A DNA stretch of 64,000 nucleotides from Candidatus Methylomirabilota bacterium (GTDB taxonomy: Bacteria; Methylomirabilota; Methylomirabilia; Rokubacteriales; CSP1-6). Both the position numbers and the translations under genes were made by a program. The notes beneath the pieces were generated by a model. It saw nothing but the letters and a program-made list of their open reading frames with translations. It was not told the DNA's origin and did no database searches. Below are positions 1 through 64,000 of this stretch, piece after piece. The DNA lies in NCBI GenBank assembly GCA_046727155.1, contig JBKPCB010000014.1, positions 22,695 through 86,694 on the forward strand, in the 5' to 3' direction. Numbering within the stretch: the first letter of the stretch is position 1; every line of letters begins with the position of its first letter.

Positions 1-446
1 TAGGCCGAGACCGCATAGACCTCGTCATTGGTCATCGTCTGAGGCTTGTCCATGGGCATGGCGCGCCGGATGTAGTCGAAGAGGATCGGCGCGTAGGGAT
101 ACATACTGCCCGGCGTGACCACGCGGGCATTGGTCGTGAAGGAGCCGATGCCGCCCACCATGGGGCCATAGACCGAGCCGCCCTTGGCCTCTGGGCCATG
201 GCATTCCCGGCACTTGCTCTCGTATACCCGCTTACCGTCGGCAACCGACCCGCGGCCGGCTGGCAGCCCGCGTCCGTCGGAGGTACGGATGTCGATGTTC
301 CACGACGCGATGTCCGCCTCGCTGATGGGTTTCCCAAAGCCCACCGTCGGCGGTGGCGGGTTCTGCGACATCCTCGGCCCCGTCGCGCATGCCGCGGCGA
401 CGAGCGCGACTGCGAGTCCCAGCCCGACGACGCTACGCGATCGCAT
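1..446 (-). CDS. c-type cytochrome partner of sulfite dehydrogenase (SorB/SoxD-like); 3' end beyond window
   Basis: Manual minus-strand translation from ATG at 446-444 gives MRSRSVVGLGLAVALVAAAC (signal/lipoprotein-like) followed by a single CxxCH haem motif (CRECHG). The frame runs off position 1. The start overlaps the sorA stop by 14 nt. Confidence 0.7.
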   Translation of the reverse strand, partial: MRSRSVVGLGLAVALVAAACATGPRMSQNPPPPTVGFGKPISEADIASWNIDIRTSDGRGLPAGRGSVADGKRVYESKCRECHGPEAKGGSVYGPMVGGIGSFTTNARVVTPGSMYPYAPILFDYIRRAMPMDKPQTMTNDEVYAVSA

Positions 447-1746
447 TCTTGACCTCCCCGTTCCCGCTGACCGCCCAGGGGAAGACGCCGTTGTGATGCT
501 GGACGAAGCCGACGATCGCGCGGACCTTCTTGATGTCCTCGACAGTCGGCTGCACATAGCCGGAGCTGTCCACGGCGCGGCTTGCGATGACGGCCGGGCT
601 GCCGTTCCAGTTCCACCGGAAGCGGAAGCGCGTGAGCATCTTGTCGAGCACCGGACCCTCGACTGTCGCCTCCTGCCAGTTTCTCCCGCCGTCCAGCGTG
701 ACATCGACCGCGGTAATGCGGCCCCGCCCGGACCACGCGAACCCCTGGATCTCGTACACGCCCGGGCCGGCCAGTTTCATGCCGCCCGAGGGGCGCGTGA
801 TGACCGACTTGCACTCCATCTCGAAGCTGAAGATGCGCCACTTGCCGTCCGGCATGGGATCGGTGTAGCGCGCCGTCTCGCTGCGGAAGTACCAGGGCTG
901 ATCGGACACTTTGATCCGTCTCAGCCACTTCACCGAGACATTGCCCTCCCACCCCGGGATCAGCACGCGCAGGGGATACCCCTGCTCCGGGCGCAGCATT
1001 TCGCCGTTCTGGCCGTAGACGATCATGGAGTCGTCGAGGACCTTGTCGAGGGGGATCGAGCGCGTATGCGTGGCGCCGTCGGCGCCCTCGAACAACACCC
1101 ACTTCGCCCCCGGCTCGAGGCCCGCTTCGTTGAGCAGCCAGGAGGCCGGGATGCCGGTCCATTGAGCTCCGGACAGCAGCCCATGGGTCTGCTGCACGGT
1201 CGTGGAGGCGTTCTTCAGCCAATCGACAAGCGTGTTCCCGGAGCATTCGAGGAAATGGAATCTGGACACCGAGGGGTACCGAAGCAGGTCGTCCATCGTG
1301 AAGACGAGCGAGCGTTTCACCATGCCGTGGATGACCAGCTTATGGGTCTTCGGATCGATGTCGGCGACGCCGGAGTGGTGCCGCTCGTAGAAGAGCCCAT
1401 TGGGCGTAACGACGCCGAGCTGGTCCTGAAGCGGAGTCATGCTCCAGTCGGACAGATTCTGCCGGTTGACGAACACGTCGGTGCGCCGGCGAAGCACCTT
1501 GGCCTCGAACTTCGAGGGCACCCCGTACTCGCTGGCCGGAATCGGCCGCCCGGCTCTCTGCTCGCTCTCGGGAATCGCGAGCGGGGCCGCCTCGACGACT
1601 CGGGGGCCCACCGACGACGCGATGAGGGCGCCACCGACCATGGCCACTCCCTCGCGAAGGAATCTGCGGCGACTGTGGACGTCGGCCGCGCCTTCGGCCT
1701 CGTCACGTGGGGTGGGTTGTCTGCGCTCCGGCCCGGTGGTTTCCAT
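433..1746 (-). CDS. sorA: sulfite dehydrogenase / sulfite:cytochrome c oxidoreductase, molybdopterin subunit (sulfite oxidase family, SorA/SoxC-like)
   Basis: 437-aa ORF with a twin-arginine signal (SRRRFLREGVAM). Conserved sulfite-oxidase-family Moco and dimerisation-domain sequence blocks, followed directly by a cytochrome c gene. Confidence 0.85.
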   Translation of the reverse strand: METTGPERRQPTPRDEAEGAADVHSRRRFLREGVAMVGGALIASSVGPRVVEAAPLAIPESEQRAGRPIPASEYGVPSKFEAKVLRRRTDVFVNRQNLSDWSMTPLQDQLGVVTPNGLFYERHHSGVADIDPKTHKLVIHGMVKRSLVFTMDDLLRYPSVSRFHFLECSGNTLVDWLKNASTTVQQTHGLLSGAQWTGIPASWLLNEAGLEPGAKWVLFEGADGATHTRSIPLDKVLDDSMIVYGQNGEMLRPEQGYPLRVLIPGWEGNVSVKWLRRIKVSDQPWYFRSETARYTDPMPDGKWRIFSFEMECKSVITRPSGGMKLAGPGVYEIQGFAWSGRGRITAVDVTLDGGRNWQEATVEGPVLDKMLTRFRFRWNWNGSPAVIASRAVDSSGYVQPTVEDIKKVRAIVGFVQHHNGVFPWAVSGNGEVKNAIA

Positions 1747-1843
1747 GGCTGGCCCTCCTGAGAAAGGATCCCCTGAGCATCGTTGCTCCGCCGCCCTCGT
1801 ACAACGGCAGTGGGAGCCAAGTCAAGCGAAATGTCCCACTACG

Positions 1844-2158
1844 TCACGCCTCGGCTGATTCCATCAGCGACACGGGCGGACAGGGGCAGGGCACCACAAT
1901 GATTCCCTCCCGGGCGGCACACGCCTCGCACAGCGCCGTCCAGCGATCCAGCCGCACGTAGGCAAGCGACAACCCGACGCAACCTCGCTCATGGATTGGC
2001 CCGCCGTGACACTCGCACGGCTCACACTCGCAGGCGCCGCAGTGCTCGCAGGGCGGCCCAACGACGGCGAAGCCACGCGCGTCCCGGAGAACCCACGGAA
2101 CTTCATCCGTGGGGTCGGGATGATAGCCTTCCTCGGCTGTCCTGTGAACCCTTGGCAT
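1844..2158 (-). CDS. hypothetical cysteine-rich small protein (12 Cys in 104 aa; CEHCGACECEPCECHG cluster), possible metal-binding
   Basis: ORF upstream of and co-directional with sorA. Dense CxxC/CxC motifs. No homolog recognised. An alternative overlapping frame exists, so coding status is uncertain. Confidence 0.3.
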   Translation of the reverse strand: MPRVHRTAEEGYHPDPTDEVPWVLRDARGFAVVGPPCEHCGACECEPCECHGGPIHERGCVGLSLAYVRLDRWTALCEACAAREGIIVVPCPCPPVSLMESAEA

Positions 2159-2301
2159 CGGGTCGGTTCTCCCAGAGGGCTCGATCGGTCAACTCGGCCA
2201 CTATGACCAAGCAGGCCTGGAGGCGCAAGCCCGGTCGGTGTCATCTTCCCGCCCTTCATTAACGCGGTGCATCGGATTCAAGCTGCCCGCTGTCTTCGCG
2301 C

Positions 2302-2331
2302 TTGACAAGAGCCTGACCCCGAACAATATAT
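2302..2331 (+). promoter_or_regulatory. sigma70-like promoter TTGACA-N17-AATATA upstream of the TauE gene
   Basis: AT-rich hexamers stand out in GC-rich sequence. They lie inside the longest-ORF extension of TauE. Confidence 0.4.
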
Positions 2332-2354
2332 CTCACGATGTCTCTACGCTCTGG

Positions 2355-3509
2355 ATGACGATGGCAACGTCCTCGGTTTCCTCTGAGTCGGCCGCCGTCG
2401 CCCAACGCGCCGTGCTCGCCCCTCGCTCGCTCGGCGTGGAGTTTCTGCGGGAGCAGGCACCGATCATCGTGGCCGTCTTTGGCCTGGGCGTCGCGGCCAG
2501 CTATCTGCAGCACGGCTTCCTCGTAGGAGGCGAGCGCCCCTTCCCCTTGGCGGGCGTGCCCGTGCCGCTCTGGCACCTGCTGTGGCTCGGCTTTTGGACC
2601 GGCTACACCATGGCGCTCGTGGGCGAGGCAACCGGGATCTTCTCGCTCCCCTACTCCATGTCCATCCTCCGGTTTGACAACGTCCACGTGAGCCCGACCA
2701 ACCTGGTGATCACCGTCATCAATCCGATTGGGGCTCTCCTGGGCTTTCGCCGGACTGGGCAGTGGAATCTCGACTTCGCCCTCTGGCCGTGCCTGGGCAC
2801 TCTCATTGGGTCGCAGGTGGGGCCGTACCTGCGGGTCACCTACTTGAGCGATCCCGTGCCCTTCAAGGCTCTGGTGGGTCTCGCGCTGTTCTGGCTCGGC
2901 TGTCACCTGGTCTGGGAGATTACGCCGTGGTATCTGAGGGGGCGCGAGACGCAGCGTCTCTTCACCGAGCGCTTCCGGGCGCGGGCTCGCGAGATGGCGG
3001 CCGTCGGGCAATTCCCGTCGGGCATCCCGGAAGGATCCCGAATCGAGACCTTGGAGCGCGGGTGGCGACGGATCAGGATCGGCTTTCTGGGCCAGGAGTG
3101 GACCCTGAGCGTCCCGGTGCTCTTTCTCCTCGGCATCGGTGTCGGCGTCGTCGCTTCGACTCTGGGCGTCGGCGGAGGTTTCCTCTTGACACCGCTCCTG
3201 GTCACGCTGTTCAAGCTGCCGATGTATGTCATCGTGGCCGCCACGATCCCCTTCGTCATGCTCCAGTCCATCGTGGGCCTCGTCTCCTACATGCTGGTCC
3301 TCCCAGCTCTGACAGGGCATCTGGACCAGCCCGAGTGGGCATTCGGCTTCTTCACCGCCAGCACCGCCGTCTTCGGTGCCTGGCTGGCGGCCAAGACGCA
3401 GCGCTTCGTCCCCGAGGCCTACCTCAAGCTCGTGGCCGGCGTGGTCACGGGGCTCGGCGGGCTGCTGTACCTCATCAACTACTTCGTGCCGCTGCCGTTC
3501 AGGATATGA
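2355..3509 (+). CDS. TauE/SafE family sulfite exporter-type membrane protein (DUF81)
   Basis: Polytopic membrane protein with two internally repeated 4-TM halves typical of TauE/SafE. The longest ORF starts at 2238, but a sigma70-like promoter (TTGACA-N17-AATATA, 2302-2331) lies inside that extension. I therefore chose the in-frame ATG at 2355. Confidence 0.75.
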   Translation: MTMATSSVSSESAAVAQRAVLAPRSLGVEFLREQAPIIVAVFGLGVAASYLQHGFLVGGERPFPLAGVPVPLWHLLWLGFWTGYTMALVGEATGIFSLPYSMSILRFDNVHVSPTNLVITVINPIGALLGFRRTGQWNLDFALWPCLGTLIGSQVGPYLRVTYLSDPVPFKALVGLALFWLGCHLVWEITPWYLRGRETQRLFTERFRARAREMAAVGQFPSGIPEGSRIETLERGWRRIRIGFLGQEWTLSVPVLFLLGIGVGVVASTLGVGGGFLLTPLLVTLFKLPMYVIVAATIPFVMLQSIVGLVSYMLVLPALTGHLDQPEWAFGFFTASTAVFGAWLAAKTQRFVPEAYLKLVAGVVTGLGGLLYLINYFVPLPFRI

Positions 3510-3604
3510 GACGAGCGCTCATCAAGCTCGCGCCGCTGCTCCCATTCATCGTGCTCGGGGCGGCCGCCCTCGTGGCGGCCTACCACGTGCACCGTTACTG
3601 GTAG
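3506..3604 (+). CDS. hypothetical 32-aa single-TM peptide (MRRALIKLAPLLPFIVLGAAALVAAYHVHRYW)
   Basis: ATGA overlap with the TauE stop codon. Hydrophobic helix. Ends 9 nt before the next gene. No homology support. Confidence 0.25.
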   Translation: MRRALIKLAPLLPFIVLGAAALVAAYHVHRYW

Positions 3605-3612
3605 GGCCGGCT

Positions 3613-5010
3613 GTGCGAATCCGGACGGGCATCGGGCTGGCCATGCTGGCGCTGCTGCTGGGTGGCGTTTACTACGTCGTCGACATTCATGGACGCGCCG
3701 CGCGCGAGCAGGCGCGGGCAGCCGAGCGGCGCATCGTGAGCTTTGACCCCGCCCAGGTCGAGGAGCTGGCCATCGAGAAGGGAACGGAGCGGGTCGTCGT
3801 GCGCACCGATGGCGTCCGCTGGCGCATCATCGCGCCGGTAAAGGAGCTCGCGGACGACGCGGTCGTCGACGGGCTGCTTGCGTTCGTGGGTCGACTGGAG
3901 AAGGTCCGCTCGCTGGATGGTTTTGACGACCTCAAGGTCGTCGGGCTGGACCCGCCCCAGGCGCGGCTCAGACTGGCACTCCGGAACGGAGAGAGCCTGA
4001 CGCTTCAAATCGGAAGCCCCAACCCGGTCCGGACCGGTGTCTACGCGACGCTGGAGGGCGCCCCCCTCATCTTTCTGGCCCCGACGCAGCTTGCGATCGA
4101 GCTGGCGAAGACACCGTATGTGGACGAGCTGCGCGATCGAGCGATCCTGCCTCTGGATGTGGAACGCGTCGCCCGAGTCGAGATCGACCGCGCCGACACT
4201 CACATTGCCATCGAGCGCATCGCCGACCGGCGGTGGCGGGTGACGCGACCCATCCACGCGGACGGAGACGATGGCATCATCAGGGATCTGCTGTGGAAGA
4301 TCGGCGCAAGCCGCGCAAGCGCCGTGATCCGGACGCCCGGCCGGCCCTCTTCGTATGGACTGGATCGGCCTCACGCACGGCTGACTGTCGTCGACGACCG
4401 TGGAGTCTCACGCGCGCTGGCGGTCTCCCAATCTCCCTCCGACCCGCAGGTTGTCTACGCCAGAGTCGACGGGACCCCGGCAGTCCAGATCACCGACGGC
4501 CAGCTCCTCGCAGACCTCAGCATCGCGCCGGATGTGTTTCGGAATCGCCAGCTCCTGGTCTACGACCGGCGCGAGGTCGAGCGGATCACCATCCGGTATC
4601 CTGCCGACACGCTCGTACTGGAACGGGCGGGCGACCGCTGGCGGGTGACGAAGCCGGTGGAGGGCGAAGCGGTCAGGACGACGGTGGAGAACATTCTCGA
4701 GGTCCTGCCGAACCTCCGGTATGCTACCGCCCACCCGAACGGCAATTCGGACCTCGGGCGCTATGGCCTGGACCGACCGCGGCTCGCGGTGACTGTCGGA
4801 CTTGCGGGCGGCCGAGAGCTGCCGACCCTCGCCGTGGGACGGGAGGAGGGAGGACGGTATTTCGTGATGGTCGGGGCCGCCGCGCCAGTGTATACGATAG
4901 ACGCCCGCTTGCTGCGAGTGATCCCGGCGGATCCGGCTGACGCAAAGCGCTACCCGTTGCCAGAGCAAGTGAAACGGAACATGGAGAAGATCGAGCAAGG
5001 GAGGCGCTAG
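3613..5010 (+). CDS. DUF4340-domain protein with N-terminal membrane anchor
   Basis: GTG start gives VRIRTGIGLAMLALLLGGVYYVV (one TM) followed by repeated RWRV/…beta-rich modules typical of DUF4340. The annotated longer ORF (3376) overlaps the TauE gene out of frame. Confidence 0.65.
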   Translation: MRIRTGIGLAMLALLLGGVYYVVDIHGRAAREQARAAERRIVSFDPAQVEELAIEKGTERVVVRTDGVRWRIIAPVKELADDAVVDGLLAFVGRLEKVRSLDGFDDLKVVGLDPPQARLRLALRNGESLTLQIGSPNPVRTGVYATLEGAPLIFLAPTQLAIELAKTPYVDELRDRAILPLDVERVARVEIDRADTHIAIERIADRRWRVTRPIHADGDDGIIRDLLWKIGASRASAVIRTPGRPSSYGLDRPHARLTVVDDRGVSRALAVSQSPSDPQVVYARVDGTPAVQITDGQLLADLSIAPDVFRNRQLLVYDRREVERITIRYPADTLVLERAGDRWRVTKPVEGEAVRTTVENILEVLPNLRYATAHPNGNSDLGRYGLDRPRLAVTVGLAGGRELPTLAVGREEGGRYFVMVGAAAPVYTIDARLLRVIPADPADAKRYPLPEQVKRNMEKIEQGRR

Positions 5011-5018
5011 GAGACGCC

Positions 5019-5480
5019 ATGGGGGCACATCGTCGAAAACAGTACTTCGGGGTCGCGGCGACATTGCTGCTGCTGGTTCTTGCCGTTTGGCGCGGGGAGG
5101 CGCTCGCGAACCCGAAGCTCATCCTGACCACGTGGCGCATCGAGCCGAGCACGGTCAAGGAGAACCAGCCATGGACGGTCAAGCTCTGGGTGGGCAATAT
5201 CGGCAGCGAGCCGGCCAAGAAGGGATTCACCGTCCAGGTGCTCGGCTGCGACAAGGACTACATCAAGTGCGACAAGGTCTACGCATCTCAGGACCTGAAG
5301 GCGGCCCCGAGTGATCTGGCGCCGGGCAAGCTCCCCGGTCGCGAGATCGTCATGGAGATCAAGCAGGGCCTCGGCAAGGGCGAGCACTTCATCCTCTTCG
5401 TGGTCGACGCGAAGAAGGAGGTCGGTGACGCTCCGATTCAGAAGCAGGTTCGGGTACCAGTGGGATTTCAAAAGTTCTGA
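5019..5480 (+). CDS. secreted hypothetical protein (signal peptide; Lys-rich; lower GC than surroundings)
   Basis: N-terminal signal (AATLLLLVLAVWRGEALA). Beta-rich composition, possibly CARDB-like. No function recognised. Confidence 0.55.
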   Translation: MGAHRRKQYFGVAATLLLLVLAVWRGEALANPKLILTTWRIEPSTVKENQPWTVKLWVGNIGSEPAKKGFTVQVLGCDKDYIKCDKVYASQDLKAAPSDLAPGKLPGREIVMEIKQGLGKGEHFILFVVDAKKEVGDAPIQKQVRVPVGFQKF

Positions 5481-5552
5481 CCGAGAAAGGAGGGCGAACG
5501 GGTTCGCGCTCATGCTCGCAGACTCGAACTCGAACGGCACACGGAGGCAAAG

Positions 5553-6755
5553 ATGCTCTACGTGAAACGGTTCCGGATTCTGGCGACGACACTCGCGATC
5601 ATTCTCAGCCTGGGCGTAGCCAGCGGGGCCTGGGCCGAACTCGAGTACAAGCCGCTCCCGGCCCAGCAGGAGAAGGGCGATCCCGTCCACATCCGCGTCT
5701 ATCATCAACCGTACTACACCCAGTCGTGGAGCTCATCGGTGATGAAGGTCAAGCAGTTCTGGAAGAAGTACCTGCCGCCGGGCTCGACGGTAACCTACGA
5801 GATCGCGCTCCAGGGCGCCCTCGCCGTGAACGCCATCGTGGCCGACAAGGCCGAGTATGGCTACGGCGGCGACGCGCCCAGCGTCCTGGGGATGACCCAG
5901 CCGCGTGAGAAGGCGGACATCCGCGGCGTCTGGGTGAACGGATACTCGAACTGCTGCCATTGCAACGTGATGATCATCGCCGCTGACGCGCCCTACCAGA
6001 AGTCGCCCGAGGATTACGTGAAGTGGCTGAAGGGCAAGCGGGTCGGCGGCGCCAAGGCCTCGTGCAACGACCGCTGGTTCCGTCAAGTGTACAAGCGCTT
6101 CGGCGTCGAGCCCGAGTCCCACGTGCACCAGAGCTTCGAGGTCACGCGGACGCAGTTCCGGGTGAAGCGCATCGACGCGACTGGGATCTGGGAGCCGCAC
6201 GCCTCGGCAATCTGGCTCCAGGACAAGACCGGCCGCCCGGCCGCGACCGGCGGCGCATTCGGGATGGATGATCTCTCCTCGACCTTCGCCAGCAACAAGT
6301 TCATCAAGGCCAATCCGCGGGCTCACATCGCTATGGCCAAGGCGGAGATCGAGTCCCAGATGTGGCTGATCGATCCCAAGCACGAGAAGGAGCTCATCGA
6401 GGCCCTGGCCAAGGAGACCGAAGGCTACTCCAAGCTGGTGCTGTGGCATTCAATGTACGGCAAATACCCTGACGAAGTGGGCGGCCAGGCCATTCGTGAT
6501 TTCCACCCCGTCATGTACACCGACGACGTCAAGCGGTTGTTCAAGGACGTGAGCGACTTCCTCTGGTCCATCAAGGTCACCTCCCAGCTGTTGCCTGCCG
6601 ACGCCTATCTCGAAGAGCCGCTGGCTGTCGCGGCCAAGGAGCTGGGTGTCCGGCTGCCGCTGGAGGGCGGGTTCATCACGGCGCGACCCATCGAAAAATC
6701 GCCGTACTACGATCCGAAGGCGCTGGAGGGAGTGCCACCGGTTGTGAAGAAGTAG
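5553..6755 (+). CDS. ABC transporter periplasmic substrate-binding protein, NitT/TauT (SsuA/TauA/NMT1-like) family
   Basis: Signal peptide, 400 aa, NMT1/SsuA-like fold signature blocks. Followed by cognate permease and ATPase genes. RBS GGAGG upstream. Confidence 0.8.
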   Translation: MLYVKRFRILATTLAIILSLGVASGAWAELEYKPLPAQQEKGDPVHIRVYHQPYYTQSWSSSVMKVKQFWKKYLPPGSTVTYEIALQGALAVNAIVADKAEYGYGGDAPSVLGMTQPREKADIRGVWVNGYSNCCHCNVMIIAADAPYQKSPEDYVKWLKGKRVGGAKASCNDRWFRQVYKRFGVEPESHVHQSFEVTRTQFRVKRIDATGIWEPHASAIWLQDKTGRPAATGGAFGMDDLSSTFASNKFIKANPRAHIAMAKAEIESQMWLIDPKHEKELIEALAKETEGYSKLVLWHSMYGKYPDEVGGQAIRDFHPVMYTDDVKRLFKDVSDFLWSIKVTSQLLPADAYLEEPLAVAAKELGVRLPLEGGFITARPIEKSPYYDPKALEGVPPVVKK

Positions 6756-6777
6756 GGGGCGCGGGCGGCGCGCGCTC

Positions 6778-7743
6778 GTGACCGCGCGCCGCCCAGCCGC
6801 CAGACAAGGCCATATGGCGAAGATCCTGACGAAGACCGCCGCCGCGCCGGCGGCTGAGGCGCGGGTGGAGCCGGCGGTGGTCTACACCCGCCGCCGCATC
6901 CTCTGGCTGCGCACGAAGAAGGCCCTCACCGAGCGATTCTTCTGGCTCGGCTTGCTCGGCATCCTGGCCTTCTTCGTCGGATGGGATCTGGCCTATCGCT
7001 TCGAGCTGCCGCGCATGGAGAAGCTCGAGAGCCCGCTCTACACGTTTCGCGAGTTCACGCTCCCACCGCGGGGGGCGTTGACCTACAACCCGGCGCTGGA
7101 ATCCAAGTGGGGCTACGGTATCTGGGGCACCGCCTGGTACATCGACATCGGAATGAGCGTCTGGCGCATCATTCAGGCCTTCCTGTGGTCCCTGCTGGGC
7201 ATTCCCCTCGGCCTACTGATGGGCTGGAAGCGCTCCATCCGCGATTTCGTATTCGCGCCCTTCGAGCTCATGCGCCCAATCCCGCCCATCTCCTGGGTGC
7301 CGCTGGCCATCGTCATGTTTCCGACTCAAGAGGCGCCCATTGTCTTTCTCTGCGCCATCGCCTCCTTCTTCGCGGTGACCCTCAATACCCTGCTCGGCGT
7401 GGACTCAATCGATCCCGTGTACTTCCGCGCCGCCCGCTGCCTCGGGTCGAGCGAGTGGCAGATCTTCCGCCACGTGATCATCCCGGGCGCCATGCCCTTC
7501 ATCTTCACCGGCATGCTGATCGGACTCGGCGTGGCGTGGTTCTCCCTGGTGGGAGGCGAGATCATCGCCGGCACCTGGGGGCTCGGATACCGGACCATGG
7601 ATGCCTACATGAATGTCGCGACGCCCCAGCTCCTCATCGCGATGTTCACCATCGGGTTCATCGGCATGCTCATGGGGGTCGGGCTTCGCATCCTGCAGCG
7701 GCGCGTGCTCGCCTGGAAAGCCAAGACCGGAGAGACAATCTGA
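6778..7743 (+). CDS. ABC transporter permease, NitT/TauT family (binding-protein-dependent inner-membrane component)
   Basis: 6 TM segments and a conserved EAA-type loop. The start may instead be ATG 6814. Stop overlaps the next start (TGATG). Confidence 0.85.
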   Translation: MTARRPAARQGHMAKILTKTAAAPAAEARVEPAVVYTRRRILWLRTKKALTERFFWLGLLGILAFFVGWDLAYRFELPRMEKLESPLYTFREFTLPPRGALTYNPALESKWGYGIWGTAWYIDIGMSVWRIIQAFLWSLLGIPLGLLMGWKRSIRDFVFAPFELMRPIPPISWVPLAIVMFPTQEAPIVFLCAIASFFAVTLNTLLGVDSIDPVYFRAARCLGSSEWQIFRHVIIPGAMPFIFTGMLIGLGVAWFSLVGGEIIAGTWGLGYRTMDAYMNVATPQLLIAMFTIGFIGMLMGVGLRILQRRVLAWKAKTGETI

Positions 7744-8993
7744 TGCAGGCCCTCCTCGATTTCCTGAAGCGTGTCGAGATCTTCAAGGATCTCGGCCGGG
7801 AGACGCTGGAGAAGATCGCCACCATCTGCGAGGAGAAGCGCCTCCCACGGGGGACCGTCGTCTATCGCACCGGAGAGACCCCCGAGTCCTTCTATATCCT
7901 CAAGCAGGGGGCGGTGAGCCATCCGAGCCTGCTGGGAGGGCGCGGCTCCTCCGACGGGCTCGTCCGCGCGCCGGGCGATCTCTTCGGGCTTGCTGCGGTC
8001 GTGGAAGAAATGAAGCGACGCTTGTTCACCGTCGAGTGTCTCGAGGACACCACGGTATACGCCATCAACGGCGCCCGGCTGCGCGAGATCCTCAAACTGG
8101 ACCCCTCCACCGGCTACGCCGTCATGCAGCGCTTCGCCGGCCTGATGGCCAAGGCCGAGGGGTCCATCCCCGCGCGCACCGGCGCGCTCAGCATCCGAAA
8201 TGCCGGGAAGATCTACGACCCGGAAGGCGTGCACGTGATCGCGGTCGAGGACTGCTCCGTTGAGGTACCGCCCGGGGGGATTTGCGTCGTCGTGGGACCC
8301 TCGGGCTGCGGGAAAACCACCCTCCTCAACACCATCGCCGGCTTCGATAATCTGACCTCAGGAGAAATCTACCTCGACGGGGATCTCATCGCCGCGCCGG
8401 GAAGGGCGCTGAAGCCCGGGCCCGACCGGATCGTGGTCTTCCAGCAGGGCGCGCTGTTTCCGTGGAAGACCGTGCTCGACAACGTCACCTACGGGCCTGT
8501 CATCCAGGGCAAGATGTCACGGAAGGAAAGCGAGGACCACGCGCGGGGCCTGATGGAGAAGGTCGGGCTCGCGGGAATCGAGTCCCAGTATCCGGGAGAG
8601 ATCTCCTCGGGGATGCGGCGCCGGGTCGAGATCGTTCGGGCGCTGATCAACGACCCGAAAATCCTCCTGCTCGACGAGCCCTTCCGCGCCCTGGATGCGC
8701 TGACCAAATCGGTCATGCACGAGTACCTCCTCGAGCTCTACGATCTCTCCCACAAGACCATCTTCTTCATTACCCATGACCTCGAGGAGGCCATCTTCCT
8801 GGGCGACCTGGTCGTGATCATGACAACCCGTCCCGGCCGCGTGAAGAAGCTGATCTCCGTGGATCTCCCCCGCCCTCGCACTTACCGCATGCTGACCTCG
8901 AAGCGCTTCCTGGCCCTCAAACAGGAAACCATCGAGGGCGTGCACGAGGAAGCGCTCAAGGCCTTCGAGGCCGGGGAGCGGGAGCTGGCGTAG
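7743..8993 (+). CDS. ABC transporter ATP-binding protein (NitT/TauT family) with N-terminal cyclic-nucleotide-binding (Crp-like cNMP) domain
   Basis: Residues 1-140 form a classical cNMP-binding beta-roll (IFKDLGRETLEKIA…RTGETPESFYILKQG…). This is followed by Walker A GPSGCGKTT, the ABC signature (EISSGMRRRV), Walker B LLLDEPF and an H-loop. Confidence 0.85.
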   Translation: MQALLDFLKRVEIFKDLGRETLEKIATICEEKRLPRGTVVYRTGETPESFYILKQGAVSHPSLLGGRGSSDGLVRAPGDLFGLAAVVEEMKRRLFTVECLEDTTVYAINGARLREILKLDPSTGYAVMQRFAGLMAKAEGSIPARTGALSIRNAGKIYDPEGVHVIAVEDCSVEVPPGGICVVVGPSGCGKTTLLNTIAGFDNLTSGEIYLDGDLIAAPGRALKPGPDRIVVFQQGALFPWKTVLDNVTYGPVIQGKMSRKESEDHARGLMEKVGLAGIESQYPGEISSGMRRRVEIVRALINDPKILLLDEPFRALDALTKSVMHEYLLELYDLSHKTIFFITHDLEEAIFLGDLVVIMTTRPGRVKKLISVDLPRPRTYRMLTSKRFLALKQETIEGVHEEALKAFEAGERELA

Positions 8994-9003
8994 GGGTGCG
9001 CGA

Positions 9004-10074
9004 ATGAGCCTTGCGAGCGCCGCGAAATGGGCATTGGTCCTGTGGACGCTGGTGTGCGTCGGGCTCGGCTTCTTCCGGTTCGCCGACACCACGTTTCCGC
9101 TGAACCCGCCGCCGGGGGTCCATGGGGAGCTCCACATCGCTCTGCAGGCGATGCGCGCCTATCGATACTGGGGGGCGATCTGGATCGCACCCGCCGCGGC
9201 GCTGTTCCTCGTGTGGCGTCTCAGGCGCGAGGTCGACGAGGACTCGGCGAGCCGGCGACGGGCCGTGGAGCGGAGGCGCCAGCCGGTGGCGACGCGTGTG
9301 AGGAAGGCCGCTTTCAACGTACACACGCTCCGGGGGGCTCTTGGTGTCCTGGCGATCCTCATCGTCTGGCAGATCGCTCAGCCGCTGGGGATTCCCATCA
9401 TCAAGCGGATCCCGCCGCTGTCCGAGGTCGTGTCGCGTTTCTTCGATGATCGCGGCCTCTTCTGGCGCGACAAGTACTGGGCGGGCTGGGTCATCAGCCT
9501 CTTCCGGATCTTCTCCGGCTTCATCCTCGCGCTGCTCATCGGCGTCCCCCAAGGCCTCGCCTGGGGGATCAGCCGAACCATGAAGGCGGTGTCCTTCCCG
9601 GTGTTCGAGATCTTCCGGCCTATTCCCCCGCTCGCCTTCCTGCCGGCCGCCATCTACCTCATGCCGACGGCCGAGCTCTCGATCATCTTCGTGATCTTCC
9701 TGGGCGCCTACTTCACCATCGTCATCAACACCATCAACGGCGTGTACAACGTGGACAAGTCCATGCAGCGGGCCGCACTATCCCTCGGCGCGAGGCGCGG
9801 CGACATCTTCTGGAGAGTCATCTTCCCCGGCACGCTGCCGTCCATCATCACGGGCGCCACCGTGGGAATGGGGATCACGTGGATGGTGCTGGTCGCGGCC
9901 GAGATGATCGCCGGACGCTCGGGGATCGGCTTTCTCACCTGGGAGTCGTATACCGCCGGCGACATTCCGCAGGTGGTCGTCGGTATGGCCAGCATGGGCG
10001 TTGGAGGCGCCATTTGCAGCGCCGTGATATGGCGCCTGGGCGTCAACCTCACCCCATGGCGGAGGCTGTTCTGA
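9004..10074 (+). CDS. second ABC transporter permease, NitT/TauT family
   Basis: Paralog of the 6778 permease with conserved membrane topology and EAA loop region. Confidence 0.85.
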   Translation: MSLASAAKWALVLWTLVCVGLGFFRFADTTFPLNPPPGVHGELHIALQAMRAYRYWGAIWIAPAAALFLVWRLRREVDEDSASRRRAVERRRQPVATRVRKAAFNVHTLRGALGVLAILIVWQIAQPLGIPIIKRIPPLSEVVSRFFDDRGLFWRDKYWAGWVISLFRIFSGFILALLIGVPQGLAWGISRTMKAVSFPVFEIFRPIPPLAFLPAAIYLMPTAELSIIFVIFLGAYFTIVINTINGVYNVDKSMQRAALSLGARRGDIFWRVIFPGTLPSIITGATVGMGITWMVLVAAEMIAGRSGIGFLTWESYTAGDIPQVVVGMASMGVGGAICSAVIWRLGVNLTPWRRLF

Positions 10075-10093
10075 GCCTTAGGCGCGGAGGGGC

Positions 10094-10945
10094 GTGATGC
10101 CGAAGGGCGAAGGCCGCGTCGAGTGCCGTGACGTGACGAGGATGTTCGGGGAAGAATGGGCGCGCCAGCTCGTCGTGGATGGTGCCTCCTTCCTGGTCGA
10201 GGCCGGCAAGCTCAATGTGATGGTCGGGCCCTCCGGCTGCGGCAAGAGCACTCTGATCAACCTCATCGCCGGCTACGAGGAGCCGACTCGGGGCGAGATC
10301 CTCATCGACGGCCAGCGCGTGCAAGGCCCTGGGCGCGACCGTCTGGTCGTCTTCCAGGAGACGGCGCTGTTCCCCTGGATGACGTCGTTGGAGAACGTGC
10401 GGTTTGGCCCCCAGGTGCGCGGGATCAATCCGAAGGAGTCGCGGCAGGAGGCCCGCCGACTGCTGGAGAAAGTGGGACTGCGGGGCTTCGAGGACAAGTA
10501 CCCGTCGCAGCTGTCCGGGGGCATGCAGCGCCGCTGCGAGCTCGCGCGAGCGCTCATCAACCAGCCCAAGATCATGCTGATGGACGAACCCTTCCGCGGG
10601 CTGGACGCCATGACCCGCGAGCTGATGCAGGAGTACCTCCTTCGCCTCTTCGAGGAAACACAACTGACGATCCTGTTCGTGACGACCGAGCTGGAGGAGG
10701 CCATCTTCCTCGCGGACCGCCTCTTCATCATGAGCGCGAAGCCGACGAGCGTGAAGATGGTCCTCGACGTCGATTTGCCGCGCCCCCGCGACTTCCACGT
10801 CCTGACCAGCGAGCGCTACGCGGAGCTGAAACAGGTGGCGCTGGAAGCGCTCTACGAGGAGGCGGTCAAAGCCTTCGCCAAGGGCAGCAAGGCTGCCTAT
10901 GACCTCGTGGAGGCCTTCGGCAAGCGAGTCGGGACGGGCGGATGA
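10094..10945 (+). CDS. second ABC transporter ATP-binding protein, NitT/TauT family (no cNMP domain)
   Basis: Walker A GPSGCGKST, signature LSGGMQRR, Walker B LMDEPF, H-loop. Confidence 0.85.
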   Translation: MMPKGEGRVECRDVTRMFGEEWARQLVVDGASFLVEAGKLNVMVGPSGCGKSTLINLIAGYEEPTRGEILIDGQRVQGPGRDRLVVFQETALFPWMTSLENVRFGPQVRGINPKESRQEARRLLEKVGLRGFEDKYPSQLSGGMQRRCELARALINQPKIMLMDEPFRGLDAMTRELMQEYLLRLFEETQLTILFVTTELEEAIFLADRLFIMSAKPTSVKMVLDVDLPRPRDFHVLTSERYAELKQVALEALYEEAVKAFAKGSKAAYDLVEAFGKRVGTGG

Positions 10946-10949
10946 TCCC

Positions 10950-11144
10950 ATGGGCCAACTGAGGACGCTGACGATCGCCATGGCTGCGCTGGGAGCCCTC
11001 GTCGCCGTGGTGGCCGCCCTCGGCAAGCTGTCCGGTCGTCTCGGTGATAGCACCGTCAACCGTCTCTACTATCTCAGCTACGGGTGCAGCGGCCTCGGTA
11101 TCGGGCTCTTCATCCTGGACGGCCTCTTCGGGGTGCGGCCATGA
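10950..11144 (+). CDS. hypothetical small membrane protein (64 aa, two hydrophobic helices)
   Basis: ATG 5 nt after the ATPase stop. Sequence MGQLRTLTIAMAALGALVAVVAALGKL…GLGIGLFILDGLF. Confidence 0.3.
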   Translation: MGQLRTLTIAMAALGALVAVVAALGKLSGRLGDSTVNRLYYLSYGCSGLGIGLFILDGLFGVRP

Positions 11145-11195
11145 GCGCGAAAGACGCAACCGTCGCCATCGTCGAGGCGCGGGGCGGGAAAACTA

Positions 11196-11255
11196 TTGAC
11201 GCTCACTTGATGGAAGAGACATACTGAGACGTCCCAGGGCAAAGTTCACGCCCTG
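11196..11255 (+). promoter_or_regulatory. candidate promoter (TTGACG-N18-CATACT) plus CAGGGC-N9-GCCCTG inverted repeat in the leader of the Rieske oxygenase operon
   Basis: Read directly. The inverted repeat at 11235-11255 sits between the putative -10 and the RBS AGGAGG. Confidence 0.35.
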
Positions 11256-11287
11256 TCAATAGGCCTGAGAGAAGTAGGAGGTGCGCT

Positions 11288-12475
11288 ATGGCGCGTGGAA
11301 TGGCGGAGTGGGAACGCAGGCCGGCCTTGCCCCCGACCCATTACGTCCATCCGGCGATCTACACGGACCCTGTGATCTTGCGCGAGGAGCAGGAGAAGAT
11401 CTTCTCCAAGGTCTGGTACCTCGCCTGTCATGAGAGCGAGCTGCCGAGCGCCAACGATTACCGCGCCTACCAGCATCCCGCCGGGAAAAACCTGCTCATC
11501 GCGCGCGGCGAGGACGGCAGGATCCGGACCTTCTACAACGTCTGCCCTCACCGCGGCAACACGCTGGTCTACGGCCCCGCCGGGAACGCCAAGCACATCA
11601 CCTGCATCTTCCACGCGTGGGCCTTCAGCACGAAGGGTGACTGCGTCGAGATCACGCGGGAAAAGCAGGGCTATGGCGATCGCCTGAGCAAGAAGGATTA
11701 CGGGCTGCGCGAGGTGCGGACCGAGGTTGGATTCGGCGGTTTCGTCTACGTCAATCTGGACGACAGCGCGGGCCCGCTGGCGGAATTCATCGGTCACGCG
11801 CTCGACGGCATGCTGAAGTGTCTGGAGTCGGAGCCGCTCGAGGTGTTCCACTACCACAAGGCGGTGGTGAACACGAATTTCAAGTTCTGGCACGACACGA
11901 ACAGCGAGTTCTACCACGACTACATGCACTACCACAATCGCCAGACCAGCATGCTCCAGCCGAGCTACTGGGAGCGGGAGTACATCCCCTTCCCGAACGG
12001 CCACGCGCAGGTCGGCGATCAGGTCGTGAAGTACGAGGCCTACGAGGGCTTCAAGGGCCGCGAGCTCTCCTTCCCGGGGCTCGAGCGGAACGGCTGGAAG
12101 ATGGTGGACCTCTTCCCGGGCTTTACCTACAACCTTCGCGGCTCGGCGCTTCGAATCGACACGATCCTGCCGCTCAGTCCGGCAAAGACCGTCATCGAGT
12201 ACCGCGGCCTCGGCCTGAAGGGCGACACCTCCGATCAGCGGACCCAGCGCATCAACGACTACAACTCAATCTGGGGCCCTTTCGGGCGCAACCTGCACGA
12301 GGACCTGTTGGGGGTAACGGGCCAAGGTCGCTGCATCGGGGGTGGGCAAACCTGGATCCTCCATGCTCGGGAGGAAGCGAACAAGATCCACGACGAGATC
12401 GGGATGCGCCACTACTACGCCGAGTGGAGCCGCCGGATGGGGCGTCTGGCGAGCAGCCCGAATGGCGAACGATGA
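11288..12475 (+). CDS. Rieske non-haem iron ring-hydroxylating-type oxygenase, large (alpha) subunit
   Basis: Rieske motif CPHRG-X17-CIFHAW and a mononuclear-iron His/Asp region (DYMHYHN). 395 aa. Strong RBS AGGAGG. Operon with beta, reductase and ferredoxin genes. Confidence 0.85.
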   Translation: MARGMAEWERRPALPPTHYVHPAIYTDPVILREEQEKIFSKVWYLACHESELPSANDYRAYQHPAGKNLLIARGEDGRIRTFYNVCPHRGNTLVYGPAGNAKHITCIFHAWAFSTKGDCVEITREKQGYGDRLSKKDYGLREVRTEVGFGGFVYVNLDDSAGPLAEFIGHALDGMLKCLESEPLEVFHYHKAVVNTNFKFWHDTNSEFYHDYMHYHNRQTSMLQPSYWEREYIPFPNGHAQVGDQVVKYEAYEGFKGRELSFPGLERNGWKMVDLFPGFTYNLRGSALRIDTILPLSPAKTVIEYRGLGLKGDTSDQRTQRINDYNSIWGPFGRNLHEDLLGVTGQGRCIGGGQTWILHAREEANKIHDEIGMRHYYAEWSRRMGRLASSPNGER

Positions 12476-12957
12476 ACACCGCCAATACTGCTGTGAGCGG
12501 CGCGATCGAGCACCAGGTGCGAAACCTCATCTACACGGGTTGTCTGCTGCTCGATGCGAGCGACTTCGGGGGATGGCTGGGCCTGTGCGCGCCAGACTTT
12601 CGCTACTCGATCTCCACCTACAGCCCGGAGATCCGAAAGGATCAGACGTGGCTCGACCACGATTTCGAGGGGATGCAGCACCTGGTCAACATGCTCCCGA
12701 AGCACAACAGCGACCAGACTCCGCTGACCCGCCACGCCACGGTCTACACGATCGACCACGATCCAGCGGCCAATGAAGCGAAGGTGGTGACCTCCGTTGC
12801 CATCTATGCCACTACCCTCGACGGCGGTGAGACCAGCCTGTACGCCCTCGCCCGGTATCACGACGTGGTGGGCCTGGCGGGAACACCCCGATTGAAGCGG
12901 CGGGTCGTACGGCTCGAGACGCGCAGCCTCGGCATCGGGAAACACTGGCCGCTCTAG
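12472..12957 (+). CDS. oxygenase small (beta) subunit, NTF2/SnoaL-like fold
   Basis: 161 aa. ATGA overlap with the alpha stop. Typical beta-subunit size and sequence character. Confidence 0.75.
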   Translation: MNTANTAVSGAIEHQVRNLIYTGCLLLDASDFGGWLGLCAPDFRYSISTYSPEIRKDQTWLDHDFEGMQHLVNMLPKHNSDQTPLTRHATVYTIDHDPAANEAKVVTSVAIYATTLDGGETSLYALARYHDVVGLAGTPRLKRRVVRLETRSLGIGKHWPL

Positions 12958-12976
12958 AGATCTCAAGCGAACGCCC

Positions 12977-14020
12977 TTGAAGATCCTGCTCAGCGCCAAG
13001 AACCAGGCGTACTCCTTCGACTGCGACCCCGGCGAGAAGATCCTGCACGCCGGCTTGCGCTGCGGTATCGGGCTTCCCTACGAATGCGGCACCGGCACCT
13101 GCGGGACCTGCAAAGGAAAATTGACCCAGGGAGAGGTCCACAACGAATGGCCAGAGGCGCCCGGCCAGGCCGGGCTGCGGCGCGACGCGGGCGAGTTCCT
13201 CATGTGCCAGTGTGTGGCCCGGACCGACTGTTCGCTGCAGGTGGCCAATGTCGTAAAGCCCATGGCGCCGGACGTCTTTCTGCCCGCGGCCGTGGGCAGT
13301 GTCATCCGCCGAAGCACGATGCTCACCCACGACGTGGCGGCGCTGGAGGTGGAACTAGCCGACCCGTTCAGCTTCGAAGCCGGGCAGTTCGTGCTGATGT
13401 CCGTTCCGGGTGTCGTCGGCACGCGAGCCTACTCGATGACGAACTTCGAGCGTAAGGCGAAACAACTCGCGTTCGTCATCAAGAAGAAGCCGGGCGGCCG
13501 GGTGAGCGAATGGCTCTTCCGCGGTGGCATCGAGGACACGCGAGTGGATCTGTTCGGGCCGCTCGGAGTGGCGACCTTTCACCCAGGGATCGGCAAGAGC
13601 CTCCTCTGCATCGCGGGGGGCAGCGGCATCGCCGGCATGATGTCCATCCTGACCTGCGCGGCCGAGGCGCGGCATTTTGATCGCTACCGGGGCCACGTCT
13701 TCTTCGGCGTTCGCACCTCGAGGGACGTCTTCTTTCTCGACGAGCTGGCCGCGCTCCGGACCCGCTTCCCGGATGCCCTCGACGTGACGGTCGCCCTCTC
13801 CGACGAGGCTATCGACGCGGGACTCGAGGCCCGGTATCCGAGGCTTCACTTCGACGCGGGGCTGATCCACGCGGTGGCGGGAGCGCGGATGAAGGGCAGG
13901 TTCGACAACGTCCGGGCGTACGCGGCGGGACCGCCCCCGATGGTGGACGCGACGCTCAGGATGCTCCTGCTGGAGGGACGGCTGACCTCCGACAACATCC
14001 GTTACGACAAGTTCAGCTGA
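12977..14020 (+). CDS. oxygenase reductase component: plant-type [2Fe-2S] ferredoxin domain + FAD/NAD(P)-binding ferredoxin-NAD(P)H reductase
   Basis: CxxxxCxxC…C cluster (CGTGTCGTC) at the N-terminus. RxYS FAD motif (RAYS). GGSGIAG NAD-binding glycine-rich motif. Confidence 0.85.
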   Translation: MKILLSAKNQAYSFDCDPGEKILHAGLRCGIGLPYECGTGTCGTCKGKLTQGEVHNEWPEAPGQAGLRRDAGEFLMCQCVARTDCSLQVANVVKPMAPDVFLPAAVGSVIRRSTMLTHDVAALEVELADPFSFEAGQFVLMSVPGVVGTRAYSMTNFERKAKQLAFVIKKKPGGRVSEWLFRGGIEDTRVDLFGPLGVATFHPGIGKSLLCIAGGSGIAGMMSILTCAAEARHFDRYRGHVFFGVRTSRDVFFLDELAALRTRFPDALDVTVALSDEAIDAGLEARYPRLHFDAGLIHAVAGARMKGRFDNVRAYAAGPPPMVDATLRMLLLEGRLTSDNIRYDKFS

Positions 14021-14031
14021 CAGGGCGTGGC

Positions 14032-14760
14032 ATGGGGAAGAAGTTTCTCTGCCGCACCGACGAGTGCCCGCGCAACGGCATGAAGACCTTCGAGACCGAG
14101 GGCGGGCTGAAGATCCTCGTGGCCAACTCGGGCGACCGGTACTACGGCTACCAGGCCATGTGCCCGCACATGGACGTGGCCCTGGAGGAGGGCTTCTACG
14201 ACGGGGCCGTCATCACCTGCCACCAGCACCTGTGGCAATGGGAAGTCCGGTCCGGCACGCCAATGGGCCAGGCCGAAGCCCCGCTGCAGCAGTATGAGTT
14301 GCACGAGGAGGACGGCGCGCTCTACGTCGTGCCATCGGATCCGGTGAGACAGACGGAGCTCTTTGCCGGCCTGACGGACGAGACGCTGGCAGCCATCGGC
14401 CGCCTGGCCCGACGCGAGACGTTCGAGGAGGGCAGCGTGATCTACCGGCCCGGCGATCCGGCGGACGACCTGTGCGTGCTCGAGTCGGGACGCGTACAGT
14501 TCACCATTGGGCACGGCGAGCACGCGAGCCCCGCCGGCTTCAGCCTGCGGAGTGGTGAGGTGTTCGGCTGGAACGCGCTCCTTGAGGACCAGCCGCAGCG
14601 TATCGCGACGGCCGCCGCGCTGGAACGGTCCTCGGTGCTCCTGCTCGACGGCCGGGAGCTCTTCGGCGTCTTCGAGAAGGACCCGAGGGCCGGATACCTC
14701 GTGATGCGTAGGCTGGCCTCCCTGATCACCCGACACCTGACGCCGATGGGGGCCCGATGA
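14032..14760 (+). CDS. Rieske [2Fe-2S] ferredoxin fused to C-terminal cyclic-nucleotide-binding (Crp-like) domain
   Basis: N-terminal ~105 aa has CPH-X16-CHQH (Rieske ferredoxin). C-terminal ~125 aa is a classical cNMP beta-roll (LFAGLTDETLAAIGRLARRETFEEGSVIYRPGDPADDLCVLESGRVQF…). Confidence 0.8.
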   Translation: MGKKFLCRTDECPRNGMKTFETEGGLKILVANSGDRYYGYQAMCPHMDVALEEGFYDGAVITCHQHLWQWEVRSGTPMGQAEAPLQQYELHEEDGALYVVPSDPVRQTELFAGLTDETLAAIGRLARRETFEEGSVIYRPGDPADDLCVLESGRVQFTIGHGEHASPAGFSLRSGEVFGWNALLEDQPQRIATAAALERSSVLLLDGRELFGVFEKDPRAGYLVMRRLASLITRHLTPMGAR

Positions 14761-15566
14761 GCTCCGAGATTTTGTCCAGCCCCGAGAGGTCCGGGCGGGC
14801 GGGCGGACACGGCGCCGAGATGGCCCAGATCGAGCGGGTCAGCGCCGTGCCGCTCTACCGGCAGCTGCTCGAGATTCTCCGCGAGGAGATCGTCTCCGGG
14901 CGCCTGAAGGCCCACGAGCGGCTGGCGACCGAGCTCGAGCTGATGAAGCGGTTCGGCCTCAGCCGCACCACCGTGCGCCAAACGATCTCACGGCTGCGGA
15001 ACGAGGGCCTGATCTCGGTCCATCGTGGCAAGGGCACCTTCGTCGGCCGGGGCAAGATCGAGCCGGAGCTCTCGGCCCTCACGGGGTTCGTGGAGGACAT
15101 GCGGGCGCTCGGGCTGACGGCATCGGCCCGCGTGCTCGGCGTGGAGAACGTCAAGGCCTCGGAACAGGTCGCCGAGAACCTGGGGGTCCGCCGCGGAGAC
15201 CTGGTCACGAAGATCACGCGAATCCGCCTGGCTGAAGAGGTACCGGTCTCGTTCGAGTACTCCTTCCTGCCGCTCGACCTCGGCCAGCGGGTGGCCCAAG
15301 AAAATCTCGAGGTGTCACCGATCTTTTCGCTCTTCGAGGACAAGTACGGAATCGCGTTGAGCGAAGCCTTCTACCGGATCGAGGCCAGCCGCGCCAACCG
15401 GGTGATCGCCGATGCCCTGGGCATCGAGCGCGGAGCGCCTGTGCTCGCCATCGAGCGCCAAACGCACAGTGTCGCCGGGCAGCCGGTCGACTTCGAGCAG
15501 ATGTACTACCGGGGTGACCGAATCCGGTACACCATGCGCCTCAAGCGTCGTCCGCCGCCGCGATGA
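14757..15566 (+). CDS. GntR-family transcriptional regulator with UTRA effector domain (HutC/FarR subfamily)
   Basis: wHTH GntR signature (RLATELELMKRFGLSRTTVRQTISRLRNEGLI) plus a C-terminal UTRA-like domain. A start at 14820 (MAQIERV) is also possible. Confidence 0.8.
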   Translation: MSSEILSSPERSGRAGGHGAEMAQIERVSAVPLYRQLLEILREEIVSGRLKAHERLATELELMKRFGLSRTTVRQTISRLRNEGLISVHRGKGTFVGRGKIEPELSALTGFVEDMRALGLTASARVLGVENVKASEQVAENLGVRRGDLVTKITRIRLAEEVPVSFEYSFLPLDLGQRVAQENLEVSPIFSLFEDKYGIALSEAFYRIEASRANRVIADALGIERGAPVLAIERQTHSVAGQPVDFEQMYYRGDRIRYTMRLKRRPPPR

Positions 15567-15579
15567 TTCCTCCACTGCC

Positions 15580-16230
15580 ATGAGCGCCACGAAACGGGAC
15601 GCAGCCGGGACCCGCGCGCGGCCGGCCGCAGACCCCGAAAGCCTCGAGGGCTTCCTCGAGGCGCTGGCCGGCACCTCGCCGACACCCGCCGGCGGCGCGG
15701 CTGGGGCGCTCACCGGAGCGCTTGCGGCTGCCCTTCTGAGCATGGTCTGCCGCGTGACGGCGCGGCGCGACCGGTCGGCCTCCGACTTGCCGAGGCTCGC
15801 CGCGACGGCAGACGAGCTTCGGACGACGCTGAGCCGACTCGTCGCCGAGGACACGGACGCCTACCAAGGGGTGCTCGACGCGCGGCGAGGATCCACCGCG
15901 ACGCCAGCAGCCGTCCAGTCGGCGCTCGTGCGGGCCACTGAGGTCCCCCTCGAGCTGGCGAGGCTGAGCGGGTCGCTGCTGGGGCTGTGCGAAAGGGTGC
16001 TCCCACAGGCCCGTGCGAGTGTACTGAGCGACCTTGGCGTGGCCGCGGCGCTCGCCCGGGCGGCGCTCGAGGCCGCCGCAATCACGGTCCGGGCCAACCT
16101 CGTGGGCGTGATCGATGTGAGGTTCGTCGATGCGGCAGCGACCAAACTGGACCGCCTCCTCGCCGAGGGGCAGACGGCGCACCACCGGATCGGCGAGATG
16201 ATCATCAAGCGAGTTGGACGTCCCGACTAA
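15580..16230 (+). CDS. cyclodeaminase/cyclohydrolase family protein (formiminotransferase-cyclodeaminase C-domain / methenyl-THF cyclohydrolase FchA-like)
   Basis: ~216-aa all-alpha protein. Ala/Leu-rich pattern matches FTCD_C family members. The longer ORF 15412 overlaps GntR out of frame. Confidence 0.6.
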   Translation: MSATKRDAAGTRARPAADPESLEGFLEALAGTSPTPAGGAAGALTGALAAALLSMVCRVTARRDRSASDLPRLAATADELRTTLSRLVAEDTDAYQGVLDARRGSTATPAAVQSALVRATEVPLELARLSGSLLGLCERVLPQARASVLSDLGVAAALARAALEAAAITVRANLVGVIDVRFVDAAATKLDRLLAEGQTAHHRIGEMIIKRVGRPD

Positions 16231-16250
16231 CCCTCAAGGAGGAAGGACCA

Positions 16251-17137
16251 TGGCGGAGACAAAGCCCGCAGAGCAGCCGAAACCCCGCAAGAAGATCACG
16301 ATTCCCTCCCTGATGGACAAGAAGGCGCGGAAGGAGCCGATCACGATGCTGGCCGTCTACGACTACCCGACGTCGATCATCGCCGACCGCATCGGGATCG
16401 ACGTGCTCTGCACCAGCGACACGGGCGGCATGGTGCTCTTCGGCCACGAGAGCACCGAGACGGTGACCTACGAGGAAGTGCTGTTCATGACCCAGGGCAT
16501 GGCCCGCGGCTCGAAATTCGGCCTGCGGATGACGGACATGCCCTACATGAGCTACCACTACTCCGAGGAGCAGGCGATTCGGAACGCGGCCCGCTTCGTC
16601 AGCGAGGGCCGGGCCGAGGTCATGAAGTGCGAAGGCAATAAGCACCACGCCAAGTACATCGGCGCCATCGTCCGCGCCGGCATCCCGGTGATGGGCCACA
16701 TCGGCATCACGCCCATGCGGGTGGCCCAGCTCGGGGGCTTCAGCGCCCAAGGAAAAACAGCGGAGCGGGCAGCCGAGCTGGTAGAGGACGCCAAGGCGAT
16801 GGTCGACGCGGGGTGCTTCTCCATCCTGTGCGAGGTGACCACCTCGGAGGTGTGTGAATACCTGGCCGACACGCTGCCGGTGCCCGTGATCAGCCTGGGC
16901 GCGGGCAACAAGGCCGACGGCGTGCACATCATCACTTCCGACCTGTTCAAGTTCTACGACCGTCACACGCCACGCCACTCCAAGGTGTATATGGAGATCT
17001 TCCCGGTCATTCAGAAGGTCCTGCAGGACTACCACGACGACGTCGTGGGCCGTCGGTACCCGGGCCCCGAGCATACGGTGTTCATGAAGGAAGAGGAGCT
17101 CAAGCGGTTCCGCGACATCGTCGGTTGGCACAAGTAG
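16251..17137 (+). CDS. panB: 3-methyl-2-oxobutanoate hydroxymethyltransferase (ketopantoate hydroxymethyltransferase) family
   Basis: Conserved PanB blocks (TMLAVYDYPTS, DVLCTSDTGGMV, GHIGITPM, VISLGAG). RBS AAGGAGGAAGG 6 nt upstream of the ATG. Confidence 0.85.
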
Positions 17138-17277
17138 GCGTAGACGGGCCGCGCGGCTGTCCGCCCGCGCGCTGCGAACCGCCTGAACGGTGGTCGGAGA
17201 CGAATGGCCCGGCGAGAGGCGCCGATCGCGAGGTCCGAGCCGTGATCGTCGCCTCCGCCGACAGTACCTGATCCGTG
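17135..17277 (+). repeat. possible degenerate copy D (panB stop through MFS start)
   Basis: Shares GTGG…GATCGCGAG…GTCCGAG blocks and the stop-to-start placement. Overall identity is only ~60 % with gaps. Confidence 0.3.
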
Positions 17278-18480
17278 ACGGAGCAATCCTCCACGACCCG
17301 CTGGTTCCTGCTGGCGATCGCGGTTGCGATCATCGCCGTCGGCTTCGGAACGCTCTTCTCGCTGAGCGTCTTCCTCCTCCCCATCGAGGAATCCATGCAT
17401 TGGCCGCGCGCCGCCCTCTCTGGCGTTGCGATGCTCGGCTGGGTGACGATGGGGATCGGCTCGTTCATCTGGGGAACGCTGTCCGACAGGATCGGCGTCC
17501 GCTTCGTCCTCGCCGCCGGCGGGGCCCTGCTGGGTCTCGGCATGGTGCTATCGAGCCAGGCAACCTCGCTCGGCCAGTTCTACATCACGTTCGGCACCAT
17601 GGTGGGGTTCGCCGTCGGGGCGCTGTACGCGCCCCTCAACTCCGCCGCGGCCCGATGGTTCACGGCACGCCGGGGCCTCGCGGTCGGGATCGTCTCGGCC
17701 GGCATTGGCCTCGGCACGTTCGTCATGGCGCCGTTCAGCCGATGGCTCATCAACGTCCATGACTGGCGCGGGGCCATGCTGGTGCTGGGTGACATCGCGT
17801 GGCTCGTGATCATCCCCGGCGCGCTGCTGATCCGCGAGACCCCGCGTCGGGATCAGGGGTCTGGCCTTGCGCCGCGCATGTCGACGAGCGAATCACTATC
17901 CTCGATCGCGCGGATCAGCCGCGCGCCGCAGTTCTGGGCCATCGCGCTCACACACTTCGCCTGCTGCGCGGCCCATGCCGGCCCCATCTTCCACATGGTC
18001 ACGCACGTGGCCGAGCAGGGGATCGCGGCGATGTCCGCCGCCACCGTCTTCGGTGTGGCCGGGCTCGCATCCACGGGGGGGCGGATCATGACCGGGGTGC
18101 TCGCGGATCGCTTCGGAGCCAAACCGACGCTCGTGGCCATCCTGGGATATCAGGCGCTCACGCTGGCCGGCTATCTGATCGTCGGTGATCTCGGGGCGTT
18201 CTACGCCCTCGGGATCGGCTTCGGGATCGCCTACGGTGGCGTCATGCCGCTTTATGCCCTCGTGACGCGGGAGTGCTTCGGTGAGAAGGTCATGGGAACA
18301 GCCTACGGCGCCGTCTTCCTCGTCTCCTGCCTGGGGATGGGAGTGGGCACCTTCGGGGGCGGATGGTTCTACGACCGCCTGGGCAGCTATGCCTGGATGT
18401 ACGGAAGCGCTTTCGCCGTCGGCGGTTTGGCAGTCGTCCTCGCGCTCACCTTGCGCCGTCCCGCCTCCGTGATCGCTTGA
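17275..18480 (+). CDS. MFS transporter (oxalate/formate antiporter-like OFA family)
   Basis: 12 predicted TM helices. MFS signature loops. OFA-like N-terminus. Confidence 0.8.
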   Translation: MTEQSSTTRWFLLAIAVAIIAVGFGTLFSLSVFLLPIEESMHWPRAALSGVAMLGWVTMGIGSFIWGTLSDRIGVRFVLAAGGALLGLGMVLSSQATSLGQFYITFGTMVGFAVGALYAPLNSAAARWFTARRGLAVGIVSAGIGLGTFVMAPFSRWLINVHDWRGAMLVLGDIAWLVIIPGALLIRETPRRDQGSGLAPRMSTSESLSSIARISRAPQFWAIALTHFACCAAHAGPIFHMVTHVAEQGIAAMSAATVFGVAGLASTGGRIMTGVLADRFGAKPTLVAILGYQALTLAGYLIVGDLGAFYALGIGFGIAYGGVMPLYALVTRECFGEKVMGTAYGAVFLVSCLGMGVGTFGGGWFYDRLGSYAWMYGSAFAVGGLAVVLALTLRRPASVIA

Positions 18481-18523
18481 GCCGCGGCGCCCCCTCACGC
18501 TCTGCGCGGTGAGTGCGAGACGC

Positions 18524-19309
18524 TCAGGGACTGAACACCTCGATCCAGACTCGCAGCATCACGATAGCGATGATCACCGCCAGCACCGCGCGCAGCACCG
18601 AGACGGAGGCGCGCCGGCTGACCCAAGCTCCGAGCGGCGCTCCCGACAGCGAACCCGCGACCACGACGATAGTTGGCCAGAGCGGCACCTGAGCCGTTAG
18701 GAGCTTGCCGAGAAAGCCCATCGAAGCCGCCATTCCCGTCATGGCAAGCGAGGTGCCGATGCTGACTCGCACAGGAATCCGCATGATGCCGATGAGCACG
18801 GGCACCAAGAGGAAAGCGCCCCCCGCCCCGACCAGGCCCGACATGACGCCGATAAATCCAGGATAGATGACAGCCGCGACTCGGCTGAACGGCACCGAGG
18901 CGTGGTGCACACCGTCGGCGAGCCGGGGTGGCGGTACTAACATGAGCGGAAGGGCCACCGTGGTCATGGCCGCGAAGACGCCCAGGAGCACCCGACCGCT
19001 CACGTACCGTGAGCCGACGGCACCGATCAGCGCTCCGACAGCCATGGCGGTGCCGCCAACCAGGGTCAGTTGCCGGTGGACGGCAGCCTCGCGTCCGTGG
19101 GTCCATGCGCCGACCACCGCCGCGGCCAGCACTTGAGCCATGGTCACGCCGGCGACCAGCTTGATGTCCAGGCTGCCAACCGCGAGGAGCGGCGGCACGT
19201 AGTAGAGAAGGGGGATCATCACGACGGCGCCGCCCACTCCCACGAGGCCGGAGGTGAACGCGCCGATCAATCCGAGGCCGAACAGCGTCAGAGCCATCGG
19301 CAGGGTCAA
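18524..19309 (-). CDS. TauE/SafE family sulfite exporter-type membrane protein (second paralog)
   Basis: 261 aa. Gly-rich TM repeats (GLVGVGGAVVMIPLL… / GAGGAFLLVPVL) characteristic of DUF81/TauE. Confidence 0.8.
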   Translation of the reverse strand: MTLPMALTLFGLGLIGAFTSGLVGVGGAVVMIPLLYYVPPLLAVGSLDIKLVAGVTMAQVLAAAVVGAWTHGREAAVHRQLTLVGGTAMAVGALIGAVGSRYVSGRVLLGVFAAMTTVALPLMLVPPPRLADGVHHASVPFSRVAAVIYPGFIGVMSGLVGAGGAFLLVPVLIGIMRIPVRVSIGTSLAMTGMAASMGFLGKLLTAQVPLWPTIVVVAGSLSGAPLGAWVSRRASVSVLRAVLAVIIAIVMLRVWIEVFSP

Positions 19310-19380
19310 GCCGACGTCCCCGTCATTCCTCCTTCATGGTAGTCGGTCACGACCACCATGATATCCCGACCGCCAGGCGG

Positions 19381-20004
19381 TCAGCGAAGACTCGAATAGT
19401 ACGCGGCCAGGTCGGTGAAGGTCTCGTCGGGGATGGTCTTCATCAGCGCCTTGAGCGCCGCGAGCGCCGGGTCGCCCGGGCTCCGATTGTCCGCCTTGAA
19501 CCGCAGCATTTGCTCGCGGAGATAGCCCGGTGGCTGCCCTGTCAGGTTCGGGACGAGCTTGGCCGGATCTCCGCGGCCGTCCGTGCCGTGGCAGACCACG
19601 CACTGCACGGAAGCGGTTCGCCCGCGCTCTACCGCGGCCGTCGAGACCTTGATGGGCGTGGGTTGGCGGCTCTGGCCCGCGAAGTACGCCGCGATATCGT
19701 CCACGCCCAGGAGCACCACCATTTTGGCGTAGGGCTCCATCTCGGGTGAGGGCCGCTTGCCCCCCGCGTAGTCCCCGATCTGCTTCTTGAAGTAGGCGGG
19801 ATACGCGCCCGCCAGGCTCGGCATCGAATCCGAGATGCTATTGCCGCCGGTGCCGTGGCAGGCCGTGCACGTGAAGACTTTGGAAAACCCCGGCATGTCG
19901 ACAGGGCCGCCCGCGGCCGCGCCCGTGACGCCGACGGTCGACAGCACGGCGAGCAGGAAGAGAACGAAGGCGGCGCAGGCAATCAGTCGGTGTCGCGTCG
20001 TCAT
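19381..20004 (-). CDS. dihaem c-type cytochrome (cytochrome c4-like; probable FccA-type partner of sulfide dehydrogenase)
   Basis: Signal peptide. Two CxxCH motifs (CTACHG, CVVCHG). Immediately downstream of the fccB-like gene. Confidence 0.8.
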   Translation of the reverse strand: MTTRHRLIACAAFVLFLLAVLSTVGVTGAAAGGPVDMPGFSKVFTCTACHGTGGNSISDSMPSLAGAYPAYFKKQIGDYAGGKRPSPEMEPYAKMVVLLGVDDIAAYFAGQSRQPTPIKVSTAAVERGRTASVQCVVCHGTDGRGDPAKLVPNLTGQPPGYLREQMLRFKADNRSPGDPALAALKALMKTIPDETFTDLAAYYSSLR

Positions 20005-20016
20005 GCGGCGTCCTCC

Positions 20017-21291
20017 CTAGGCCAGCATGTCGTTCCAGATGCTCTGAGCCCAGCCGACGGCGTGCTGGCCCCACGCCTCGCTTTGCGACGGCGTGAGCTT
20101 CTGCTCGATTTGGACGACCTTCCCATTCTCGATTTTGTAGGCATTGACCACCGCGATCGCTTCGCGGTCATTCACCCAGCTATAGCAGGTGTTGCCCGGC
20201 GCCATGGCCGGCGGCTCCTTGCCGTTGAGCTGGTGGACGATGGCAATGGCGGCGATCTTGCCCATGTTGTTTGCCACGTTGCCCGACTTGGGGACCGGCA
20301 GCCCGATGGTCGAGTCACCGATCACATGGACCCCCTTCTGCTTGACCGACTCGTATGTGAGGTGGTTGACCTCGCACCAACGCTTGTCGGCGCCGACGAG
20401 ATCCGCCTGAACGGCGATGGTCCCGGCCCGCTGCGGCGGGATCAGATTGATGACGTCGTAGCGGACGCGGTCGAACTCGGTGCGCACTTCCTTCACGCCG
20501 GGATCCACGCCGACGACCTTGCTCGACGGCCGGTACTCGATATTGGGATACGCCTGCCACGCCGCCCGGAAGAGTGCCGTCTTGGACACGATGTTCTGAT
20601 TGGCGTCGAGCACAATCAGTTTGGATTTGGGCTTGTTGTTCTTGAGGTACCAGGCGACCTGGCAGATGCGCTCGTAGGGGCCCGGCGGGCAGCGGTAGGC
20701 CACCGGCGGCACCGTGAGGACGAAGACGCCGCCGTCGGACATCGAGTGCAGCTGCGCGGCGAGGGCCACGGTCTGAGGCCCCGCCTTCCAGGCATGGAGC
20801 ACCTTGTCCTGGTTCTGGGCCAGGCCCTCGACCTGCTCCCACTGGAACTCCACGCCCGGCGAGACGACGAGCCGGTCGTATTCGAGATAGCCCTCGCCCA
20901 CCCGCACGCGCTTGCGGTCGGGCTCGATCGCAGTCGCCATCTCGTGGATGATCTTCACGTCGTTGCGGCGTAAGCCGGCATACGTGAAGGTCAGGCTCTC
21001 GATCTTCCGGACGCCGCTCAGCACGAGATTGCTGAACGGGCACGAGACGAACTCCCGGTTGGGCTCGATCAGGACAACCTCGATCTTGGGATCGAGCAGC
21101 CGGACGTATTTGGCCGCCGTGGCCCCGCCCCACCCGCCGCCGATGACGACCACCCGCTGCCCCGACTTGGGGGCGACGTCGCCCTTGACCGTGGCCGCGC
21201 ATCCGGCCACGCCGGCTCCACCCAGCAGTCCGAGACCCGCGCCGATCGCCGACGCCTTGAGGAACTCCCTGCGAGAGGCGTTCATGGTCAT
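20017..21291 (-). CDS. fccB: flavocytochrome c sulfide dehydrogenase flavoprotein subunit (FccB/SoxF family)
   Basis: Tat signal (SRREFLKASAIG). FAD-binding GGGWGG Rossmann motif. Pyridine-nucleotide-disulfide oxidoreductase family, 424 aa. Confidence 0.8.
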   Translation of the reverse strand: MTMNASRREFLKASAIGAGLGLLGGAGVAGCAATVKGDVAPKSGQRVVVIGGGWGGATAAKYVRLLDPKIEVVLIEPNREFVSCPFSNLVLSGVRKIESLTFTYAGLRRNDVKIIHEMATAIEPDRKRVRVGEGYLEYDRLVVSPGVEFQWEQVEGLAQNQDKVLHAWKAGPQTVALAAQLHSMSDGGVFVLTVPPVAYRCPPGPYERICQVAWYLKNNKPKSKLIVLDANQNIVSKTALFRAAWQAYPNIEYRPSSKVVGVDPGVKEVRTEFDRVRYDVINLIPPQRAGTIAVQADLVGADKRWCEVNHLTYESVKQKGVHVIGDSTIGLPVPKSGNVANNMGKIAAIAIVHQLNGKEPPAMAPGNTCYSWVNDREAIAVVNAYKIENGKVVQIEQKLTPSQSEAWGQHAVGWAQSIWNDMLA

Positions 21292-21335
21292 CCCCTCCTC
21301 AGCAATTCCGCCTTTCTTGACCGGGATGCCGAGGA

Positions 21336-21364
21336 ACGCTACAAGGGTATATTCTCCCTGTCAA
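21336..21364 (-). promoter_or_regulatory. candidate promoter TTGACA-N17-TAGCGT with imperfect palindrome (GACAGGG…CCCTTGT) upstream of fccB
   Basis: Read on the minus strand in the 89-nt gap between the thrC-like and fccB genes. Confidence 0.35.
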
Positions 21365-21380
21365 GGGATTAGTTGGGCGG

Positions 21381-22616
21381 TTAGTGTGCGACGGCCTGCT
21401 TGACCTGAGCCAGGATTTTGTCGGGATCGCCCTCGAGATGGATGGGCGGCTCGAGCGCCGGCGGCGGGTTCTTGATGCCGCAGCCGGTGAGGACCAGCAA
21501 GGCGCGCGCGCCCGTATCGAGCTGGCCCCCACTCTTGAGCTGGATCAGGGCGGCCAGCGCCGCCGCGGCCTCGGGCGCGGTCCAGATACCCTCGGTGCGC
21601 GCCAGCAGCCGCTGCGCCTCGATGATCTCGCGCTCGCTGACGGCGCGAGCGGATCCGCCCGTGTCGCGGAGAATCTTGAGCATCTGGCGCCCCGCGAACG
21701 GCCCTGGCACCCGCAGTCCCGGGGCATTGGTAACCGGGTTTTCCCAGAGCGCCGTGTTCTCGGCCTTCTCGTCCCAGGCCTTCACGACCGGCGCGCACCC
21801 CTCGGCCTGGACGGCGATGAAGCGAGGCTGGGTGGGCTTGATCCAGCCCATGGCGGCGAGCTCTTCATATGCCTTCCAGATGCCGACGAGCCCGGTGCCG
21901 CCGCCGGTGGGATAGAAGAGCAGATCGGGCGCCTCCCAGCCGAACTGCTCGGCCAGCTCGAGGCCCATGGTCTTTTTGCCCTCGAGCCGGTACGGCTCCT
22001 TGAGCGTGGCCAGGTCGAACCAGCCGACTTGTGCCGCGACCGAGGCGATGAGCTTCCCCGCCGTGGAAATCGAGCCCTCGACGGTGAACACATGGGCGCC
22101 CGCCAGTATCGCTTCGGCGATCGCCGCCTCGGCGGTGCCGCGCGGGACCACGACGGCGACGGGCACGCCGGCCCTTGCCCCGTACACGGCCGCGGCGCCG
22201 CCCGCATTGCCCGCCGACGGAATCATCAGACCCTTGACGCCCAGCGTCCGTGCCTTGGTCACCGCCATGCCGAGTCCGCGCGCCTTGAAAGAGCCGGTGG
22301 GATTCTGCCCTTCGTCCTTGGCCCAGAGGTGGCGCAGCCCGAGGTGGGCGGCGAGTCGCGGCAGCGGAAGCAGCGGCGTGCCGCCCTCGCCCAGCGTCAC
22401 CGGCTCTTCATTGGGGCCCAGCGGCAGCAGCTCGCGGAAGCGGTACATCCCGGGCGGACGCTGCTTGAGATCGTCCTTGCTCACCGCTTTGGTGACTCTC
22501 TCGAGATCGTAGCGCACGGCCAGCATCTGGCCGCATTTGACGCAGACGGTGAGGACCTGGCCGGCCTCGTGGCGGTGACCGCAGACCGTGCACTCGATGT
22601 GGGAGACGAAGCCCAT
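21381..22616 (-). CDS. thrC: threonine synthase family PLP enzyme (class II/archaeal type with N-terminal zinc ribbon)
   Basis: N-terminal CxxC…CxxC ribbon. PLP-lysine block (NPTGSFKARG). Fold-type II PLP signature (GNAGGAAAVYGA). Confidence 0.8.
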   Translation of the reverse strand: MGFVSHIECTVCGHRHEAGQVLTVCVKCGQMLAVRYDLERVTKAVSKDDLKQRPPGMYRFRELLPLGPNEEPVTLGEGGTPLLPLPRLAAHLGLRHLWAKDEGQNPTGSFKARGLGMAVTKARTLGVKGLMIPSAGNAGGAAAVYGARAGVPVAVVVPRGTAEAAIAEAILAGAHVFTVEGSISTAGKLIASVAAQVGWFDLATLKEPYRLEGKKTMGLELAEQFGWEAPDLLFYPTGGGTGLVGIWKAYEELAAMGWIKPTQPRFIAVQAEGCAPVVKAWDEKAENTALWENPVTNAPGLRVPGPFAGRQMLKILRDTGGSARAVSEREIIEAQRLLARTEGIWTAPEAAAALAALIQLKSGGQLDTGARALLVLTGCGIKNPPPALEPPIHLEGDPDKILAQVKQAVAH

Positions 22617-24701
22617 CTAGTGCTTCTCGACCTTCTCCTTCTCGGCCTTGGCGGCGGCGACCACCTTCTCGGCGAGATGGGCCGGCACTTCCTCGTAATG
22701 GGAGAACTCCATCGAGTAGCCGCCCCTGCCGCCGGTCATGGAGCGCAGCGAAGACTCATACGTCAGCATCTCGGCCATCGGCGCCTGGGCGCGCACGGAC
22801 ACGGTCTCACCCTCGGGCTCCATTCCCACGATGCGGCCGCGCCGGCCATTCAGATCGCCGATGACGTCGCCGGCGTTCTCCGCGGGCGCCGTCACTTCCA
22901 CGTTCATGATCGGCTCGAGGAGGACGGGCTTGGCCTCCATGAACCCCTTCTGCAGGCCCATGCTGGCCGCGATCTGGAAGGCCATATCGGAAGAGTCCAC
23001 GTCGTGGTAGGAGCCGTCGTACAGCGAAACCTTGAGGTCCACGATTGGATAGCCTGCCAGGATGCCGCGCTTCATGCACTCGCGCACGCCCTTTTCCACC
23101 GACGGGATGTAGTTGCGCGGGACGGAGCCGCCGAAGATGTCGTCGACGAACTCGAAGCCGCCGCCCCGCTGGAGCGGCTCGACCTTGAGCCACACGTCGC
23201 CGTACTGGCCGCGGCCGCCGGTCTGCTTCTTGTACTTGCCCTGCACCTCGGCGCGCCCCTTGACGGTTTCCTTGTAGGGGATGCGCGGCGGCAGCACGGT
23301 GACGTCCACGTTGTACTTGCGCTTCATGCGCTCCACGGTCACTTCCACGTGGAGCTGGCCGATCCCCGAGACCAGGAGCTGCTTCGTCTCCGGGTCGAAA
23401 TGATGGTGCAGCGTCGGGTCCTCCTCCTCCATCCGGTGCAACGCCGTCGAGATCTTGTCCTCGTCGCCGCGGCTCTTGGGCTGGATCGAGAAGGAGATCG
23501 AAGGCTCCGGGAAGGCGATGGCGGGCAGCACCACCGGGCGGGCCTCATCGCAGAGCGTGTCGCCGGTGAGCGTGTCCTTGAGCTTGGCGACCACGCCAAT
23601 CTCCCCCGGCCCCAGCGACTCCACCGGCTTCTGGGTCTTGCCCTGCAGCCAGCCGACGTGCCCCACGCGTTCCTTCACGTCGCGTGTGGAGTTGAACAGC
23701 TGGCTGTCGGCCTTGAGCGTGCCCGAGTAGACGCGGAAGAGCGAGAGCCTGCCGACGTGGGGGTCGGACACCGTCTTGAAGACCAGTGCCGCCAGCGGCG
23801 CCTTGGGGTCTGGCGCGCGCTTCGCGGCGCTCTTGCTCTTGGGGTCGATGCCCTCGACCTCGCCCTGATCGGCGGGCGACGGGAACTCGTCGACGATCAG
23901 GTCCAGCAGCGGCTGCACGCCGATGGCGCGCGTGGCCGAGGCCGCCAGGACCGGCACCAGGGTCCCGGCCGCGATCGCCTTGCGCAGCGCCGCGACCATC
24001 TCGGGCTCGGCAAGGGAGCCCTCCTCCAGATACTTGGCGAGCAGGTCATCGTCGGTCTCGGCCACCGCCTCCACCAGCTTCTCGCGGTAGGACTTGGCCG
24101 TGTCCATGAGCTCGCCCGGAATGTCAGTCTCGGTCGTCTTTCCGCCGGCGGTCGTATAGGCCTTCATGGCGACCAGGTCCACCACTCCGCTGAAGCCCGC
24201 TTCGCTGCCGACGGGCACCTGGAGCGGGCAGAGGCAACCTTTGAGGCGCTTCTGGAGCGACTCGAGTGTCCGGAGGAAGTCGGCGCGCTCACGATCCAGC
24301 CGATTGATCACGACCACGCGGGGCAGGCTGTACTCGTTGGCGAATTTCCACACCTTCTCGGTCTGCACCTGCACGCCGGCCACGCCATCCACCACGATGA
24401 CGGCCCCGCCCACCACGCGCAGCCCGCCGCGGGCGTCGGCCACGAAGTCGCCGTACCCGGGGGTGTCGACGAGATTGAGACGATGGCCCTTCCAATCACA
24501 GTAGGCCACCGAGGTGTTGAGCGAGATCTTGCGCTTGATTTCGTCGGGATCGAAGTCCGTGGTGGTGGTGCCGTCCTCGACCTTGCCGAGACGGTTCACG
24601 GCGCCACACGCGAACAGGATGGACTCGACGAGGGATGTCTTGCCGACTCCGCCGTGGCCGGCGAAGCCGACGTTTCGGATCTTGCCGATCTCCAGAGCCA
24701 T
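22617..24701 (-). CDS. elongation factor G paralog (EF-G2-like translational GTPase)
   Basis: G1 AHGGVGKTSL, DTPGYGDF, NRLD motifs. Domains II-V present. Not in a str-operon context. Confidence 0.85.
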   Translation of the reverse strand: MALEIGKIRNVGFAGHGGVGKTSLVESILFACGAVNRLGKVEDGTTTTDFDPDEIKRKISLNTSVAYCDWKGHRLNLVDTPGYGDFVADARGGLRVVGGAVIVVDGVAGVQVQTEKVWKFANEYSLPRVVVINRLDRERADFLRTLESLQKRLKGCLCPLQVPVGSEAGFSGVVDLVAMKAYTTAGGKTTETDIPGELMDTAKSYREKLVEAVAETDDDLLAKYLEEGSLAEPEMVAALRKAIAAGTLVPVLAASATRAIGVQPLLDLIVDEFPSPADQGEVEGIDPKSKSAAKRAPDPKAPLAALVFKTVSDPHVGRLSLFRVYSGTLKADSQLFNSTRDVKERVGHVGWLQGKTQKPVESLGPGEIGVVAKLKDTLTGDTLCDEARPVVLPAIAFPEPSISFSIQPKSRGDEDKISTALHRMEEEDPTLHHHFDPETKQLLVSGIGQLHVEVTVERMKRKYNVDVTVLPPRIPYKETVKGRAEVQGKYKKQTGGRGQYGDVWLKVEPLQRGGGFEFVDDIFGGSVPRNYIPSVEKGVRECMKRGILAGYPIVDLKVSLYDGSYHDVDSSDMAFQIAASMGLQKGFMEAKPVLLEPIMNVEVTAPAENAGDVIGDLNGRRGRIVGMEPEGETVSVRAQAPMAEMLTYESSLRSMTGGRGGYSMEFSHYEEVPAHLAEKVVAAAKAEKEKVEKH

Positions 24702-24798
24702 GCCTGCCTCCCCTTGGACCTAGCCCGAACGATGGAACACCAGAAGAAGGAAGAGGGCGATGTGGGCGGATGCTACCACATGGTGGGGGAGCGATAAA

Positions 24799-24820
24799 GG
24801 GGGCGCCGGCCGGCGCCCCC
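24799..24820 (-). terminator. perfect 11-bp GC palindrome (GGGGGCGCCGG/CCGGCGCCCCC), candidate intrinsic terminator after the beta-propeller gene
   Basis: Located 29 nt downstream of the stop at 24849. No T-tract, which is common in high-GC genomes. Confidence 0.4.
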
Positions 24821-24848
24821 GGGCGCCTCTGCGTGCTGCGCCGAGGCC

Positions 24849-26051
24849 CTATTGCTGCCGGCCGCGCATGGAGGCGGGCTGGCCGGGGAGCTTGAGGGTC
24901 TTGCCCGTATTGACGACGCGGACGCCCTTCTTGGTCTTCTCCACCTTGAGGATGGACACGTCGCTGTCGATGTAATTGCCAACGTAGAGGTACTGGCCGT
25001 CGGGGCTCCAGACGGCGCCCTCCGGCAGCCCCTTGACCTCGACTTCGTCGAGCTTGGTCACCGTCTTGTAGTCGATCTTGAGGATGACCACGCTGCCCTG
25101 GCGGTTGTAGAACCAGGAATTCTGCGGGCCATCATTGCCGCGCAGCAGCATCACCGCGGCGAGGTCGCCCTTGGGACTGATGGCGAGGCCCTCGGGCGCG
25201 TCGCCCACGACCACGCGGTCGATCACGCGCGGCGGCGTCGCCTCGAGGTCGATGACGCTGACCGTGTCGATGTTCCCGTCCGAGCGGCCGGCATTGCCAT
25301 TGTCGGCCGTCAGCGCGATGGTGCCGAGCGGCGAGACGTCCACGTTATAGGGCCAGAGCCCCACGTTCATGTTGTGCTTGGTGTCGGTGACTTTCTGCCC
25401 GTCCACATTGAGCACGGCGATCTTGTGGCCGGGAAACTTGGCCGCGAGCGCGCGCTTGCCGTCAGGGGTGAAGGCTACATGGGAGACCATCTCGCCCATG
25501 GGCACGGTGTCGACGAGCTTGACCTCCTTGCCCTGGATGCTCAGGACGCTGATGGAGTTGTCAGCGCGATTGGCGATGAGCGCGAGATCACCCTTGGGAT
25601 TGATGCTGAGGCCCGAGGGCTGTTTCCCCACCTCGACCGTCGCGATGTGGGCGGGCGGGCTAGCCGTCAGGTCGATCACGTAGAGCTTGTTGTCCGGCAC
25701 CCCCTTCCACTTCTCACCGTCCTTTTGCCAATCCAGCGAGTTCGCCACGATGGCGAGCTTCTGGTCGGGCGTGATGGCGAGGTTGGTTGGCGGGCCGACA
25801 ATCGTGTTCATCAGTGGCAGGCTCACGACGATCTTCGGCGCCTCGCGACTGCTGATGTCCACAATGGTTACCGAGTCCTTGCCGGGGGGCCCGAAGACGA
25901 TGTTGCCGGCCTTGTCAAAGGTGGCTTTGTTGTCATTGCCGATGATCATCAGCTGGGCGTGGGCCGCGTTCGGCCACATCACGAGCAGCGTGACGAGGGC
26001 GACCAGGACGGCGCCCCAACGTGTCGGCGAGCCGGTTTGCTCCGTGTTCAT
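24849..26051 (-). CDS. secreted YVTN-family beta-propeller repeat protein
   Basis: Signal peptide. Repeated ~40-aa blades (…SPDGK…YV.N….V.V.D). RBS AGGAG. Sigma70-like promoter upstream. Confidence 0.75.
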   Translation of the reverse strand: MNTEQTGSPTRWGAVLVALVTLLVMWPNAAHAQLMIIGNDNKATFDKAGNIVFGPPGKDSVTIVDISSREAPKIVVSLPLMNTIVGPPTNLAITPDQKLAIVANSLDWQKDGEKWKGVPDNKLYVIDLTASPPAHIATVEVGKQPSGLSINPKGDLALIANRADNSISVLSIQGKEVKLVDTVPMGEMVSHVAFTPDGKRALAAKFPGHKIAVLNVDGQKVTDTKHNMNVGLWPYNVDVSPLGTIALTADNGNAGRSDGNIDTVSVIDLEATPPRVIDRVVVGDAPEGLAISPKGDLAAVMLLRGNDGPQNSWFYNRQGSVVILKIDYKTVTKLDEVEVKGLPEGAVWSPDGQYLYVGNYIDSDVSILKVEKTKKGVRVVNTGKTLKLPGQPASMRGRQQ

Positions 26052-26095
26052 AGAGGTCTCCTTTCCCCGGGGTGGCAGGGCAGTGACGCGCGGAG

Positions 26096-26124
26096 AACAT
26101 AAGCGCAGGACCCGGGGTTGTCAA
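26096..26124 (-). promoter_or_regulatory. sigma70-like promoter TTGACA-N17-TATGTT upstream of the beta-propeller gene
   Basis: Near-consensus hexamers with 17-nt spacing. RBS AGGAG before the ATG at 26051. Confidence 0.5.
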
Positions 26125-26155
26125 TCGCCTTTAGGCGGGCGGAAGCGGACGGAGG

Positions 26156-27097
26156 CTACGGACGGACGATCTTGCTGGCGAGAACGCCGATGCTCTCGAC
26201 CTCGGCCTCGATCCGGTCGCCGGCCTTGAGGAAGTTGCCGCTGGCGGCGCCCACGCCGTCGGGCGTCCCCGTGGCGATGATGTCGCCGGGAAGCAGGGTC
26301 ATGGATTGCGAGAGCACTTCGATGCACTGGGCCACGGGGAAGATCATCTTGGAGGTGTGACTCGATTGGCGCACCTTGCCGTTGACACGGAGGGAGATGC
26401 CCAGGGCCTGAGGGTCCGGGAGCTCGTCTGTCGTGACGAGAACCGGGCCCATGGGGCAGAAGGTATCGAGCGATTTGCCCTTGAACCATTGATTGTGGCG
26501 CTTCTGGAGATCGCGCGCGGTCACGTCATTGATCACCGTGTAGCCGAAGACATGCTTGAGCGCTTCGTCGGGCGGGATGTCCCGCCCCCCCGGGCCGATC
26601 ACCACCGCCAACTCGACCTCGTAGTCGAGCTCCTTGGTCACGGCGTGGTGGACCACGTCGTCTCCCGGCCCGACCACCGTCGTGCTGGGCTTGGTGAAGT
26701 AGACGGGATACTCGGGCACGGCGGCGCCACGCTCGGCGGCGTGGTCGGCGTAGTTGCGGCCGAGGCAGAAGATGTTCCGGGCGGGCGACGGGATGGGGGC
26801 CAGGAGGCGAACGCGCTTGAGGGGATAGGCGAGCCGGCGCTTGGCCAGCTCCTCAATGGCCTGCTGGTCCGCCAGCCGCTTGCCGTACTCCCAGGCCTCG
26901 CGCGCGACAGTGAGCGTCGCCTCACCGCCCTGGATCAGCTCCAGCATGGTGCGTGGAAAGCCGCCGCGGCCCCGCCTGATCGCGCCGCGCTGCGCGGCCA
27001 GCTCCTTCGCCAGGCCGCCCAGGTCCAGCACGCGCTCGTGCCACACGGCTCCGAGCTTGGGCTCACCACGGCCGCGACGGAACGTGACGAGGTGCAC
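26156..27097 (-). CDS. fumarylacetoacetate hydrolase (FAH) family protein
   Basis: C-terminal 220 aa carries FAH-fold blocks (NIFCLGRNYADHA, DYEVELAVVIG, TGTPDGVG). GTG start chosen at VHLVTF. The longer ORF upstream is Arg/Gly low-complexity. Confidence 0.75.
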   Translation of the reverse strand: MHLVTFRRGRGEPKLGAVWHERVLDLGGLAKELAAQRGAIRRGRGGFPRTMLELIQGGEATLTVAREAWEYGKRLADQQAIEELAKRRLAYPLKRVRLLAPIPSPARNIFCLGRNYADHAAERGAAVPEYPVYFTKPSTTVVGPGDDVVHHAVTKELDYEVELAVVIGPGGRDIPPDEALKHVFGYTVINDVTARDLQKRHNQWFKGKSLDTFCPMGPVLVTTDELPDPQALGISLRVNGKVRQSSHTSKMIFPVAQCIEVLSQSMTLLPGDIIATGTPDGVGAASGNFLKAGDRIEAEVESIGVLASKIVRP

Positions 27098-27105
27098 GGG
27101 TGCGC

Positions 27106-28107
27106 CTAGCCGCTGACCGCGACGGCGCCGCTGCGGGGGGGCAGCGTCTTGCCGGCCGACTTGGCCATGTCCTCGAGCTCGCGGGGCAGGCCGAAGCGGA
27201 CGTCCTCTTCGACCACGTGCACCTCGCGCACGGCGGCCTGGCACATCCGGCCCAGCTCGTTGACGACTTCGGTGACCAGGAACTCAGGAGTCGAGGCGCC
27301 CGCCGTGACACCGACACGGCCGGCGTCCTCGAGCCACTCGGCCCGGATGTCGTTCTTGTCATTGATCAGGTAGGACGGCGTCCCCATCACCGTCGACACC
27401 TCGACCAGCCGGTTGGCATTGGAGCTATTGGCCGCACCGATGACCAGCAGCACGTCCACCTCGCCGGCGACGGTCTTCACCGCCGCCTGCCGGTTCTGGG
27501 TGGCGTAGCAGATGTCGTCTTTCGCCGGGCCCACGATCTTCGGGAAGCGGCGGCGGAGCGCCTCGACGCAGTCTCGCGTGTCGTCCACGCTGAGCGTCGT
27601 CTGGGTCAGGTACGCGACCTTGTCCGGATCGGCCACGTTCAGCCTGTCCACGTCCTCGGGATGGGCGATGAGGAACATCCGGTCCGGCGCCTCGCCCATG
27701 GTCCCGACCACCTCGTCGTGATCGGCATGGCCCACCAGGATGATGGAGTAGCCTTCACGGGCATACCGGATGGCTTCGAGATGCACTTTGGTCACGAGGG
27801 GGCAGGTGGCGTCGATGACGCGCAGCCCGCGCCGCAGCGCCTCGGCGCGCACCGCGGGGGATACGCCGTGGGCGCTGAAGATCACCGTGGCATTGTCCGG
27901 CGCCTCGTCGAGCTCGTCCACGAAGTGGGCGCCTTTGGCCCGCAGGGCTTCCACGACATGCCGGTTGTGAACGATCTCCCGGCGGACGTAGATCGGGTGC
28001 GGGCAGACCTGCAGGGCCAGCTCGACGATGTCAATGGCTCGGTCGACACCGGCGCAGAAGCCGCGCGGCCCGGCGAGGATAATCTGCTGCAGCGGCGTGG
28101 TGCTCAT
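27106..28107 (-). CDS. ispH: 4-hydroxy-3-methylbut-2-enyl diphosphate reductase
   Basis: LytB/IspH blocks (GFCAGVDRAI, three conserved Cys, TQTTLS, NSSNANRL). 333 aa. Confidence 0.9.
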   Translation of the reverse strand: MSTTPLQQIILAGPRGFCAGVDRAIDIVELALQVCPHPIYVRREIVHNRHVVEALRAKGAHFVDELDEAPDNATVIFSAHGVSPAVRAEALRRGLRVIDATCPLVTKVHLEAIRYAREGYSIILVGHADHDEVVGTMGEAPDRMFLIAHPEDVDRLNVADPDKVAYLTQTTLSVDDTRDCVEALRRRFPKIVGPAKDDICYATQNRQAAVKTVAGEVDVLLVIGAANSSNANRLVEVSTVMGTPSYLINDKNDIRAEWLEDAGRVGVTAGASTPEFLVTEVVNELGRMCQAAVREVHVVEEDVRFGLPRELEDMAKSAGKTLPPRSGAVAVSG

Positions 28108-28172
28108 TGGCTCCTCGATCCCTGTGAGGCGTTTCTGCCAGTATAACGGGCGGGGCCAGGCCCCTCAACCCG

Positions 28173-28784
28173 TCACTTGAAGTAGTAGATCAACCCGATG
28201 ACCCCCGAGTCGGAGTTGAAGCCCCGATTGGGGGTGGAAGTGCCGCCGTTTGAGATGTGCTGAAATCGGTAGCCGGCGCTGACCGCCATCTGCGGGGTCA
28301 CGAAGTAGGACAGTCCGGCGCCCGCCTCGAGGACAAAGGTGAACGCCGAGCGGATCTCCTTGACCTTCAGGTTCGTCCCGCCCGCCCCTGCCGTTGCCTC
28401 GATGTAGGGCGCCAAGGGACCGAAGCCGAGCACGTGATAGCGCAGGGCCAGCTTGAGCCCCTCGGCCGTGGCCGTGTCGGGCTCGAGATAATACTGGAAC
28501 CAGCCCTCCAGTCCGGTCTCGAGCGCGCCCTTGATCCAGCCCTTGCCGAACTGGTCGAAGGGAAAGTAGCCGAGGCGCGGCTCGACGTTGACGAAAGAGA
28601 CGCCGGAGATCGTCCGGTGGTTCTCGACATTGTTCTGCTCGCCGCCGCCCACCTGCAGGCCCAGCGCCCAGGTGCCCTTGGTGAGCACCGTCTCGGCGTC
28701 CACGGCCGCCGCCGCCATCGGCACGGCGCAGGCCAGAAGCAGCGCCCCCAGCGCGGCGCGGCTCAGCATGCAAGCTCGGGACAT
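28173..28784 (-). CDS. outer-membrane beta-barrel protein (PagL/OmpW-like small barrel)
   Basis: Signal peptide. Alternating amphipathic beta-strands. C-terminal aromatic (…IGLIYYFK). Confidence 0.6.
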   Translation of the reverse strand: MSRACMLSRAALGALLLACAVPMAAAAVDAETVLTKGTWALGLQVGGGEQNNVENHRTISGVSFVNVEPRLGYFPFDQFGKGWIKGALETGLEGWFQYYLEPDTATAEGLKLALRYHVLGFGPLAPYIEATAGAGGTNLKVKEIRSAFTFVLEAGAGLSYFVTPQMAVSAGYRFQHISNGGTSTPNRGFNSDSGVIGLIYYFK

Positions 28785-28794
28785 GTCGGCTCTC

Positions 28795-29826
28795 TCATCC
28801 TTGTGGATCGATGAACACCTTCAGTGCCTGCCCACGCTCCATCAGACCGAGAGCCTCGGGCACCTGCCGGAGGCCCATGCGGTGACTCAGCAGCCCGTCG
28901 GGTGCAACCGTGCCGGCTTCGAGCAGTTCCACAGCCCGCCGGATCAGCGCGGGAGTGTGATGGAAGGCTCCGAGCAACGTCAGCTCATCATAATGCGCCC
29001 GGCGCGTGTCTATCTGCACCGTTGTGCCGGGCGCACAGCCCCCAAAGAATACCACGGCCCCCCCTTTTCCCACGGCAGCCACGGCGCGCTCCCAAACCTC
29101 AGGGCGGCCTGTCGCGTCCACGGCCACATCCACCCCGCGGCCGACGGTAAGCCGCAGGATTTCTTGAGTTATATCCGGGAACTGCAGACTGTCGAGACAT
29201 TCCGCGAGGCCAAGCCGCCGGACCTGATCGAGCCGCCATCCGGCCTTGCCGACCAGGAAAACGCGGGCCCCGCGTTCAGCGGCCACCATCGCCAGCAGAC
29301 ATCCCTGCGGGCCGTGGCCAAACACGGCCACCGTCATGCCGCGCTCCACGCGGCCGCGCTCGATGCCCAGCAGGGCGCAGGCCAAGGGCTCGGCGCATGC
29401 CGCGCGCGCCGCCGGCAGCTGAGGCCCGATGGCCACCACGTTCTTCTCCACCAGCCGCGGGGGCAGCGCGATGAATTCGCCGTAGGCGCCGTTGACGAAG
29501 AGCAGATCCTCGCAGAGATTGGGCCGCCCCGCACGACAGAGCGGGCAGAGGCCGCATGGCGCCGAATTGGCGGCGGCCACGCGGTCGCCTTCCCGGAGCC
29601 CGTGGACGCCACGACCGACCGCCGACACCGTGCCGGCGAACTCATGGCCGAATACGGTGGGCAGGTGCGGGATCATCACCGGGTGGCCCCGGCGCAGCGT
29701 CTTGACGTCGGTGCCGCAGGTGAGCGCCGCCTCCACGCGGACGACGATCTCCCCTGCGCCGGGCTCGGGCGTCGGGATTTCTTCGAAGCGGAGATCGCCC
29801 GGGCCGTAGAAGACTTGCGCTTTCAC
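28795..29826 (-). CDS. zinc-dependent alcohol dehydrogenase, MDR family
   Basis: GHEFAG catalytic Zn site. Structural-Zn Cys cluster (CGLCPLCRAG). GxGxxG NAD motif (GHGPQG). Confidence 0.85.
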   Translation of the reverse strand: MKAQVFYGPGDLRFEEIPTPEPGAGEIVVRVEAALTCGTDVKTLRRGHPVMIPHLPTVFGHEFAGTVSAVGRGVHGLREGDRVAAANSAPCGLCPLCRAGRPNLCEDLLFVNGAYGEFIALPPRLVEKNVVAIGPQLPAARAACAEPLACALLGIERGRVERGMTVAVFGHGPQGCLLAMVAAERGARVFLVGKAGWRLDQVRRLGLAECLDSLQFPDITQEILRLTVGRGVDVAVDATGRPEVWERAVAAVGKGGAVVFFGGCAPGTTVQIDTRRAHYDELTLLGAFHHTPALIRRAVELLEAGTVAPDGLLSHRMGLRQVPEALGLMERGQALKVFIDPQG

Positions 29827-30833
29827 GGCTCGATATAGACCTTCACGGCTGCCTGGCGCCGCATGAGGGCGACGCCGTCGGCGAGCCGCCCAAGCGGCAG
29901 GCGGTGGCTGATGAGGCCGGCCACGCTGATCGCGCCGCTCGACAGCAGATCAAACGCCTCCGCCAGATCGGCCGGGGATGACGAATAAGTCGCGGTGATC
30001 GTGAGCTCGCGGTGGTAGAGCGTTTCCAGGGGGAGCGGTAGCGCGTCCCCGTCGCCGCCGGCGAAGTAATGGAGCGCGCCGCCATCCCTCACCCGCCCCG
30101 CCGCCCAGGCCAGGACCGCGGCGCCGCCGGCGGTGATGATGACGGCATCGGCGCCACGGCCGTCGGTTGCCCCGCCCAGCGCCGCGTCGAGCGCGGCCTC
30201 ATCGTCGGGAACCTCGGCACCCAAGCGTCGCCCCAGCTCGCGCCGCTCGGCCACAAGATCGCTGCCCAGGGCCCGCACGCCGCGGATTCGCAGCAACTGG
30301 AGGAAGAGACAGCCGATGGAGCCGAGCCCGACCACCAGCGCCGTGTCGCCCTCGCCGAGTCCGGTGCGGCGGATGGCGCGGAGGCAGCACGCCAGGGGCT
30401 CGGTGAACGAGGCGGCCTCGTCGGTTAGATGGTCGGGAATCAGGAAGGTCGCGTGCTCGACATTGGCGGCGGGCACCCGGCACAGCTCGGCGAAGCCGCC
30501 AGGATCGAGGTTGCTCTGCTTGAAGGCTCGGCACATGGAGGGGCTGCCGCGCCGGCAGTAGTGGCAGCGGAAGCAGGGCACGTGGTGGGCCGCGACCACC
30601 CGCTGGCCGAGCGCGAATCGGATGACGCCGGGCCCCACGCTGGCCACCTCGCCCACCACCTCGTGGCCGAAGACGGCCGGCAGAGACGCGGCGCCGCCCG
30701 AGAACTTGGCGATGTCCGATCCGCACAGACCGCAACCGCGAACCCGGATCACGAGCTCGCCCGCACCGGCCGTGGGCTCGGGCCAGTCGCGCAGCTCGAT
30801 CGCTCCCGGCCCCGAATAGACCGCTGCCTTCAA
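29823..30833 (-). CDS. zinc-dependent alcohol dehydrogenase, MDR family (second paralog)
   Basis: GHEVVG. CFRCHYCRRG structural Zn site. GLGSIG NAD motif. 4-nt overlap with the neighbour. Confidence 0.85.
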   Translation of the reverse strand: MKAAVYSGPGAIELRDWPEPTAGAGELVIRVRGCGLCGSDIAKFSGGAASLPAVFGHEVVGEVASVGPGVIRFALGQRVVAAHHVPCFRCHYCRRGSPSMCRAFKQSNLDPGGFAELCRVPAANVEHATFLIPDHLTDEAASFTEPLACCLRAIRRTGLGEGDTALVVGLGSIGCLFLQLLRIRGVRALGSDLVAERRELGRRLGAEVPDDEAALDAALGGATDGRGADAVIITAGGAAVLAWAAGRVRDGGALHYFAGGDGDALPLPLETLYHRELTITATYSSSPADLAEAFDLLSSGAISVAGLISHRLPLGRLADGVALMRRQAAVKVYIEP

Positions 30834-31699
30834 GGCCGCGCTTTGGCCGCCTGCCGCTCGCCCCAGCGCGCCTTGACCCAGCAGCGGAGCGCGATGGCGA
30901 CTTTACGGTGCGCCGGCAGGGCAACGCGCTCGCCGAAGACCTGGAACCGGCGCTTTTCCATGGCCCGCAGGAGCGCGAAGTATGTCTGCCCCATGATCTC
31001 GGCGGCGAACAGGCGGGGCCGGTCGCCGGTCGGCAGCGCGGCCCAGGCGCGGCCGTAGTATTCGCGCGCCCGCGCCGCTTCGAAGCCCATGAGCGCCGCG
31101 AACTCGGGCGTGTACCGGCCCGCGGCCAGATCCTCGGCGGTGACGCCGAAGCGGCGCAGGTCCTCCTGGGGCAAATAGACGCGGCCCGCGCGCGCGTCGG
31201 CCTGGACGTCGCGCAGGATATTCGTCAGCTGCAGCGCGATGCCGAGGTTGACGGCGTACTCGCGGGCGCGCGGATCGAAGTAACCGAAGATCTCGATGCA
31301 GCACAAACCCACCGCGGATGCCACGCGGTAGCAGTACGGATAGAGGGTCTCGAAGGTCTCGTAGGCGGCGTGGTCGAGGTCCATCTCGACCCCGGCGATG
31401 ATCTCTTCGAGCGCCGCGCGGGGGATGGGAAAGAGACGCAGGGCCTGTTGCAGCCGCTGCGCGGCAGGATGCTCCGGGACACCGCCGTACACCCGCGCAA
31501 TCTCGTCGCGCCAGCGGGCCAGCTCGCGGCGCTGGGCATCGCGATCCTGGCCCAGGTCCACGGCGTCATCGACGATGCGGCAGAACGCATAGACGGCATA
31601 GATCGCCTCGCGCTGGGGCCGGGGCAGGCAGAGAAAAGCGTAGAAGAAATTCGAGCGGCTCCGCCGCGTGAGCCGCGAAACGAATTGTCCCGCGTTCAT
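30830..31699 (-). CDS. squalene/phytoene synthase family enzyme (HpnC/HpnD-type presqualene diphosphate or hydroxysqualene synthase)
   Basis: Trans-isoprenyl diphosphate synthase head-to-head motifs (FCRIVDDAVD and YCYRVASAVG…DVQAD). 289 aa from an internal ATG at 31699. The upstream extension overlaps hpnA out of frame. Confidence 0.8.
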   Translation of the reverse strand: MNAGQFVSRLTRRSRSNFFYAFLCLPRPQREAIYAVYAFCRIVDDAVDLGQDRDAQRRELARWRDEIARVYGGVPEHPAAQRLQQALRLFPIPRAALEEIIAGVEMDLDHAAYETFETLYPYCYRVASAVGLCCIEIFGYFDPRAREYAVNLGIALQLTNILRDVQADARAGRVYLPQEDLRRFGVTAEDLAAGRYTPEFAALMGFEAARAREYYGRAWAALPTGDRPRLFAAEIMGQTYFALLRAMEKRRFQVFGERVALPAHRKVAIALRCWVKARWGERQAAKARP

Positions 31700-32712
31700 G
31701 CTGCCCGGCTTGGCGAACGGGCCGGGCGCGGCGCATAACCGCGCTCGACGAACCACGCCACGGCCTCTTCGAGCGCCTGCTCGACGGGCGTCTGAGGCAG
31801 CCCCAGCTCGGTCACGGCCTTGGCCGCGCTGAAGTACATGCGCTTGCGCGCCATGCGCACCGCGGTGAGCGGCACCTGCGGGGGCCGACCGGTGATCCGG
31901 GCGACGCCCTCCATGCCCGCCGCCGCGAGCCAGGCGACCGAATACGGGACGCGCAGGCGCGGCGCGCGGATGCCCGTCAGCGCGGCCAGCATGCCGAAGA
32001 TTTCGAGCAGCGAGAGGTTCCGGTTGCCCAGGATATAGCGCTCGCCCACACGACCGCGCTCGGCGGCCAGAATGTGTCCGCGGGCTACGTCGCGCACGTG
32101 CACGATATTGAGTCCCGTGTCGACCGAGGCGAACATTTTGCCTTTGAGAAAGTCCACGATCATCTGTCCCGTGGGTGTGGGCTTGATGTCCCACGGCCCG
32201 ATGGGAGCGGAAGGATTGACCGTGACGATGGGCGCCCCGCGCGCCGCCAGCTCGTCGGCCGCGCGCTCGGCCAGGAATTTCGAGGCCTTGTAAGCCCCGA
32301 TCATGTCGGCGAGGGACACCGGCGTGCGCTCGTCCCCCGGCGTGCCGTCCTTGGGAATGCCGGCGGCGCCGACGGTGGAGGTGTAGACGATGCGCTCGGC
32401 GCCGGCCTCGGCGGCCGCGGCCAGAACGGTCCGCGTGCCGTCCACGTTGGCGCGGTAGAGCACGGCGGGGTCGCGGGCCCAGAGCCGGTAGTCGGCCGCC
32501 ACGTGATAGACGCGGCGCGCGCCGGTGACCGCGACGCGGATCGAGGCGGCATCGAGCAGATTACCCTCGACGATTTCGACGCGGCAGCCCGCCAGTGCGC
32601 GGCGGTCGCCGCCCGGGCGGGCGAGCACGCGCACAGCATGGCCGTCGGCGAGCAGCTCGCGAACGAGGTTGGCGCCGACGAAGCCGGTCCCGCCGGTCAC
32701 GAGCACGTCCAC
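31696..32712 (-). CDS. hpnA: hopanoid-associated NAD-dependent sugar epimerase/dehydratase
   Basis: VLVTGGTGFVGANLV Rossmann motif. YxxxK (YKASK). Located between hpnG and the squalene-synthase-family gene. GTG start 9 nt after the hpnG stop. Confidence 0.75.
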   Translation of the reverse strand: MDVLVTGGTGFVGANLVRELLADGHAVRVLARPGGDRRALAGCRVEIVEGNLLDAASIRVAVTGARRVYHVAADYRLWARDPAVLYRANVDGTRTVLAAAAEAGAERIVYTSTVGAAGIPKDGTPGDERTPVSLADMIGAYKASKFLAERAADELAARGAPIVTVNPSAPIGPWDIKPTPTGQMIVDFLKGKMFASVDTGLNIVHVRDVARGHILAAERGRVGERYILGNRNLSLLEIFGMLAALTGIRAPRLRVPYSVAWLAAAGMEGVARITGRPPQVPLTAVRMARKRMYFSAAKAVTELGLPQTPVEQALEEAVAWFVERGYAPRPARSPSRAA

Positions 32713-32720
32713 GGCCGAGT

Positions 32721-33440
32721 CTAGCCGATGAAGACGGCGAGAAGGGCCGCGACGGCTCGAAGCGCCTTGCGCGTGCTGTGATTGAGAGCAAGCGCGCGCG
32801 GCAGGACGGTCGGCCGGGAAGCCATCAGCGCCAGCGCGCGACCCGAGCGCAGCTTTCCCTCGGCGGTCACGAGGCCGACCAGCTCGGGCGGGAGGCTCTG
32901 GTTGGCGCCGTCCGACACGCCCCGGATGACCAGCGAAGGACAACCGGCGGCGGCGGCGCGCGCCAGGATCAGGGCGGACTCCATATCCGCCGCGAGCGCG
33001 CCGGTATGGGTGTGCAGCTCGGCCTTGGCCTCCGGCGTGCCGACGACGTCACGCGTGGTGACGAGCACGCCGGTCCGCGCGGCGGCGCGCACCCGCGCCG
33101 TGGCGGCCCCCAGCGCGCGGCGATGCTGAGACGGGGTGACATTGTAGAGCTCGCCGGTGGGCGCCAGCACGCTCTCGGGGATGACGAGATCACCGGGGCG
33201 GAGTCGGAGGTCGAGGGCGCCGCAGACCCCGGCCGAGACGATCACGGGTCGCTTGACGGCGTCGATGAGACGGGGCCAGCGGGCGTCGAGCAGGCCAGCG
33301 CGGAGCCCGACCGGCGCGACCAGGACGCCGTCCCGGCCGAACGCCAGGAACGGCAGGGACGGTAGGATGGGGAACTCGAGCTCGCGGGCCAGCGCGCGAG
33401 CTTCGAGCTCAACCCCGGTGAGGATCAGAATTCCGCTCAC
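32721..33440 (-). CDS. hpnG: hopanoid-associated phosphorylase/nucleosidase (PNP_UDP_1 family)
   Basis: MTA/SAH-nucleosidase-like fold blocks (GVCGAL, GVSDGANQ). Adjacent to hpnH. Confidence 0.75.
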   Translation of the reverse strand: MSGILILTGVELEARALARELEFPILPSLPFLAFGRDGVLVAPVGLRAGLLDARWPRLIDAVKRPVIVSAGVCGALDLRLRPGDLVIPESVLAPTGELYNVTPSQHRRALGAATARVRAAARTGVLVTTRDVVGTPEAKAELHTHTGALAADMESALILARAAAAGCPSLVIRGVSDGANQSLPPELVGLVTAEGKLRSGRALALMASRPTVLPRALALNHSTRKALRAVAALLAVFIG

Positions 33441-33777
33441 TCCGCTCCACGCCGGACCCCGGGGCCCGCTCGGCTTTCTCCCGCTCCCGGCGCTCCACCC
33501 AGGCCTTCCAGCTATTGCCGGCGGCGGTGTCCTTGCCGGTGAATTTGATGGTCGCGATCTCGGCGTAGGGGATGGTGATGGGCCCTTCGCCCGTCTCGTC
33601 GAACATCTGGATGAACGGCCGGGGCGCCATCGCGTTGCGGTTGAAGATGTAGCCGACGATCTCGCCGCCGTCGGTTTTGACCACGGTGGTATTGCCGCGG
33701 TAATCGAACGCGAACTCGACGACCTCGGCGAGGCTCAGATAACTGCCGATCTCCGGCACCCAGCCTTCTAACGTCAT
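33409..33777 (-). CDS. hypothetical small soluble protein (122 aa) between hpnH and hpnG
   Basis: Well-formed ORF (TLEGWVPEIGSYLSLAEVVEFAFDYRGNTTVVKTDGGEIVGYIFNRN…). Its C-terminus overlaps the hpnG start by 32 nt. No family recognised. Confidence 0.4.
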   Translation of the reverse strand: MTLEGWVPEIGSYLSLAEVVEFAFDYRGNTTVVKTDGGEIVGYIFNRNAMAPRPFIQMFDETGEGPITIPYAEIATIKFTGKDTAAGNSWKAWVERREREKAERAPGSGVERSERNSDPHRG

Positions 33778-33805
33778 CTCTCGGAATGCTCCTGCTGACC
33801 CGGTT

Positions 33806-34822
33806 CTAGAGCTTGCCGGTGAGGGTGGCGGCCACCGTCTCGCCGAAAGCCCTCAGCGAGCCGAAGGTTTCGTCCACCGCCGTCGCTTCGTACCCGCAGT
33901 GGACCATGCAGTCTTGACACTTCTCGTTGCCGCTCTTGCGCCCGTACTGCTCCCAGGGCGTGGTCTCCATCAGCTCCTGGAAGCTTTCGGCGTAGCCTTC
34001 CTGGAGCAGATAGCAGGGCCGCTGCCAGCCGAACATGTTGTACGTCGGGTTGCCCCACGGCGTGCACTCGTAGTCCTTCTTCCCCATCAGAAAGCGCAGG
34101 AAGAGCGGTGACTGATTGAACTTCCACCGCCGCCTGGGATTCGAGAGCATGTCGCTGAAGAGCTGGTTGGTCTTCGCTCGCCGCAAGAAATGCTCCTGAT
34201 CGGGCGCCTTCGAGTAGCTGTAGCCCGGCGAGAGCATCATCCCCTCGACGCCGAGGCTCATCATCTCGTCGAAGAACTCCCTCATGCGCAGGGGCGAAGC
34301 CCCGTCGAACAGCGTCGTGTTGGTCGTCACGCGGAAACCGCGCGCCAGCGCCGCCTTGATGCCGTCGACGGCTTGGTCGTACACCCCCTCGCGGCACACC
34401 GCCTCGTCGTGCTCCTCGCGCAGGCCGTCCATGTGAATGCTGAAGGAGAGATACTTCGACGGCGTGAAGAGAGCCAGCTTTTCCTTGAGCAGGATCGCGT
34501 TGGTGCAGAGGTAGATGTACTTCTTCCGCTTCACCAGCCGTCCCACCAGCTCGGCAATGTCCGGGTACATGAGCGGCTCGCCGCCCGGGATGCTCACCAC
34601 GGGCGCGCCGCATTCGTCCACCGCCTTGAGGCACTGCTCCACCGTCAGGTGCTTCTTGAGGATCTGAGCCGGGTACTGGATCTTGCCGCAGCCGGCGCAG
34701 GCCAGGTTGCAGCGGAAGAGCGGCTCCAGCATGAGCACGAGGGGGTAGCGCTTCCGGCCGGCCAGCTTCTGCCGGATCACGTATGACGCCACCGTGTACA
34801 TCTGCGACACTGGCACGCTCAT
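33806..34822 (-). CDS. hpnH: adenosyl-hopene transferase, radical SAM
   Basis: CxxxCxxC radical-SAM cluster (CNLACAGCGK). Conserved HpnH C-terminal Cys-rich region. Confidence 0.85.
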   Translation of the reverse strand: MSVPVSQMYTVASYVIRQKLAGRKRYPLVLMLEPLFRCNLACAGCGKIQYPAQILKKHLTVEQCLKAVDECGAPVVSIPGGEPLMYPDIAELVGRLVKRKKYIYLCTNAILLKEKLALFTPSKYLSFSIHMDGLREEHDEAVCREGVYDQAVDGIKAALARGFRVTTNTTLFDGASPLRMREFFDEMMSLGVEGMMLSPGYSYSKAPDQEHFLRRAKTNQLFSDMLSNPRRRWKFNQSPLFLRFLMGKKDYECTPWGNPTYNMFGWQRPCYLLQEGYAESFQELMETTPWEQYGRKSGNEKCQDCMVHCGYEATAVDETFGSLRAFGETVAATLTGKL

Positions 34823-34854
34823 CTTCTCTCCACTCCTCTATCGTGTGCTGGCCC

Positions 34855-35616
34855 CTAGGGCCGGGGCGACGGCGGCAGCCGGGCGCTGGATTCCGCAGAC
34901 GCCATGCTGCCCTTTAACCCGTACCATACCAAAAAACCAATGACATGCACGAGTATTCCGGCTCCGGTCAAGACCCACTCCCCAATCCACATCGTAATAA
35001 GAAGATTGAAGAGCAGTACCCCATAGTAGAGGCCGATTCCAGGGCCCGGGGTGGCCGCGGCGCCCCGGGTCACCGCGACATATCCGCCCACGATGGCCCA
35101 CCCGACCAGAGCCCAACCCGCGAAGTTGGACAGCGGAACACCGAAATAGATGCCGCCGGCGGGGTAGAAGAAGATTTCCCCGAGGAACCAGCGAGCCCCG
35201 CGCACCGCCAGTGGATCGATGACAATGTCCAGGAGCATCATCAAGACGCCCGCCAGCAAGACGACACGGGCGCCTCGCGCGGCGCCGAGCGCACGCCGGG
35301 CCAGACAGTAGGAGGCATACGCCAGAAACGGAAACGATAGCGAATCGAAGAACGGAACATTCGCCAGGAAGAGCTCACGGCCCCGGGTGGCGTCGGTATA
35401 GTGATAGAGCCCGAAGGGCAACCCCACGCGGGTGGAAGCGTATTCGCTCGCGAAGGCCACGAGCCAGCCCCAAAGCAGGAATCCCAGCGCCCGCCCCGGT
35501 CCCAGATCGCGGGAGCCGAACGCGAGGAACGCGACGAGAAAGACAAACACGTACGGCCGGAGGAGCAGGGTGCCCCAGAGCAGCGAGAGGAAAGTGGGCA
35601 GGTCGGTCACCGGCAA
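34855..35616 (-). CDS. polytopic membrane protein, possibly carotenoid-biosynthesis-protein (DUF422-like) family
   Basis: Seven hydrophobic segments. Divergently oriented to shc. Family assignment by resemblance only. Confidence 0.5.
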   Translation of the reverse strand: MPVTDLPTFLSLLWGTLLLRPYVFVFLVAFLAFGSRDLGPGRALGFLLWGWLVAFASEYASTRVGLPFGLYHYTDATRGRELFLANVPFFDSLSFPFLAYASYCLARRALGAARGARVVLLAGVLMMLLDIVIDPLAVRGARWFLGEIFFYPAGGIYFGVPLSNFAGWALVGWAIVGGYVAVTRGAAATPGPGIGLYYGVLLFNLLITMWIGEWVLTGAGILVHVIGFLVWYGLKGSMASAESSARLPPSPRP

Positions 35617-35697
35617 GGATACTCGGTCATCGAGACGCCACGTTACTCAAGTCCGTCCGTATTTTCAACAACCTGGCTCGCATCCGCCCCGCGCTAT

Positions 35698-35710
35698 GCT
35701 AGTATCTAGC
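35698..35710 (+). promoter_or_regulatory. palindrome GCTAG-TAT-CTAGC in the divergent shc promoter region
   Basis: Perfect 5-bp inverted arms 30 nt upstream of the shc start, within an AT-richer stretch. Confidence 0.3.
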
Positions 35711-35740
35711 GATGTTTTCGGCCAGGCTCGATTCACGCGC

Positions 35741-37672
35741 ATGACTCCGTCCACGGTCGTTCACGTCGCGGTCGACACCGCCATCGAGCGGGCCCAGCAG
35801 TTCCTCCTCTCCGCCCAAGCCCCCGACGGCCACTGGGTCGGGGAGCTCGAAGCCGACAGCACCATCACCAGCGAGTACCTGCTCTTCTGCCATCTGACGG
35901 ACAGGGTGGACCGCGAGCGGGAACGGAAGATGGTGACCTATCTTCGCGGGGAGCAGCTGCCGGACGGGGGTTGGAGTCTCTACGAGGGAGGGGTTTCGAA
36001 TCTCTCGGGCACGATCAAGGCGTATTTCGCCCTCAAGGTGGCCGGCGTGTCATCGGACGACCCGGCGATGGCGGCGGCTCGCGCGCTGATTCGGGAGCGG
36101 GGCGGGCCGGTCGAGGCCAATGTCTTCACCAAGATCTTACTGGCGCTGTTCGGGGAGTTCGACTGGTCGGGCATCCCCGCGATGCCGGTGGAGATCATGC
36201 TGCTGCCGCGCTGGTCCTATTTCAACCTGCTCGAGGTCTCGTACTGGTCCCGGACGGTCATCGTCCCGCTGTTGATCCTGATGGACAGCAAGCCCGTCCG
36301 GCGCCTGCCCCAGTCCTGCCGCCTCGACGAGCTGTGGCCGGTGCCCCGCCACCGTGCGAGCCTGCGCTTTCACCGCGTGCCGCGGCCGTTTTCGCCCAAG
36401 ACGTTCCTCTGGAAGAACTTCTTCATCGGCGTGGACGACTGCCTCAAGGGATGGGAGCGCCTCGGGCCGCGGCCCCTGCGGGCGCGCGCCGTCGAGGCGG
36501 CGCGGCGCTGGCTCGAGGACCGGCTCGCCGTGCCGGGCGGCCTGGGCGGCATCTTCCCCGCGATGACGAACTCGGTCTTGGCGCTGCGAACGCTCGGCTA
36601 CCCGGACGATCACCCGCTGATCCGGGGGCAGATCAAAGAGATCGAGGCGCTGGGCATCGAGTCGGCCCAGTCGCTGCACTATCAGCCCTGCGTCTCGCCG
36701 GTGTGGGACACGGCGCTGGCCATCAATGCGCTCATCGACTCGGGCCTGCCGGCCGACCATCCGCAGCTCAGGCGCGCGGCGGACTGGCTGATGGACGAGC
36801 AGATCACCGTGCCCGGCGACTGGCAGATCAAGCGCCCAAACGTGCCGCCCGGCGGCTGGCCGTTTCAGTACCACAACGACTTCTACCCGGACCTGGACGA
36901 CACGGGCATGGCGCTGATGGCCATCGAGAAGACGAGCGGCCTCGACCCGGAACGTCGACAGCGCTGCGTCGGGCGCGGCCTGGCGTGGTTTCTCGGCATG
37001 CAGGGCAATGACGGCGGATGGGGATCGTTCGATGCCGACAACAACCGGCTCATCTTCAACAATATCCCGTTCGCCGACCACGGAGCCCTGCTCGATCCCT
37101 CGACCGAGGATCTCACGGGGCGCGGCCTCGAGCTGCTGGGCACGCTGGGCTTCGGCGCGGATCACCCCGCGGCGCGGCGCGCCCTGGGCTTCATCCGACG
37201 CACCCAGGCGGCGGAGGGCTCGTGGTACGGGCGCTGGGGAGTGAATCACATCTACGGCACCTGGTCGGTGATGCGCGGGCTGGCGGCCATCGGAGAGGAC
37301 CTGTCGCGACCCTACGTGCGGCGCGCGGTGGCCTGGCTCCTCAAGCGGCAGAATGCGGATGGCGGCTGGGGCGAGACGCTCGCCTCCTATGACGATCCCG
37401 CGCTGGCCGGCCGGGGCGATTCCATCCCGAGCCAGACGGCATGGGCGCTTCTCTCGCTATTCGCGGCGGGGCACACGGAGGGACCGGAGGTGGAGAACGG
37501 CATCCGCTACCTGATCGCCACCCAGGCCGCGGACGGCTCCTGGGAGGACCCGCTCTGGAACGGCACGGGCTTCCCGCGTGTGTTCTATCTCAAGTACCAT
37601 TATTACGCCAGGTACTTCACCGTCTGGGCACTGGGTGTCTATCGGAGCTCCCAGCGGAGCACGGACTCGTGA
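35741..37672 (+). CDS. shc: squalene-hopene cyclase
   Basis: QW repeats, DxDDTA catalytic motif (DLDDTGMA) and GGWG repeats. 643 aa from the ATG at 35741. The upstream ORF extension is low-complexity. Confidence 0.9.
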   Translation: MTPSTVVHVAVDTAIERAQQFLLSAQAPDGHWVGELEADSTITSEYLLFCHLTDRVDRERERKMVTYLRGEQLPDGGWSLYEGGVSNLSGTIKAYFALKVAGVSSDDPAMAAARALIRERGGPVEANVFTKILLALFGEFDWSGIPAMPVEIMLLPRWSYFNLLEVSYWSRTVIVPLLILMDSKPVRRLPQSCRLDELWPVPRHRASLRFHRVPRPFSPKTFLWKNFFIGVDDCLKGWERLGPRPLRARAVEAARRWLEDRLAVPGGLGGIFPAMTNSVLALRTLGYPDDHPLIRGQIKEIEALGIESAQSLHYQPCVSPVWDTALAINALIDSGLPADHPQLRRAADWLMDEQITVPGDWQIKRPNVPPGGWPFQYHNDFYPDLDDTGMALMAIEKTSGLDPERRQRCVGRGLAWFLGMQGNDGGWGSFDADNNRLIFNNIPFADHGALLDPSTEDLTGRGLELLGTLGFGADHPAARRALGFIRRTQAAEGSWYGRWGVNHIYGTWSVMRGLAAIGEDLSRPYVRRAVAWLLKRQNADGGWGETLASYDDPALAGRGDSIPSQTAWALLSLFAAGHTEGPEVENGIRYLIATQAADGSWEDPLWNGTGFPRVFYLKYHYYARYFTVWALGVYRSSQRSTDS

Positions 37673-38472
37673 ACGATCCCGACGCTCGGCCCTTTCCGCT
37701 TCCCGTGCGGCCCGTCGAAGCCCTCGGCCGGCTCGCGCTCTACGTCGTCGAAGCCCTCGGCCGGTTCGGCCGATTCCTGATTCAGGCGGTGACCTTCACC
37801 TTCGTCCCTCCGTTCAAGGTGGGTCGCCTGCTGAACCGCATTCATTTCATCGGGTTCCGCTCGTTGACCATCGTCATCCTCACCGGGGGTTTCACCGGCA
37901 TGGCCCTCGGGCTGCAGCTGTACCTCACGCTGATCCGCGTCGGCTCCGAGGCCTTCGTGGGGCCGGGCGTCGGGCTCGCGCTCGTGCGCGAGTTGGGCCC
38001 GGTGCTGAGCGCGGTCTTCGTCACCGGCCTGGCCGGCTCGGCCCTCACCGCCGAGATCGGCATCATGCGGATCACCGAGCAGATCGACGCCCTGCAGGTG
38101 ATGGCGCTGAACCCCATGCGCTACCTCGTGGTTCCCGCGATGGTGGCGGGCGTGATCACCTTCCCTATGATGACCGCCCTTTTCGACGTGGTCGGCATCT
38201 ACGGCGGCTATGTCGTGGCGGTGCACCTGCTGGGCCTGTCGCCCGGCACCTACTTCGGCGAGATGCAGTCGTTCACCGACATGACGGACGTGATGGTCGG
38301 GTTCTGGAAGTCGCTCGCCTTCGGCATCCTCGTCCCCTGGGTCTGCACTTACAAGGGGTTCCACTGCGGGCACGGCGCGGAAGGTGTGGCGCGCGCCACC
38401 ACCGAGGCGGTCGTGCTGTCCTGCGTGCTGATCCTCGTGTTCAACTACTTCCTGGGCTCGGTGCTGCCGTGA
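37669..38472 (+). CDS. mlaE: MlaE-type ABC transporter permease (lipid trafficking)
   Basis: GTGA overlap with the shc stop. MlaE/Ttg2B-like 5-TM pattern. Confidence 0.8.
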   Translation: MNDPDARPFPLPVRPVEALGRLALYVVEALGRFGRFLIQAVTFTFVPPFKVGRLLNRIHFIGFRSLTIVILTGGFTGMALGLQLYLTLIRVGSEAFVGPGVGLALVRELGPVLSAVFVTGLAGSALTAEIGIMRITEQIDALQVMALNPMRYLVVPAMVAGVITFPMMTALFDVVGIYGGYVVAVHLLGLSPGTYFGEMQSFTDMTDVMVGFWKSLAFGILVPWVCTYKGFHCGHGAEGVARATTEAVVLSCVLILVFNYFLGSVLP

Positions 38473-39215
38473 TCCGCGTCGAGAAGCTGTACAAGCGCTT
38501 CGGCCGGCAGGAGGTCCTGCGCGGCGTCAACCTCGAGGTCGCCACCGGCGAGATCATGGCCATCATCGGCCGGAGCGGCAGCGGCAAGACGGTCTTGCTC
38601 AAGCACCTGCTGGGCCTTCTGCACCCCGACGCGGGCCGCATCCTCGTGGACGGGACCGATATCACGCACCTGCGCGGCACGGCGCTCGAGCCGGTACGGC
38701 GACGCTACGGCGTCGTCTTCCAGGGCGGGGCGCTCTTCGACTCCATGTCGGTGTTCGAGAACGTGGCTTTCCCCCTCCGGGAAAAGACCCGGCTGAGCGG
38801 CGCCGAGATTCGAGAGCGGGTCGAGGAAAAGCTCGCGCAGGTGGGGCTGTCCGAGATGGGGCACAAGAACCCGGCCGAGATCTCGGGCGGCATGCGCAAG
38901 CGCGTCGGCATCGCCCGCGCGCTGGTGACCGATCCGGAGATCGTGTTCTTCGACGAGCCGACGACGGGGCTGGATCCCATCCTCGTCAACACCATGCATC
39001 ACCTGATTCGCGAGCTGCACCAGAAGTCGCGTTTCACCGCCGTGATCGTGAGCCACGAGATCCCCGAGATCTTCACAGTGGCCGACCGGATTGCGGTGCT
39101 GCACGACGGCGTGATCGTGGAGACGGGCCCATCGCAGGCGATCCAGGAGTCGGCCAATCCGATGGTCCAGCATTTCATCCGCGGAGAGGTCGAAATGACG
39201 GAGGAAAAGCCATGA
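38469..39215 (+). CDS. mlaF: MlaF-type ABC transporter ATP-binding protein
   Basis: Walker A GRSGSGKT. Signature ISGGMRKRV. Walker B VFFDEPT. GTGA overlap with mlaE. Confidence 0.85.
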   Translation: MIRVEKLYKRFGRQEVLRGVNLEVATGEIMAIIGRSGSGKTVLLKHLLGLLHPDAGRILVDGTDITHLRGTALEPVRRRYGVVFQGGALFDSMSVFENVAFPLREKTRLSGAEIRERVEEKLAQVGLSEMGHKNPAEISGGMRKRVGIARALVTDPEIVFFDEPTTGLDPILVNTMHHLIRELHQKSRFTAVIVSHEIPEIFTVADRIAVLHDGVIVETGPSQAIQESANPMVQHFIRGEVEMTEEKP

Positions 39216-39652
39216 AGCGCTCATACGTGGACCTGGCCGTAGGCGTGTTCGTCCTGATCGGCATCTTGGCATTGGGCTGGCTTTCCGTTAAACTCGGCAA
39301 GGTCGAGATCTGGAACACGGGCGGCTACACGGTCACCGCCGACTTCCCTTCCGTCGGAGGGCTCAAGGATGGCTCCTCCGTAGAGATCGCCGGTGTCGAG
39401 GTCGGGCGCGTGAGCAGGATCGCGCTAGCCGACTACCAAGCGCGCGTCTTTATCGCGATGCGGCAGGGCGTCAAGCTGCAGGAGGACTCGATCGCGTCGA
39501 TCAAGACCAAAGGCCTGATCGGCGAGAAGTACATCCGGATCAACCCGGGTGGCTCCGAGAAGATCATCCCCCCCAACGGGAAGATCCGCGAGGTTGAGCC
39601 GCCGGTGGACTTCGAGGAGTTGCTATCCAAATATATCTTCGGCAAAGTCTAA
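39212..39652 (+). CDS. mlaD: MlaD-type MCE-domain substrate-binding protein
   Basis: N-terminal TM followed by an MCE domain. ATGA overlap with mlaF. Confidence 0.8.
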   Translation: MKRSYVDLAVGVFVLIGILALGWLSVKLGKVEIWNTGGYTVTADFPSVGGLKDGSSVEIAGVEVGRVSRIALADYQARVFIAMRQGVKLQEDSIASIKTKGLIGEKYIRINPGGSEKIIPPNGKIREVEPPVDFEELLSKYIFGKV

Positions 39653-39677
39653 AGGGGGGCTGCGTGTGGAGGCTTCG

Positions 39678-40328
39678 ATGACTCGCGTTCGCGTAGGGGC
39701 GGTGGCGCTGGCGTGTCTGCTGACGGTGTCGCTCGGCGGGGTGGCGTGGGCCGGTTTGCCCACCGATCAGCTCAAGGGCGCCATCGACCGTGTGATCAGG
39801 ACGCTCGAGGACCCAAGCCTCAAGGGCGAGGGCAGGGTGATCGACCGACGCCAGGCCGTCCGCAAGATCGCCAACGAGATCTTCGACTTCACCGAGATCG
39901 CCCGCCGGTCCATGGCGCGCCACTGGCAGCCGCTGAGCGACGCCCAGCGCACGGAGTTCGTCGGCCTCTTCGGCGACCTGCTGGAGCGCTCCTACATCTC
40001 GAAGATCGAGCTGTACGGTGGCGAGAAGATTCTGTACACGAACGAGCGCGTGGACGGTGACTTCGCCACGGTGGGCACCAAGATCATCACCAAGAACGGG
40101 ACCGAGGTGCCAGTGGACTACAAGATGCTCAGAAAGAGCGACCACTGGCTGGTCTACGACGTCAACATCGAGGGCGTTAGCCTCGTCTCGAACTACCGCA
40201 CCCAATTCAACAAGATCATCCAGACGACGTCCTACAACGAGCTGGTGAGCAAGCTCCGGACCAAGCAGGACGAGCTGCTGGCCGAGGACGCAGCCCAGCG
40301 CAAGAAGGCGACGCCGACCAAGAACTAG
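39678..40328 (+). CDS. MlaC/Ttg2D-like periplasmic lipid-binding protein (HpnM-like)
   Basis: Signal peptide. Toluene-tolerance Ttg2 family pattern. RBS GTGGAGG. Stem-loop downstream. Confidence 0.7.
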   Translation: MTRVRVGAVALACLLTVSLGGVAWAGLPTDQLKGAIDRVIRTLEDPSLKGEGRVIDRRQAVRKIANEIFDFTEIARRSMARHWQPLSDAQRTEFVGLFGDLLERSYISKIELYGGEKILYTNERVDGDFATVGTKIITKNGTEVPVDYKMLRKSDHWLVYDVNIEGVSLVSNYRTQFNKIIQTTSYNELVSKLRTKQDELLAEDAAQRKKATPTKN

Positions 40329-40367
40329 ACGCCCCGGTGCTCCCGGGAGCCCGACAGATTCGCCGCC

Positions 40368-40397
40368 GGGGGAAGCGGGTTCCAGCCTGCTTCCCCC
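40368..40397 (+). terminator. stem-loop GGGGGAAGC-N12-GCTTCCCCC between the MlaC-like gene and ppm
   Basis: 9-bp perfect stem. Could be a terminator or attenuator separating the mla genes from the phosphonate genes. Confidence 0.3.
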
Positions 40398-40418
40398 GCG
40401 GCCTATAAGGAGTTCGGT

Positions 40419-42086
40419 ATGACGAAGGCTGCACTGCTCCGCGCCACGCTCCGCCGGCTGGGCCTCGTGCCCATGGTGGGCGCTCATGACGCCCTCTCGG
40501 CCAAGCTCATCGAGGCCGCCGGGTTTCCCGTGATCTGGTCCTCGAGCTTCGCCGTCTCCGCGGCTCAGCGCGCCGTTCCGGACGTGAATCTCCTGACCAT
40601 GACCGAGAATCTCGAGGCTGCCAAGTACATCAACGACGCCGTGACGGCCCCCGTGATCGCGGACGTCGACAACGGCTACGGCAATGTAGTCAATGTGGTG
40701 CGCACCGTGGAAGAGTACGAGCGCGCCGGAATCGCCGGCATCTGCATGGAGGACAACGTCTTCCCGAAGAAGTGCAGCCTCTACCCTGGAATGAAGCGGG
40801 AGCTGCTGTCGCTCGACGAATTCGCGGGCAAGATCCGGGCGGCCGTCGCGACCCGGCAGGATCCCGACTTCCTGCTCATCGCTCGCGTGGAAGCGCTCAT
40901 CGCCGGCTGGGGCATGAAGGAGGCCCTGCGTCGGGCCCAAGCCTACGCCGATGCGGGCGCCGACATGATCCTCATGCACTCCAAGTCCAAGACTGCCGCT
41001 GAGATTCTGGAGTTCATGCGCCTCTGGGACCGTCCGACGTCGGTCGTCGTGGTGCCGACGCTCTACCCGTCGGTGACCTTCGAGGAGCTCGAAGGTGCGG
41101 GCGTCAAGATGGTGATCTGGGCCAACCAGGTGCTGCGCGGCGCCGTGCAGGGCATGCAGGCCACGCTCGAGACGCTTGCGCGGGAGCGCCGGCTGGACGC
41201 GCTCGACCCCCACATCGTACCGCTCGAGGAGATCTACCGCCACGTCGGCGTGGAAGAATTCAAGGCCATCGAGGAGGCGTATCTGCCGGCGGCCGCGGGC
41301 CAGGCCAAGGCCGTCATCATCGCGGCGGGCTCGGGCAAGTCGCTGCTGCCGCTCACCGAGGACCGGCCCAAGTGCATGCTGGACATCAAGGGTCGTACGA
41401 TCCTGGAGCGCCAGATCGAGACGCTGCGCGCCTGCGGCGTGCACGACATCGTGGTGGTCCGCGGCTACAGGAAAGAGATCGTCACGGCGCCCGGCGTCCG
41501 CTTCTATGACAACGACCGCTACGACGAGACCGGCGAGCTGGCGTCGCTATTCAGCGCCGAGGCCGAGCTTGCCGGCCCGTTGCTGTTCCTCTATTCGGAT
41601 ATCATGTTCGAGCAGGCGGTGCTCGAGAAGCTCCTGCGCGCCGAAGCGGACTGCGCCGTCGTGGTGGACCGCGCCTGGGTGGATCAGCGCGACCGGCTGA
41701 TGTCCCTCGGCAAGCCACTCGACCTGGTGATCACGAAGAACGCGCCTCCCGCGGGCTTGCGCTCGCTGCCGGCGGCAGGCGACGACACGCTCCTGGCGGT
41801 CGGCCAGCGCATCCGCCCGGAGCAGGCCACGGGCGAGTTCATCGGGCTGGCGCGGTTCTCGGAGCGTGGCGCCCAGCTCGTCAGCGAGACCTACCGCGAG
41901 TGCCGCGCCGCGGCCGCCGGCCGCTTCCACGAGGCCGACAGCCTGGAGCAGGGCGCCTTCACGGATCTGCTGCAGGAGCTGGTTGAGCGTGGACACACGG
42001 TGGCCTGTGTGGATGTCTACAAGGGTTGGCTCGAGATCGACACCTTCGAGGATTACCAGCGCGCATGGGCCGAGATAAAGAAGTAG
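40419..42086 (+). CDS. ppm: phosphoenolpyruvate phosphomutase fused to C-terminal nucleotidyltransferase (cytidylyltransferase-like) domain
   Basis: N-terminal ~290 aa has PEP mutase/ICL-family blocks (EDNVFPKKCSL, ILMHSK, IARVEALIAGWG). C-terminal ~260 aa has an NTP_transferase G-rich loop (IIAAGSGKSL). Confidence 0.85.
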   Translation: MTKAALLRATLRRLGLVPMVGAHDALSAKLIEAAGFPVIWSSSFAVSAAQRAVPDVNLLTMTENLEAAKYINDAVTAPVIADVDNGYGNVVNVVRTVEEYERAGIAGICMEDNVFPKKCSLYPGMKRELLSLDEFAGKIRAAVATRQDPDFLLIARVEALIAGWGMKEALRRAQAYADAGADMILMHSKSKTAAEILEFMRLWDRPTSVVVVPTLYPSVTFEELEGAGVKMVIWANQVLRGAVQGMQATLETLARERRLDALDPHIVPLEEIYRHVGVEEFKAIEEAYLPAAAGQAKAVIIAAGSGKSLLPLTEDRPKCMLDIKGRTILERQIETLRACGVHDIVVVRGYRKEIVTAPGVRFYDNDRYDETGELASLFSAEAELAGPLLFLYSDIMFEQAVLEKLLRAEADCAVVVDRAWVDQRDRLMSLGKPLDLVITKNAPPAGLRSLPAAGDDTLLAVGQRIRPEQATGEFIGLARFSERGAQLVSETYRECRAAAAGRFHEADSLEQGAFTDLLQELVERGHTVACVDVYKGWLEIDTFEDYQRAWAEIKK

Positions 42087-42198
42087 TGCGAGCCGAGACA
42101 CGGCCGGGTTGTGTCGGGCGTGTGGCAGTTCGAGGTGAGGGCCGAAGGCACGAGCCGAGGGCTGAGTTGATCGCGAGCGGTGAAATGGTTCGAGAATG
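42084..42198 (+). repeat. MIRU-like intergenic repeat, copy A (stop codon of ppm through start codon of ppd)
   Basis: More than 90 % identical over ~115 nt to copy B, including TAGTGCGAGCCGAGACACGGCCGGG…GTCGGGCGTGTGGCAGTTCGAGG…GGCACGAGCCGAG…ATCGCGAGCGGTGAAATGGT.CGAGAAT. Confidence 0.7.
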
Positions 42199-43359
42199 AT
42201 TTCAGGTAAAGAGTTCGTCGCCCTGCTCGAAGCGCAGGGCTACGACTTCTTCTCGGGCGTTCCCTGCTCGCTCATGGAGAGCGTCATCAGTGCGCTCGAA
42301 TCCCATCCCCGGCTGCCCTACGTGCCGGCGGTGCGCGAGGACGTGGCCGTCGGGCTGGCCGCCGGCGCCTGGCTGGCGGGTCGCGCGCCGATGGTGCTGA
42401 TGCAGAACTCCGGGCTCGGCACGAGCCTTAACGCCCTGGTCTCGCTGTCCCTGATGTACCGGCTGCCCGCCCTGCTGCTGGTGACCTGGCGCGGCTACGA
42501 GGGCAAGGACGCGCCCGAGCATCTCGTCATGGGCGAGATCTCCCCGAGCCTGCTCGGCCTCATCGGCATTCCCCACCGCGTGCTCACGGCCGAGCGCGTC
42601 GGAGAGGACATCGCCTGGGCGCGCGCGGAATCCGAGCGCCTGAGTCAACCCGTGGCGCTGTTGCTGCCGCCTCGTGTAGTCGAGGCAGGCGCTGAAGGAC
42701 CCTTCGAGCCCTCGCCCGTCGCGCCGCCGGCAGCACCAGGCGGCGCCGCCGCTTCGGCCGCGCCTCGGCCTCCGCAGATCTCGAGGATGCAGGCGCTGCG
42801 GGCCGCGCTCGCCGCCGTCGCCGATGAGCCCGTCGTTCACGCCAATGGCTACATCTGCCGCGAGTCCTTCTCGGTCAGCGACCGCCCGCAGAATTTCTAC
42901 ATGATCGGCTCCATGGGCTTGGCCTCGGCCATCGCCCTCGGTGTGGCGCTGGCGCGGCCCGGCCGCAAGACGGTGATTTTCGACGGCGACGGCAATCTCC
43001 TGATGAATCTGGGCATCCTGCCGATGATCGGCGGCGGCCCGGTCATGGGTCGGGGCCGGCCACGGAATCTCGTTCACGTGGTCTTCGACAACGGCCTCTA
43101 CGGCTCGACGGGCAATCAGCTCTCGCCCTCGCGACACGTGGACCTGGATCGCCTGGCGCTGGCCGCGGGATACGCCTCGGCGCTGGCGGTGACCGAGCCC
43201 GCGGCGATCACGCGGGCGGTCTCTGCCGCGCTGGCCTCGGATGGCCCGCACTTCGTCCTGGCGCGCGTCACGGCCGAGGAGCAACCGGCGCCGCGCATTC
43301 CCTACCCGCCCCAGCAGATCCGCGATCGCTTCCGCGCGGCGCTGGGAGGGCTTGGATGA
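42196..43359 (+). CDS. ppd: phosphonopyruvate decarboxylase (ThDP-dependent)
   Basis: Ppd-type N-terminus (MISGKEFVALLEAQGYDFFSGVPCS). ThDP-binding GDG…N motif (FDGDGNLLMNLG). Confidence 0.85.
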   Translation: MISGKEFVALLEAQGYDFFSGVPCSLMESVISALESHPRLPYVPAVREDVAVGLAAGAWLAGRAPMVLMQNSGLGTSLNALVSLSLMYRLPALLLVTWRGYEGKDAPEHLVMGEISPSLLGLIGIPHRVLTAERVGEDIAWARAESERLSQPVALLLPPRVVEAGAEGPFEPSPVAPPAAPGGAAASAAPRPPQISRMQALRAALAAVADEPVVHANGYICRESFSVSDRPQNFYMIGSMGLASAIALGVALARPGRKTVIFDGDGNLLMNLGILPMIGGGPVMGRGRPRNLVHVVFDNGLYGSTGNQLSPSRHVDLDRLALAAGYASALAVTEPAAITRAVSAALASDGPHFVLARVTAEEQPAPRIPYPPQQIRDRFRAALGGLG

Positions 43360-44096
43360 AGGCCATCCTGCTGGCCGCCGGCGTCGCGCGCCGGCTGGCC
43401 CCGCTGACGGACCACACCCACAAGTGCCTGCTGCCGGTCGGCGGCCGGTCGCTGCTGGACCGCATGCTGGACGCGCTCGCCGGTTGCGGCGTCGCCGAGA
43501 CCGTGATCGTGGTGGGACACTGCCAGGATCAGGTCCGCGCGGCCGCGGGGACGGGCCGGGCCGCCATGCGCATCAGGTACGTGGAGAATCCAGAGTACCA
43601 AAAGGGCTCGATCCTCTCGCTCTGGCGTGCCCGCGGCACGCTCCTCGAGGACAGCACGCTGGTGATGGACGCCGACGTGCTGTTCCCCACGGTCTTCCTC
43701 GAACGGCTCATTGCCTCGCCCACGGCAAGCGCGCTGCTCCTCGACCGCGGCTTCAGCGACACCGGCGAGGAAGTCAAGCTCTACGCGGTCGGAGACCGGG
43801 TCATCGCCCTGGGTAAGAAGTTCGTTCCAGCGAAATGGGACGTGATCGGCGAGGGCATCGGGTTCTTCAAATGCAGCGCGCTTCACGCGCCCGAGTACAT
43901 CCGGCTGCTGGGCGAGTCCATCCAGGAAACCGGCGGCGCCAACGAGTACGAGGACGCCCTGCACCGGCTGCTGGCGCGCGTTCCCGTGGGCTGGGTGGAC
44001 GTCACCGGTCTGCCCTGGACCGAGGTGGACTTCGCCGAAGATCTGCGGCGCGCCGACGCCGAAGTCCTGCCCAAGATCGAACGCCTCGGGCATTGA
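43356..44096 (+). CDS. nucleotidyltransferase (LicC / sugar- or alcohol-phosphate cytidylyltransferase-like)
   Basis: ILLAAGVARRL G-loop at the N-terminus. 246 aa. ATGA overlap with ppd. Confidence 0.75.
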   Translation: MKAILLAAGVARRLAPLTDHTHKCLLPVGGRSLLDRMLDALAGCGVAETVIVVGHCQDQVRAAAGTGRAAMRIRYVENPEYQKGSILSLWRARGTLLEDSTLVMDADVLFPTVFLERLIASPTASALLLDRGFSDTGEEVKLYAVGDRVIALGKKFVPAKWDVIGEGIGFFKCSALHAPEYIRLLGESIQETGGANEYEDALHRLLARVPVGWVDVTGLPWTEVDFAEDLRRADAEVLPKIERLGH

Positions 44097-44097
44097 T

Positions 44098-45288
44098 GTG
44101 GCCGGGGCAGTTGTCTACTTCCCCGAGGTCGGCAGCCACGCCGTAGCTCCCCGCGTCGTCGCCGGCCGCTCGCTCGCCGTGCGCGCGCTGGTCTCGGCCT
44201 TCCGCGCCGGGGCGGCCACGATCGCGGTTCCGCTCGCGCTCCGGGACGAAGCCGTGGAGCGAGCGCTGGCACGCATGCCCGCTCTCGCCGCCGCCATCCG
44301 TTGGCTCGATCCCGCTCGGTCCGAGCCGCCGCCGCCGGACGGAGAGCTGTTCCTCTTCGTCCCCGTCTCGGCGGTGGTCGACGCCCTTTCGCTCCGCGCC
44401 CTGCTGACTCCCGCACCGCCACCTCAAGGCGCCATTCTGTCCGGCTCGGTCGAGGCCGGAGCGCCGGTCGTGCTGGCCTCGACGACCCTGGCCGCCCGGC
44501 TCTGGAAGGAGGCGGCAGACGGGCGGCCGCTCGGCGTCGAGCTGGCCCGGCACGCAGGCGAAGCCGGGCTCGAGCCCCGAGCGGCGGCCGGCGTGTTCGC
44601 GGTCGTGAAGGGCGAGGCCGGACTCGCCCGGGCCGAGGATGCGCTCTACGAGCGCGTCGGAACCGGTCTGGACTCCGGCATCGACCGATTGCTCCACCGC
44701 CGGTGCTCGCGCTGGATCACCCGCGTCCTCGTGCGCACACCGGCGACGCCGAATCAGGTCAGCGTGCTCAGCTTTCTGATCGGGTGCGCCTCGATCTGGT
44801 GCTTTTGGAACGCGACCGAGGCAAGCGCGGCGTGGGGGCTGGCGCTCTATGCGCTGGCGTGCATCGTGGACCACACGGACGGCGAGCTCGCGCGGCTGAC
44901 GTTCCAAGAGACGCACTTCGGCGCCCAGCTCGACTGGGTTATCGACAACATCATCCACGTCGGCGTCGTATTCGGGATGGCGGTGAGCGCTGGAGGACCC
45001 GTGGCAGTCGCGGTCGGCATCGCGGCCGTCGTCGGCGTGGCACTGAGCGCCTGGTTCGCCCGCATCCTGCCCCACGAGCTCGAGGTGGGCGAAGCCGTGG
45101 GCGGAGCCCTGAAGGACATGGGCAACCGCGATCTGTTCTACCTGCTGCTGCTGGGCTTCGTGCTCTTCCGCTGGACCGCGCCGCGCTTGCTGCTCCCGCT
45201 GGCCATCGTCGTCGCCCTCGGCTCGCAGGCATATTGGATCGGCTGCCTGAATCGCATCCGCCACTCCCGCGCCGCAGGGATGCCGTGA
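44098..45288 (+). CDS. CDP-alcohol phosphatidyltransferase with ~190-aa N-terminal domain of unknown function
   Basis: C-terminal membrane domain carries D(x)2DG(x)2AR…G(x)3D(x)3D (DHTDGELARL…FGAQLDWVIDN). The N-terminal half lacks a nucleotidyltransferase G-loop. GTG start. Confidence 0.7.
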   Translation: MAGAVVYFPEVGSHAVAPRVVAGRSLAVRALVSAFRAGAATIAVPLALRDEAVERALARMPALAAAIRWLDPARSEPPPPDGELFLFVPVSAVVDALSLRALLTPAPPPQGAILSGSVEAGAPVVLASTTLAARLWKEAADGRPLGVELARHAGEAGLEPRAAAGVFAVVKGEAGLARAEDALYERVGTGLDSGIDRLLHRRCSRWITRVLVRTPATPNQVSVLSFLIGCASIWCFWNATEASAAWGLALYALACIVDHTDGELARLTFQETHFGAQLDWVIDNIIHVGVVFGMAVSAGGPVAVAVGIAAVVGVALSAWFARILPHELEVGEAVGGALKDMGNRDLFYLLLLGFVLFRWTAPRLLLPLAIVVALGSQAYWIGCLNRIRHSRAAGMP

Positions 45289-46277
45289 TGGGCCGATGGC
45301 TCCGGGCACTGTTGATGCTGGGAGGCCTCGGCTTCGTGGCGTACCTCGTCTACCGGGTGGGGCCGGCGACGGTGTGGGATTCGGTGAGCGCGCTGGGCTG
45401 GCGGCTGCTGATCGTGCTCTGCGTGCCCTATTCGCTCGTGGTCGTGATGGACGCGGCCGGGTGGCGGCTGCTCTTCCGAGGGACTCAGGTGCCGTTCTTG
45501 ATGCTCGTGCGCGTGCGGCTGGCCGGCGAGGCGGTCAACATGGCGACGCCGACGGCATCGGTGGGCGGTGAGCCGCTCAAAGCCTACCTGCTGCGGCCAT
45601 GGGTGCCCCTCAGCGACGGCTTCGCCGCTGTCATCGCCGACAAGACCACCGTGGTGACGGGACAAGCGCTCTACCTGCTGGCGGGCCTCGGGGCCGCCGT
45701 CCTCATCCTGGGCCGTTCTCACGCGCTCGTGCTGGCCATGACCATCCTGTTCGCCGTCGAAGCCCTGGCCGTGGCGGGATTCGTTCTGGTCCAGACGCGC
45801 GGCATCTTCGGAGGAAGTGGCCGGCTCTTGGGCCGCGTGGGCCTGGCGCCCTCCGCCCGCTATCAGGGCGGGCTCGAGGACCTCGACCGCGCGCTTGCGC
45901 GCTTCTACCGGGAGCGCCTGGGCCGCATAGCAGGCTCGGCACTGCTGCACGGGCTGGCATGGGCCGGCGGCGGAGTGGAGATCTACCTGGTGATGCATCT
46001 ACTGGGCATGCCGGTGTCCCTCACGACGGCGCTCGTCATCGAGTCCTTCGGCGCCGCAGTCAAGTTTGCGAGCTTCATGATTCCCGCCTCCCTGGGCGCG
46101 CTCGAGGGAGGCTACGTCGCCTTCTTCGGTGCCTTCGGCTTGAGTGGGGCGGCGGGCCTCACCTATGTCCTCATCCGCCGCGTGCGTGAGGCCGCGTGGG
46201 CGGCGCTGGGTTTCCTCACGGTGACCGCGCTCCACCCCCGCGCCGCGCTCGGCGAGCCCGAGGCCCGCGGCCCCTAG
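45288..46277 (+). CDS. lysylphosphatidylglycerol-synthase-TM / flippase-like (UPF0104) membrane protein, HpnL-like
   Basis: 8 TM helices. Pattern of LPG_synthase_TM family. TGATG overlap with the upstream gene. Confidence 0.65.
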   Translation: MGRWLRALLMLGGLGFVAYLVYRVGPATVWDSVSALGWRLLIVLCVPYSLVVVMDAAGWRLLFRGTQVPFLMLVRVRLAGEAVNMATPTASVGGEPLKAYLLRPWVPLSDGFAAVIADKTTVVTGQALYLLAGLGAAVLILGRSHALVLAMTILFAVEALAVAGFVLVQTRGIFGGSGRLLGRVGLAPSARYQGGLEDLDRALARFYRERLGRIAGSALLHGLAWAGGGVEIYLVMHLLGMPVSLTTALVIESFGAAVKFASFMIPASLGALEGGYVAFFGAFGLSGAAGLTYVLIRRVREAAWAALGFLTVTALHPRAALGEPEARGP

Positions 46278-46357
46278 CCTGTCCGCCACACGACCCCGCC
46301 CTGTGCTAGACTCTGGGCGTTTTTCTGGCCACTCGCGCGCCCGACAAGGAGGAAGCC

Positions 46358-47431
46358 TTGGGATCCGTTCGCGTCGCTATCATCGGAGTCGGCAATTGCG
46401 CATCCGCTCTGGTCCAAGGCGTCCACTACTATCGGAACGCCGCCGAAGAGGGCTTCATCCCGGGCCTGATGCGGCCGCGGCTCGGCGACTACCACGTCGG
46501 GGATATCGAGTTCTCAGCGGCCTTCGACATCGACGCGCGCAAGGTCGACCGGGACCTGTCCGAAGCCATCGCGACGGAGCCCAACAACACGGTGCGCTTC
46601 TGCGAGGTCCCACGGCTCGGCATTCCGGTGCATCGCGGGATGACCCACGACGGTCTTGGCCATTATCTCTCGCAGGTGATCACGAAGGCGCCGGGGCCGA
46701 CCGCGGACATCGTCGGCATCCTGCGCGAGACGCGCACCGACGTCGTGGTCAACTTCCTGCCGGTCGGGAGCGAGATGGCGACCAAGTGGTATGTCGAGCA
46801 GATCCTCGACGCCGGCTGCGGCTTCGTCAACTGCATCCCGGTGTTCATTGCCCGAGAGCATTACTGGCGCCGGCGCTTCGAGGAGCGCGGCCTGCCGGTC
46901 GTGGGCGATGACGTCAAGTCCCAGGTGGGCGCGACCATCGTGCACCGCGCGCTGGCCAAGCTGTTCATGGACCGCGGCGTGCGGCTGGAGCGCACCAGCC
47001 AGCTGAATGTCGGAGGCAACACCGACTTCTACAACATGCTCGAGCGGCAGCGCCTCGAGTCGAAGAAAATCTCCAAGACCGATGCCGTGCGGTCCCAGGT
47101 CTCGCACGATCTGGCCGACGAGAACATCCACATCGGGCCCAGCGATTACGTGCCGTGGCTCGCCGACCGGAAATGGGCGCACATCCGGCTCGAGGGGCGG
47201 GCGTTCGGCGATCAGCCCATCAACCTCGAGCTCAAGCTCGAGGTCTGGGACTCGCCCAACTCGGCCGGCGTCGTCATCGACGCCATCCGCTCCTGCAAGA
47301 TCGCCATGGACCGGGGGCTCAAGGGCGCGCTGCTCGCCCCGTCCGCCTATCTGATGAAGTCGCCGCCCGAGCAGTGGTCCGACGAGGCCGCGCGCAGCCG
47401 CCTCGAACAGTTCATCGGGGGCGAGGAGTAG
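46358..47431 (+). CDS. ino1: myo-inositol-1-phosphate synthase (archaeal/bacterial short type)
   Basis: NAD-binding [16 protein letters not shown]. Conserved MIPS catalytic blocks ([18 protein letters not shown]). 357 aa. Confidence 0.75.
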
Positions 47432-47536
47432 CGCCCGAGACACTCCCCGGCAGGGCCGGAGCGCCCCCGGCCCCTCAAGTGCGCGGGGTTCCTTGAAGGC
47501 CGTGCTACACTTTTTCAGTTCCGCTTTTCGATCCCC

Positions 47537-50287
47537 ATGATCGCGATCTCGAGAACGGGCCGCCTGCTGCGCCGCCTCGTTCGGGTGTCCTGCAGGCGCC
47601 CGGCCGTGACGATCGCGCTGTCTCTCCTGCTGGCCGTCCTCGGGATCGGCTACACGCTACAGGCGCTGACCTTCAAGACCTCCGTGCGGGATATCCTGCC
47701 GCAGCAGGCCGGATACGTGCAGCGCTACGCGCAGTACGCCCGCGAGTTCGGCGAGCTCGAGGATATCGTGGTGGTGGTCGAGGCGGGCTCCTTCGAAGGC
47801 GCGAAGGCCTACGCGAGCCGGCTCGTCCAGGAGCTCCGCAGCTCGCCGGTCAAGTTCGAGCGCATCGCCTACCGGATCGACCCCAAGCGGTTCCTGGGAC
47901 GGCAGCTGCTCTATCTCTCGACCTCCGAGCTGCAGGAGATCCGCGACAAGATCTTCGACCACCAGGAGTTCATGGAGAACTTCGCGGGGGACCCGAGCCT
48001 GACGCGGCTGCTGGAGGGCGTCAACACACAGATGGCCGCGGCGTTCGTGTCCAATCTCTTCGACCTGGGGCTCAAGGACGAGGATCTGCCGGTGGACACG
48101 CGGTTCCTCCGGATGCTGCTCGACCAGATGTCGGCCCGCCTCGACAAGCCCACACCCTACGTCTCGCCCTGGGGCACGCTGTTCTCCTTCGGGGGCGACC
48201 CGACTTCCGACGCCGGGTACTTTCTCTCGGACGACAAAAGCCTGCTGTTCATCCTCGTCGAGCCCCCCAAGGGCGACAAGGGCAGTTTCGTCACCGACCA
48301 GCGCGCCATCGAAGCCATCCGCGCGGCCATCGCGCGGCTGCGGCCGGCCTTCCCCAACGCCCAGGCTGGCGTCACGGGCGCTCCCGCCCTGTCGAACGAC
48401 GAGATGTCCGCAGCCTTCCGCGACAGCCAGATCGCCACCTTCCTGGCCTTCGCCCTGACCCTCCTGGTGATGACGCTGGCGTTTGTCCGGGTCGGCAAGC
48501 CGCTACTGATGCTGGGCGTCCTGGCCGTGAGCCTGGCCTGGTCCATGGGCATCACCACCCTCGCCATCGGCCATCTGACGATCTTTTCCGTGATGTTCAT
48601 CTCGATCGTGGTGGGGATCGGCATCGACTACGGGATTTATTTCCTCTTCCGGTACGAAGAGGAGATCTTTCTGGGGCGGACTCTCAAGGAGGCGCTGGAG
48701 CTCACCGCCGGGCGCACCGGACCCGGCATGTTGCTCGGGGCGCTCACCGCGGGCGGCACGTTTTACATGCTCATGCTCACGGACTTCCAGGGTATCCGGG
48801 AGCTCGGCTTCATCGCCGGTAGCGCGATCCTGCTCGCCTGGCTCAGCATGATGACCTTCTTCCCGGCCCTCCTCGTGGTGATCGACCGGCGGCACGCCGC
48901 GCGGCCGAGAGACCAAAAGCCGAGGGCGCACCAGCTCGAGCGGATCCACGTGCCCGTCCTGGACCGCCTCACCGGCTTTCCCCGCACGGTGCTCGTGACC
49001 GCGGCGGCGACGACGGCGCTCTCGCTATGGGCGCTGCCGTCGGTGGGCTTCGACTACAATCTGCTGAATCTGCAGGCCAAGGGCACGGAATCGGTGACGT
49101 GGGAAAAACGCATCCTCGCCAATACCGGGCGGTCCGGCTTCAACGGGCTGGCCTCCGCCGAGACGCTCGACGAACTGAGGCGCAAGCACCACGCGTTCGA
49201 CGACCTCCCCTCGGTCTCCGAGGTGGACTCGGTACTGCACCTGATCCCAGAAGGCCAGCAGGAGAAGATCAAGATCATCAAGAGCTTCGCGCCGCTGGTG
49301 GCGCCCGTGCGCATCGGGCGGTCGAGCCCGGTGGACTTGGACCGGCTGCGGAAGGACCTGCTCGACATCAAGCGCCGCTTCGACGTCGTCGCGGCTGAAG
49401 CCGGCAGCAAGCTGCCGCCCGAGATCCAGGCGGTCCGTGAGAAGACGGCGGCGCTGATCAAGCAGCTCGGCAAGGCGGACCGCGAGTCGGCCGAGGCCTC
49501 GCTCGGCTACCTCCAGGCCCAGCTCTACCGCGACTTCGTCAACAAGTTCTACAGCCTGCAGCGAAACCTGAATCCCCGCATCGTGGGTATCGAGGAGGTG
49601 CCGGAGGAGCTCAAGCGCAAGTTCATCGGCGCCAACGGCCACTTCCTGCTCCAGGTCCATCCCAAGGTGGACATCTGGGAGCGTGAGGGCGCCCGCCAGT
49701 TCGTCCGCGAGCTGCGCAGCGTGGATCCCGACGTCACGGGGGCGCCCGTCATTACCTATGAGGCCACCCGGTTGATGGAGCGGGCGTATCTGCAGGGCAC
49801 CGCCTATGCGTTCGTCCTGGTTGGCCTGCTGACCTTCCTGATGATCCACCGTCTGCGTGAATCGCTGCTGGCGCTGCTACCGCTGGTGCTGGGCCTGCTC
49901 TGGACCATCGGCCTGATGCACGTCTTCGGGATCAAGTTCAACCTGGCCAATGTCTGGGGCCTTCCGCTGATCATCGGCGCGTCCGCCGAGTTCGGCCTCA
50001 ACGTGGTCGTGCGCTATATGGAAGGGCGGCGGCACGGCGGCCCACTGGTCGCGCGCAGCACGGTGATGGCGGTGGCGCTCAACGGCATCACGACCATGGT
50101 GGGCTTCGGCAGCCTGATGACGGCCGCGCATCAGGGCATCTTCAGCCTCGGCCTGTTGCTGACCATCGGCTCGGGCTGCGGCCTGCTGGCCTCGCTCGTG
50201 GTGCTCCCCGTGATCCTCCGCCTCATCGCCGGCCGGGCCGCCGCGCCGCCGGCGGCAGAACTCCTGCCCAAGACCTCCGCCGCCTAG
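47537..50287 (+). CDS. hpnN: hopanoid transporter, RND/MMPL family
   Basis: 916 aa. Two 6-TM bundles with large periplasmic loops. MMPL-type motifs. Location in the hpn locus. Confidence 0.85.
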   Translation: MIAISRTGRLLRRLVRVSCRRPAVTIALSLLLAVLGIGYTLQALTFKTSVRDILPQQAGYVQRYAQYAREFGELEDIVVVVEAGSFEGAKAYASRLVQELRSSPVKFERIAYRIDPKRFLGRQLLYLSTSELQEIRDKIFDHQEFMENFAGDPSLTRLLEGVNTQMAAAFVSNLFDLGLKDEDLPVDTRFLRMLLDQMSARLDKPTPYVSPWGTLFSFGGDPTSDAGYFLSDDKSLLFILVEPPKGDKGSFVTDQRAIEAIRAAIARLRPAFPNAQAGVTGAPALSNDEMSAAFRDSQIATFLAFALTLLVMTLAFVRVGKPLLMLGVLAVSLAWSMGITTLAIGHLTIFSVMFISIVVGIGIDYGIYFLFRYEEEIFLGRTLKEALELTAGRTGPGMLLGALTAGGTFYMLMLTDFQGIRELGFIAGSAILLAWLSMMTFFPALLVVIDRRHAARPRDQKPRAHQLERIHVPVLDRLTGFPRTVLVTAAATTALSLWALPSVGFDYNLLNLQAKGTESVTWEKRILANTGRSGFNGLASAETLDELRRKHHAFDDLPSVSEVDSVLHLIPEGQQEKIKIIKSFAPLVAPVRIGRSSPVDLDRLRKDLLDIKRRFDVVAAEAGSKLPPEIQAVREKTAALIKQLGKADRESAEASLGYLQAQLYRDFVNKFYSLQRNLNPRIVGIEEVPEELKRKFIGANGHFLLQVHPKVDIWEREGARQFVRELRSVDPDVTGAPVITYEATRLMERAYLQGTAYAFVLVGLLTFLMIHRLRESLLALLPLVLGLLWTIGLMHVFGIKFNLANVWGLPLIIGASAEFGLNVVVRYMEGRRHGGPLVARSTVMAVALNGITTMVGFGSLMTAAHQGIFSLGLLLTIGSGCGLLASLVVLPVILRLIAGRAAAPPAAELLPKTSAA

Positions 50288-50307
50288 GCTCCGCAGTTTT
50301 CATCTGC

Positions 50308-52713
50308 TTACATCTTGGCGGAGACCTGGCTCCGTGAGCTCACCGCCGGGCGCTGCCCTCCTTCGACACCCGGAAAGATGTCGTAGACATAGTCGTGGGC
50401 GCTCAGGGCGCTCTGGTTCAGGGTGCCGGCCTGAAGGCGCTTCAAGATCTCCTCGCGGGAGAGATCGAAGATCGCCTCGAGAACCTGCACGCGCTCGAGC
50501 TGGGTCGCCTGCCCCACGACAAAGAGCACGCGGGCGCTGTGCTGGATGTAGCGGGGCGAAAGCAGCTGCCGCTTCAAGAGCTCCATGATCACGGGCGCCT
50601 TGGCGCGGTCAAAGCGGCCCGGATCGCCGCGGCGGTCCAGCTCGGCGAAGAACGCCGACGTCCATTCGTTGTGGCAATCCCATACCTTCTCGAACAGCGC
50701 CCTCGTGAAGCGGGTCCCGGCTTTGACCTCGTAGGCATTCACCGCCGGCGCGATCCCATCCTCGGTGAGCGCTGGCCGCCTGAGGTAGCCATCCCTGGTG
50801 ATGGCGGCCTGGTGGTGGACGAGGCTCCAGAGCCAGGAGACATCGATCCGGTAGGTAGCCAGGTCATTCATGAACCGCAGCGAGAGCTCGTAGTCGTCGA
50901 TGGCGGCCGCGAAGTTCCCGTTGAGGATCTGGAAGCCGTAGTTTGCGGCCATGTAGAACGCGTGCTGGATGTGCTCGATGGTGATGTCGCCGGCCGGCAC
51001 GCCGTAGATGCTCTCCCAGAGCTCTTGCGTGAAGAGCTTCTCGGGCGCGCCGAAAGTGTCCTTGGTGATGACCCAGGGAGTGATCTTGCCCTGCGCGTTC
51101 AGCAAGCCGCGGGACTGCAGCACGAGCCGCTCCGCGTCACTGAGCCCACTGGCGACGGTCGGCACCGGCTTGCCCTTCACGTCCACCATCTCTCGCGGGG
51201 CTTCGAGAATCGCCTGGAGCTGCGCCGCAGGGGCCCGCAAGGGCGCATTGCCGGCGGCGACATAGGCCGGTTCCGGGCTGGCGACCCAGCTCTGCCGATA
51301 CGCATCGTAGAGTCGTCCCTTCGCTCGGCCCGCCAGGATGTCCTCCAGGATCGGCTGTTGATCTGCGGGAAGCGCCTCCCCGGGGACGAAGATGAGCCCC
51401 AGCAGGCGCTCGCGCAACTTGTCGATGACCATCGCCCGGAGGGCCAGGGGGTTGTACTTCGAGCGGCCGTAGGGATCGCTCGGCTGGTAGATCATGACCG
51501 CCGCCATCCCGCCGATGGGAGCCCCCTGGCTGAGCTCGCCGGCCTTCATGCCGGCCATCAGCATCACGAGCGCGTTGTACCGCTGGTACGCGATCATGTT
51601 CGGGGATGCCATACCGATCAACTGCGGATCCGGAAAGACGCCCTGCGGGTCGTCCTTCCACATCTCGATGAGGCTGGCCAGGTAGTCCCAGCGGCCGACG
51701 TTCGTGCCCAAGAGCCGCCGCCGCAGGACCCAGGCGATCGCCGGCAAGAACCGGCCCGCATTGCCCTCCTCATAGAGGACCTTGATCTTGACGGTTCCGG
51801 GCTGGACACCGATCATGCCCTCCAGCCGCGCCAGGAGCTTCTCCACGATGATGGCTTCCTGAGGAGTCTGAATCTTCGGGATGTAGTAGTAGACACCTGT
51901 GCCGGCGCTGGTGAGGGACCCGTAGTTGTTGAGAGCCCAGAGAAGGATGATGGGAATGATTCCGGGCACCGGCTGGTCGTCGACCCGAACGTGGTCATAC
52001 CGGACGTGGATGCCGGGAGGTCGAGCAAACCGGGTCGGCCACTGCGCCGGCGGCCTATTGATCCTGTACGCGCGCGGCTGACCTTTCTTCACCACCTCGT
52101 AGGGGCGGCCGGTCCAGCGGCCTTCGAGAATCTCCTTGGCGTTCTGCATCGCCGCGAAGATCCCCACCGGCTCTGTCCTGGGCGTGCCATCGGGGTGGAA
52201 ATGGGGCGGTGAGGCGTCCTCAAAGTCCGGCATGTTCATGGGCGCCGGGCTGTTCAGCGCGTTAAAGGCCATGTCCAGCGGATGCCAAGGCCCGGTCAGC
52301 TCCAGGCCGGGATTCGTCAGGGGGTGGGCGTCCTTCGGGATCGGCACCTCGTCGTTGAGCCGCCAGCGCCACTCGCTCTTCCGGTCGAGCACGTTGTCGA
52401 CCAGGCCCTGAACGATCTGGCGAAAGGTCCAAAACTTTCCCGTGAGGGGATCCTCGAACGTGTCGTCCCACTTCGGCCAGGCGTATTTCTCGGCGACCGG
52501 GGCGCTGGATTCGAGCAGCGCCCGGCGCGCGCTGAGGGCCGCGGCGATCTCGGGACCCAGCTCTCGGGTGATCGTGGCAATCGCCTGCTCGACATCGACC
52601 TCCCGGCCGTTCACGACCTTGGTCTCGAAAAGCTCTGGGAACGCCTGGAGGATGTCTTCGCGGATCATGGCCTCGGTCCTCGGTTCTTTCACACGGACAC
52701 GCCGAGCGCGCAC
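50308..52713 (-). CDS. malate synthase family protein (atypical, 801 aa)
   Basis: Contains the malate-synthase catalytic block (…NVGRWDYLASLIEMW…) and TIM-barrel-like core. The N-terminus and length differ from MSA/MSG. Confidence 0.6.
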   Translation of the reverse strand: MRARRVRVKEPRTEAMIREDILQAFPELFETKVVNGREVDVEQAIATITRELGPEIAAALSARRALLESSAPVAEKYAWPKWDDTFEDPLTGKFWTFRQIVQGLVDNVLDRKSEWRWRLNDEVPIPKDAHPLTNPGLELTGPWHPLDMAFNALNSPAPMNMPDFEDASPPHFHPDGTPRTEPVGIFAAMQNAKEILEGRWTGRPYEVVKKGQPRAYRINRPPAQWPTRFARPPGIHVRYDHVRVDDQPVPGIIPIILLWALNNYGSLTSAGTGVYYYIPKIQTPQEAIIVEKLLARLEGMIGVQPGTVKIKVLYEEGNAGRFLPAIAWVLRRRLLGTNVGRWDYLASLIEMWKDDPQGVFPDPQLIGMASPNMIAYQRYNALVMLMAGMKAGELSQGAPIGGMAAVMIYQPSDPYGRSKYNPLALRAMVIDKLRERLLGLIFVPGEALPADQQPILEDILAGRAKGRLYDAYRQSWVASPEPAYVAAGNAPLRAPAAQLQAILEAPREMVDVKGKPVPTVASGLSDAERLVLQSRGLLNAQGKITPWVITKDTFGAPEKLFTQELWESIYGVPAGDITIEHIQHAFYMAANYGFQILNGNFAAAIDDYELSLRFMNDLATYRIDVSWLWSLVHHQAAITRDGYLRRPALTEDGIAPAVNAYEVKAGTRFTRALFEKVWDCHNEWTSAFFAELDRRGDPGRFDRAKAPVIMELLKRQLLSPRYIQHSARVLFVVGQATQLERVQVLEAIFDLSREEILKRLQAGTLNQSALSAHDYVYDIFPGVEGGQRPAVSSRSQVSAKM

Positions 52714-52750
52714 GCGAAATAGAGCACGGCTGCCACTTGCGTCGGGCTGG

Positions 52751-53518
52751 TCAGGATGCCGGCGAGGCCGTCTTGCGCCGGGCTCGCGCGCGGCTCTGCC
52801 AGAGCGACCGGACGCCGAAGTAGGCGAAGGCGTCCTTCAGGTTCGAGAACGCGCGCTTTGCCCGGCCCATCTCCTGGGTCGTGACGTACTCCAGGGTCAA
52901 TACGACGCGCCGGTCTCCCGCCTGTGATGGGCTCACGCCGTGATAGACCTTGTCACCGTTGAAGATGACCATGGAGCCGGGCTCCGTGGCCACCGCCAGA
53001 TCCACAGGCGCATGTCCGGCCTGCTTGGTGTGCAGCCGGCAGAGCAGCCGGCTCGCGGACTCCTGAACGAGCCCGAAGAGCACGGTGTAGCGGGCGCCCT
53101 TGTAATACGACGTGTCGTAGTGATAGCCCATGTGATCCCCCGCCTCGGTGTAGAAATAGAGCGCGCAGGCGTGGGGATCGTCGTCGGGACAGAGCTTGAG
53201 GTCCGCCCGGACCAGCCGGCTGAGGAACTGCCGGAACGCGGCCGAGCGGTAGAACTCGAGGAGAGCGGGTCCGTCCTCGGCGATGGCGAAGTGGCTCACG
53301 CTCCCGCCCTTCTTGTGCCGCGGGATATAGTTGCGGTTGAGCCCGGGCTCGAGTCGGCGCACGTCATCGAGCAGCGCGGCGACGGCCTCGGGCCGCAGGA
53401 ACCGCGGGAGGAAGAGGAACTCATCCTGCTCCCAGTACTCTCGCTCGAGGCGGTCGAAATCCAGCTGGGCCACGGCGCGGTCGATCTCGGCGGTTATGGA
53501 GGTGACGACTGGATCCAT
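52751..53518 (-). CDS. 2-oxoglutarate/Fe(II)-dependent oxygenase family protein
   Basis: HxD…H facial triad candidates (HYDTSYY…VYHGV). ~255 aa from an internal ATG. The upstream extension is low-complexity. Confidence 0.55.
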   Translation of the reverse strand: MDPVVTSITAEIDRAVAQLDFDRLEREYWEQDEFLFLPRFLRPEAVAALLDDVRRLEPGLNRNYIPRHKKGGSVSHFAIAEDGPALLEFYRSAAFRQFLSRLVRADLKLCPDDDPHACALYFYTEAGDHMGYHYDTSYYKGARYTVLFGLVQESASRLLCRLHTKQAGHAPVDLAVATEPGSMVIFNGDKVYHGVSPSQAGDRRVVLTLEYVTTQEMGRAKRAFSNLKDAFAYFGVRSLWQSRARARRKTASPAS

Positions 53519-53534
53519 GTCGGGACGTCTCTCC

Positions 53535-55589
53535 TCAGGAGAGCCTGGCGACCTGCACCAGGTTGGAGTGAAGGGCGGGACCGCCGCCCATGTCGGCCGT
53601 CCGGTCGTCGGTGAGCGCATTGACGCCGCGACGGCCGGCTTGGTGCTTCGACCACCAGATCCCCTCGACCACGGCGACGCCCGCGCGCGTGTCCTCCGTG
53701 AGCGTGGCAACGAATCGCGCCTGGCCGCGGGCGCTGCTCACTGCGACGAGGTCGCCGTCGTGGATGCCGCGCGCCGCCGCGTCCGTCGGATGGAGGAGGA
53801 CGGACGGCTGCTTTTGCCGGCGGCGCGATCTGTCGGATTGGCTGAAGGAGGAGTTCAGGAAGAAGCGATTGGGCGGCACCAGGCACTGCAGCGGATAGCG
53901 CCGGCCGGCCTCGGCGTTGTCCGGCCCCTCCACGAGCGGAAGATAGGTCGGCAGCGAGGGCAAGCCCTGGCTCGCGAGAGTCTCGGACACGAACTCCACT
54001 TTGCCCGACGGCGTCGGCGCGCCGTCGGCGAACGGCAAGTAGGGCCGCCCTACGCCGAGGCGCACGACGCGCTCGTCCTTGAGCCGCTCGTACGTGATCC
54101 CGGCCACCGAGGGATCGCCGGAGGCGAGCGCCTCGCGAACGAGGGCCGCCTCGTCCTTGTTGAAGTGCGGGTCGGGCAGTCCCATGGCTTTGGCGAGGGA
54201 CCGCACAACATGCCAGTTGGAGCGCGCCTCACCCTCCGGCGGGATCACCGGCTCGGCCAGCTGCAGGTACATGTGGCCATAGGACTTGTAAAGGTCCACG
54301 TGCTCCATTGACGTGGTGGCGGGCAGGACGATGTCGGCATAGTCGGTGGTGTCCGTGAGGTGCTGCTCGTGGACCACCGTGAAGAGATCCTCGCGCTCGA
54401 GGCCCCTGAGCACCAGCTCCTGATTCGGGCAGACGCTGGCGGGGTTCGAGTTGTAGACGTAGAGCGCTTTGATGGGCGGGCGCATCTCGGGTTCGGTGAG
54501 CGCGCGGCCCAGGCGGATCATGTTGATGACCCGCGGCGCGGGGTGCGGCATGAGGTCGGCCCGCTCGAGCGCGTCGTACTTCAGCCCGAAGGTCGCCGTC
54601 GAGGACAGGAGCGCGCCGCCGGCCGGATGGGCGTAGGCGCCCGTGAGCGCCGGCAAGCAGGCGATGGACCGGCACGTCATGCCGCCGTTGTCGTGACGCG
54701 AGAGCCCGATGCCGACACGGATGTACGACGCCTTGGTCGCCCCGTACCGGCGGGCGAAGTCCACGATCTCGCCGGAGGTCAAGCCGGTGATGCGGCTCAC
54801 GCGCGCCGGGTCGTACTGTTTGACATGCTCGGCGAGAACCGTGAAGCCCAGCGTGGCCCGGCGGATGTAGTCGTGATCCACGAGCCCCTCGCGGATGAGC
54901 ACGTGCATCACCCCAAGTGCCAGCGCCCCGTCGGTGCCCGGCCGCGGCATCAGGTGGCAGTCCGCCCACTTGGCCGTCTGCGTCCGGTACGGATCGATGC
55001 AGACGACGAAAGCGCCGCGCTGCCGCGCGCGCTTGACGAGCGTCATGGCATTGATGTGGGTATGCGAGGCGTTGATGCCCCAGAGCACGACCAGGTCGGA
55101 GCTCACCATCTGCTCCGCGTCGTTGCCGGTCACTGCCCCCAGCGTCGCCCGCCAGCCGGCATAGGCCGTGCTGATGCAGATGGTGCGATCGAGCCGAGAG
55201 GCCCCGAGCGCGTAGAAGAGCGGATGCCCCGCCCAGTACTGGAGCAGCCCGAGGGTGCCGCCGTACGAGAAGGGCAGGATGGCTTCGGCGCTCCACTGGG
55301 CGATGATCCGCCGCCAGCGATGCGCGATGTCCTCGATGGCGGCCTCCCACGAGATCGGCTCGAACCGACCTTCGCCTTTGGCTCCCACGCGTCGAAGCGG
55401 CGTCAGCACCCGCGTCGGCGCGTAGACGCGCTCGGTATAGTCGTGGACTTTGCCGCAGATCACGCCCCGGGTGAAGGGATGGTCGGGATCACCGGTGACG
55501 CTGGTGATCCGGCCGTCGTCCAGCGTGACGGCGAGCCCGCACTGGGAGGGACAGTCGTGAGGACAGACGGAATGCTTGATCTCGCGCAT
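53535..55589 (-). CDS. molybdopterin-dependent oxidoreductase (MopB superfamily) with N-terminal [4Fe-4S] Cys motif
   Basis: CPHDCPSQCG cluster. Molybdopterin dinucleotide-binding blocks. 684 aa. Confidence 0.8.
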   Translation of the reverse strand: MREIKHSVCPHDCPSQCGLAVTLDDGRITSVTGDPDHPFTRGVICGKVHDYTERVYAPTRVLTPLRRVGAKGEGRFEPISWEAAIEDIAHRWRRIIAQWSAEAILPFSYGGTLGLLQYWAGHPLFYALGASRLDRTICISTAYAGWRATLGAVTGNDAEQMVSSDLVVLWGINASHTHINAMTLVKRARQRGAFVVCIDPYRTQTAKWADCHLMPRPGTDGALALGVMHVLIREGLVDHDYIRRATLGFTVLAEHVKQYDPARVSRITGLTSGEIVDFARRYGATKASYIRVGIGLSRHDNGGMTCRSIACLPALTGAYAHPAGGALLSSTATFGLKYDALERADLMPHPAPRVINMIRLGRALTEPEMRPPIKALYVYNSNPASVCPNQELVLRGLEREDLFTVVHEQHLTDTTDYADIVLPATTSMEHVDLYKSYGHMYLQLAEPVIPPEGEARSNWHVVRSLAKAMGLPDPHFNKDEAALVREALASGDPSVAGITYERLKDERVVRLGVGRPYLPFADGAPTPSGKVEFVSETLASQGLPSLPTYLPLVEGPDNAEAGRRYPLQCLVPPNRFFLNSSFSQSDRSRRRQKQPSVLLHPTDAAARGIHDGDLVAVSSARGQARFVATLTEDTRAGVAVVEGIWWSKHQAGRRGVNALTDDRTADMGGGPALHSNLVQVARLS

Positions 55590-55612
55590 CGACGGCTTAG
55601 ATTACCACAGCG

Positions 55613-56884
55613 TTGTATAGTGCTGGAATGCTCGACCGCCTCAAGGCATGGCATCCGTTCCAGACCCCCGAAACGCAGCGACTCGCCCTCCTCTTCGCCA
55701 TCGTCTACTTCGCTCAAGGGATGTGGTCCCTGCCCGTTCTACCCCTCACCTTCGTGCTCAAGGGCTGGGGGTTGTCGGCCGGCCAGGTGGCGACGTTCTT
55801 TTCGATCAGCGTCATCCCCTGGCTCGTCAAGCCGGCCTACGGGCTGATCTCCGACTTCCTGCCGCTGGCGGGCTACCGCCGAAAGAGCTACCTGCTGCTC
55901 ACCTCGGGCCTCGCTGCCTCCGCCGGGCTGGCGCTGGGCCTGTTCGTGGAGCACTCGTACTGGGGACTCGCGATCTTCTTCACGGCCATGGGGCTGGGCC
56001 TGGCCTTCACCGACGTTCTCGTCGACGCCCTCATGGTCGAGAACGGCAAGCCCCGCGGGCTCACTGGAGCGTTCCAATCGGTCCAATGGGCCTCGATCAA
56101 TCTCGCCAGCATCCTGGTTGGCCTGCTCGGCGGCTACCTGGCCCGGCAGCGAAACCTGCACGCGTCATTCCTGATCGCCGCGGGATTTCCACTCATCTCC
56201 TTCGTGATGACCCTGTTCTTCATCCGCGAGCAGCGGACGCGGATGGACCTCACGGGCTTCCGCCACACGCTGCGAGCAGTCCGGGCGGCGCTGGCCCAGC
56301 GGGATGTTTGGATCGTCGCGGGATTCATCCTCTTCTGGACCTTCAGCCCGTCCTTCGGGCCCGCGCTTGTCTACTACCAGACCGACGTGCTCAAGTTCAG
56401 CGAGCAGTTCATCGGGCTCCTATCCTCGCTCGGGTCCGCCGCCGGCATTGTCGGCGCGTTCTTTTATGCGCCGCTGTCGCGGCGGGTGCCGCTCGTCCGC
56501 ATCATCAACATCTCGATCGGCGTGGGCGTCGCCGGCACCCTGGCCTACCTCGTCTACCGGGACGTGTGGTCGGCCCTGATCATCGATACGCTCTTCGGAG
56601 GCGTCGGAATGATCGTCCAGCTCGCCTTCCTCGATCTCGCTGCCAAGTCCTGCCCGCGGCATGTGGAGGCTACGTTCTTCGCCTTGCTCATGTCCGTGTA
56701 CAACCTGGGCGTCCAGGGCTCGCAGGTGGCCGGCGGGTACCTCTACGATGGGCTGGGATTCGTGGCGCTCGTGCTCATCTCATCCGCGATGACGGCGATG
56801 GCATGGCTCCTCGTCCCGCTCGTGAAGATTCACCGGATCGAGGCGCGGGCGCGCGCGGCAACGGAGGCCGAGACGACGATGTGA
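55613..56884 (+). CDS. folate-biopterin transporter (BT1) family MFS-type membrane protein
   Basis: 12 TM helices. BT1-like N-terminal region (LALLFAIVYFAQG). Confidence 0.7.
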   Translation: MYSAGMLDRLKAWHPFQTPETQRLALLFAIVYFAQGMWSLPVLPLTFVLKGWGLSAGQVATFFSISVIPWLVKPAYGLISDFLPLAGYRRKSYLLLTSGLAASAGLALGLFVEHSYWGLAIFFTAMGLGLAFTDVLVDALMVENGKPRGLTGAFQSVQWASINLASILVGLLGGYLARQRNLHASFLIAAGFPLISFVMTLFFIREQRTRMDLTGFRHTLRAVRAALAQRDVWIVAGFILFWTFSPSFGPALVYYQTDVLKFSEQFIGLLSSLGSAAGIVGAFFYAPLSRRVPLVRIINISIGVGVAGTLAYLVYRDVWSALIIDTLFGGVGMIVQLAFLDLAAKSCPRHVEATFFALLMSVYNLGVQGSQVAGGYLYDGLGFVALVLISSAMTAMAWLLVPLVKIHRIEARARAATEAETTM

Positions 56885-56908
56885 GTTGGCTCGAACGGCT
56901 GACATCGC

Positions 56909-57379
56909 TCACCTCGCTCCTCGCTCCTCCCGTTCGATCGCTTGCTTGGCAATGTCGTAGGCTCGCCTGAGCCACCGCAGGGCGCGACCGACGTCCCGGG
57001 ACGATTCCACCCGGCACTCGACCCAGCCCGCACCGCCCAGGCGCCGGTGGGGCGCGAGGCCCGCCGCGAGCGCCCGCCGCTGCTCTTCGCCGCCGAGCCG
57101 GATCCAGAGATCGGTGTCCTTCACGCGCAGCGGGAAGCAGGCGAAGAGGCGCGGACCCACGAAATAACCCCAGCGCCCGAACATCGGAGTGATCCGCACC
57201 CGCGGCCACGCGCCCAGCTGCGCGTTAAGATCGGCCGCCGCGCCCGTGCCGCCACGCTCGAGGGTGCGGCGGGTTTTCCGCCCCTTCCCTATCCCCCTAA
57301 ACCGGCCTGGTCTCACGAGTGCTACGGCCAGACCTGGACGTAGGCGGAACGGGAGCGCTCGGAAACCTTGCCGAACCAC
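56909..57379 (-). CDS. TfoX N-terminal-domain-like small protein (start uncertain)
   Basis: Motif MFGRWGYFVGPRLFACFPLRVKDTDLWIRL resembles the TfoX_N core. The N-terminal ~50 codons are Arg/Gly-rich and overlap the upstream gene, so the true start is probably further downstream. Confidence 0.4.
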   Translation of the reverse strand: MVRQGFRALPFRLRPGLAVALVRPGRFRGIGKGRKTRRTLERGGTGAAADLNAQLGAWPRVRITPMFGRWGYFVGPRLFACFPLRVKDTDLWIRLGGEEQRRALAAGLAPHRRLGGAGWVECRVESSRDVGRALRWLRRAYDIAKQAIEREERGAR

Positions 57380-57633
57380 CGGTCGTAATCCCGCCGCAGC
57401 GCCTTCATGTGGCCGGACTTCATGAGCGCGCGGAACGTCTTCTCGTCCTGCACCTCATAGACGGCCATGTAGCGAAATTTGTCCTCGCCCAGGATCGCGC
57501 GGTAGCGCCGGGCGCTCACGGCGCCCGGGTAGCGCAGGAACTGGGGGCAGTGTTTCCCGTTGTACCAGCGGTTGAACGCCGCCTCCTTCTTCTTCGGTAT
57601 CGTCGCCTTGACCATGAAGAGTACCGTTGCCAT
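57322..57633 (-). CDS. hypothetical small alpha/beta protein (103 aa; Dabb/EthD-like character)
   Basis: RBS GGAGGG 7 nt upstream of the ATG at 57633. Sequence MATVLFMVKATIPKKKEAAFNRWYNGKHCPQF…. The longer ORF extension is translation of the repeat element. Confidence 0.5.
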   Translation of the reverse strand: MATVLFMVKATIPKKKEAAFNRWYNGKHCPQFLRYPGAVSARRYRAILGEDKFRYMAVYEVQDEKTFRALMKSGHMKALRRDYDRWFGKVSERSRSAYVQVWP

Positions 57634-57760
57634 GTAATCCCTCCTATTCTCGGACCATTTCACCGCTCGCGATTCACCTAGCACTCGGCTCGTGCCTGCG
57701 GCCCTCCCCTCGAACTGCCACACGCCCGACAAAGCCCCGGCCGTGTCTCGGCTCGCACTA
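57631..57760 (-). repeat. MIRU-like intergenic repeat, copy B (stop codon of MFS gene through start codon of small gene)
   Basis: Near-identical to copy A. Begins at the TAG stop and ends at the ATG, with a GGAGGG RBS. Confidence 0.7.
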
Positions 57761-58951
57761 CCTTTTGCCTGCTGCGAGCCGGCGCGATTCGGGCAGCGCC
57801 CGGAGCCAGAGCGCGCAGGCCAGGCCCAGCACGCCGCCTACGCCGAGGACCGAGAAGGCCCATCCCCAGCCGGCCGCGCCGGCTTTGCGACCGCCGAAGA
57901 AGTCCAGCACCATGCCGAAGACCAGCGGCGCGACCGCGCCGGCCCCGAATCCAAGCAGCGAGCGCACCGCCAGGGCGGCGCCGAGCCGGCTCGGCGTCAC
58001 GGTCTCGGTGAGGCCGGTCGAGTAGACCGAAGAGTCGCCCACCGCTGAAAACCCGTAGACGCTGCCGACGAGCATGATGAGCAGGATCGGCGCCATGAGC
58101 AGCCAGCCGAACATGAACGAGCAGAGGGTGCTCACTGCCATCATGCCGGCGATGACCGCGGTGCGCCCCCAGCGATCCGAGAGCCAGCCGCCGGCGCCCG
58201 AGGCCGCGGCGCCCATGACGTGGAAGAGCGCCGACAGGCTGGCGCCGAGCCCGGCCGACCGTTCTGGCGCGGTGCCGTGGACGGCCAGCGCCGCCGCCAT
58301 GAAGGCCGGCGTCCACGCCCACATGCCGAGCAACTCCCAGGAGTGGAACACGTAGCCGGCCACCATGAGCTGGGCCGGCCGGTTGCCCGACAGATCGGCG
58401 TGGAAGCTGAAGCCGGCCGAGCGCGCTGGGGGGCTGCCGAGATCGCCGCGGAAGAGCAGTAGGGCCAGGATGAGGCAGACGAGCGGGCCCAAAGCGAGCA
58501 CGAAGACAGCCGAGCGCCAGCCCGACCGCGCCACGACGAGGCCGCCGACCACCAGCGCCACAACATACCCCAATGAGCTTGAAGCCAGGAACCACCCCAC
58601 CGCATTGCCGCGACGGGCGGGCTCGAAGCGCGCCGAGATTAGCATGACGCCCGGCGTATAGATGCCCGCCAGCGCCACCGCGAGCGCCGTGAAGAGCAGG
58701 AGCCCCGAGAGATGACTGTGGGCGACCAGCGGGATCAGGAAGGCCACCCCCGTCGCCGCCCCCGCGCCGCCGATGAACAGCGCGCGAGGGTTGATGTAGT
58801 CGGCGAGGGCCGACACCACGACGAGCGACACGGCTGTTCCGAGCTGAAAGCCGGAGGAGATCGAGCCGGCCGCCGTGGAGGACAGATTCCATTCGGGCTG
58901 CACGACCGAGAGAATGGTCGGGTACGCCATGAACATCGTGGAGCCGGCCAC
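57758..58951 (-). CDS. MFS transporter
   Basis: 12 TM helices with MFS loop motifs. 397 aa. Confidence 0.8.
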   Translation of the reverse strand: MAGSTMFMAYPTILSVVQPEWNLSSTAAGSISSGFQLGTAVSLVVVSALADYINPRALFIGGAGAATGVAFLIPLVAHSHLSGLLLFTALAVALAGIYTPGVMLISARFEPARRGNAVGWFLASSSLGYVVALVVGGLVVARSGWRSAVFVLALGPLVCLILALLLFRGDLGSPPARSAGFSFHADLSGNRPAQLMVAGYVFHSWELLGMWAWTPAFMAAALAVHGTAPERSAGLGASLSALFHVMGAAASGAGGWLSDRWGRTAVIAGMMAVSTLCSFMFGWLLMAPILLIMLVGSVYGFSAVGDSSVYSTGLTETVTPSRLGAALAVRSLLGFGAGAVAPLVFGMVLDFFGGRKAGAAGWGWAFSVLGVGGVLGLACALWLRALPESRRLAAGKR

Positions 58952-59036
58952 GCGCGCGGCGCAGAGGCCGAGCAGCCACAGAGTGTCTTGGCGGCGGGCG
59001 CGATCGATGGACGTCGTGTCCGGGCCCGGGCCGGAG

Positions 59037-59810
59037 CTAGCGCGTGCCGTCCGCCGGGCCGAGAGTGGTGAAGCCCCCGTCGACGATCGTGGTGGCCCCG
59101 GTCATAGATTCGTTGGTGAGCAGAAAGACCACCGCGCCGGCCAGCTCGTCCACCGTGGCCAGGCGGCCGGTGGGCGTGACCCGCGCGCGCCGCTGCTGGG
59201 TCTCCTCCGTGATGAAGCCCCCGCCGAAGCCGGTGGCGAGCAGGCCGGGCGCCACAGCGTTCACGCGGATCCCCTGGGGCGCCAGCGCCCGCGCCAGAGA
59301 CTTCGTCAGCGTGCCGAGCGCCGCCTTGGACGCCGCGTACGCCATCGAGGATCCCTCGCCCGTGAAGCCGGCTACCGATGTGATGTTGACGACGGCGCCT
59401 CCGCCGCGCTTCGCCATGTGGGGCACGGCCGCGCGCACGCAGTAAAAGGCGCCGCGCACGTTGACGCCGATGACGCCCTCCCAGATCTCGTCGGTCAGCT
59501 CTTCGAGCTGAGCGTGCGGGACGCGCCGCGTCCAGCCGGCGTTGTTGACGAGGAGATCGAGGCCGCCCAGCTCGCTCACGACCTGCGTGACCATGGCGCG
59601 CGCTTGGGCGTCCTGGGAAACGTCCGCCCGCACCGTGACGGCGCGCACGCCCGCCTTTTCGGCGTCGCGGGCCGTCGCGCGCGCGGGATCGGCCGACTTG
59701 GAGTAATTGACGGCGACGGCGGCGCCTTCGCGGGCCAAGGCGAGGACGATGGCGCGGCCGATGCCCGTGCCGCCACCGGTGACCAGCGCGACCTTGCCCG
59801 CGAGCTTCAT
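59037..59810 (-). CDS. SDR-family oxidoreductase (FabG-like 3-oxoacyl reductase type)
   Basis: TGGGTGIGRA cofactor motif. NNAG. YxxxK (YAASK). Confidence 0.85.
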   Translation of the reverse strand: MKLAGKVALVTGGGTGIGRAIVLALAREGAAVAVNYSKSADPARATARDAEKAGVRAVTVRADVSQDAQARAMVTQVVSELGGLDLLVNNAGWTRRVPHAQLEELTDEIWEGVIGVNVRGAFYCVRAAVPHMAKRGGGAVVNITSVAGFTGEGSSMAYAASKAALGTLTKSLARALAPQGIRVNAVAPGLLATGFGGGFITEETQQRRARVTPTGRLATVDELAGAVVFLLTNESMTGATTIVDGGFTTLGPADGTR

Positions 59811-59842
59811 CTCCGACGGCAGGAGTGAGGAATGCCGGGGCA

Positions 59843-59995
59843 GATGACGAGCCAGACGAGGCCCGAGGGAGGAGCCGACCGGAGGCGTACGCGGTTGTAC
59901 GCTGAGGAACGGCGACGACCGAGAACGTGGCAGTTCGAGCTGAGCGGCCCTGCCGCGAGGCGAGGGCTGGGTAAATCTGGCGAAATCAGATGCCC
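59843..59995 (+). repeat. diverged copy C of the same element, between the VOC and SDR genes (opposite orientation to flanking genes)
   Basis: ~70 % identity to A over the GTGGCAGTTCGAG…CGAGGGCTG…AAAT…ATG core. Confidence 0.45.
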
Positions 59996-60005
59996 CGGCA
60001 TGGGA

Positions 60006-60767
60006 TTACGGGAAGTGATAGCGGGAAATATGGAGATGCACGCCGTGAGAGGACTGCGGCTCGATCGTGATCTCGCCGGCGCCGATCAGCATCGCGGCAT
60101 TGGCTGTCTCGAGCCGGCGGATCAAGGGCGGCATGTCCGGTGCCACCATGGACAACGCGACCATGCCTTCCATGCCACCCACCTCGCCGACGCGGACCAT
60201 GAGCAGCGTGCTGCCGCCGGGCCAGCCCAGCATGGTGCGCGGCCCGCCATTGACTTCCACCTCGGGCAGTCCGAAGAGATCCTGATACGTCTTGGCCGTT
60301 TCCGGCGGCGACTGGCAGCCGATAACGAGCCGCTTGAATCGCACCGGCGAGTCGAGCTTCGGCTCGGGCGCGTCGGGAGTGGCAAGCTCCACGAGGACGC
60401 CGTCGCAGCCCTTCGGGCTGAGGAAGGCGATGCGCCCCGCGAGCCCCGGTCGCGGCGCCGCGTCGATCAGCGGGATTCCCTTGCTCTTGAGCGCGGCCAA
60501 CTCTTCGCCGACGTCGGCGGTTTGAAAACAGAGGTGGTGCAGCCCCTCACCCCGCTTGGCGAGGAAGCGCGCCACGCCCGAGTCCGGAGTAACGGGCTCG
60601 AGCAGCTCGATCTCGCTGCCGCCGGCTGCCAGGAGCGCCGCGCGCACGCCCTGGTCCTTGAGCTCGGCCTCACGGACGAGCGGAAGCCCCAGGGTGTTCT
60701 GCCAGAACCCGTAGGACGCCTCGAGGCTCCGAACCACGATGCCGACGTGATGGATATTGGTCACCAT
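60006..60767 (-). CDS. VOC (glyoxalase/methylmalonyl-CoA-epimerase-like) family two-domain protein
   Basis: The N-terminal module (HVGIVVRSLEASYGFW…HHLCF) is a typical VOC beta-alpha-beta-beta-beta unit. A second, degenerate module follows. Confidence 0.7.
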   Translation of the reverse strand: MVTNIHHVGIVVRSLEASYGFWQNTLGLPLVREAELKDQGVRAALLAAGGSEIELLEPVTPDSGVARFLAKRGEGLHHLCFQTADVGEELAALKSKGIPLIDAAPRPGLAGRIAFLSPKGCDGVLVELATPDAPEPKLDSPVRFKRLVIGCQSPPETAKTYQDLFGLPEVEVNGGPRTMLGWPGGSTLLMVRVGEVGGMEGMVALSMVAPDMPPLIRRLETANAAMLIGAGEITIEPQSSHGVHLHISRYHFP

Positions 60768-60873
60768 ATCGAATCGTCGCTCAGCGCCTTCGGACGCCGG
60801 GCGCGTGCGCCCCGCCGTCCGCGGCATCGGTGGTCGTCACGAGGTATCACGCTAGCCGACGAGCGCTCAATAT

Positions 60874-61596
60874 TCAAGGACTTTCGAGCGCATCGCGAGT
60901 TGCCAACACGATGCAGCGCGCGTGGCGCTGCAGGATGGAGGCCGGGACCTCGGTGAGCACGGGGCCCTCGAGCATGGCGCGCAACGGCGAGCGCTTGTGG
61001 GCGCCACTGACGAGGACGAGTACTTCGCTCGCCTCGGCGATGGTGCCGAGCCCGAGGGTCACGGAGCGCGGTGAGACCTCGCCCTGGATCACCTCATCGG
61101 TCAGAATATACTCGACGGTGCCCGGCACGAGCGTCACGGGTCGGGTGCGCGAGTCGAGCGGGCTGCCGGGCTCATTGGAAGCCAGATGCGCATTGGGCCC
61201 CAGCCCCAGCATCACAAGGTCGAGGCCGCCGGCGGCGGTGATGGCCGCCTCGTACTCCCGGCACATCGCCTCGAGATCCGGCGCGGCCACCGTGAACGGA
61301 TTCAGCTGAGCGGTCGGCACCCTCGCCCAGTCGAGGAGCTCGCGGCGGATCTGGCGCCAGAAGTAGCCGTCGGCCGGCGCCGGCGGGCAGAGCTCGTCCA
61401 CCTCGAAAACTCGCATGCGCGAAAAGGCGGACGGATCGGCTGCGTGCTCGGCCTGCAGCCGGCCGTACATGGCGCGTGGGGTGCGCCCGGCCGGCACGGC
61501 GATCGCCAGCTCGGGCTTGCCCCGCAGGCGATCGAGGAAGAGATCCGCGGCCCGGCGTGCCAGGTCCGCGGCGTCCGCGCATGCGATGACCTGCAT
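60874..61596 (-). CDS. glucosamine-6-phosphate deaminase / 6-phosphogluconolactonase (NagB/Pgl) family protein
   Basis: 240 aa from an internal ATG (MQVIACADAADLARRAADLF…IAVPAGRTP…). The upstream ORF extension is low-complexity. ATGA overlap with the AKR gene. Confidence 0.7.
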   Translation of the reverse strand: MQVIACADAADLARRAADLFLDRLRGKPELAIAVPAGRTPRAMYGRLQAEHAADPSAFSRMRVFEVDELCPPAPADGYFWRQIRRELLDWARVPTAQLNPFTVAAPDLEAMCREYEAAITAAGGLDLVMLGLGPNAHLASNEPGSPLDSRTRPVTLVPGTVEYILTDEVIQGEVSPRSVTLGLGTIAEASEVLVLVSGAHKRSPLRAMLEGPVLTEVPASILQRHARCIVLATRDALESP

Positions 61597-62690
61597 CAGC
61601 CGTGAGTGAAGAGCTTCTCCCGTGGCGCCGGGGACACGCTCACCAGCCGCGCATTCTCCTCCACGTGGGCCACGGTCTTCATCCCGCAGAGGGCCGTGCC
61701 TACCCCCGGCGTTGAGCGGACGAACTGCAGGGCGCGCTGTGCGTCGGTGTCGAGGCCCGTGAGGACGTCGGCCAGCGCGGCAGGCAGTCCTCGCGAGAGC
61801 TTGCCCTGGAGGATCGACGCGGACGTCATGACGTAGATATCGAGCCGCCGGGCCGCCTCGAGGGCCGGGACCATGTCCTGGCCAATGGGCTGGGTGGCGG
61901 TGGTCAGCGCCTCGGTCATCGCCAGGTTGTAGGGCAGCTGGATCACCTTGAAGTGGTGATCCGCGCCGCCGATCTCTTGAGCGAGCCCGACGAGCTCGGC
62001 CAGAGCGAGGTGGTCCTGGGCCGAGGGCGGCTGGCGGTAGCCATTCCAAGTGGCGGTGCCGTAGAGGCGGATCCGGCCGTCCGACACCGCGCCCTCCAGG
62101 AATTCGAAGGCCGATTTCATCCTGGCGAGGAAGGTCGCCCGGTCCACTTCGCCGAGCTGCATCTCAGGGTTGTGGACGTAGTAGACGTCGATGGTCTCCA
62201 CACCGAGGTTCGCGCGGCTGCGGTCGAGCTGATCGGCCAGGTAGCGGGGCGTCATGCAGTGGCAGCCCGCCACGACATCGTTGGGGCTGAAAATGCCCGG
62301 GCGAACGTACGTCTCGACGAGATACGCGTTGGGATTCGGCGGGCGCTCCCCGTCGAAGCAGATGAAACCGCCCTTGGTGGCCAGCACCACCTCTTCACGG
62401 GCCAGGCGGCGCCCACCGATCAGCCCTCGCAGCGCCGCGCCAATGCTCCGCTCGCTGCGCTGGTTTCGGTAGTTGATGGCCGAGTCCACCACATTGAGTC
62501 CCAGCTCGAGCGCGCGACTCACGGCGGCCGTGTAGGCGCCGTCGGTGACTGCATCCTCGTCGCCCAGATACGTTCCGATCCCGACCGAGGAGACCTGGAG
62601 ACCCTGCCAACTGCCAAAATGTCCCTCGGCGGCACCGAGCCTGGATCGATAGGCCATGGTGCCCTCAGCGGTCGCGTGTCCGGTGATCAT
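61596..62690 (-). CDS. aldo/keto reductase
   Basis: AKR blocks (VVDSAINYRN, catalytic Tyr/Lys region, IQLPYN). RBS GGAG upstream of the ATG at 62690. Confidence 0.8.
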   Translation of the reverse strand: MITGHATAEGTMAYRSRLGAAEGHFGSWQGLQVSSVGIGTYLGDEDAVTDGAYTAAVSRALELGLNVVDSAINYRNQRSERSIGAALRGLIGGRRLAREEVVLATKGGFICFDGERPPNPNAYLVETYVRPGIFSPNDVVAGCHCMTPRYLADQLDRSRANLGVETIDVYYVHNPEMQLGEVDRATFLARMKSAFEFLEGAVSDGRIRLYGTATWNGYRQPPSAQDHLALAELVGLAQEIGGADHHFKVIQLPYNLAMTEALTTATQPIGQDMVPALEAARRLDIYVMTSASILQGKLSRGLPAALADVLTGLDTDAQRALQFVRSTPGVGTALCGMKTVAHVEENARLVSVSPAPREKLFTHG

Positions 62691-62701
62691 GCCGGCTCCG
62701 A

Positions 62702-64000
62702 TCAGATCTCGCGGTAGAAGAGCAGGATCAGGCCGATGAGGAGCAGCGAAATCGCCCAGATCCAGCCCGGGATCCGGCCATCCTCCTCCGGTAGCCTCAA
62801 CTCCAGCCAGCGCCCCCAGCCGAGGAACACCGCCAGAATGCCCATGGGGGCATGCGAGACCTCGGCCAGGAACTCGTACTTCAGGTTGAACATCGCGTGC
62901 GAGTGCGTCAAGAGAATCGCGCCCCCGACGGCGCAGAGGATGGGGAAGAGGTACTGCCAGCCGGGCCGCGTCAGCCGGCCGATCCGCACCAGCCATTCGA
63001 AGACCGCGAGGCCGATGATCAGCAGCACCACCAGCCGATGCTGCAGCACGTCGGGCAGGATCATGCTCTCCCAGAAGCCGGCGGGGCCCAGCGGCCAGGC
63101 CCGCGGGTCATTGCGGAAGAAGAGGAACGTGGCGAGCCCGAGGAAGAGCAGCGGCCAGTGCCGCGCCCACCGGACGCGCCGGGTCCGGTCCAGCACGGCG
63201 AGGATGCCCATCAGGAAGACGAAGAAGCCCGCGGTGTGGTGATTGTATTCCGACCACGCGTACTCCTCGGGCTGGCGCGTGGCCAGGGTGTCGGCGATGG
63301 GCGCCGCCGCCGCCAGCAGCGCGCCCACGGGCGGCGAGGTCAGCCGCGGCGGCTTCGGCACGAAGCGAGCGGCGACCTCGGCCGGCGTGGCGCGGTCGGC
63401 CACGACGTCGATCGCCGGCGGCAGGGACGTCAGCGAGGCGGCTGCGAGCAGCAGAGTGATGCCGATCCCGACCTCGGCTTCGATGAAGGCGGGCACGCGC
63501 GTGGCGATTCCGAGCGCCCGCTCCGGGCGGCGGAGCAGCCAGAAATTCAGGGCACCGAGCGCCACGGCGGCCAGGAGGAGCGCCACCTTGGTCAAAACCA
63601 TGACGCCGTAGCCGGTGCCGATGAGGCCGTCCCAGCTGCCGACATACCTCCAGGTCAGGTAGAGGCCCGGGCCCAGCACGAGCGCCATGGCCGCCAGCGC
63701 CACGGCCGAGAATCGGGCGAGCACCCGTGGCCCGAGCGAGGCCGCCTCGGAATCCTCGCCGGCACGGGCGCGCCGCCAGAGCAAGGCAAAGCCCACGAGA
63801 TGAATGACCCCGCCCGCCCAGACCGCGGCGCCCAGCTGGTGCAGCACGGTGACGGCCATGAGCGGCGCGCGCCCCTCGAGGCGGCTCACCGCATGAGCGA
63901 GCCAGGCCGCGTCGAGCATCAGCAGCGCGGCGAGTGACAGGGCCGCGCCCCAGCGGACGCGGGAGTGGTGCCGCTCGACGAGCCACAGCGCCGCGGCCAT
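62702..64000 (-). CDS. CopD-family polytopic membrane protein; 5' end beyond window
   Basis: Multiple TM helices with CopD-like conserved His/Trp positions. The ORF is open to the window edge. Confidence 0.6.
   Translation of the reverse strand: MAAALWLVERHHSRVRWGAALSLAALLMLDAAWLAHAVSRLEGRAPLMAVTVLHQLGAAVWAGGVIHLVGFALLWRRARAGEDSEAASLGPRVLARFSAVALAAMALVLGPGLYLTWRYVGSWDGLIGTGYGVMVLTKVALLLAAVALGALNFWLLRRPERALGIATRVPAFIEAEVGIGITLLLAAASLTSLPPAIDVVADRATPAEVAARFVPKPPRLTSPPVGALLAAAAPIADTLATRQPEEYAWSEYNHHTAGFFVFLMGILAVLDRTRRVRWARHWPLLFLGLATFLFFRNDPRAWPLGPAGFWESMILPDVLQHRLVVLLIIGLAVFEWLVRIGRLTRPGWQYLFPILCAVGGAILLTHSHAMFNLKYEFLAEVSHAPMGILAVFLGWGRWLELRLPEEDGRIPGWIWAISLLLIGLILLFYREI

What the first reader, a model, noticed from the sequence alone, without database searches (positions are those of the whole stretch)
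14032..14760. Rieske ferredoxin fused to a cyclic-nucleotide-binding domain
The electron-shuttle ferredoxin of the four-component oxygenase (CPH-X16-CHQH) carries a C-terminal Crp-like cNMP domain. Together with the cNMP-ATPase 6 kb upstream, two unrelated components of the same putative catabolic pathway bear cNMP sensors. This points to post-translational control of both uptake and oxygenase electron supply by a cyclic nucleotide. I am not aware of a described Rieske ferredoxin with this fusion.
Basis: seen in the sequence. Interest (0 to 1): 0.65.

Follow-up and report, generated by a model that had tools for sequence, protein, structure and literature searches.

The report
Rieske ferredoxin with fused sensor domain
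The electron-carrier protein of a methanesulfonate-monooxygenase-like enzyme carries a built-in sensor-type domain, sister copies of that domain sit on the substrate importer and beside the sulfite exporter gene, and this points to an undescribed protein-level control of a whole sulfur/C1 pathway by an unknown ligand.

Summary
ORF 14032-14760 (+) encodes a 242-aa protein with a Rieske [2Fe-2S] domain (CPH-X16-CHQH) joined by about 3 residues to a CRP-type cyclic-nucleotide-binding (CNB) fold. Both domains pass Pfam's curated cut-offs.

It is not a frameshift. The same architecture occurs in more than 120 protein clusters and 229 species genomes, including Thiobacillus denitrificans and T. thioparus. 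There are no indels at the junction, and both halves are equally conserved.

The fusion always follows the α, β and reductase genes of an MsmA-like oxygenase. This oxygenase has the short X17 Rieske spacer and is 57% identical to an X26 MsmA-type protein. Nearby genes include a NitT/TauT-type importer, folate-C1 enzymes and the sulfite exporter TauE.

Paralogous CNB modules sit on the importer: on the ATPase here, and on the permease in Betaproteobacteria. A stand-alone copy lies between the PanB-like and TauE genes.

All three classes share an invariant non-canonical pocket, G-W…R-[I/L/M]-A, which lacks the ribose-binding Glu and the Ser/Thr. A cyclic nucleotide is therefore unproven.

A close relative has an unfused 114-aa ferredoxin, so the module is accessory. 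I found no description in the literature. The ligand identity is not.

The parts
14032..14760 (+). Rieske ferredoxin-CNB fusion gene (242 aa plus stop). The start lies 11 nt after the reductase stop, and the stop overlaps the GntR start (ATGA).
14044..14331 (+). Rieske [2Fe-2S] ferredoxin domain (residues 5-100), T4moC-like.
   Evidence: Pfam. PDB 1vm9: sequence E 1e-17; Foldseek TM 0.85, rmsd 1.5 A, 34% identity. 66% identical to the stand-alone 114-aa ferredoxin of L086.
14161..14229 (+). Cluster-binding motif C44-P-H46-X16-C63-H-Q-H66.
   Evidence: Read from the sequence. The four ligands are invariant in A1.
14332..14340 (+). Very short inter-domain linker (residues 101-103), with no indels in the family.
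   Evidence: AF2 secondary structure: strand 96-100, helix from 104. Junction columns.
14341..14679 (+). CNB-like (CRP/FNR-type effector) beta-roll domain, residues 104-216.
   Evidence: Pfam. Foldseek hits to 3mdp, Thermus CAP, Clr, GlxR and PKA CNB domains.
14554..14613 (+). Equivalent of the phosphate-binding cassette, GEVFGWNALLEDQPQRIATA. G179, W180, R190 and A192 are invariant; I191 is nearly invariant.
14683..14739 (+). Long C-terminal helix (residues 218-236), equivalent to the CRP C-helix. The protein ends 6 residues later, with no HTH domain.
7743..8993 (+). ABC importer ATPase 1 with an N-terminal CNB-like domain (416 aa). The CNB part spans about 7743-8162.
   Evidence: (107 bits to the cluster-specific CNB HMM)
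5553..6755 (+). NMT1/SsuA-like periplasmic substrate-binding protein of the importer.
6778..7743 (+). Importer permease 1. It has no CNB here; orthologs in Betaproteobacteria carry the CNB module at the N-terminus.
9004..10945 (+). Importer permease 2 (9004-10074) and ATPase 2 (10094-10945).
11288..12475 (+). Rieske oxygenase alpha subunit, MsmA-like, with CPH-X17-CIFH.
12472..12957 (+). Oxygenase beta subunit (SnoaL_4 / Ring_hydroxyl_B).
12977..14020 (+). Fer2-FAD-NAD reductase (BenC/MmoC-like).
14757..15566 (+). GntR/UTRA (HutC/PhnF-type) transcriptional regulator, translationally coupled to the fusion.
15640..17137 (+). FchA-like methenyl-THF cyclohydrolase (FTCD_C; the start near 15640 is approximate, ORF ends 16230) and PanB-like hydroxymethyltransferase (16214-17137).
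2238..3509 (+). TauE/SafE sulfite exporter family gene upstream of the importer.
   Evidence: same position in L086

Best explanation
The gene encodes the T4moC/MsmC-type Rieske ferredoxin that carries electrons from the Fer2-FAD reductase to an MsmA-like alpha/beta oxygenase. That oxygenase most likely cleaves methanesulfonate, or a close C1-sulfonate analogue, into formaldehyde and sulfite. The ferredoxin has acquired an accessory ligand-sensing domain of the CRP/CNB fold that is dedicated to this pathway, joined by a rigid linker of about 3 residues. Sister copies of the same domain subfamily are attached to the substrate importer (ATPase in this organism, permease in Betaproteobacteria). 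In Betaproteobacteria a stand-alone copy is also encoded between the PanB-like C1 enzyme and the TauE sulfite exporter. My inference is that one small-molecule effector binds all these modules through the invariant pocket arginine (Arg190). It would throttle import, electron delivery and sulfite/C1 disposal together at the protein level, avoiding uncoupled NADH oxidation and build-up of sulfite and formaldehyde. I think the effector is more likely a pathway-linked oxyanion (sulfite or the sulfonate substrate) than cAMP or cGMP, because the ribose- and phosphate-contacting Glu and Ser/Thr are replaced by invariant Trp and Ile/Leu. What is shown: the architecture, its conservation, the synteny, the paralogy of the modules, the non-canonical pocket, and the dispensability of the module in a close relative. 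What is inferred: the substrate, ligand binding, the ligand's identity, and the gating of electron transfer.
For: Both domains pass curated cut-offs. The fusion is the only Rieske ferredoxin in the window. The fusion is conserved in more than 120 clusters and 229 genomes, with no junction indels and equal constraint on both halves. Synteny: the reductase lies directly upstream in 62/62 loci, alpha and beta in 61/62, and the SBP directly downstream in 59/61. CNB paralogs: the window's ATPase N-terminus is 30% identical with no gaps, E 6e-22. The permease-CNB fusion occurs in 53/59 loci and is Pfam-confirmed in T. denitrificans. The CNB-ATPase architecture is conserved at 52-87% identity. A stand-alone CNB sits in a PanB-like/CNB/TauE/GcvT-like module: of 41 metagenomic loci of at least 6 kb, TauE is present in 39, PanB-like in 34 and GcvT-like in 32. 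A split version exists: stand-alone CNB P0142 lies next to alpha(X26)-beta-ferredoxin. The pocket G-W...R-[ILM]-A is invariant in 97/97 sequences of three classes. The module is accessory: L086 has the same operon order with a 114-aa ferredoxin 66% identical to residues 1-100. Chemistry: alpha is 57% identical to an X26 MsmA-type protein. Of 44 genome loci of at least 15 kb, 27 carry TauE and 27 carry at least one THF/C1 gene. FTHFS, FolD, GcvT-like, FDH and SHMT appear in relatives. The authentic msm region of Filomicrobium also carries TauE, GcvT and PanB-like genes (PMC4433239). The AF2 model is confident (pLDDT 87) with a 3-residue linker and a long C-helix.
Against: There is no direct evidence of any ligand binding, or of any effect on electron transfer. 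The retained Gly, Arg and Ala of the cassette are the hallmark of true cNMP binders, and from my own knowledge Epac-type CNB domains bind cAMP without the Glu, so a cyclic nucleotide is not excluded. The window's own ATPase-borne module differs in the pocket (Leu for Trp, Phe for Ala), so the two modules in this organism may not bind the same ligand. Some clusters lack the transporter module (6/59 loci; L083) or the ferredoxin module (L086), so any control is dispensable. Short-spacer MsmA-like proteins have never been shown to oxidise methanesulfonate (PMC4433239). The inter-domain geometry is only moderately confident (pTM 0.65), and I could not inspect coordinates.
Confidence: 0.45

Rival explanations
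1. The CNB domains are genuine cAMP or cGMP receptors, and a global second messenger switches import and oxygenase electron supply on or off post-translationally.
For: The Pfam cNMP_binding match is well above the cut-off. The closest structures are true cAMP or cGMP binders: Thermus CAP, Clr, GlxR, PKA and PKG. The Gly, Arg and Ala of the phosphate-binding cassette are invariant. There are precedents for CNB domains controlling fused enzymes, namely mycobacterial Pat and Bd1971 EAL, which appear among the hits. A Crp-family regulator lies next to a related transporter cluster in L084.
Against: The Glu that binds the ribose 2'-OH is an invariant Trp, and the Ser/Thr is Ile/Leu/Met, in 97/97 sequences. 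The modules are concentrated in one pathway, with up to three paralogs per cluster, rather than spread as expected for a global signal. The L084 Crp protein has a different pocket. No cyclase gene was found in the roughly 40 window genes scanned; only 64 kb was available.
Confidence: 0.25
2. The CNB-like modules bind no ligand. They act as oligomerisation or docking modules through the C-helix, as in CRP dimers. They would dimerise the ferredoxin or tether it to the CNB-bearing importer and the stand-alone copy, forming an import-oxidation-export assembly at the membrane.
For: The C-terminal helix is the most conserved segment (0.70) and corresponds to the CRP dimerisation helix. The same module moves between permease, ATPase and ferredoxin, and also exists free. 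This fits an interaction module. The nearest solved homolog, 3mdp, lacks the pocket Arg.
Against: Invariance of the pocket residues G179, W180, R190 and A192 across three paralog classes is hard to explain without a bound ligand. Clusters with only one module exist (L083; L086), where heterotypic docking would have no partner.
Confidence: 0.2
3. The Rieske-CNB protein is not the obligatory electron shuttle but a redox- or ligand-sensing regulator. The BenC-like reductase would reduce the oxygenase directly, as in two-component class IB systems.
For: The reductase has its own plant-type [2Fe-2S] domain and is most similar to BenC and MmoC, and BenC-type reductases can serve oxygenases directly (my own knowledge).
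Against: The Rieske half is T4moC-like and occupies the ferredoxin slot of every cluster. An unfused ortholog is kept in L086, and an X26 MsmA-type cluster keeps a stand-alone one. Authentic MSAMO needs all four components, including a 16-kDa ferredoxin (PMC4433239).
Confidence: 0.05
4. A sequencing or assembly frameshift has joined two separate genes.
For: None was found. One relative does have a stand-alone ferredoxin.
Against: Hundreds of independent assemblies, including isolate genomes, encode the same 242-aa protein without junction indels.
Confidence: 0.01

Closest known systems
T4moC (toluene-4-monooxygenase ferredoxin, PDB 1vm9) and MsmC (ferredoxin of methanesulfonate monooxygenase)
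   Same: A Rieske [2Fe-2S] fold of about 100 aa with CXH-X16-CXXH, 34% identity to T4moC and TM 0.85. It is encoded with an alpha/beta hydroxylase and a Fer2-FAD reductase, so it is presumably the electron shuttle.
   Different: T4moC and MsmC are single-domain proteins of about 110-125 aa (MsmC 16 kDa; Filomicrobium msmC is 378 bp; PMC4433239). This protein has an extra 140-aa CNB-like domain. The gene order is alpha-beta-reductase-ferredoxin rather than msmABCD (alpha-beta-ferredoxin-reductase).
Methanesulfonate monooxygenase system msmABCD with the msmEFGH importer
   Same: A four-component Rieske monooxygenase next to a NitT/TauT-type ABC importer. Alpha is 57% identical to an X26 MsmA-type protein. 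TauE, GcvT-like and PanB-like genes lie nearby, as in Filomicrobium. Sources annotate alpha as the MSA monooxygenase large subunit.
   Different: The alpha Rieske spacer is X17, not the X26 found in all proven MSA degraders. CNB modules sit on the ferredoxin and importer. Activity on MSA is untested for this clade.
CNB domains that allosterically control a fused enzyme: mycobacterial acetyltransferase Pat (PDB 4oll, 4onu, 4orf) and Bdellovibrio EAL Bd1971 (PDB 6hq2-6hq7)
   Same: A single CRP-type CNB domain is fused to a catalytic or functional domain with no DNA-binding domain. Both are sequence hits.
   Different: Those bind cAMP with a canonical cassette (my own knowledge). Here the partner is an electron-transfer protein and the pocket is G-W...R-I-A.
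Regulatory domains of ABC importers (MetN C2 domain, ModC, the NrtC/CmpC C-terminal domain); this comparison rests on my own knowledge
   Same: A cytoplasmic accessory domain on an importer subunit, expected to tune transport according to an intracellular ligand. NrtC and CmpC belong to the same NitT/TauT family.
   Different: Here the domain has the CNB fold, sits at the N-terminus of either the ATPase or the permease, and has a paralog on the downstream enzyme's ferredoxin.
Stand-alone CNB protein Gmet_1532 (PDB 3mdp) and the CNB insertion of family 2B encapsulins (PDB 9bhu; NCBIfam NF041163)
   Same: These are the best structural (3mdp, TM 0.84) and profile neighbours of the CNB half. I know of no assigned ligand for 3mdp, a structural-genomics entry.
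   Different: 3mdp lacks the pocket Arg. Neither is linked to a Rieske protein or to this pathway.

Membership tests
Rieske [2Fe-2S] ferredoxin of multicomponent oxygenases (T4moC/BphF/MsmC type) | The CXH-X15-17-CXXH cluster ligands are present and conserved. | tested here: met
   C44-P-H46-X16-C63-H-Q-H66; invariant in 32 homologs.
Rieske [2Fe-2S] ferredoxin of multicomponent oxygenases (T4moC/BphF/MsmC type) | The Rieske fold or profile match is above the curated threshold. | tested here: met
   PF00355 at 41.3 bits against a cut-off of 20.3. 1vm9: TM 0.85, rmsd 1.5 A.
Rieske [2Fe-2S] ferredoxin of multicomponent oxygenases (T4moC/BphF/MsmC type) | It is encoded with a terminal oxygenase and an NAD(P)H reductase. 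| tested here: met
   Alpha, beta and reductase lie directly upstream. The reductase is adjacent in 62/62 related loci and alpha/beta in 61/62.
Rieske [2Fe-2S] ferredoxin of multicomponent oxygenases (T4moC/BphF/MsmC type) | It is a small single-domain protein of about 100-125 aa. | tested here: not met
   The protein is 242 aa with a second domain. An unfused 114-aa ortholog exists in L086.
Rieske [2Fe-2S] ferredoxin of multicomponent oxygenases (T4moC/BphF/MsmC type) | It binds a [2Fe-2S] cluster and transfers electrons from the reductase to the oxygenase. | not testable with these tools
   This needs spectroscopy and reconstitution.
Cyclic-nucleotide-binding (CNB) domain, PF00027 | The profile match is above the gathering score, and the fold is a beta-roll with flanking helices. 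| tested here: met
   55.3 bits against a cut-off of 27.5. The AF2 model matches CAP, PKA and MloK1 CNB domains.
Cyclic-nucleotide-binding (CNB) domain, PF00027 | A canonical phosphate-binding cassette, G-E ... R-[ST/A]-A, contacts the ribose 2'-OH and the cyclic phosphate. | tested here: not met
   G179, R190 and A192 are kept, but the Glu is an invariant Trp and the Ser/Thr is Ile/Leu/Met in 97/97 sequences.
Cyclic-nucleotide-binding (CNB) domain, PF00027 | It binds cAMP or cGMP. | not testable with these tools
   This needs binding assays.
Crp/FNR transcription factor | A C-terminal HTH_Crp_2 DNA-binding domain follows the C-helix. | tested here: not met
   There is no HTH match, and the protein ends 6 residues after the C-helix.
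Methanesulfonate monooxygenase (MsmABCD) | MsmA has the Rieske motif CXH-X26-CXXH. | tested here: not met
   The window alpha has X17, as do the L002, L083 and L086 alphas. The criterion comes from PMC4433239.
Methanesulfonate monooxygenase (MsmABCD) | It has four components: alpha, beta, Rieske ferredoxin and Fer2-FAD reductase. | tested here: met
Methanesulfonate monooxygenase (MsmABCD) | A NitT/TauT-type ABC importer (msmEFGH-like) lies adjacent. | tested here: met
   The SBP, two permeases and two ATPases lie at 5553-10945.
Methanesulfonate monooxygenase (MsmABCD) | It has close sequence similarity to authentic MsmA. | tested here: inconclusive
   It is 57% identical over 402 aa to an X26-bearing alpha from metagenomic contig L088. 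No sequence from a proven MSA degrader was available.
Methanesulfonate monooxygenase (MsmABCD) | It oxidises methanesulfonate to formaldehyde and sulfite. | not testable with these tools
   The context (TauE and THF-C1 genes) is consistent. PMC4433239 states there are no data for the short-spacer clade.

The most novel reading that the evidence does not exclude
The G-W...R-[ILM]-A CNB subfamily is not a cyclic-nucleotide receptor. It is a sensor of a sulfur oxyanion: sulfite, or the sulfonate substrate itself. It is deployed on every flux-control point of one pathway, namely the importer, the ferredoxin and the sulfite-export/C1-capture module. That would make this protein the first ligand-gated ferredoxin of a Rieske oxygenase, and the first CNB fold repurposed for an inorganic or organosulfur anion.
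Probability: 0.3. Interest if true: 0.8.

Novelty: new variant of a known kind. Interest (0 to 1): 0.6.

Why it matters
As far as I know, Rieske oxygenase systems are regulated at the level of transcription. I know of no electron-transfer component carrying its own sensor domain, and none turned up in the literature searches. If the CNB module gates electron delivery, it would be a new way of preventing uncoupled NADH and O2 consumption. It would also coordinate uptake, oxidation and disposal of toxic products (sulfite, formaldehyde) without new protein synthesis.

The family is abundant in soil and groundwater Betaproteobacteria and Rokubacteria. It marks a large, functionally unproven 'short-spacer MsmA-like' clade that is routinely counted as methanesulfonate monooxygenase in metagenomic sulfur-cycle surveys.

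Culturable carriers (Thiobacillus denitrificans DSM 12475, T. thioparus DSM 505) make both the enzyme's substrate and the sensor's ligand directly testable.

Tried and rejected
- Frameshift or assembly artefact: rejected on conservation.
- Canonical MsmA membership: rejected on the X17 spacer.
- Crp-type transcription factor: rejected because there is no HTH domain.
- Inferring the ligand from the closest solved CNB structure (3mdp): uninformative, because it lacks the pocket Arg.
- NCBIfam: no equivalog passed its cut-off for alpha, beta, reductase, SBP or the fusion.
- My initial reading that the transporter module in Betaproteobacteria is a stand-alone gene was wrong. It is fused to permease 1 (confirmed by Pfam).
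- Exact-sequence look-up of the window's fusion protein found no contig on record. The organism was inferred instead from cluster members named Candidatus Rokuibacteriota.
- AFDB Foldseek library: not available.
- De Marco 1999 MSAMO paper: not held, so the authentic MsmA and MsmC sequences could not be compared directly.
- The Variovorax msm cluster in PMC7143210 is the X26 type and not this clade.
- Context look-ups of three other stand-alone CNB representatives hit contigs too short to be informative.
- A diverse 10-sequence CNB alignment was too variable for a metagenome scan. A 6-sequence one worked.
- Cyclase search: none among about 40 window genes. The rest of the genome was not available.
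- Literature searches for Rieske plus CNB, or for a CNB-bearing sulfonate transporter, returned nothing relevant.
Full report
**1. Observation**

The ORF 14032-14760 (+) exists as described. It has an ATG start and encodes 242 aa. Pfam finds a Rieske domain at residues 5-86 (41.3 bits, cut-off 20.3). It also finds a cNMP_binding domain at residues 129-216 (55.3 bits, cut-off 27.5).

The start lies 11 nt after the reductase stop. The stop overlaps the start of a GntR/UTRA regulator (ATGA).

The surrounding operon on the + strand is as follows:
- NMT1/SsuA-like binding protein, 5553-6755
- permease, 6778-7743
- CNB-ATPase, 7743-8993
- permease, 9004-10074
- ATPase, 10094-10945
- oxygenase alpha, 11288-12475
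- oxygenase beta, 12472-12957
- Fer2-FAD-NAD reductase, 12977-14020
- the fusion, 14032-14760
- GntR regulator, 14757-15566
- FchA-like cyclohydrolase, to 16230
- PanB-like enzyme, 16214-17137
- MFS transporter, 17275-18480

A TauE sulfite-exporter gene lies upstream at 2238-3509.

**2. Not an artefact**

A search of 5.8 billion proteins returned 1294 hits. The 120 best (55-100% identity) are all about 242 aa and all carry both Pfam domains.

A scan of one genome per species found 229 genomes encoding a relative. These include the isolates Thiobacillus denitrificans DSM 12475, T. thioparus DSM 505 and a Pelomicrobium sp. isolate, and MAGs assigned to Methylibium, Rhizobacter and Usitatibacter.

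In an alignment of 32 diverse members the four Rieske ligands are invariant and no sequence has an indel at the domain junction. Mean pairwise identity is 0.66 for the Rieske half, 0.63 for the CNB half and 0.70 for the C-terminal helix. Both domains are therefore under similar purifying selection.

At 50% clustering the family collapses to essentially one full-length representative. This indicates a compact family of single origin.

Cluster members of the window's alpha subunit are named Candidatus Rokuibacteriota. The window is therefore from a Rokubacteria-type MAG with 67% GC.

**3. Structure**

An AlphaFold2 model built on the 32-sequence alignment is confident (mean pLDDT 87.1, pTM 0.65).

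The Rieske beta-sandwich ends at residue 100 and the first CNB helix starts at 104. The linker is therefore about three residues. A long helix (218-236) ends the protein, and there is no DNA-binding domain.

Foldseek against the PDB finds no chain that spans both halves. The CNB half matches 3mdp (TM 0.84), Thermus CAP, Clr, GlxR and PKA. The Rieske half matches T4moC 1vm9 (TM 0.85, rmsd 1.5 A, 34% identity).

**4. Gene context of the fusion**

tblastn of the window's operon proteins was run against the 80 genome loci. Of the 62 loci with enough upstream sequence, all 62 have the reductase directly upstream and 61 have alpha and beta. The binding protein lies directly downstream in 59 of 61 loci. 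The fusion is also the only Rieske ferredoxin in the window. It is therefore the ferredoxin component of this oxygenase.

**5. The oxygenase**

Sources call the alpha subunit 'methanesulfonate monooxygenase large subunit'. However, its Rieske spacer is X17. PMC4433239 reports that all proven methanesulfonate degraders have X26. It also says that the short-spacer proteins of Thiobacillus, Methylibium, Methyloversatilis and others carry the name only through automatic annotation.

Two further facts argue that the chemistry is nevertheless close.
- The window alpha is 57% identical over 402 aa to an X26-bearing alpha on contig L088.
- The neighbourhoods are rich in what a formaldehyde-plus-sulfite-releasing reaction needs. 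These include TauE, formate-THF ligase, FolD or an FchA-like enzyme, GcvT-like and PanB-like enzymes, SHMT and formate dehydrogenase.

Among the 44 genome loci of at least 15 kb, 27 have TauE and 27 have at least one THF/C1 gene. The authentic msm region of Filomicrobium also carries TauE, GcvT and PanB-like genes.

I therefore treat the enzyme as MsmA-like. Methanesulfonate or a close analogue is the likely substrate, but this is unproven.

**6. The CNB module is a pathway-wide theme**

*(a) The ATPase-borne module.* The N-terminus of the window's ATPase aligns with the fusion's CNB half at 30% identity, without gaps over 132 aa (E 6e-22). It scores 107 bits against an HMM built from the cluster's CNB modules. 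The CNB-ATPase architecture is itself conserved (416-421 aa). It is found in Rokubacteria-type sequences (75-87% identity) and in Methylophilaceae and Burkholderiales (about 52-55%).

*(b) The permease-borne module.* In Betaproteobacteria the ATPase lacks the module. It is fused instead to the N-terminus of permease 1. These ORFs are about 440-450 aa, 53 of 59 loci have the fusion, and L003 has two tandem copies. Pfam confirms the fusion in T. denitrificans.

*(c) The stand-alone module.* A third, stand-alone copy (150-160 aa) lies in a conserved PanB-like/CNB/TauE/GcvT-like module. In 41 metagenomic loci of at least 6 kb recovered with stand-alone CNB queries, TauE is present in 39, PanB-like in 34 and GcvT-like in 32. 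The CNB-bearing importer often lies beside the module. CNB and TauE are separate ORFs.

*(d) A split version.* The stand-alone CNB P0142 is 42% identical to the fusion's CNB half. It lies next to an alpha(X26)-beta-ferredoxin(110 aa) cluster.

*(e) An unfused ortholog.* L086 has the window's operon order and an ATPase 81% identical to the window's. It encodes a complete stand-alone 114-aa ferredoxin, 66% identical to residues 1-100 of the fusion, which abuts the GntR gene. The CNB module on the ferredoxin is therefore accessory, and it has been gained or lost between close relatives.

*(f) A transporter cluster without the oxygenase.* L084 (Methylophilaceae) has the CNB-ATPase transporter with PanB-like, MTHFR-DUF5981, FolD and SulP genes. 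It has no Rieske oxygenase.

**7. The pocket**

The CNB modules were aligned to E. coli CRP and MloK1. All 32 ferredoxin-fused, 49 permease-fused and 16 stand-alone modules have the following residues:
- Gly at CRP G71
- Trp at E72
- Arg at R82
- Ile, Leu or Met at S83
- Ala at A84

The window's ATPase module has Leu, Arg, Leu and Phe at the last four of these positions.

The arginine that binds the cyclic phosphate is thus invariant. The Glu that binds the ribose 2'-OH and the Ser/Thr are gone. From my own knowledge, Epac CNB domains bind cAMP without the Glu, so cNMP binding cannot be excluded. Even so, the invariant Trp defines a distinct subfamily.

Among more distant representatives, several (P0199, P0201, P0213) keep Phe-Gly-Trp but lack the Arg. 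The solved structure 3mdp lacks both the Trp and the Arg.

**8. Interpretation**

*Shown.* The fusion is real, ancient and selectively maintained. It occupies the ferredoxin slot of an MsmA-like oxygenase. The modules are paralogs, sit at the import, electron-supply and export/C1 points of one pathway, and move between partners. They share a non-canonical pocket, and they are dispensable in some lineages.

*Inferred.* The modules bind a common small-molecule effector and tune flux post-translationally. I favour a pathway-linked oxyanion (sulfite or the sulfonate) held by Arg190, for two reasons. The modules are concentrated in this pathway, and the ribose-binding residue is lost.

*Rivals.*
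- A genuine cAMP/cGMP receptor (0.25)
- A ligand-free docking or dimerisation module acting through the C-helix (0.2)
- A redox sensor rather than an electron carrier (0.05)
- An assembly artefact (0.01)

The 'cyclic nucleotide' part is not established.

**9. Novelty**

Full-text searches for Rieske together with cyclic nucleotide-binding found four unrelated papers. Searches around methanesulfonate monooxygenase and around CNB-bearing sulfonate transporters found no description of the fusion or the module set. Databases label the protein only as 'cyclic nucleotide-binding domain-containing protein' or 'toluene monooxygenase system ferredoxin subunit'.

I rate it a new variant of a known kind: a Rieske ferredoxin with an integrated sensor-type domain. 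Interest is moderate to high (0.6). It is widespread, coherent at the pathway level, and testable in cultured Thiobacillus.

Noticed in passing
L003:12100-14000: Permease 1 of a groundwater betaproteobacterial MAG carries two tandem CNB-like modules before the membrane domain (a 640-aa ORF as extracted by my script; the true start may be internal), whereas other loci have one.
   Followed up: partly
L084:5267-19202 (Methylophilaceae, 4.28-Mb contig): A CNB-ATPase NitT/TauT-type importer is clustered with a Crp-family regulator and with PanB-like, MTHFR+DUF5981, FolD, formyltransferase-N, FolC-like and SulP genes. There is no Rieske oxygenase. The transporter/C1 module can therefore exist without the oxygenase, and its substrate is unknown.
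   Followed up: partly
L171:6945-10405 and about 40 other metagenomic loci: A conserved four-gene module: PanB-like, stand-alone CNB, TauE sulfite exporter and GcvT-like. As far as I know it has not been described.
   Followed up: partly
L008, L012, L021, L030, L069; L158: A second alpha/beta oxygenase pair (58-60% identical to the window's alpha) lies near the main cluster without its own reductase or ferredoxin.
   Followed up: no
P0155 (114 aa): A database protein joins the first 66 residues of a fusion-type Rieske ferredoxin directly to the GntR regulator sequence. It is probably a deletion or an assembly chimera.
   Followed up: no
L051:10001-11073: The match to the fusion spans 1073 nt instead of about 726 nt, which suggests an insertion or a frame disruption in that MAG's copy.
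   Followed up: no
window 27106-28107, 33806-38472 and 47537-50287: A hopanoid-type gene set: squalene-hopene cyclase (35432-37672), radical-SAM+DUF3463 HpnH-like (33806-34822), an MMPL/HpnN-like transporter (47537-50287), LytB/IspH (27106-28107) and MlaE (37441-38472).
   Followed up: no
window 40419-47431: PEP mutase fused to a nucleotidyltransferase (40419-42086), a TPP-dependent decarboxylase-like gene (42196-43359), a CDP-alcohol phosphatidyltransferase (44098-45288) and inositol-1-phosphate synthase (46358-47431). This is a likely phosphonate or phospholipid head-group biosynthesis cluster.
   Followed up: no
window 19381-21291 (-): Cytochrome c plus the flavocytochrome c sulfide dehydrogenase flavoprotein, giving further sulfur metabolism about 5 kb from the cluster.
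   Followed up: no
window 55613-56884 (+) and 57758-58951 (-): Two BT1-family (folate-biopterin transporter) MFS genes sit next to a molybdopterin oxidoreductase (53535-55589). This may be relevant given the folate-C1 link of the cluster.
   Followed up: no
window 2238-5010: The TauE ORF is long (423 aa; the Pfam domain starts at residue 115) and is followed by a DUF4340 gene (3376-5010). The same TauE-DUF4340-SBP order occurs in L086.
   Followed up: no

Follow-up and report, generated by a model that had tools for sequence, protein, structure and literature searches.

Introduction

Among bacterial repeats, Correia and ERIC-type elements have conserved terminal inverted repeat (TIR) sequences, and Correia elements have a TA duplication. 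Another group, the MIRUs, was reportedly described by Supply and colleagues in 1997. MIRU units are found in intra-operon spacers, are oriented with the genes, and contain a small ORF that overlaps both neighbors (PMC3184786). GTAG REPs carry a tag that can also be GTGG, as in the REPs of Opitutus terrae (PMC3733652; PMC2817692), have frequent G-T pairs, and have termini that often give a TAG stop codon (PMC3733652). They are located between unidirectional or convergent ORFs, and their clusters can be repeated in tandem together with flanking DNA (PMC3733652).

Here we analyzed a 64,000-nt stretch of DNA from a Candidatus Methylomirabilota bacterium (the window) in which a sequence-only reading had reported an intergenic element in four copies (A to D) that might be a MIRU-like repeat or a cis-regulatory RNA leader. 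Literature searches on Rokubacteria, Methylomirabilota, and Methylomirabilis gave no relevant reports of repeats. To our knowledge, REPs have not previously been reported in Methylomirabilota or Rokubacteria. We find that A and B belong to a previously undescribed, lineage-specific hairpin-repeat family in Methylomirabilota (Rokubacteria), and that this family is an ordinary mobile or junk kind of bacterial repeat, not a dedicated regulatory leader.

Results

Copies A and B are near-identical composites between unrelated genes

Copy A fills the spacer from the TAG stop (42084-42086) of the PEP mutase-NTP transferase gene (pepM) up to the ATG (42196-42198) of a TPP enzyme gene (ppd). Copy B is located between genes for an MFS transporter and a DUF4286 protein. 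The features of the two copies are as follows.

42083-42195, + strand: copy A, a complete A-type composite (A-type nhmmer profile, 104.8 bits)
42083-42086, + strand: head of copy A (GTAG), whose last three bases (42084-42086) are the TAG stop of the PEP mutase-NTP transferase gene
42087-42121, + strand: hairpin 1 of copy A, which forms in the MFE structure (TGCGAGCCGAG-ACACG.CCGG...TCGG.CGTGT)
42122-42176, + strand: core module of copy A (covariance model, 72.7 bits, E 1.3e-21)
42122-42125, + strand: GTGG head of the copy A core, followed by the rod hairpin
42126-42164, + strand: 39-nt rod hairpin of copy A, interrupted by two CGAG/CGAG internal loops and capped by an apical loop of 3 nt
42173-42195, + strand: non-palindromic conserved tail of copy A, GCGAGCGGTGAAATGGTTCGAGA, adjoining the ppd ATG (42196)
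57646-57761, - strand: copy B, an A-type element; core at 57667-57721 (covariance-model score 54.8 bits)

A-type elements have the order GTAG head, hairpin 1, GTGG head, 39-nt rod hairpin, and tail GCGAGCGGTGAAATGGTTCGA. A repeat finder paired 42106-42197 with 57646-57737 (92 nt, 89% identity) and 42078-42108 with 57736-57766 (31 nt, 94%). In a global alignment of A and B, 104 of 116 columns were identical (approximately 90%). The near-identical copies are therefore real, but their identity is slightly below the value of more than 90% that had been claimed. The core motif had three exact matches in the window, where shuffled sequences averaged 1.05 matches at up to three mismatches, and the tail motif had two matches versus 0.01 expected. 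The similarity exceeds chance. Both copies had been described as extending from the TAG stop of one gene to the ATG of the next, which is correct for copy A. Copy B starts at the TAG stop of the MFS gene (57760-57758) and the DUF4286 ATG is at 57633-57631, but the shared sequence stops at 57646, and the remaining 12 nt (AGGAGGGATTAC) are the Shine-Dalgarno region of DUF4286.

The two copies are 15.4 kb apart in a single window, as might be seen if their similarity were an assembly artefact or the product of a recent segmental duplication in this region. However, the flanking genes are unrelated, as had been noted before. Independent metagenome contigs carry the elements at the orthologous loci (L078, L080, L081, and L082; L numbers denote sampled loci), and many further loci in at least eight MAGs have them too. 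These occurrences refute the duplication or artefact reading, to which we give almost no credence. Between copy A and the element at locus B in strain L080, identity is 95.7%, which matches the level of divergence (95.5-96.6% identity) of orthologous copies and of flanking coding sequence. Because A is as close to this element as orthologues are, the elements have spread between loci. An exact-protein look-up found no identical protein on record for ppd of the window.

A single core hairpin occurs in several carriers

The sequence-only reading had proposed a search for further copies, and this was fruitful. A 20-base core pattern had 71 loci among 185,579 species genomes; 70 of these are in eight Methylomirabilota/Rokuibacteriota MAGs and the remaining one is a chance match. 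The MAG SMAG_U510 had at least 40 exact-pattern matches on 34 contig loci, and other MAGs had 13, 11, and 8. With nhmmer, approximately 150 cores were found in approximately 0.8 Mb of sampled loci, and the covariance model found three in the 64-kb window. Searches against Rfam 15 gave no matches at the gathering threshold across the window and only chance-level matches around A at E<=10.

The same core is found in three carriers, which are A-type, C-type, and terminator-like T-type, and in tandem arrays of 45-, 52-, and 81-nt units, such as the 3.0 tandem copies of a 52-nt unit in L089. The cores are mostly arranged head-to-tail. The core hairpin is 39 nt long (43 nt with the tag), and the recurring A/B unit is approximately 113 nt. 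C-type copies are 140-270 nt with TIRs of 11-14 bp, the arms of which covary between copies. Copy C of the window is of this type and is located between a glyoxalase-family gene and an SDR gene.

59832-60001, + strand: copy C, a C-type palindromic carrier with one core and an 11-bp TIR, ATGCCGGGGCA/TGCCCCGGCAT
59927-59981, + strand: core module of copy C (covariance model, 76.8 bits, E 5.7e-23; repeat finder, 76% identity)

Copy C had been described as a more diverged copy of the same element. This is true of its 55-nt core, which is the sole part homologous to A and B, but the rest of its 170 nt is a different carrier and its true span is 59832-60001. Copy C is another carrier class of the superfamily that contains A and B, with the core hairpin as the only common part. 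Its predicted RNA fold has a free energy of -92.9 kcal/mol (z=-5.7). Both genes next to copy C are on the minus strand and its core is antisense to both, an orientation that had been taken to favor a DNA-level repeat over a leader. This argument is weakened because C-type carriers have the head at the other end and are, as a class, preferentially co-oriented with the flanking genes. The proposed degenerate copy D (17135-17277) was rejected, with no nhmmer match at E<=0.01 and no covariance-model match at E<=10 with filters off.

Pairing of the core is conserved on one DNA strand

The core helix has 14 bp in three helices that are separated by two CGAG/CGAG (tandem G-A) internal loops. Over 92 distinct cores and these 14 pairs, 94.7% of cells were paired. 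Compensatory changes were seen at five core pairs, covering 67 cells, and included changes from G-C to C-G. None of 500 shuffles reached the observed values, alignments slid by 1-3 columns paired at 30-50%, and RNAalifold independently recovered the same helix. Covariation, for which the sequence-only reading had suggested an analysis, is thus present, and conservation tracks base pairing rather than codons. The core is preceded by GTGG. Both this head and the 5' half of P1 were included in the search pattern, and part of their conservation reflects this ascertainment bias.

Cores paired at approximately 13.2 of 14 positions on their own strand and at approximately 10.7 of 14 on the complement. 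The gene contexts of distinct cores, in orientation statistics that rest on crude GC3-based gene calls, were unidirectional for 54, convergent for 15, and divergent for 6. Own-strand pairing was unchanged whether cores were sense (23 cores) or antisense (31) to the flanking genes or were in convergent (15) or divergent (6) contexts. These data indicate a DNA-strand constraint on the core, with strand-specific pairing kept in all orientations of the flanking genes.

Folding gave -44 kcal/mol for the sense strand versus -26.6 kcal/mol for the antisense strand; the sense strand folds better because of G-U and G-A pairs. The MFE structure of A has a closing helix (5' CGAGCC / 3' GGTTCG), which was rejected as a feature of A-type elements since it is unsupported across copies. 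Other subfamilies have a different stem, GCGGC/GCCGC, at the position of hairpin 1. It had also been suggested that GAAAT...ATTTC arms pair around the ppd start codon. These arms are present at locus A, but ATTTC is in ppd codons 2-3 and is absent from copy B and from the locus-A element of L117, which comes from a different species.

Elements are gained and lost at orthologous sites

The spacer between rplK and rplA was compared in strains taken from the top L1 homologue matches, all at least 95% identical and with no distant relatives. The empty site has a 12-nt spacer, GTGTAG followed by GGAGACCCTGACATG. Spacers of 12, 60, 77, 85, 128, or 165 nt were found in strains with 95-100% identical L1, and the inserts, which range from 48 to approximately 170 nt, are between TAG and GGAG with the junction TAG then TGCGAG.... 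Strains in which the L1 protein is identical carry 0, 48, 73, or 116 extra nt, which indicates that the element is dispensable. Comparison of empty and filled rplK-rplA sites (TAG, insert, GGAGA) revealed no target duplication and no tetranucleotide direct repeats. Tandem expansion and contraction of the elements occurs.

Occupancy also varied at the loci of the window. Locus A is filled in the orthologue L082. L113 and L114 have the empty site, and their pepM and ppd genes share a 22-nt overlap. Occupancy of locus A does not track the similarity of ppd, since genes with 91% and 87% identity are at empty sites and those with 84% identity are at filled sites. Locus B is filled in L078, L080, and L081 and empty in L106 and L111, and the orthologue of locus C in L105 is empty with a 4-nt spacer. 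Together with the rplK-rplA spacer, this answers the earlier suggestion that copy number be compared among related strains: orthologous sites acquire and lose elements on a strain-to-species time scale. The many copies in related genomes, the covariation, and the differing occupancy among strains support the idea that this is a dispersed DNA-level repeat.

These results bear on whether the elements could be classical MITEs, meaning deletion derivatives of DDE-transposase insertion sequences (IS630, IS5) that are mobilized via their TIRs and generate a TA or (C)TAG duplication. C-type copies resemble MITEs in their length and TIRs and in having one end that usually abuts CTAG. There are apparent TAG...TAG flanks in copy B of the window and in L049, L073, L074, L076, and L041, and genes for IS630-type (DDE_3) and ISL3 transposases are present in related contigs such as L106. 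However, the 3' TAG is composed of the final T of the element plus the AGGAGG of the next Shine-Dalgarno sequence, its distance from the tail varies, and TAG as a target-site duplication is ruled out by the empty and filled rplK-rplA sites. A-type elements are also without real TIRs (approximately 6 imperfect nt), C-type arms change in a compensated way with no kept transposase-binding sequence, and none of the sampled loci showed a longer element with matching ends. We consider a MITE origin to be very unlikely.

Placement between stop and start codons

Of 11 independent A-type loci, 10 have the element in sense between the stop codon of one gene and the start codon of the next; among them are sites in housekeeping operons (rplK-rplA, rpmJ-rpsM, and upstream of hrcA). 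A further locus (L021), which is an A0-type with no core and is outside this count, is also upstream of an ATG. The downstream genes are diverse (ppd, DUF4286, rplA, rpsM, hrcA, ABC permeases, and SDR). Nine of 14 A-type copies have GTAG as the head, and the other heads are one base off (GTAT, GTCG, GCAG, or GACG). The TAG of the head often supplies the stop codon of the upstream gene, and the stop of pepM is TAA where the element is absent (L113 and L114) and TAG where it is present. GTAG seems to be part of the element because the head is present even though it is not a stop codon in L041 and L076, and because L084 reads TAG then GTAG. Heads of C-type copies follow TAG in 10 of 18 cases, in 7 of which this TAG is the stop of the upstream gene. 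The elements are placed exactly 3' of a TAG stop codon, or supply it, and they end before the next RBS or start codon. Scans for promoters and terminators detected no such signals within A, B, or C, so the elements are probably transcribed together with the operons around them.

The most conserved part of the A-type element is the non-palindromic tail just upstream of start codons. The sequence GAGCGGTGAAA is invariant in all 14 aligned A-type copies, and a start codon always follows within 0-40 nt. This conserved, start-adjacent tail is left unexplained by a purely selfish model. Readings of GTGGCAGTTCGAG as a tRNA-like T-arm or a sigma-54 promoter were rejected on inspection; the complementarity and spacing do not fit.

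The placement and the tail are reasons to consider that A-type elements are functional, transcribed intercistronic RNA modules that spread because they are useful. Such a module might be a processing or stability hairpin, a stalling or coupling device, or a protein-binding rod, and the tail, with an SD-like GGTGA and an ATG, would re-initiate or couple downstream translation. The better folding of the sense strand and the lack of terminator-like signals agree with this. So does a mini-ORF in the tail of copy A (ATG GTT CGA GAA TGA) that stops on the ppd ATG (ATGA), and the mini-ORFs of several other copies end within approximately 10 nt of, or run in-frame into, the downstream start. However, the mini-ORF is not conserved: L049 and L073 have ACG or ATC in place of its ATG, and neither its length nor its frame is constant. 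The spacing from GGTGA to ATG is just 1-2 nt. The fold z-scores are modest (-2.1 for A and -1.1 for B), and there is no Rfam family. In addition, more cores are antisense to the flanking genes (31) than are in sense (23), with no change in own-strand pairing, the rplK-rplA element is dispensable, and relatives have empty sites at loci A, B, and C. We regard a functional RNA module as rather unlikely. The more specific proposal that the element is a cis-regulatory leader or riboswitch is not supported because the downstream genes are functionally unrelated, orthologous sites can be empty (at rplK-rplA, empty or filled with identical L1), and there is no Rfam match.

The sequence-only reading had likened the element to MIRUs, and the resemblance holds in so far as the elements are intercistronic and co-oriented with the genes and show VNTR-like variation. 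True MIRU-type units would be coding mini-cistrons that are translationally coupled to both neighbors. Copy A has an ORF of this kind, running from a GTG at 42086 (TAGTG overlap) to a TGA at 42197-42199 (ATGA overlap), and the sense orientation of the elements would also fit, as would the variable number of tandem copies at rplK-rplA (3.0 copies of a 52-nt unit in L089). However, this defining small ORF is specific to copy A: its frame is broken by a 1-nt indel both in the A orthologue L082 and in B, most of the remaining copies also lack an intact frame, and overlaps with both genes occur in 1 of 14 copies. Element lengths (108-116 nt) differ by non-multiples of 3, conservation follows pairing and not codons, there are no tetranucleotide direct repeats, and the phylum is unlike Mycobacterium. 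It is hard to credit that these are true MIRUs.

Discussion

Proposed origin of the family

Our results are probably best explained if A and B are non-coding composites of approximately 113 nt that belong to a modular Methylomirabilota/Rokubacteria superfamily of dispersed intergenic repeats; on the features tested, they are best classed as a new GTAG-tagged REP/BIME-like family. We propose that the elements spread as non-autonomous units through a single-stranded DNA hairpin intermediate, and that this hairpin would be recognized by a trans-acting HUH/Y1 enzyme similar to RAYT or the TnpA of IS200/IS605. The orientation bias of A-type elements could come from anchoring on a coding-strand TAG combined with selection against polar insertions. 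Any effect of the elements on the mRNA stability or translation of their neighbors would be secondary.

The mobilizing enzyme is hypothetical, and the gene content of the sampled loci counts against it. Searches of approximately 0.8 Mb of these loci with phmmer, using three approximate queries, and with an HUH...Y motif scan found no RAYT or IS200-type Y1 transposase; the RAYT/IS200/IS608-like search gave one weak match, in L071 (E=0.054), with no Pfam domain. In L022 and L032, the genes that lie between inverted cores are nusA/infB/rbfA and those of ordinary enzymes, with no transposases.

A related idea gives the tail a larger role. The A-type element might be a mobile intercistronic cassette, and not just a passenger, in which the CGAG/CGAG rods are bound by a lineage-specific protein and the invariant tail GAGCGGTGAAATGGTTCGA, with its SD-like GGTGA and ATG, sets translation re-initiation or mRNA processing for any gene downstream of the insertion. 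We think that the cassette is an improbable explanation. If it were true, the expression of Rokubacterial operons, ribosomal-protein operons included, could be tuned as a repeat inserts, is lost, or expands in tandem. More generally, if the conserved tail is functional, these elements would count as a mobile expression module.

Under the REP/BIME-like reading that we prefer, an uncultured, soil-dominant phylum (Methylomirabilota/Rokubacteria) joins the lineages that have repeats of this kind. The design is unusually modular in that a single core hairpin is reused in three carrier types. Should a cognate HUH enzyme exist, it would form with the hairpin a new substrate-enzyme pair for single-strand DNA transposition. 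The elements also matter for genome annotation. They supply stop codons and remodel gene starts, as at pepM and ppd, which overlap where the element is absent. Such repeats break short-read assemblies and mislead gene callers: several public gene calls extend into the element, so that some DUF4286 homologues are 113-140 aa instead of 103 aa. In conserved operons such as rplK-rplA, the length of the spacer differs between strains whose proteins are identical, and it could serve as a strain-typing marker in metagenomes.

Comparison with known repeat families

The similarity to MIRUs is an analogy only, based on features rather than sequence. Both are units of 40-100 or more nt in intra-operon spacers that are oriented with the genes and touch stop and start codons (PMC3184786), and both have empty and filled orthologous sites and tandem copy numbers that vary among strains. 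Unlike MIRUs, the Rokubacterial elements have no conserved ORF through the unit and no flanking tetranucleotide direct repeats, and they are from an unrelated phylum. The Correia elements of Neisseria, the ERIC/IRU elements of enterobacteria, and other MITE-like palindromic units of bacteria are similar in being imperfect intergenic palindromes of 100-170 nt that are often co-transcribed with their neighbors and are present or absent at orthologous sites; copy C is closest to these. By contrast, the terminal arms of the Rokubacterial copies covary, and no duplication was seen.

With IS200/IS605 elements and their non-autonomous derivatives (PATEs), the family may share insertion 3' of a short specific sequence with no target duplication, although the GTAG here is apparently part of the element itself, and it has imperfect hairpins that are specific to one DNA strand, as they do (PMC6006769). 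It differs from IS200/IS605 in that the hairpins are internal and repeated, rather than one subterminal hairpin per end, and in that no TnpA, TnpB, or full-length parent was found in the sampled loci.

The closest likeness is to GTAG REPs and BIMEs. As in these, an unpaired GT(A/G)G tag is 5' of a GC-rich imperfect hairpin (PMC3733652; PMC2817692), the stems have G-T pairs and complementary changes among subfamilies, and the apical loops are 3 nt. The elements are extragenic and near the 3' end of the upstream ORF, with the TAG of the tag used as a stop codon. They occur as singletons, head-to-tail units, and clusters that are reiterated with flanking DNA, and they are lineage-specific. In most described REP families head-to-head or tail-to-tail dimers dominate, whereas the Rokubacterial cores are mostly head-to-tail. 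The Rokubacterial hairpin is also longer than that of GTAG REPs, with 14 bp and two CGAG/CGAG internal loops. It is part of an oriented A/B composite of approximately 113 nt that has a conserved non-palindromic tail beside the downstream start, and long terminator-like and TIR-like palindromes can also carry the core at their apex. Classical REP units are 20-40 bp, and the Rokubacterial unit is larger and more composite. The core alone is roughly within this range, but because the A/B unit is approximately 113 nt and copy C is 170 nt, a BIME-like mosaic, comparable to the E. coli BIMEs that are composites with other conserved motifs, fits better than a single REP.

Copies of the repeat in the window

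42083-42195 (+): copy A, between genes for a PEP mutase-NTP transferase fusion (pepM) and a TPP enzyme, phosphonopyruvate decarboxylase (ppd), by Pfam
57646-57761 (-): copy B, between genes for an MFS transporter and a DUF4286 protein, by Pfam
59832-60001 (+): copy C, between genes for a glyoxalase-family protein and an SDR, by Pfam
17135-17277: D, proposed earlier as a possible degenerate copy

In the window, a repeat finder paired 42106-42197 with 57646-57737 over 92 nt (89% complementary) and 42078-42108 with 57736-57766 over 31 nt (94%), and a global alignment of A with the reverse complement of B gave 104 identities in 116 columns. The sequence-only reading had described the sequences at its coordinates correctly, and had these two copies running from an upstream TAG stop to the downstream ATG. 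This is true of both ends of A (TAG 42084-42086, ppd ATG at 42196) and of the start of B (TAG 57760-57758), but homology in B ends at 57646, 12 nt short of the DUF4286 ATG (57633-57631). What C has in common with A and B is a core of 51-55 nt at 76% identity (repeat finder) and not the remainder of the element. A covariance model run with filters off found exactly three strong matches in the whole window, to C (76.8 bits), A (72.7 bits), and B (54.8 bits). It did not match D, even at E<=10, and D was also absent from the nhmmer results; this 137-nt GC-rich spacer has a few CGAG motifs and no detectable relation to the repeat family. The observation is real for A and B, partly so for C, and wrong for D. 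The elements had no Rfam match.

A covarying hairpin core

In the aligned matches the core is a GTGG head followed by a 39-nt hairpin, CAGTTC-GA-G(C/G)T-GA-GCGGC-NNN-GCCGC-GA-G(G/C)C-GA-GGGCTG, with helices of 6, 3, and 5 bp, a 3-nt apical loop, and two symmetrical CGAG/CGAG internal loops in which tandem G-A pairs can form. Among 92 distinct cores, standard pairs occupy 94.7% of cells and compensatory, double-sided changes occur at five pairs (67 cells). Position 14/34 is C-G in 75, G-C in 12, and U-A in 2 of these cores, and divides a GGTGAG...GCCGAG subfamily (A, B) from a GCTGAG...GGCGAG subfamily (C). None of 500 shuffles matched the observed pairing, and partners slid by 1-3 columns paired at 30-50%. 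RNAalifold also recovered the core helix from 14 copies of the A-type, the carrier to which A and B belong. Because U-G wobbles are kept at three positions, the fold is strand-specific; A folds at -44 kcal/mol in sense vs -26.6 kcal/mol in antisense.

Further copies and lineage

We scanned one genome each from 185,579 species with a motif common to A, B, and C (GTGGCAGTTCGAG-NN-GAG-N11-CGAG). The further copies on which the earlier claim depended were found: 70 of the 71 loci lie in eight related Candidatus Methylomirabilota/Rokuibacteriota MAGs, with core-motif matches in SMAG_U510 (40), SMAG_U11643 (13), JACORX01 (11), and JBKOVG01 (8). The sole match outside the phylum, on a Kaiserbacteria contig with unrelated flanks, is about the chance expectation for 20 specified bases. 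Proteins named as Methylomirabilota match the ppd and DUF4286 proteins of the window at 93-96% identity, which places the window in this phylum. A second scan, of metagenomes (core, N35-60, GAGCGGTGAAA), gave 12 additional loci, including orthologs of locus A (L082) and locus B (L078, L080, L081). Our literature search found no paper on repeats of this kind in Methylomirabilota.

Gain, loss, and length variation between strains

The decisive evidence about the element is its gain, loss, and length variation between strains. We compared rplK-rplA (L11-L1) spacers on contigs encoding an identical L1 protein (P0055) or L1 proteins 95-99% identical to it (L084-L104). Spacer length was 12, 60, 61, 77, 85 (L098:2251-2335), 89, 128, 131, 133, 165, or 182 nt, and is a potential strain-typing marker. 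The empty 12-nt spacer is GTGTAG followed by GGAGACCCTGACATG (e.g. L097:2407-2418). Inserts lie exactly between TAG and GGAG, and comparison of empty with filled sites showed no target duplication. The 60-nt spacer holds a 48-nt insert of A0, a shorter A-type without the core, the 77-nt spacer has a 17-nt internal duplication, and spacers of 128-133 nt include the core. At 165 nt (L089:1961-2125) there are three tandem 52-nt units, which take in the final 9 nt of rplK.

The loci of the window also have empty orthologous sites. Relatives lack B at the MFS-DUF4286 junction (L106, with a 26-nt spacer after TAG; L111, with an 18-nt spacer and stop TGA) and C at the glyoxalase-SDR junction (L105, with a 4-nt spacer). 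At the empty A sites (L113:2480-2530, L114:2480-2530) pepM, with stop TAA, overlaps ppd by 22 nt, and the ppd N-terminus is MGRD(K/Q)KI(T/S)GK. Where A is present (the window, L115, L117), pepM stops at TAG and a new ppd start, ATG AT(T/C) TCN, gives MISGK. Occupancy does not track ppd similarity, the site being empty at 91% and 87% identity and filled at 84%. A is 95.7% identical to the element at the B locus of L080; orthologous copies are 94-96.5% identical and flanking coding DNA 95.5-96.6%. Because this identity is at ortholog level, the subfamily either reached several loci recently or its copies are being homogenised.

Several neighbouring features were recorded. Window positions 39549-45288 (+) encode MlaC, the PEP mutase-NTP transferase fusion, phosphonopyruvate decarboxylase, an NTP transferase, and a CDP-alcohol phosphatidyltransferase; L113-L117 keep this order, followed by an LPG_synthase_TM protein. 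The set resembles a lineage-conserved pathway for phosphonate head groups or phosphonolipids. Near the DUF4286 gene, IS630-type (DDE_3) and ISL3 transposase genes (L106:2416-3842) and an island with an integrase, an N6/N4 methylase, and an XcyI-type restriction enzyme (L111:8341-12108) are unrelated to the repeat family. At L105:2647-2805 (MAG SMAG_U510) a core-less A0 element has on each side a copy of the initial ~45 nt of the DUF4286 gene with its Shine-Dalgarno sequence, which suggests unequal recombination or slippage around the repeat.

Carriers of the core

Compared across loci, the family is a modular system in which one core occurs in three carriers.

A-type (A, B): (G)TAG, TGCGAGC(C/T)GAG, hairpin 1, core, GATC, tail GCGAGCGGTGAAATGGTTCGA(R)AAT; A0 is found as the first copy of L072 and in L085 and L105
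C-type (C): long imperfect palindrome with one core or two cores 81 nt apart; between-copy differences at the ends, e.g. GTGCCGGGCCAA...TTGGCCCGGCAC, are compensated
T-type (L033:3685-3865): ~170-nt perfect-looking hairpin, GAAAAAGGCCCATCTGC...core...GCATCTGGACCTTTTTGA, with A and T runs at the flanks, between convergent genes

C (59832-60001) folds at -92.9 kcal/mol (z=-5.7). The T-type hairpin (-120 kcal/mol, z=-8.5), also present in L008, L012, L016, L020, L023, L035, L040, L066, L067, L069, and L070, resembles a bidirectional terminator whose apex is formed by the core. Head-to-tail cores with a 45-nt or 81-nt period occur in L030, L004, L013, L022, L034, L046, L047, and L064; the array at L030:4973-5103 has 2.9 copies of 45 nt (98% matches) and that of L089 3.0 copies of 52 nt. 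L055 and L064 appear to represent the same MAG locus, assembled once with a single core and once with two. In L084, a different GC-rich hairpin, GGACGTCGCGGGGCTGGGGCCCCGCCGTCCGAGGCGA, is present twice in the rpoB-rpoC spacer (15825-15990), and a CGAG-type hairpin in degenerate form lies in the spacer upstream of rpsL (20181-20367); spacers of this lineage seem in general to contain CGAG-punctuated hairpins. The rpoB, rpoC, and tuf genes of L084 are split, probably by long-read indel errors.

Position relative to genes

Independent A-type loci are pepM-ppd; MFS-DUF4286; rplK-rplA (many genomes); rpmJ-rpsM, with two tandem units; a hemW-like gene followed by hrcA; two ABC-permease junctions; L073/L079; a site upstream of an SDR; L054, in a 5'-UTR-like position downstream of a promoter-like TTGACA-N17-TAACTAT; and L003, the antisense case. 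Ten of 11 are in sense orientation, and copies usually begin at the stop codon of the upstream gene and end shortly before the next Shine-Dalgarno sequence or start codon. The head is GTAG in 9 of 14 A-type copies and one mismatch off in the remainder. GTAG is retained where it is not a stop codon (L041, L076), and in L084 the rplK TAG is followed by a separate GTAG. Read from the other end, C-type elements start with (C)TAG followed by TGCCGGGCC; 10 of 18 follow TAG, which in 7 terminates an upstream gene of the same orientation. The TAG at these ends explains why copies start exactly at a TAG stop. With GC3 near 0.9 in the host genome, TAG is rare, and the ends of genes are the main places where an insertion is tolerated.

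In most copies one element frame (…VAVRGEGRRHEPRAELIASGEMVRE) is stop-free, so that gene predictions easily become too long. Public gene calls for five DUF4286 homologs (P0122, P0125, P0136, P0152, P0162) are 112-140 aa vs the usual 103; these probably begin inside the upstream repeat, and for P0122 the length of 126 aa fits an extension into the element.

DNA repeat or RNA leader

A cis-regulatory RNA leader had been offered as the alternative to a DNA repeat. No segment of A-type copies is better conserved than the tail, and every tail is placed 0-40 nt upstream of a start codon, which a purely selfish view leaves unexplained. Scans found no promoter- or terminator-like sites within A, B, and C. 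Two observations speak against a dedicated leader: the genes downstream of A-type copies have no common function, and the element is present in some strains and absent from others. Where genes were called to the left and right, distinct cores are sense (23), antisense (31), between convergent genes (15), or between divergent genes (6), and every group retains ~13.2 of 14 pairs on the strand of the core itself vs ~10.7 on its complement. The strand-specific structure is therefore kept regardless of transcription direction, which indicates either that one DNA strand is constrained and not the mRNA, or that the structure is simply inherited. Spread between loci, strain-level presence/absence, and tandem variation are demonstrated. 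At the DNA level the element is a dispersed repeat; it represents a new Methylomirabilota-specific family of REP/BIME-like elements and not a dedicated cis-regulatory leader.

Comparison with known repeat families

The likeness to mycobacterial MIRUs (PMC3184786) holds for intercistronic position, orientation, and VNTR behaviour, but not for a conserved unit-spanning ORF or flanking direct repeats. A does have such an ORF, from a GTG overlapping TAG to a TGA overlapping ATG; a 1-nt indel breaks it in the A ortholog L082, and most copies lack it. Flanking direct repeats were absent when empty and filled rplK-rplA sites were compared. Conserved TIRs and a target duplication, both expected of a classical MITE, are absent.

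GTAG-tagged REPs (Di Nocera et al., PMC3733652) have an unpaired GTAG tag (GTGG in one family), stems of 6-13 bp with complementary variants, frequent G-T pairs, and short loops. They lie between unidirectional and convergent ORFs near the 3' end of the upstream ORF, often supply its TAG stop codon, and form head-head, tail-tail, and head-tail dimers, with clusters tandemly reiterated together with flanking DNA. All testable features listed are shared by our family except unit size, the recurring unit here being a BIME-like composite. We found no Y1-like ORF (cognate RAYT) in ~0.8 Mb of sampled loci. Insertion beside a fixed tetranucleotide without duplication, and strand-specific hairpins, also recall IS200/IS605 single-strand transposition, by analogy only. 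The resemblance to REPs suggests that a candidate HUH/Y1 enzyme may mobilise the element via hairpinned single-stranded DNA.
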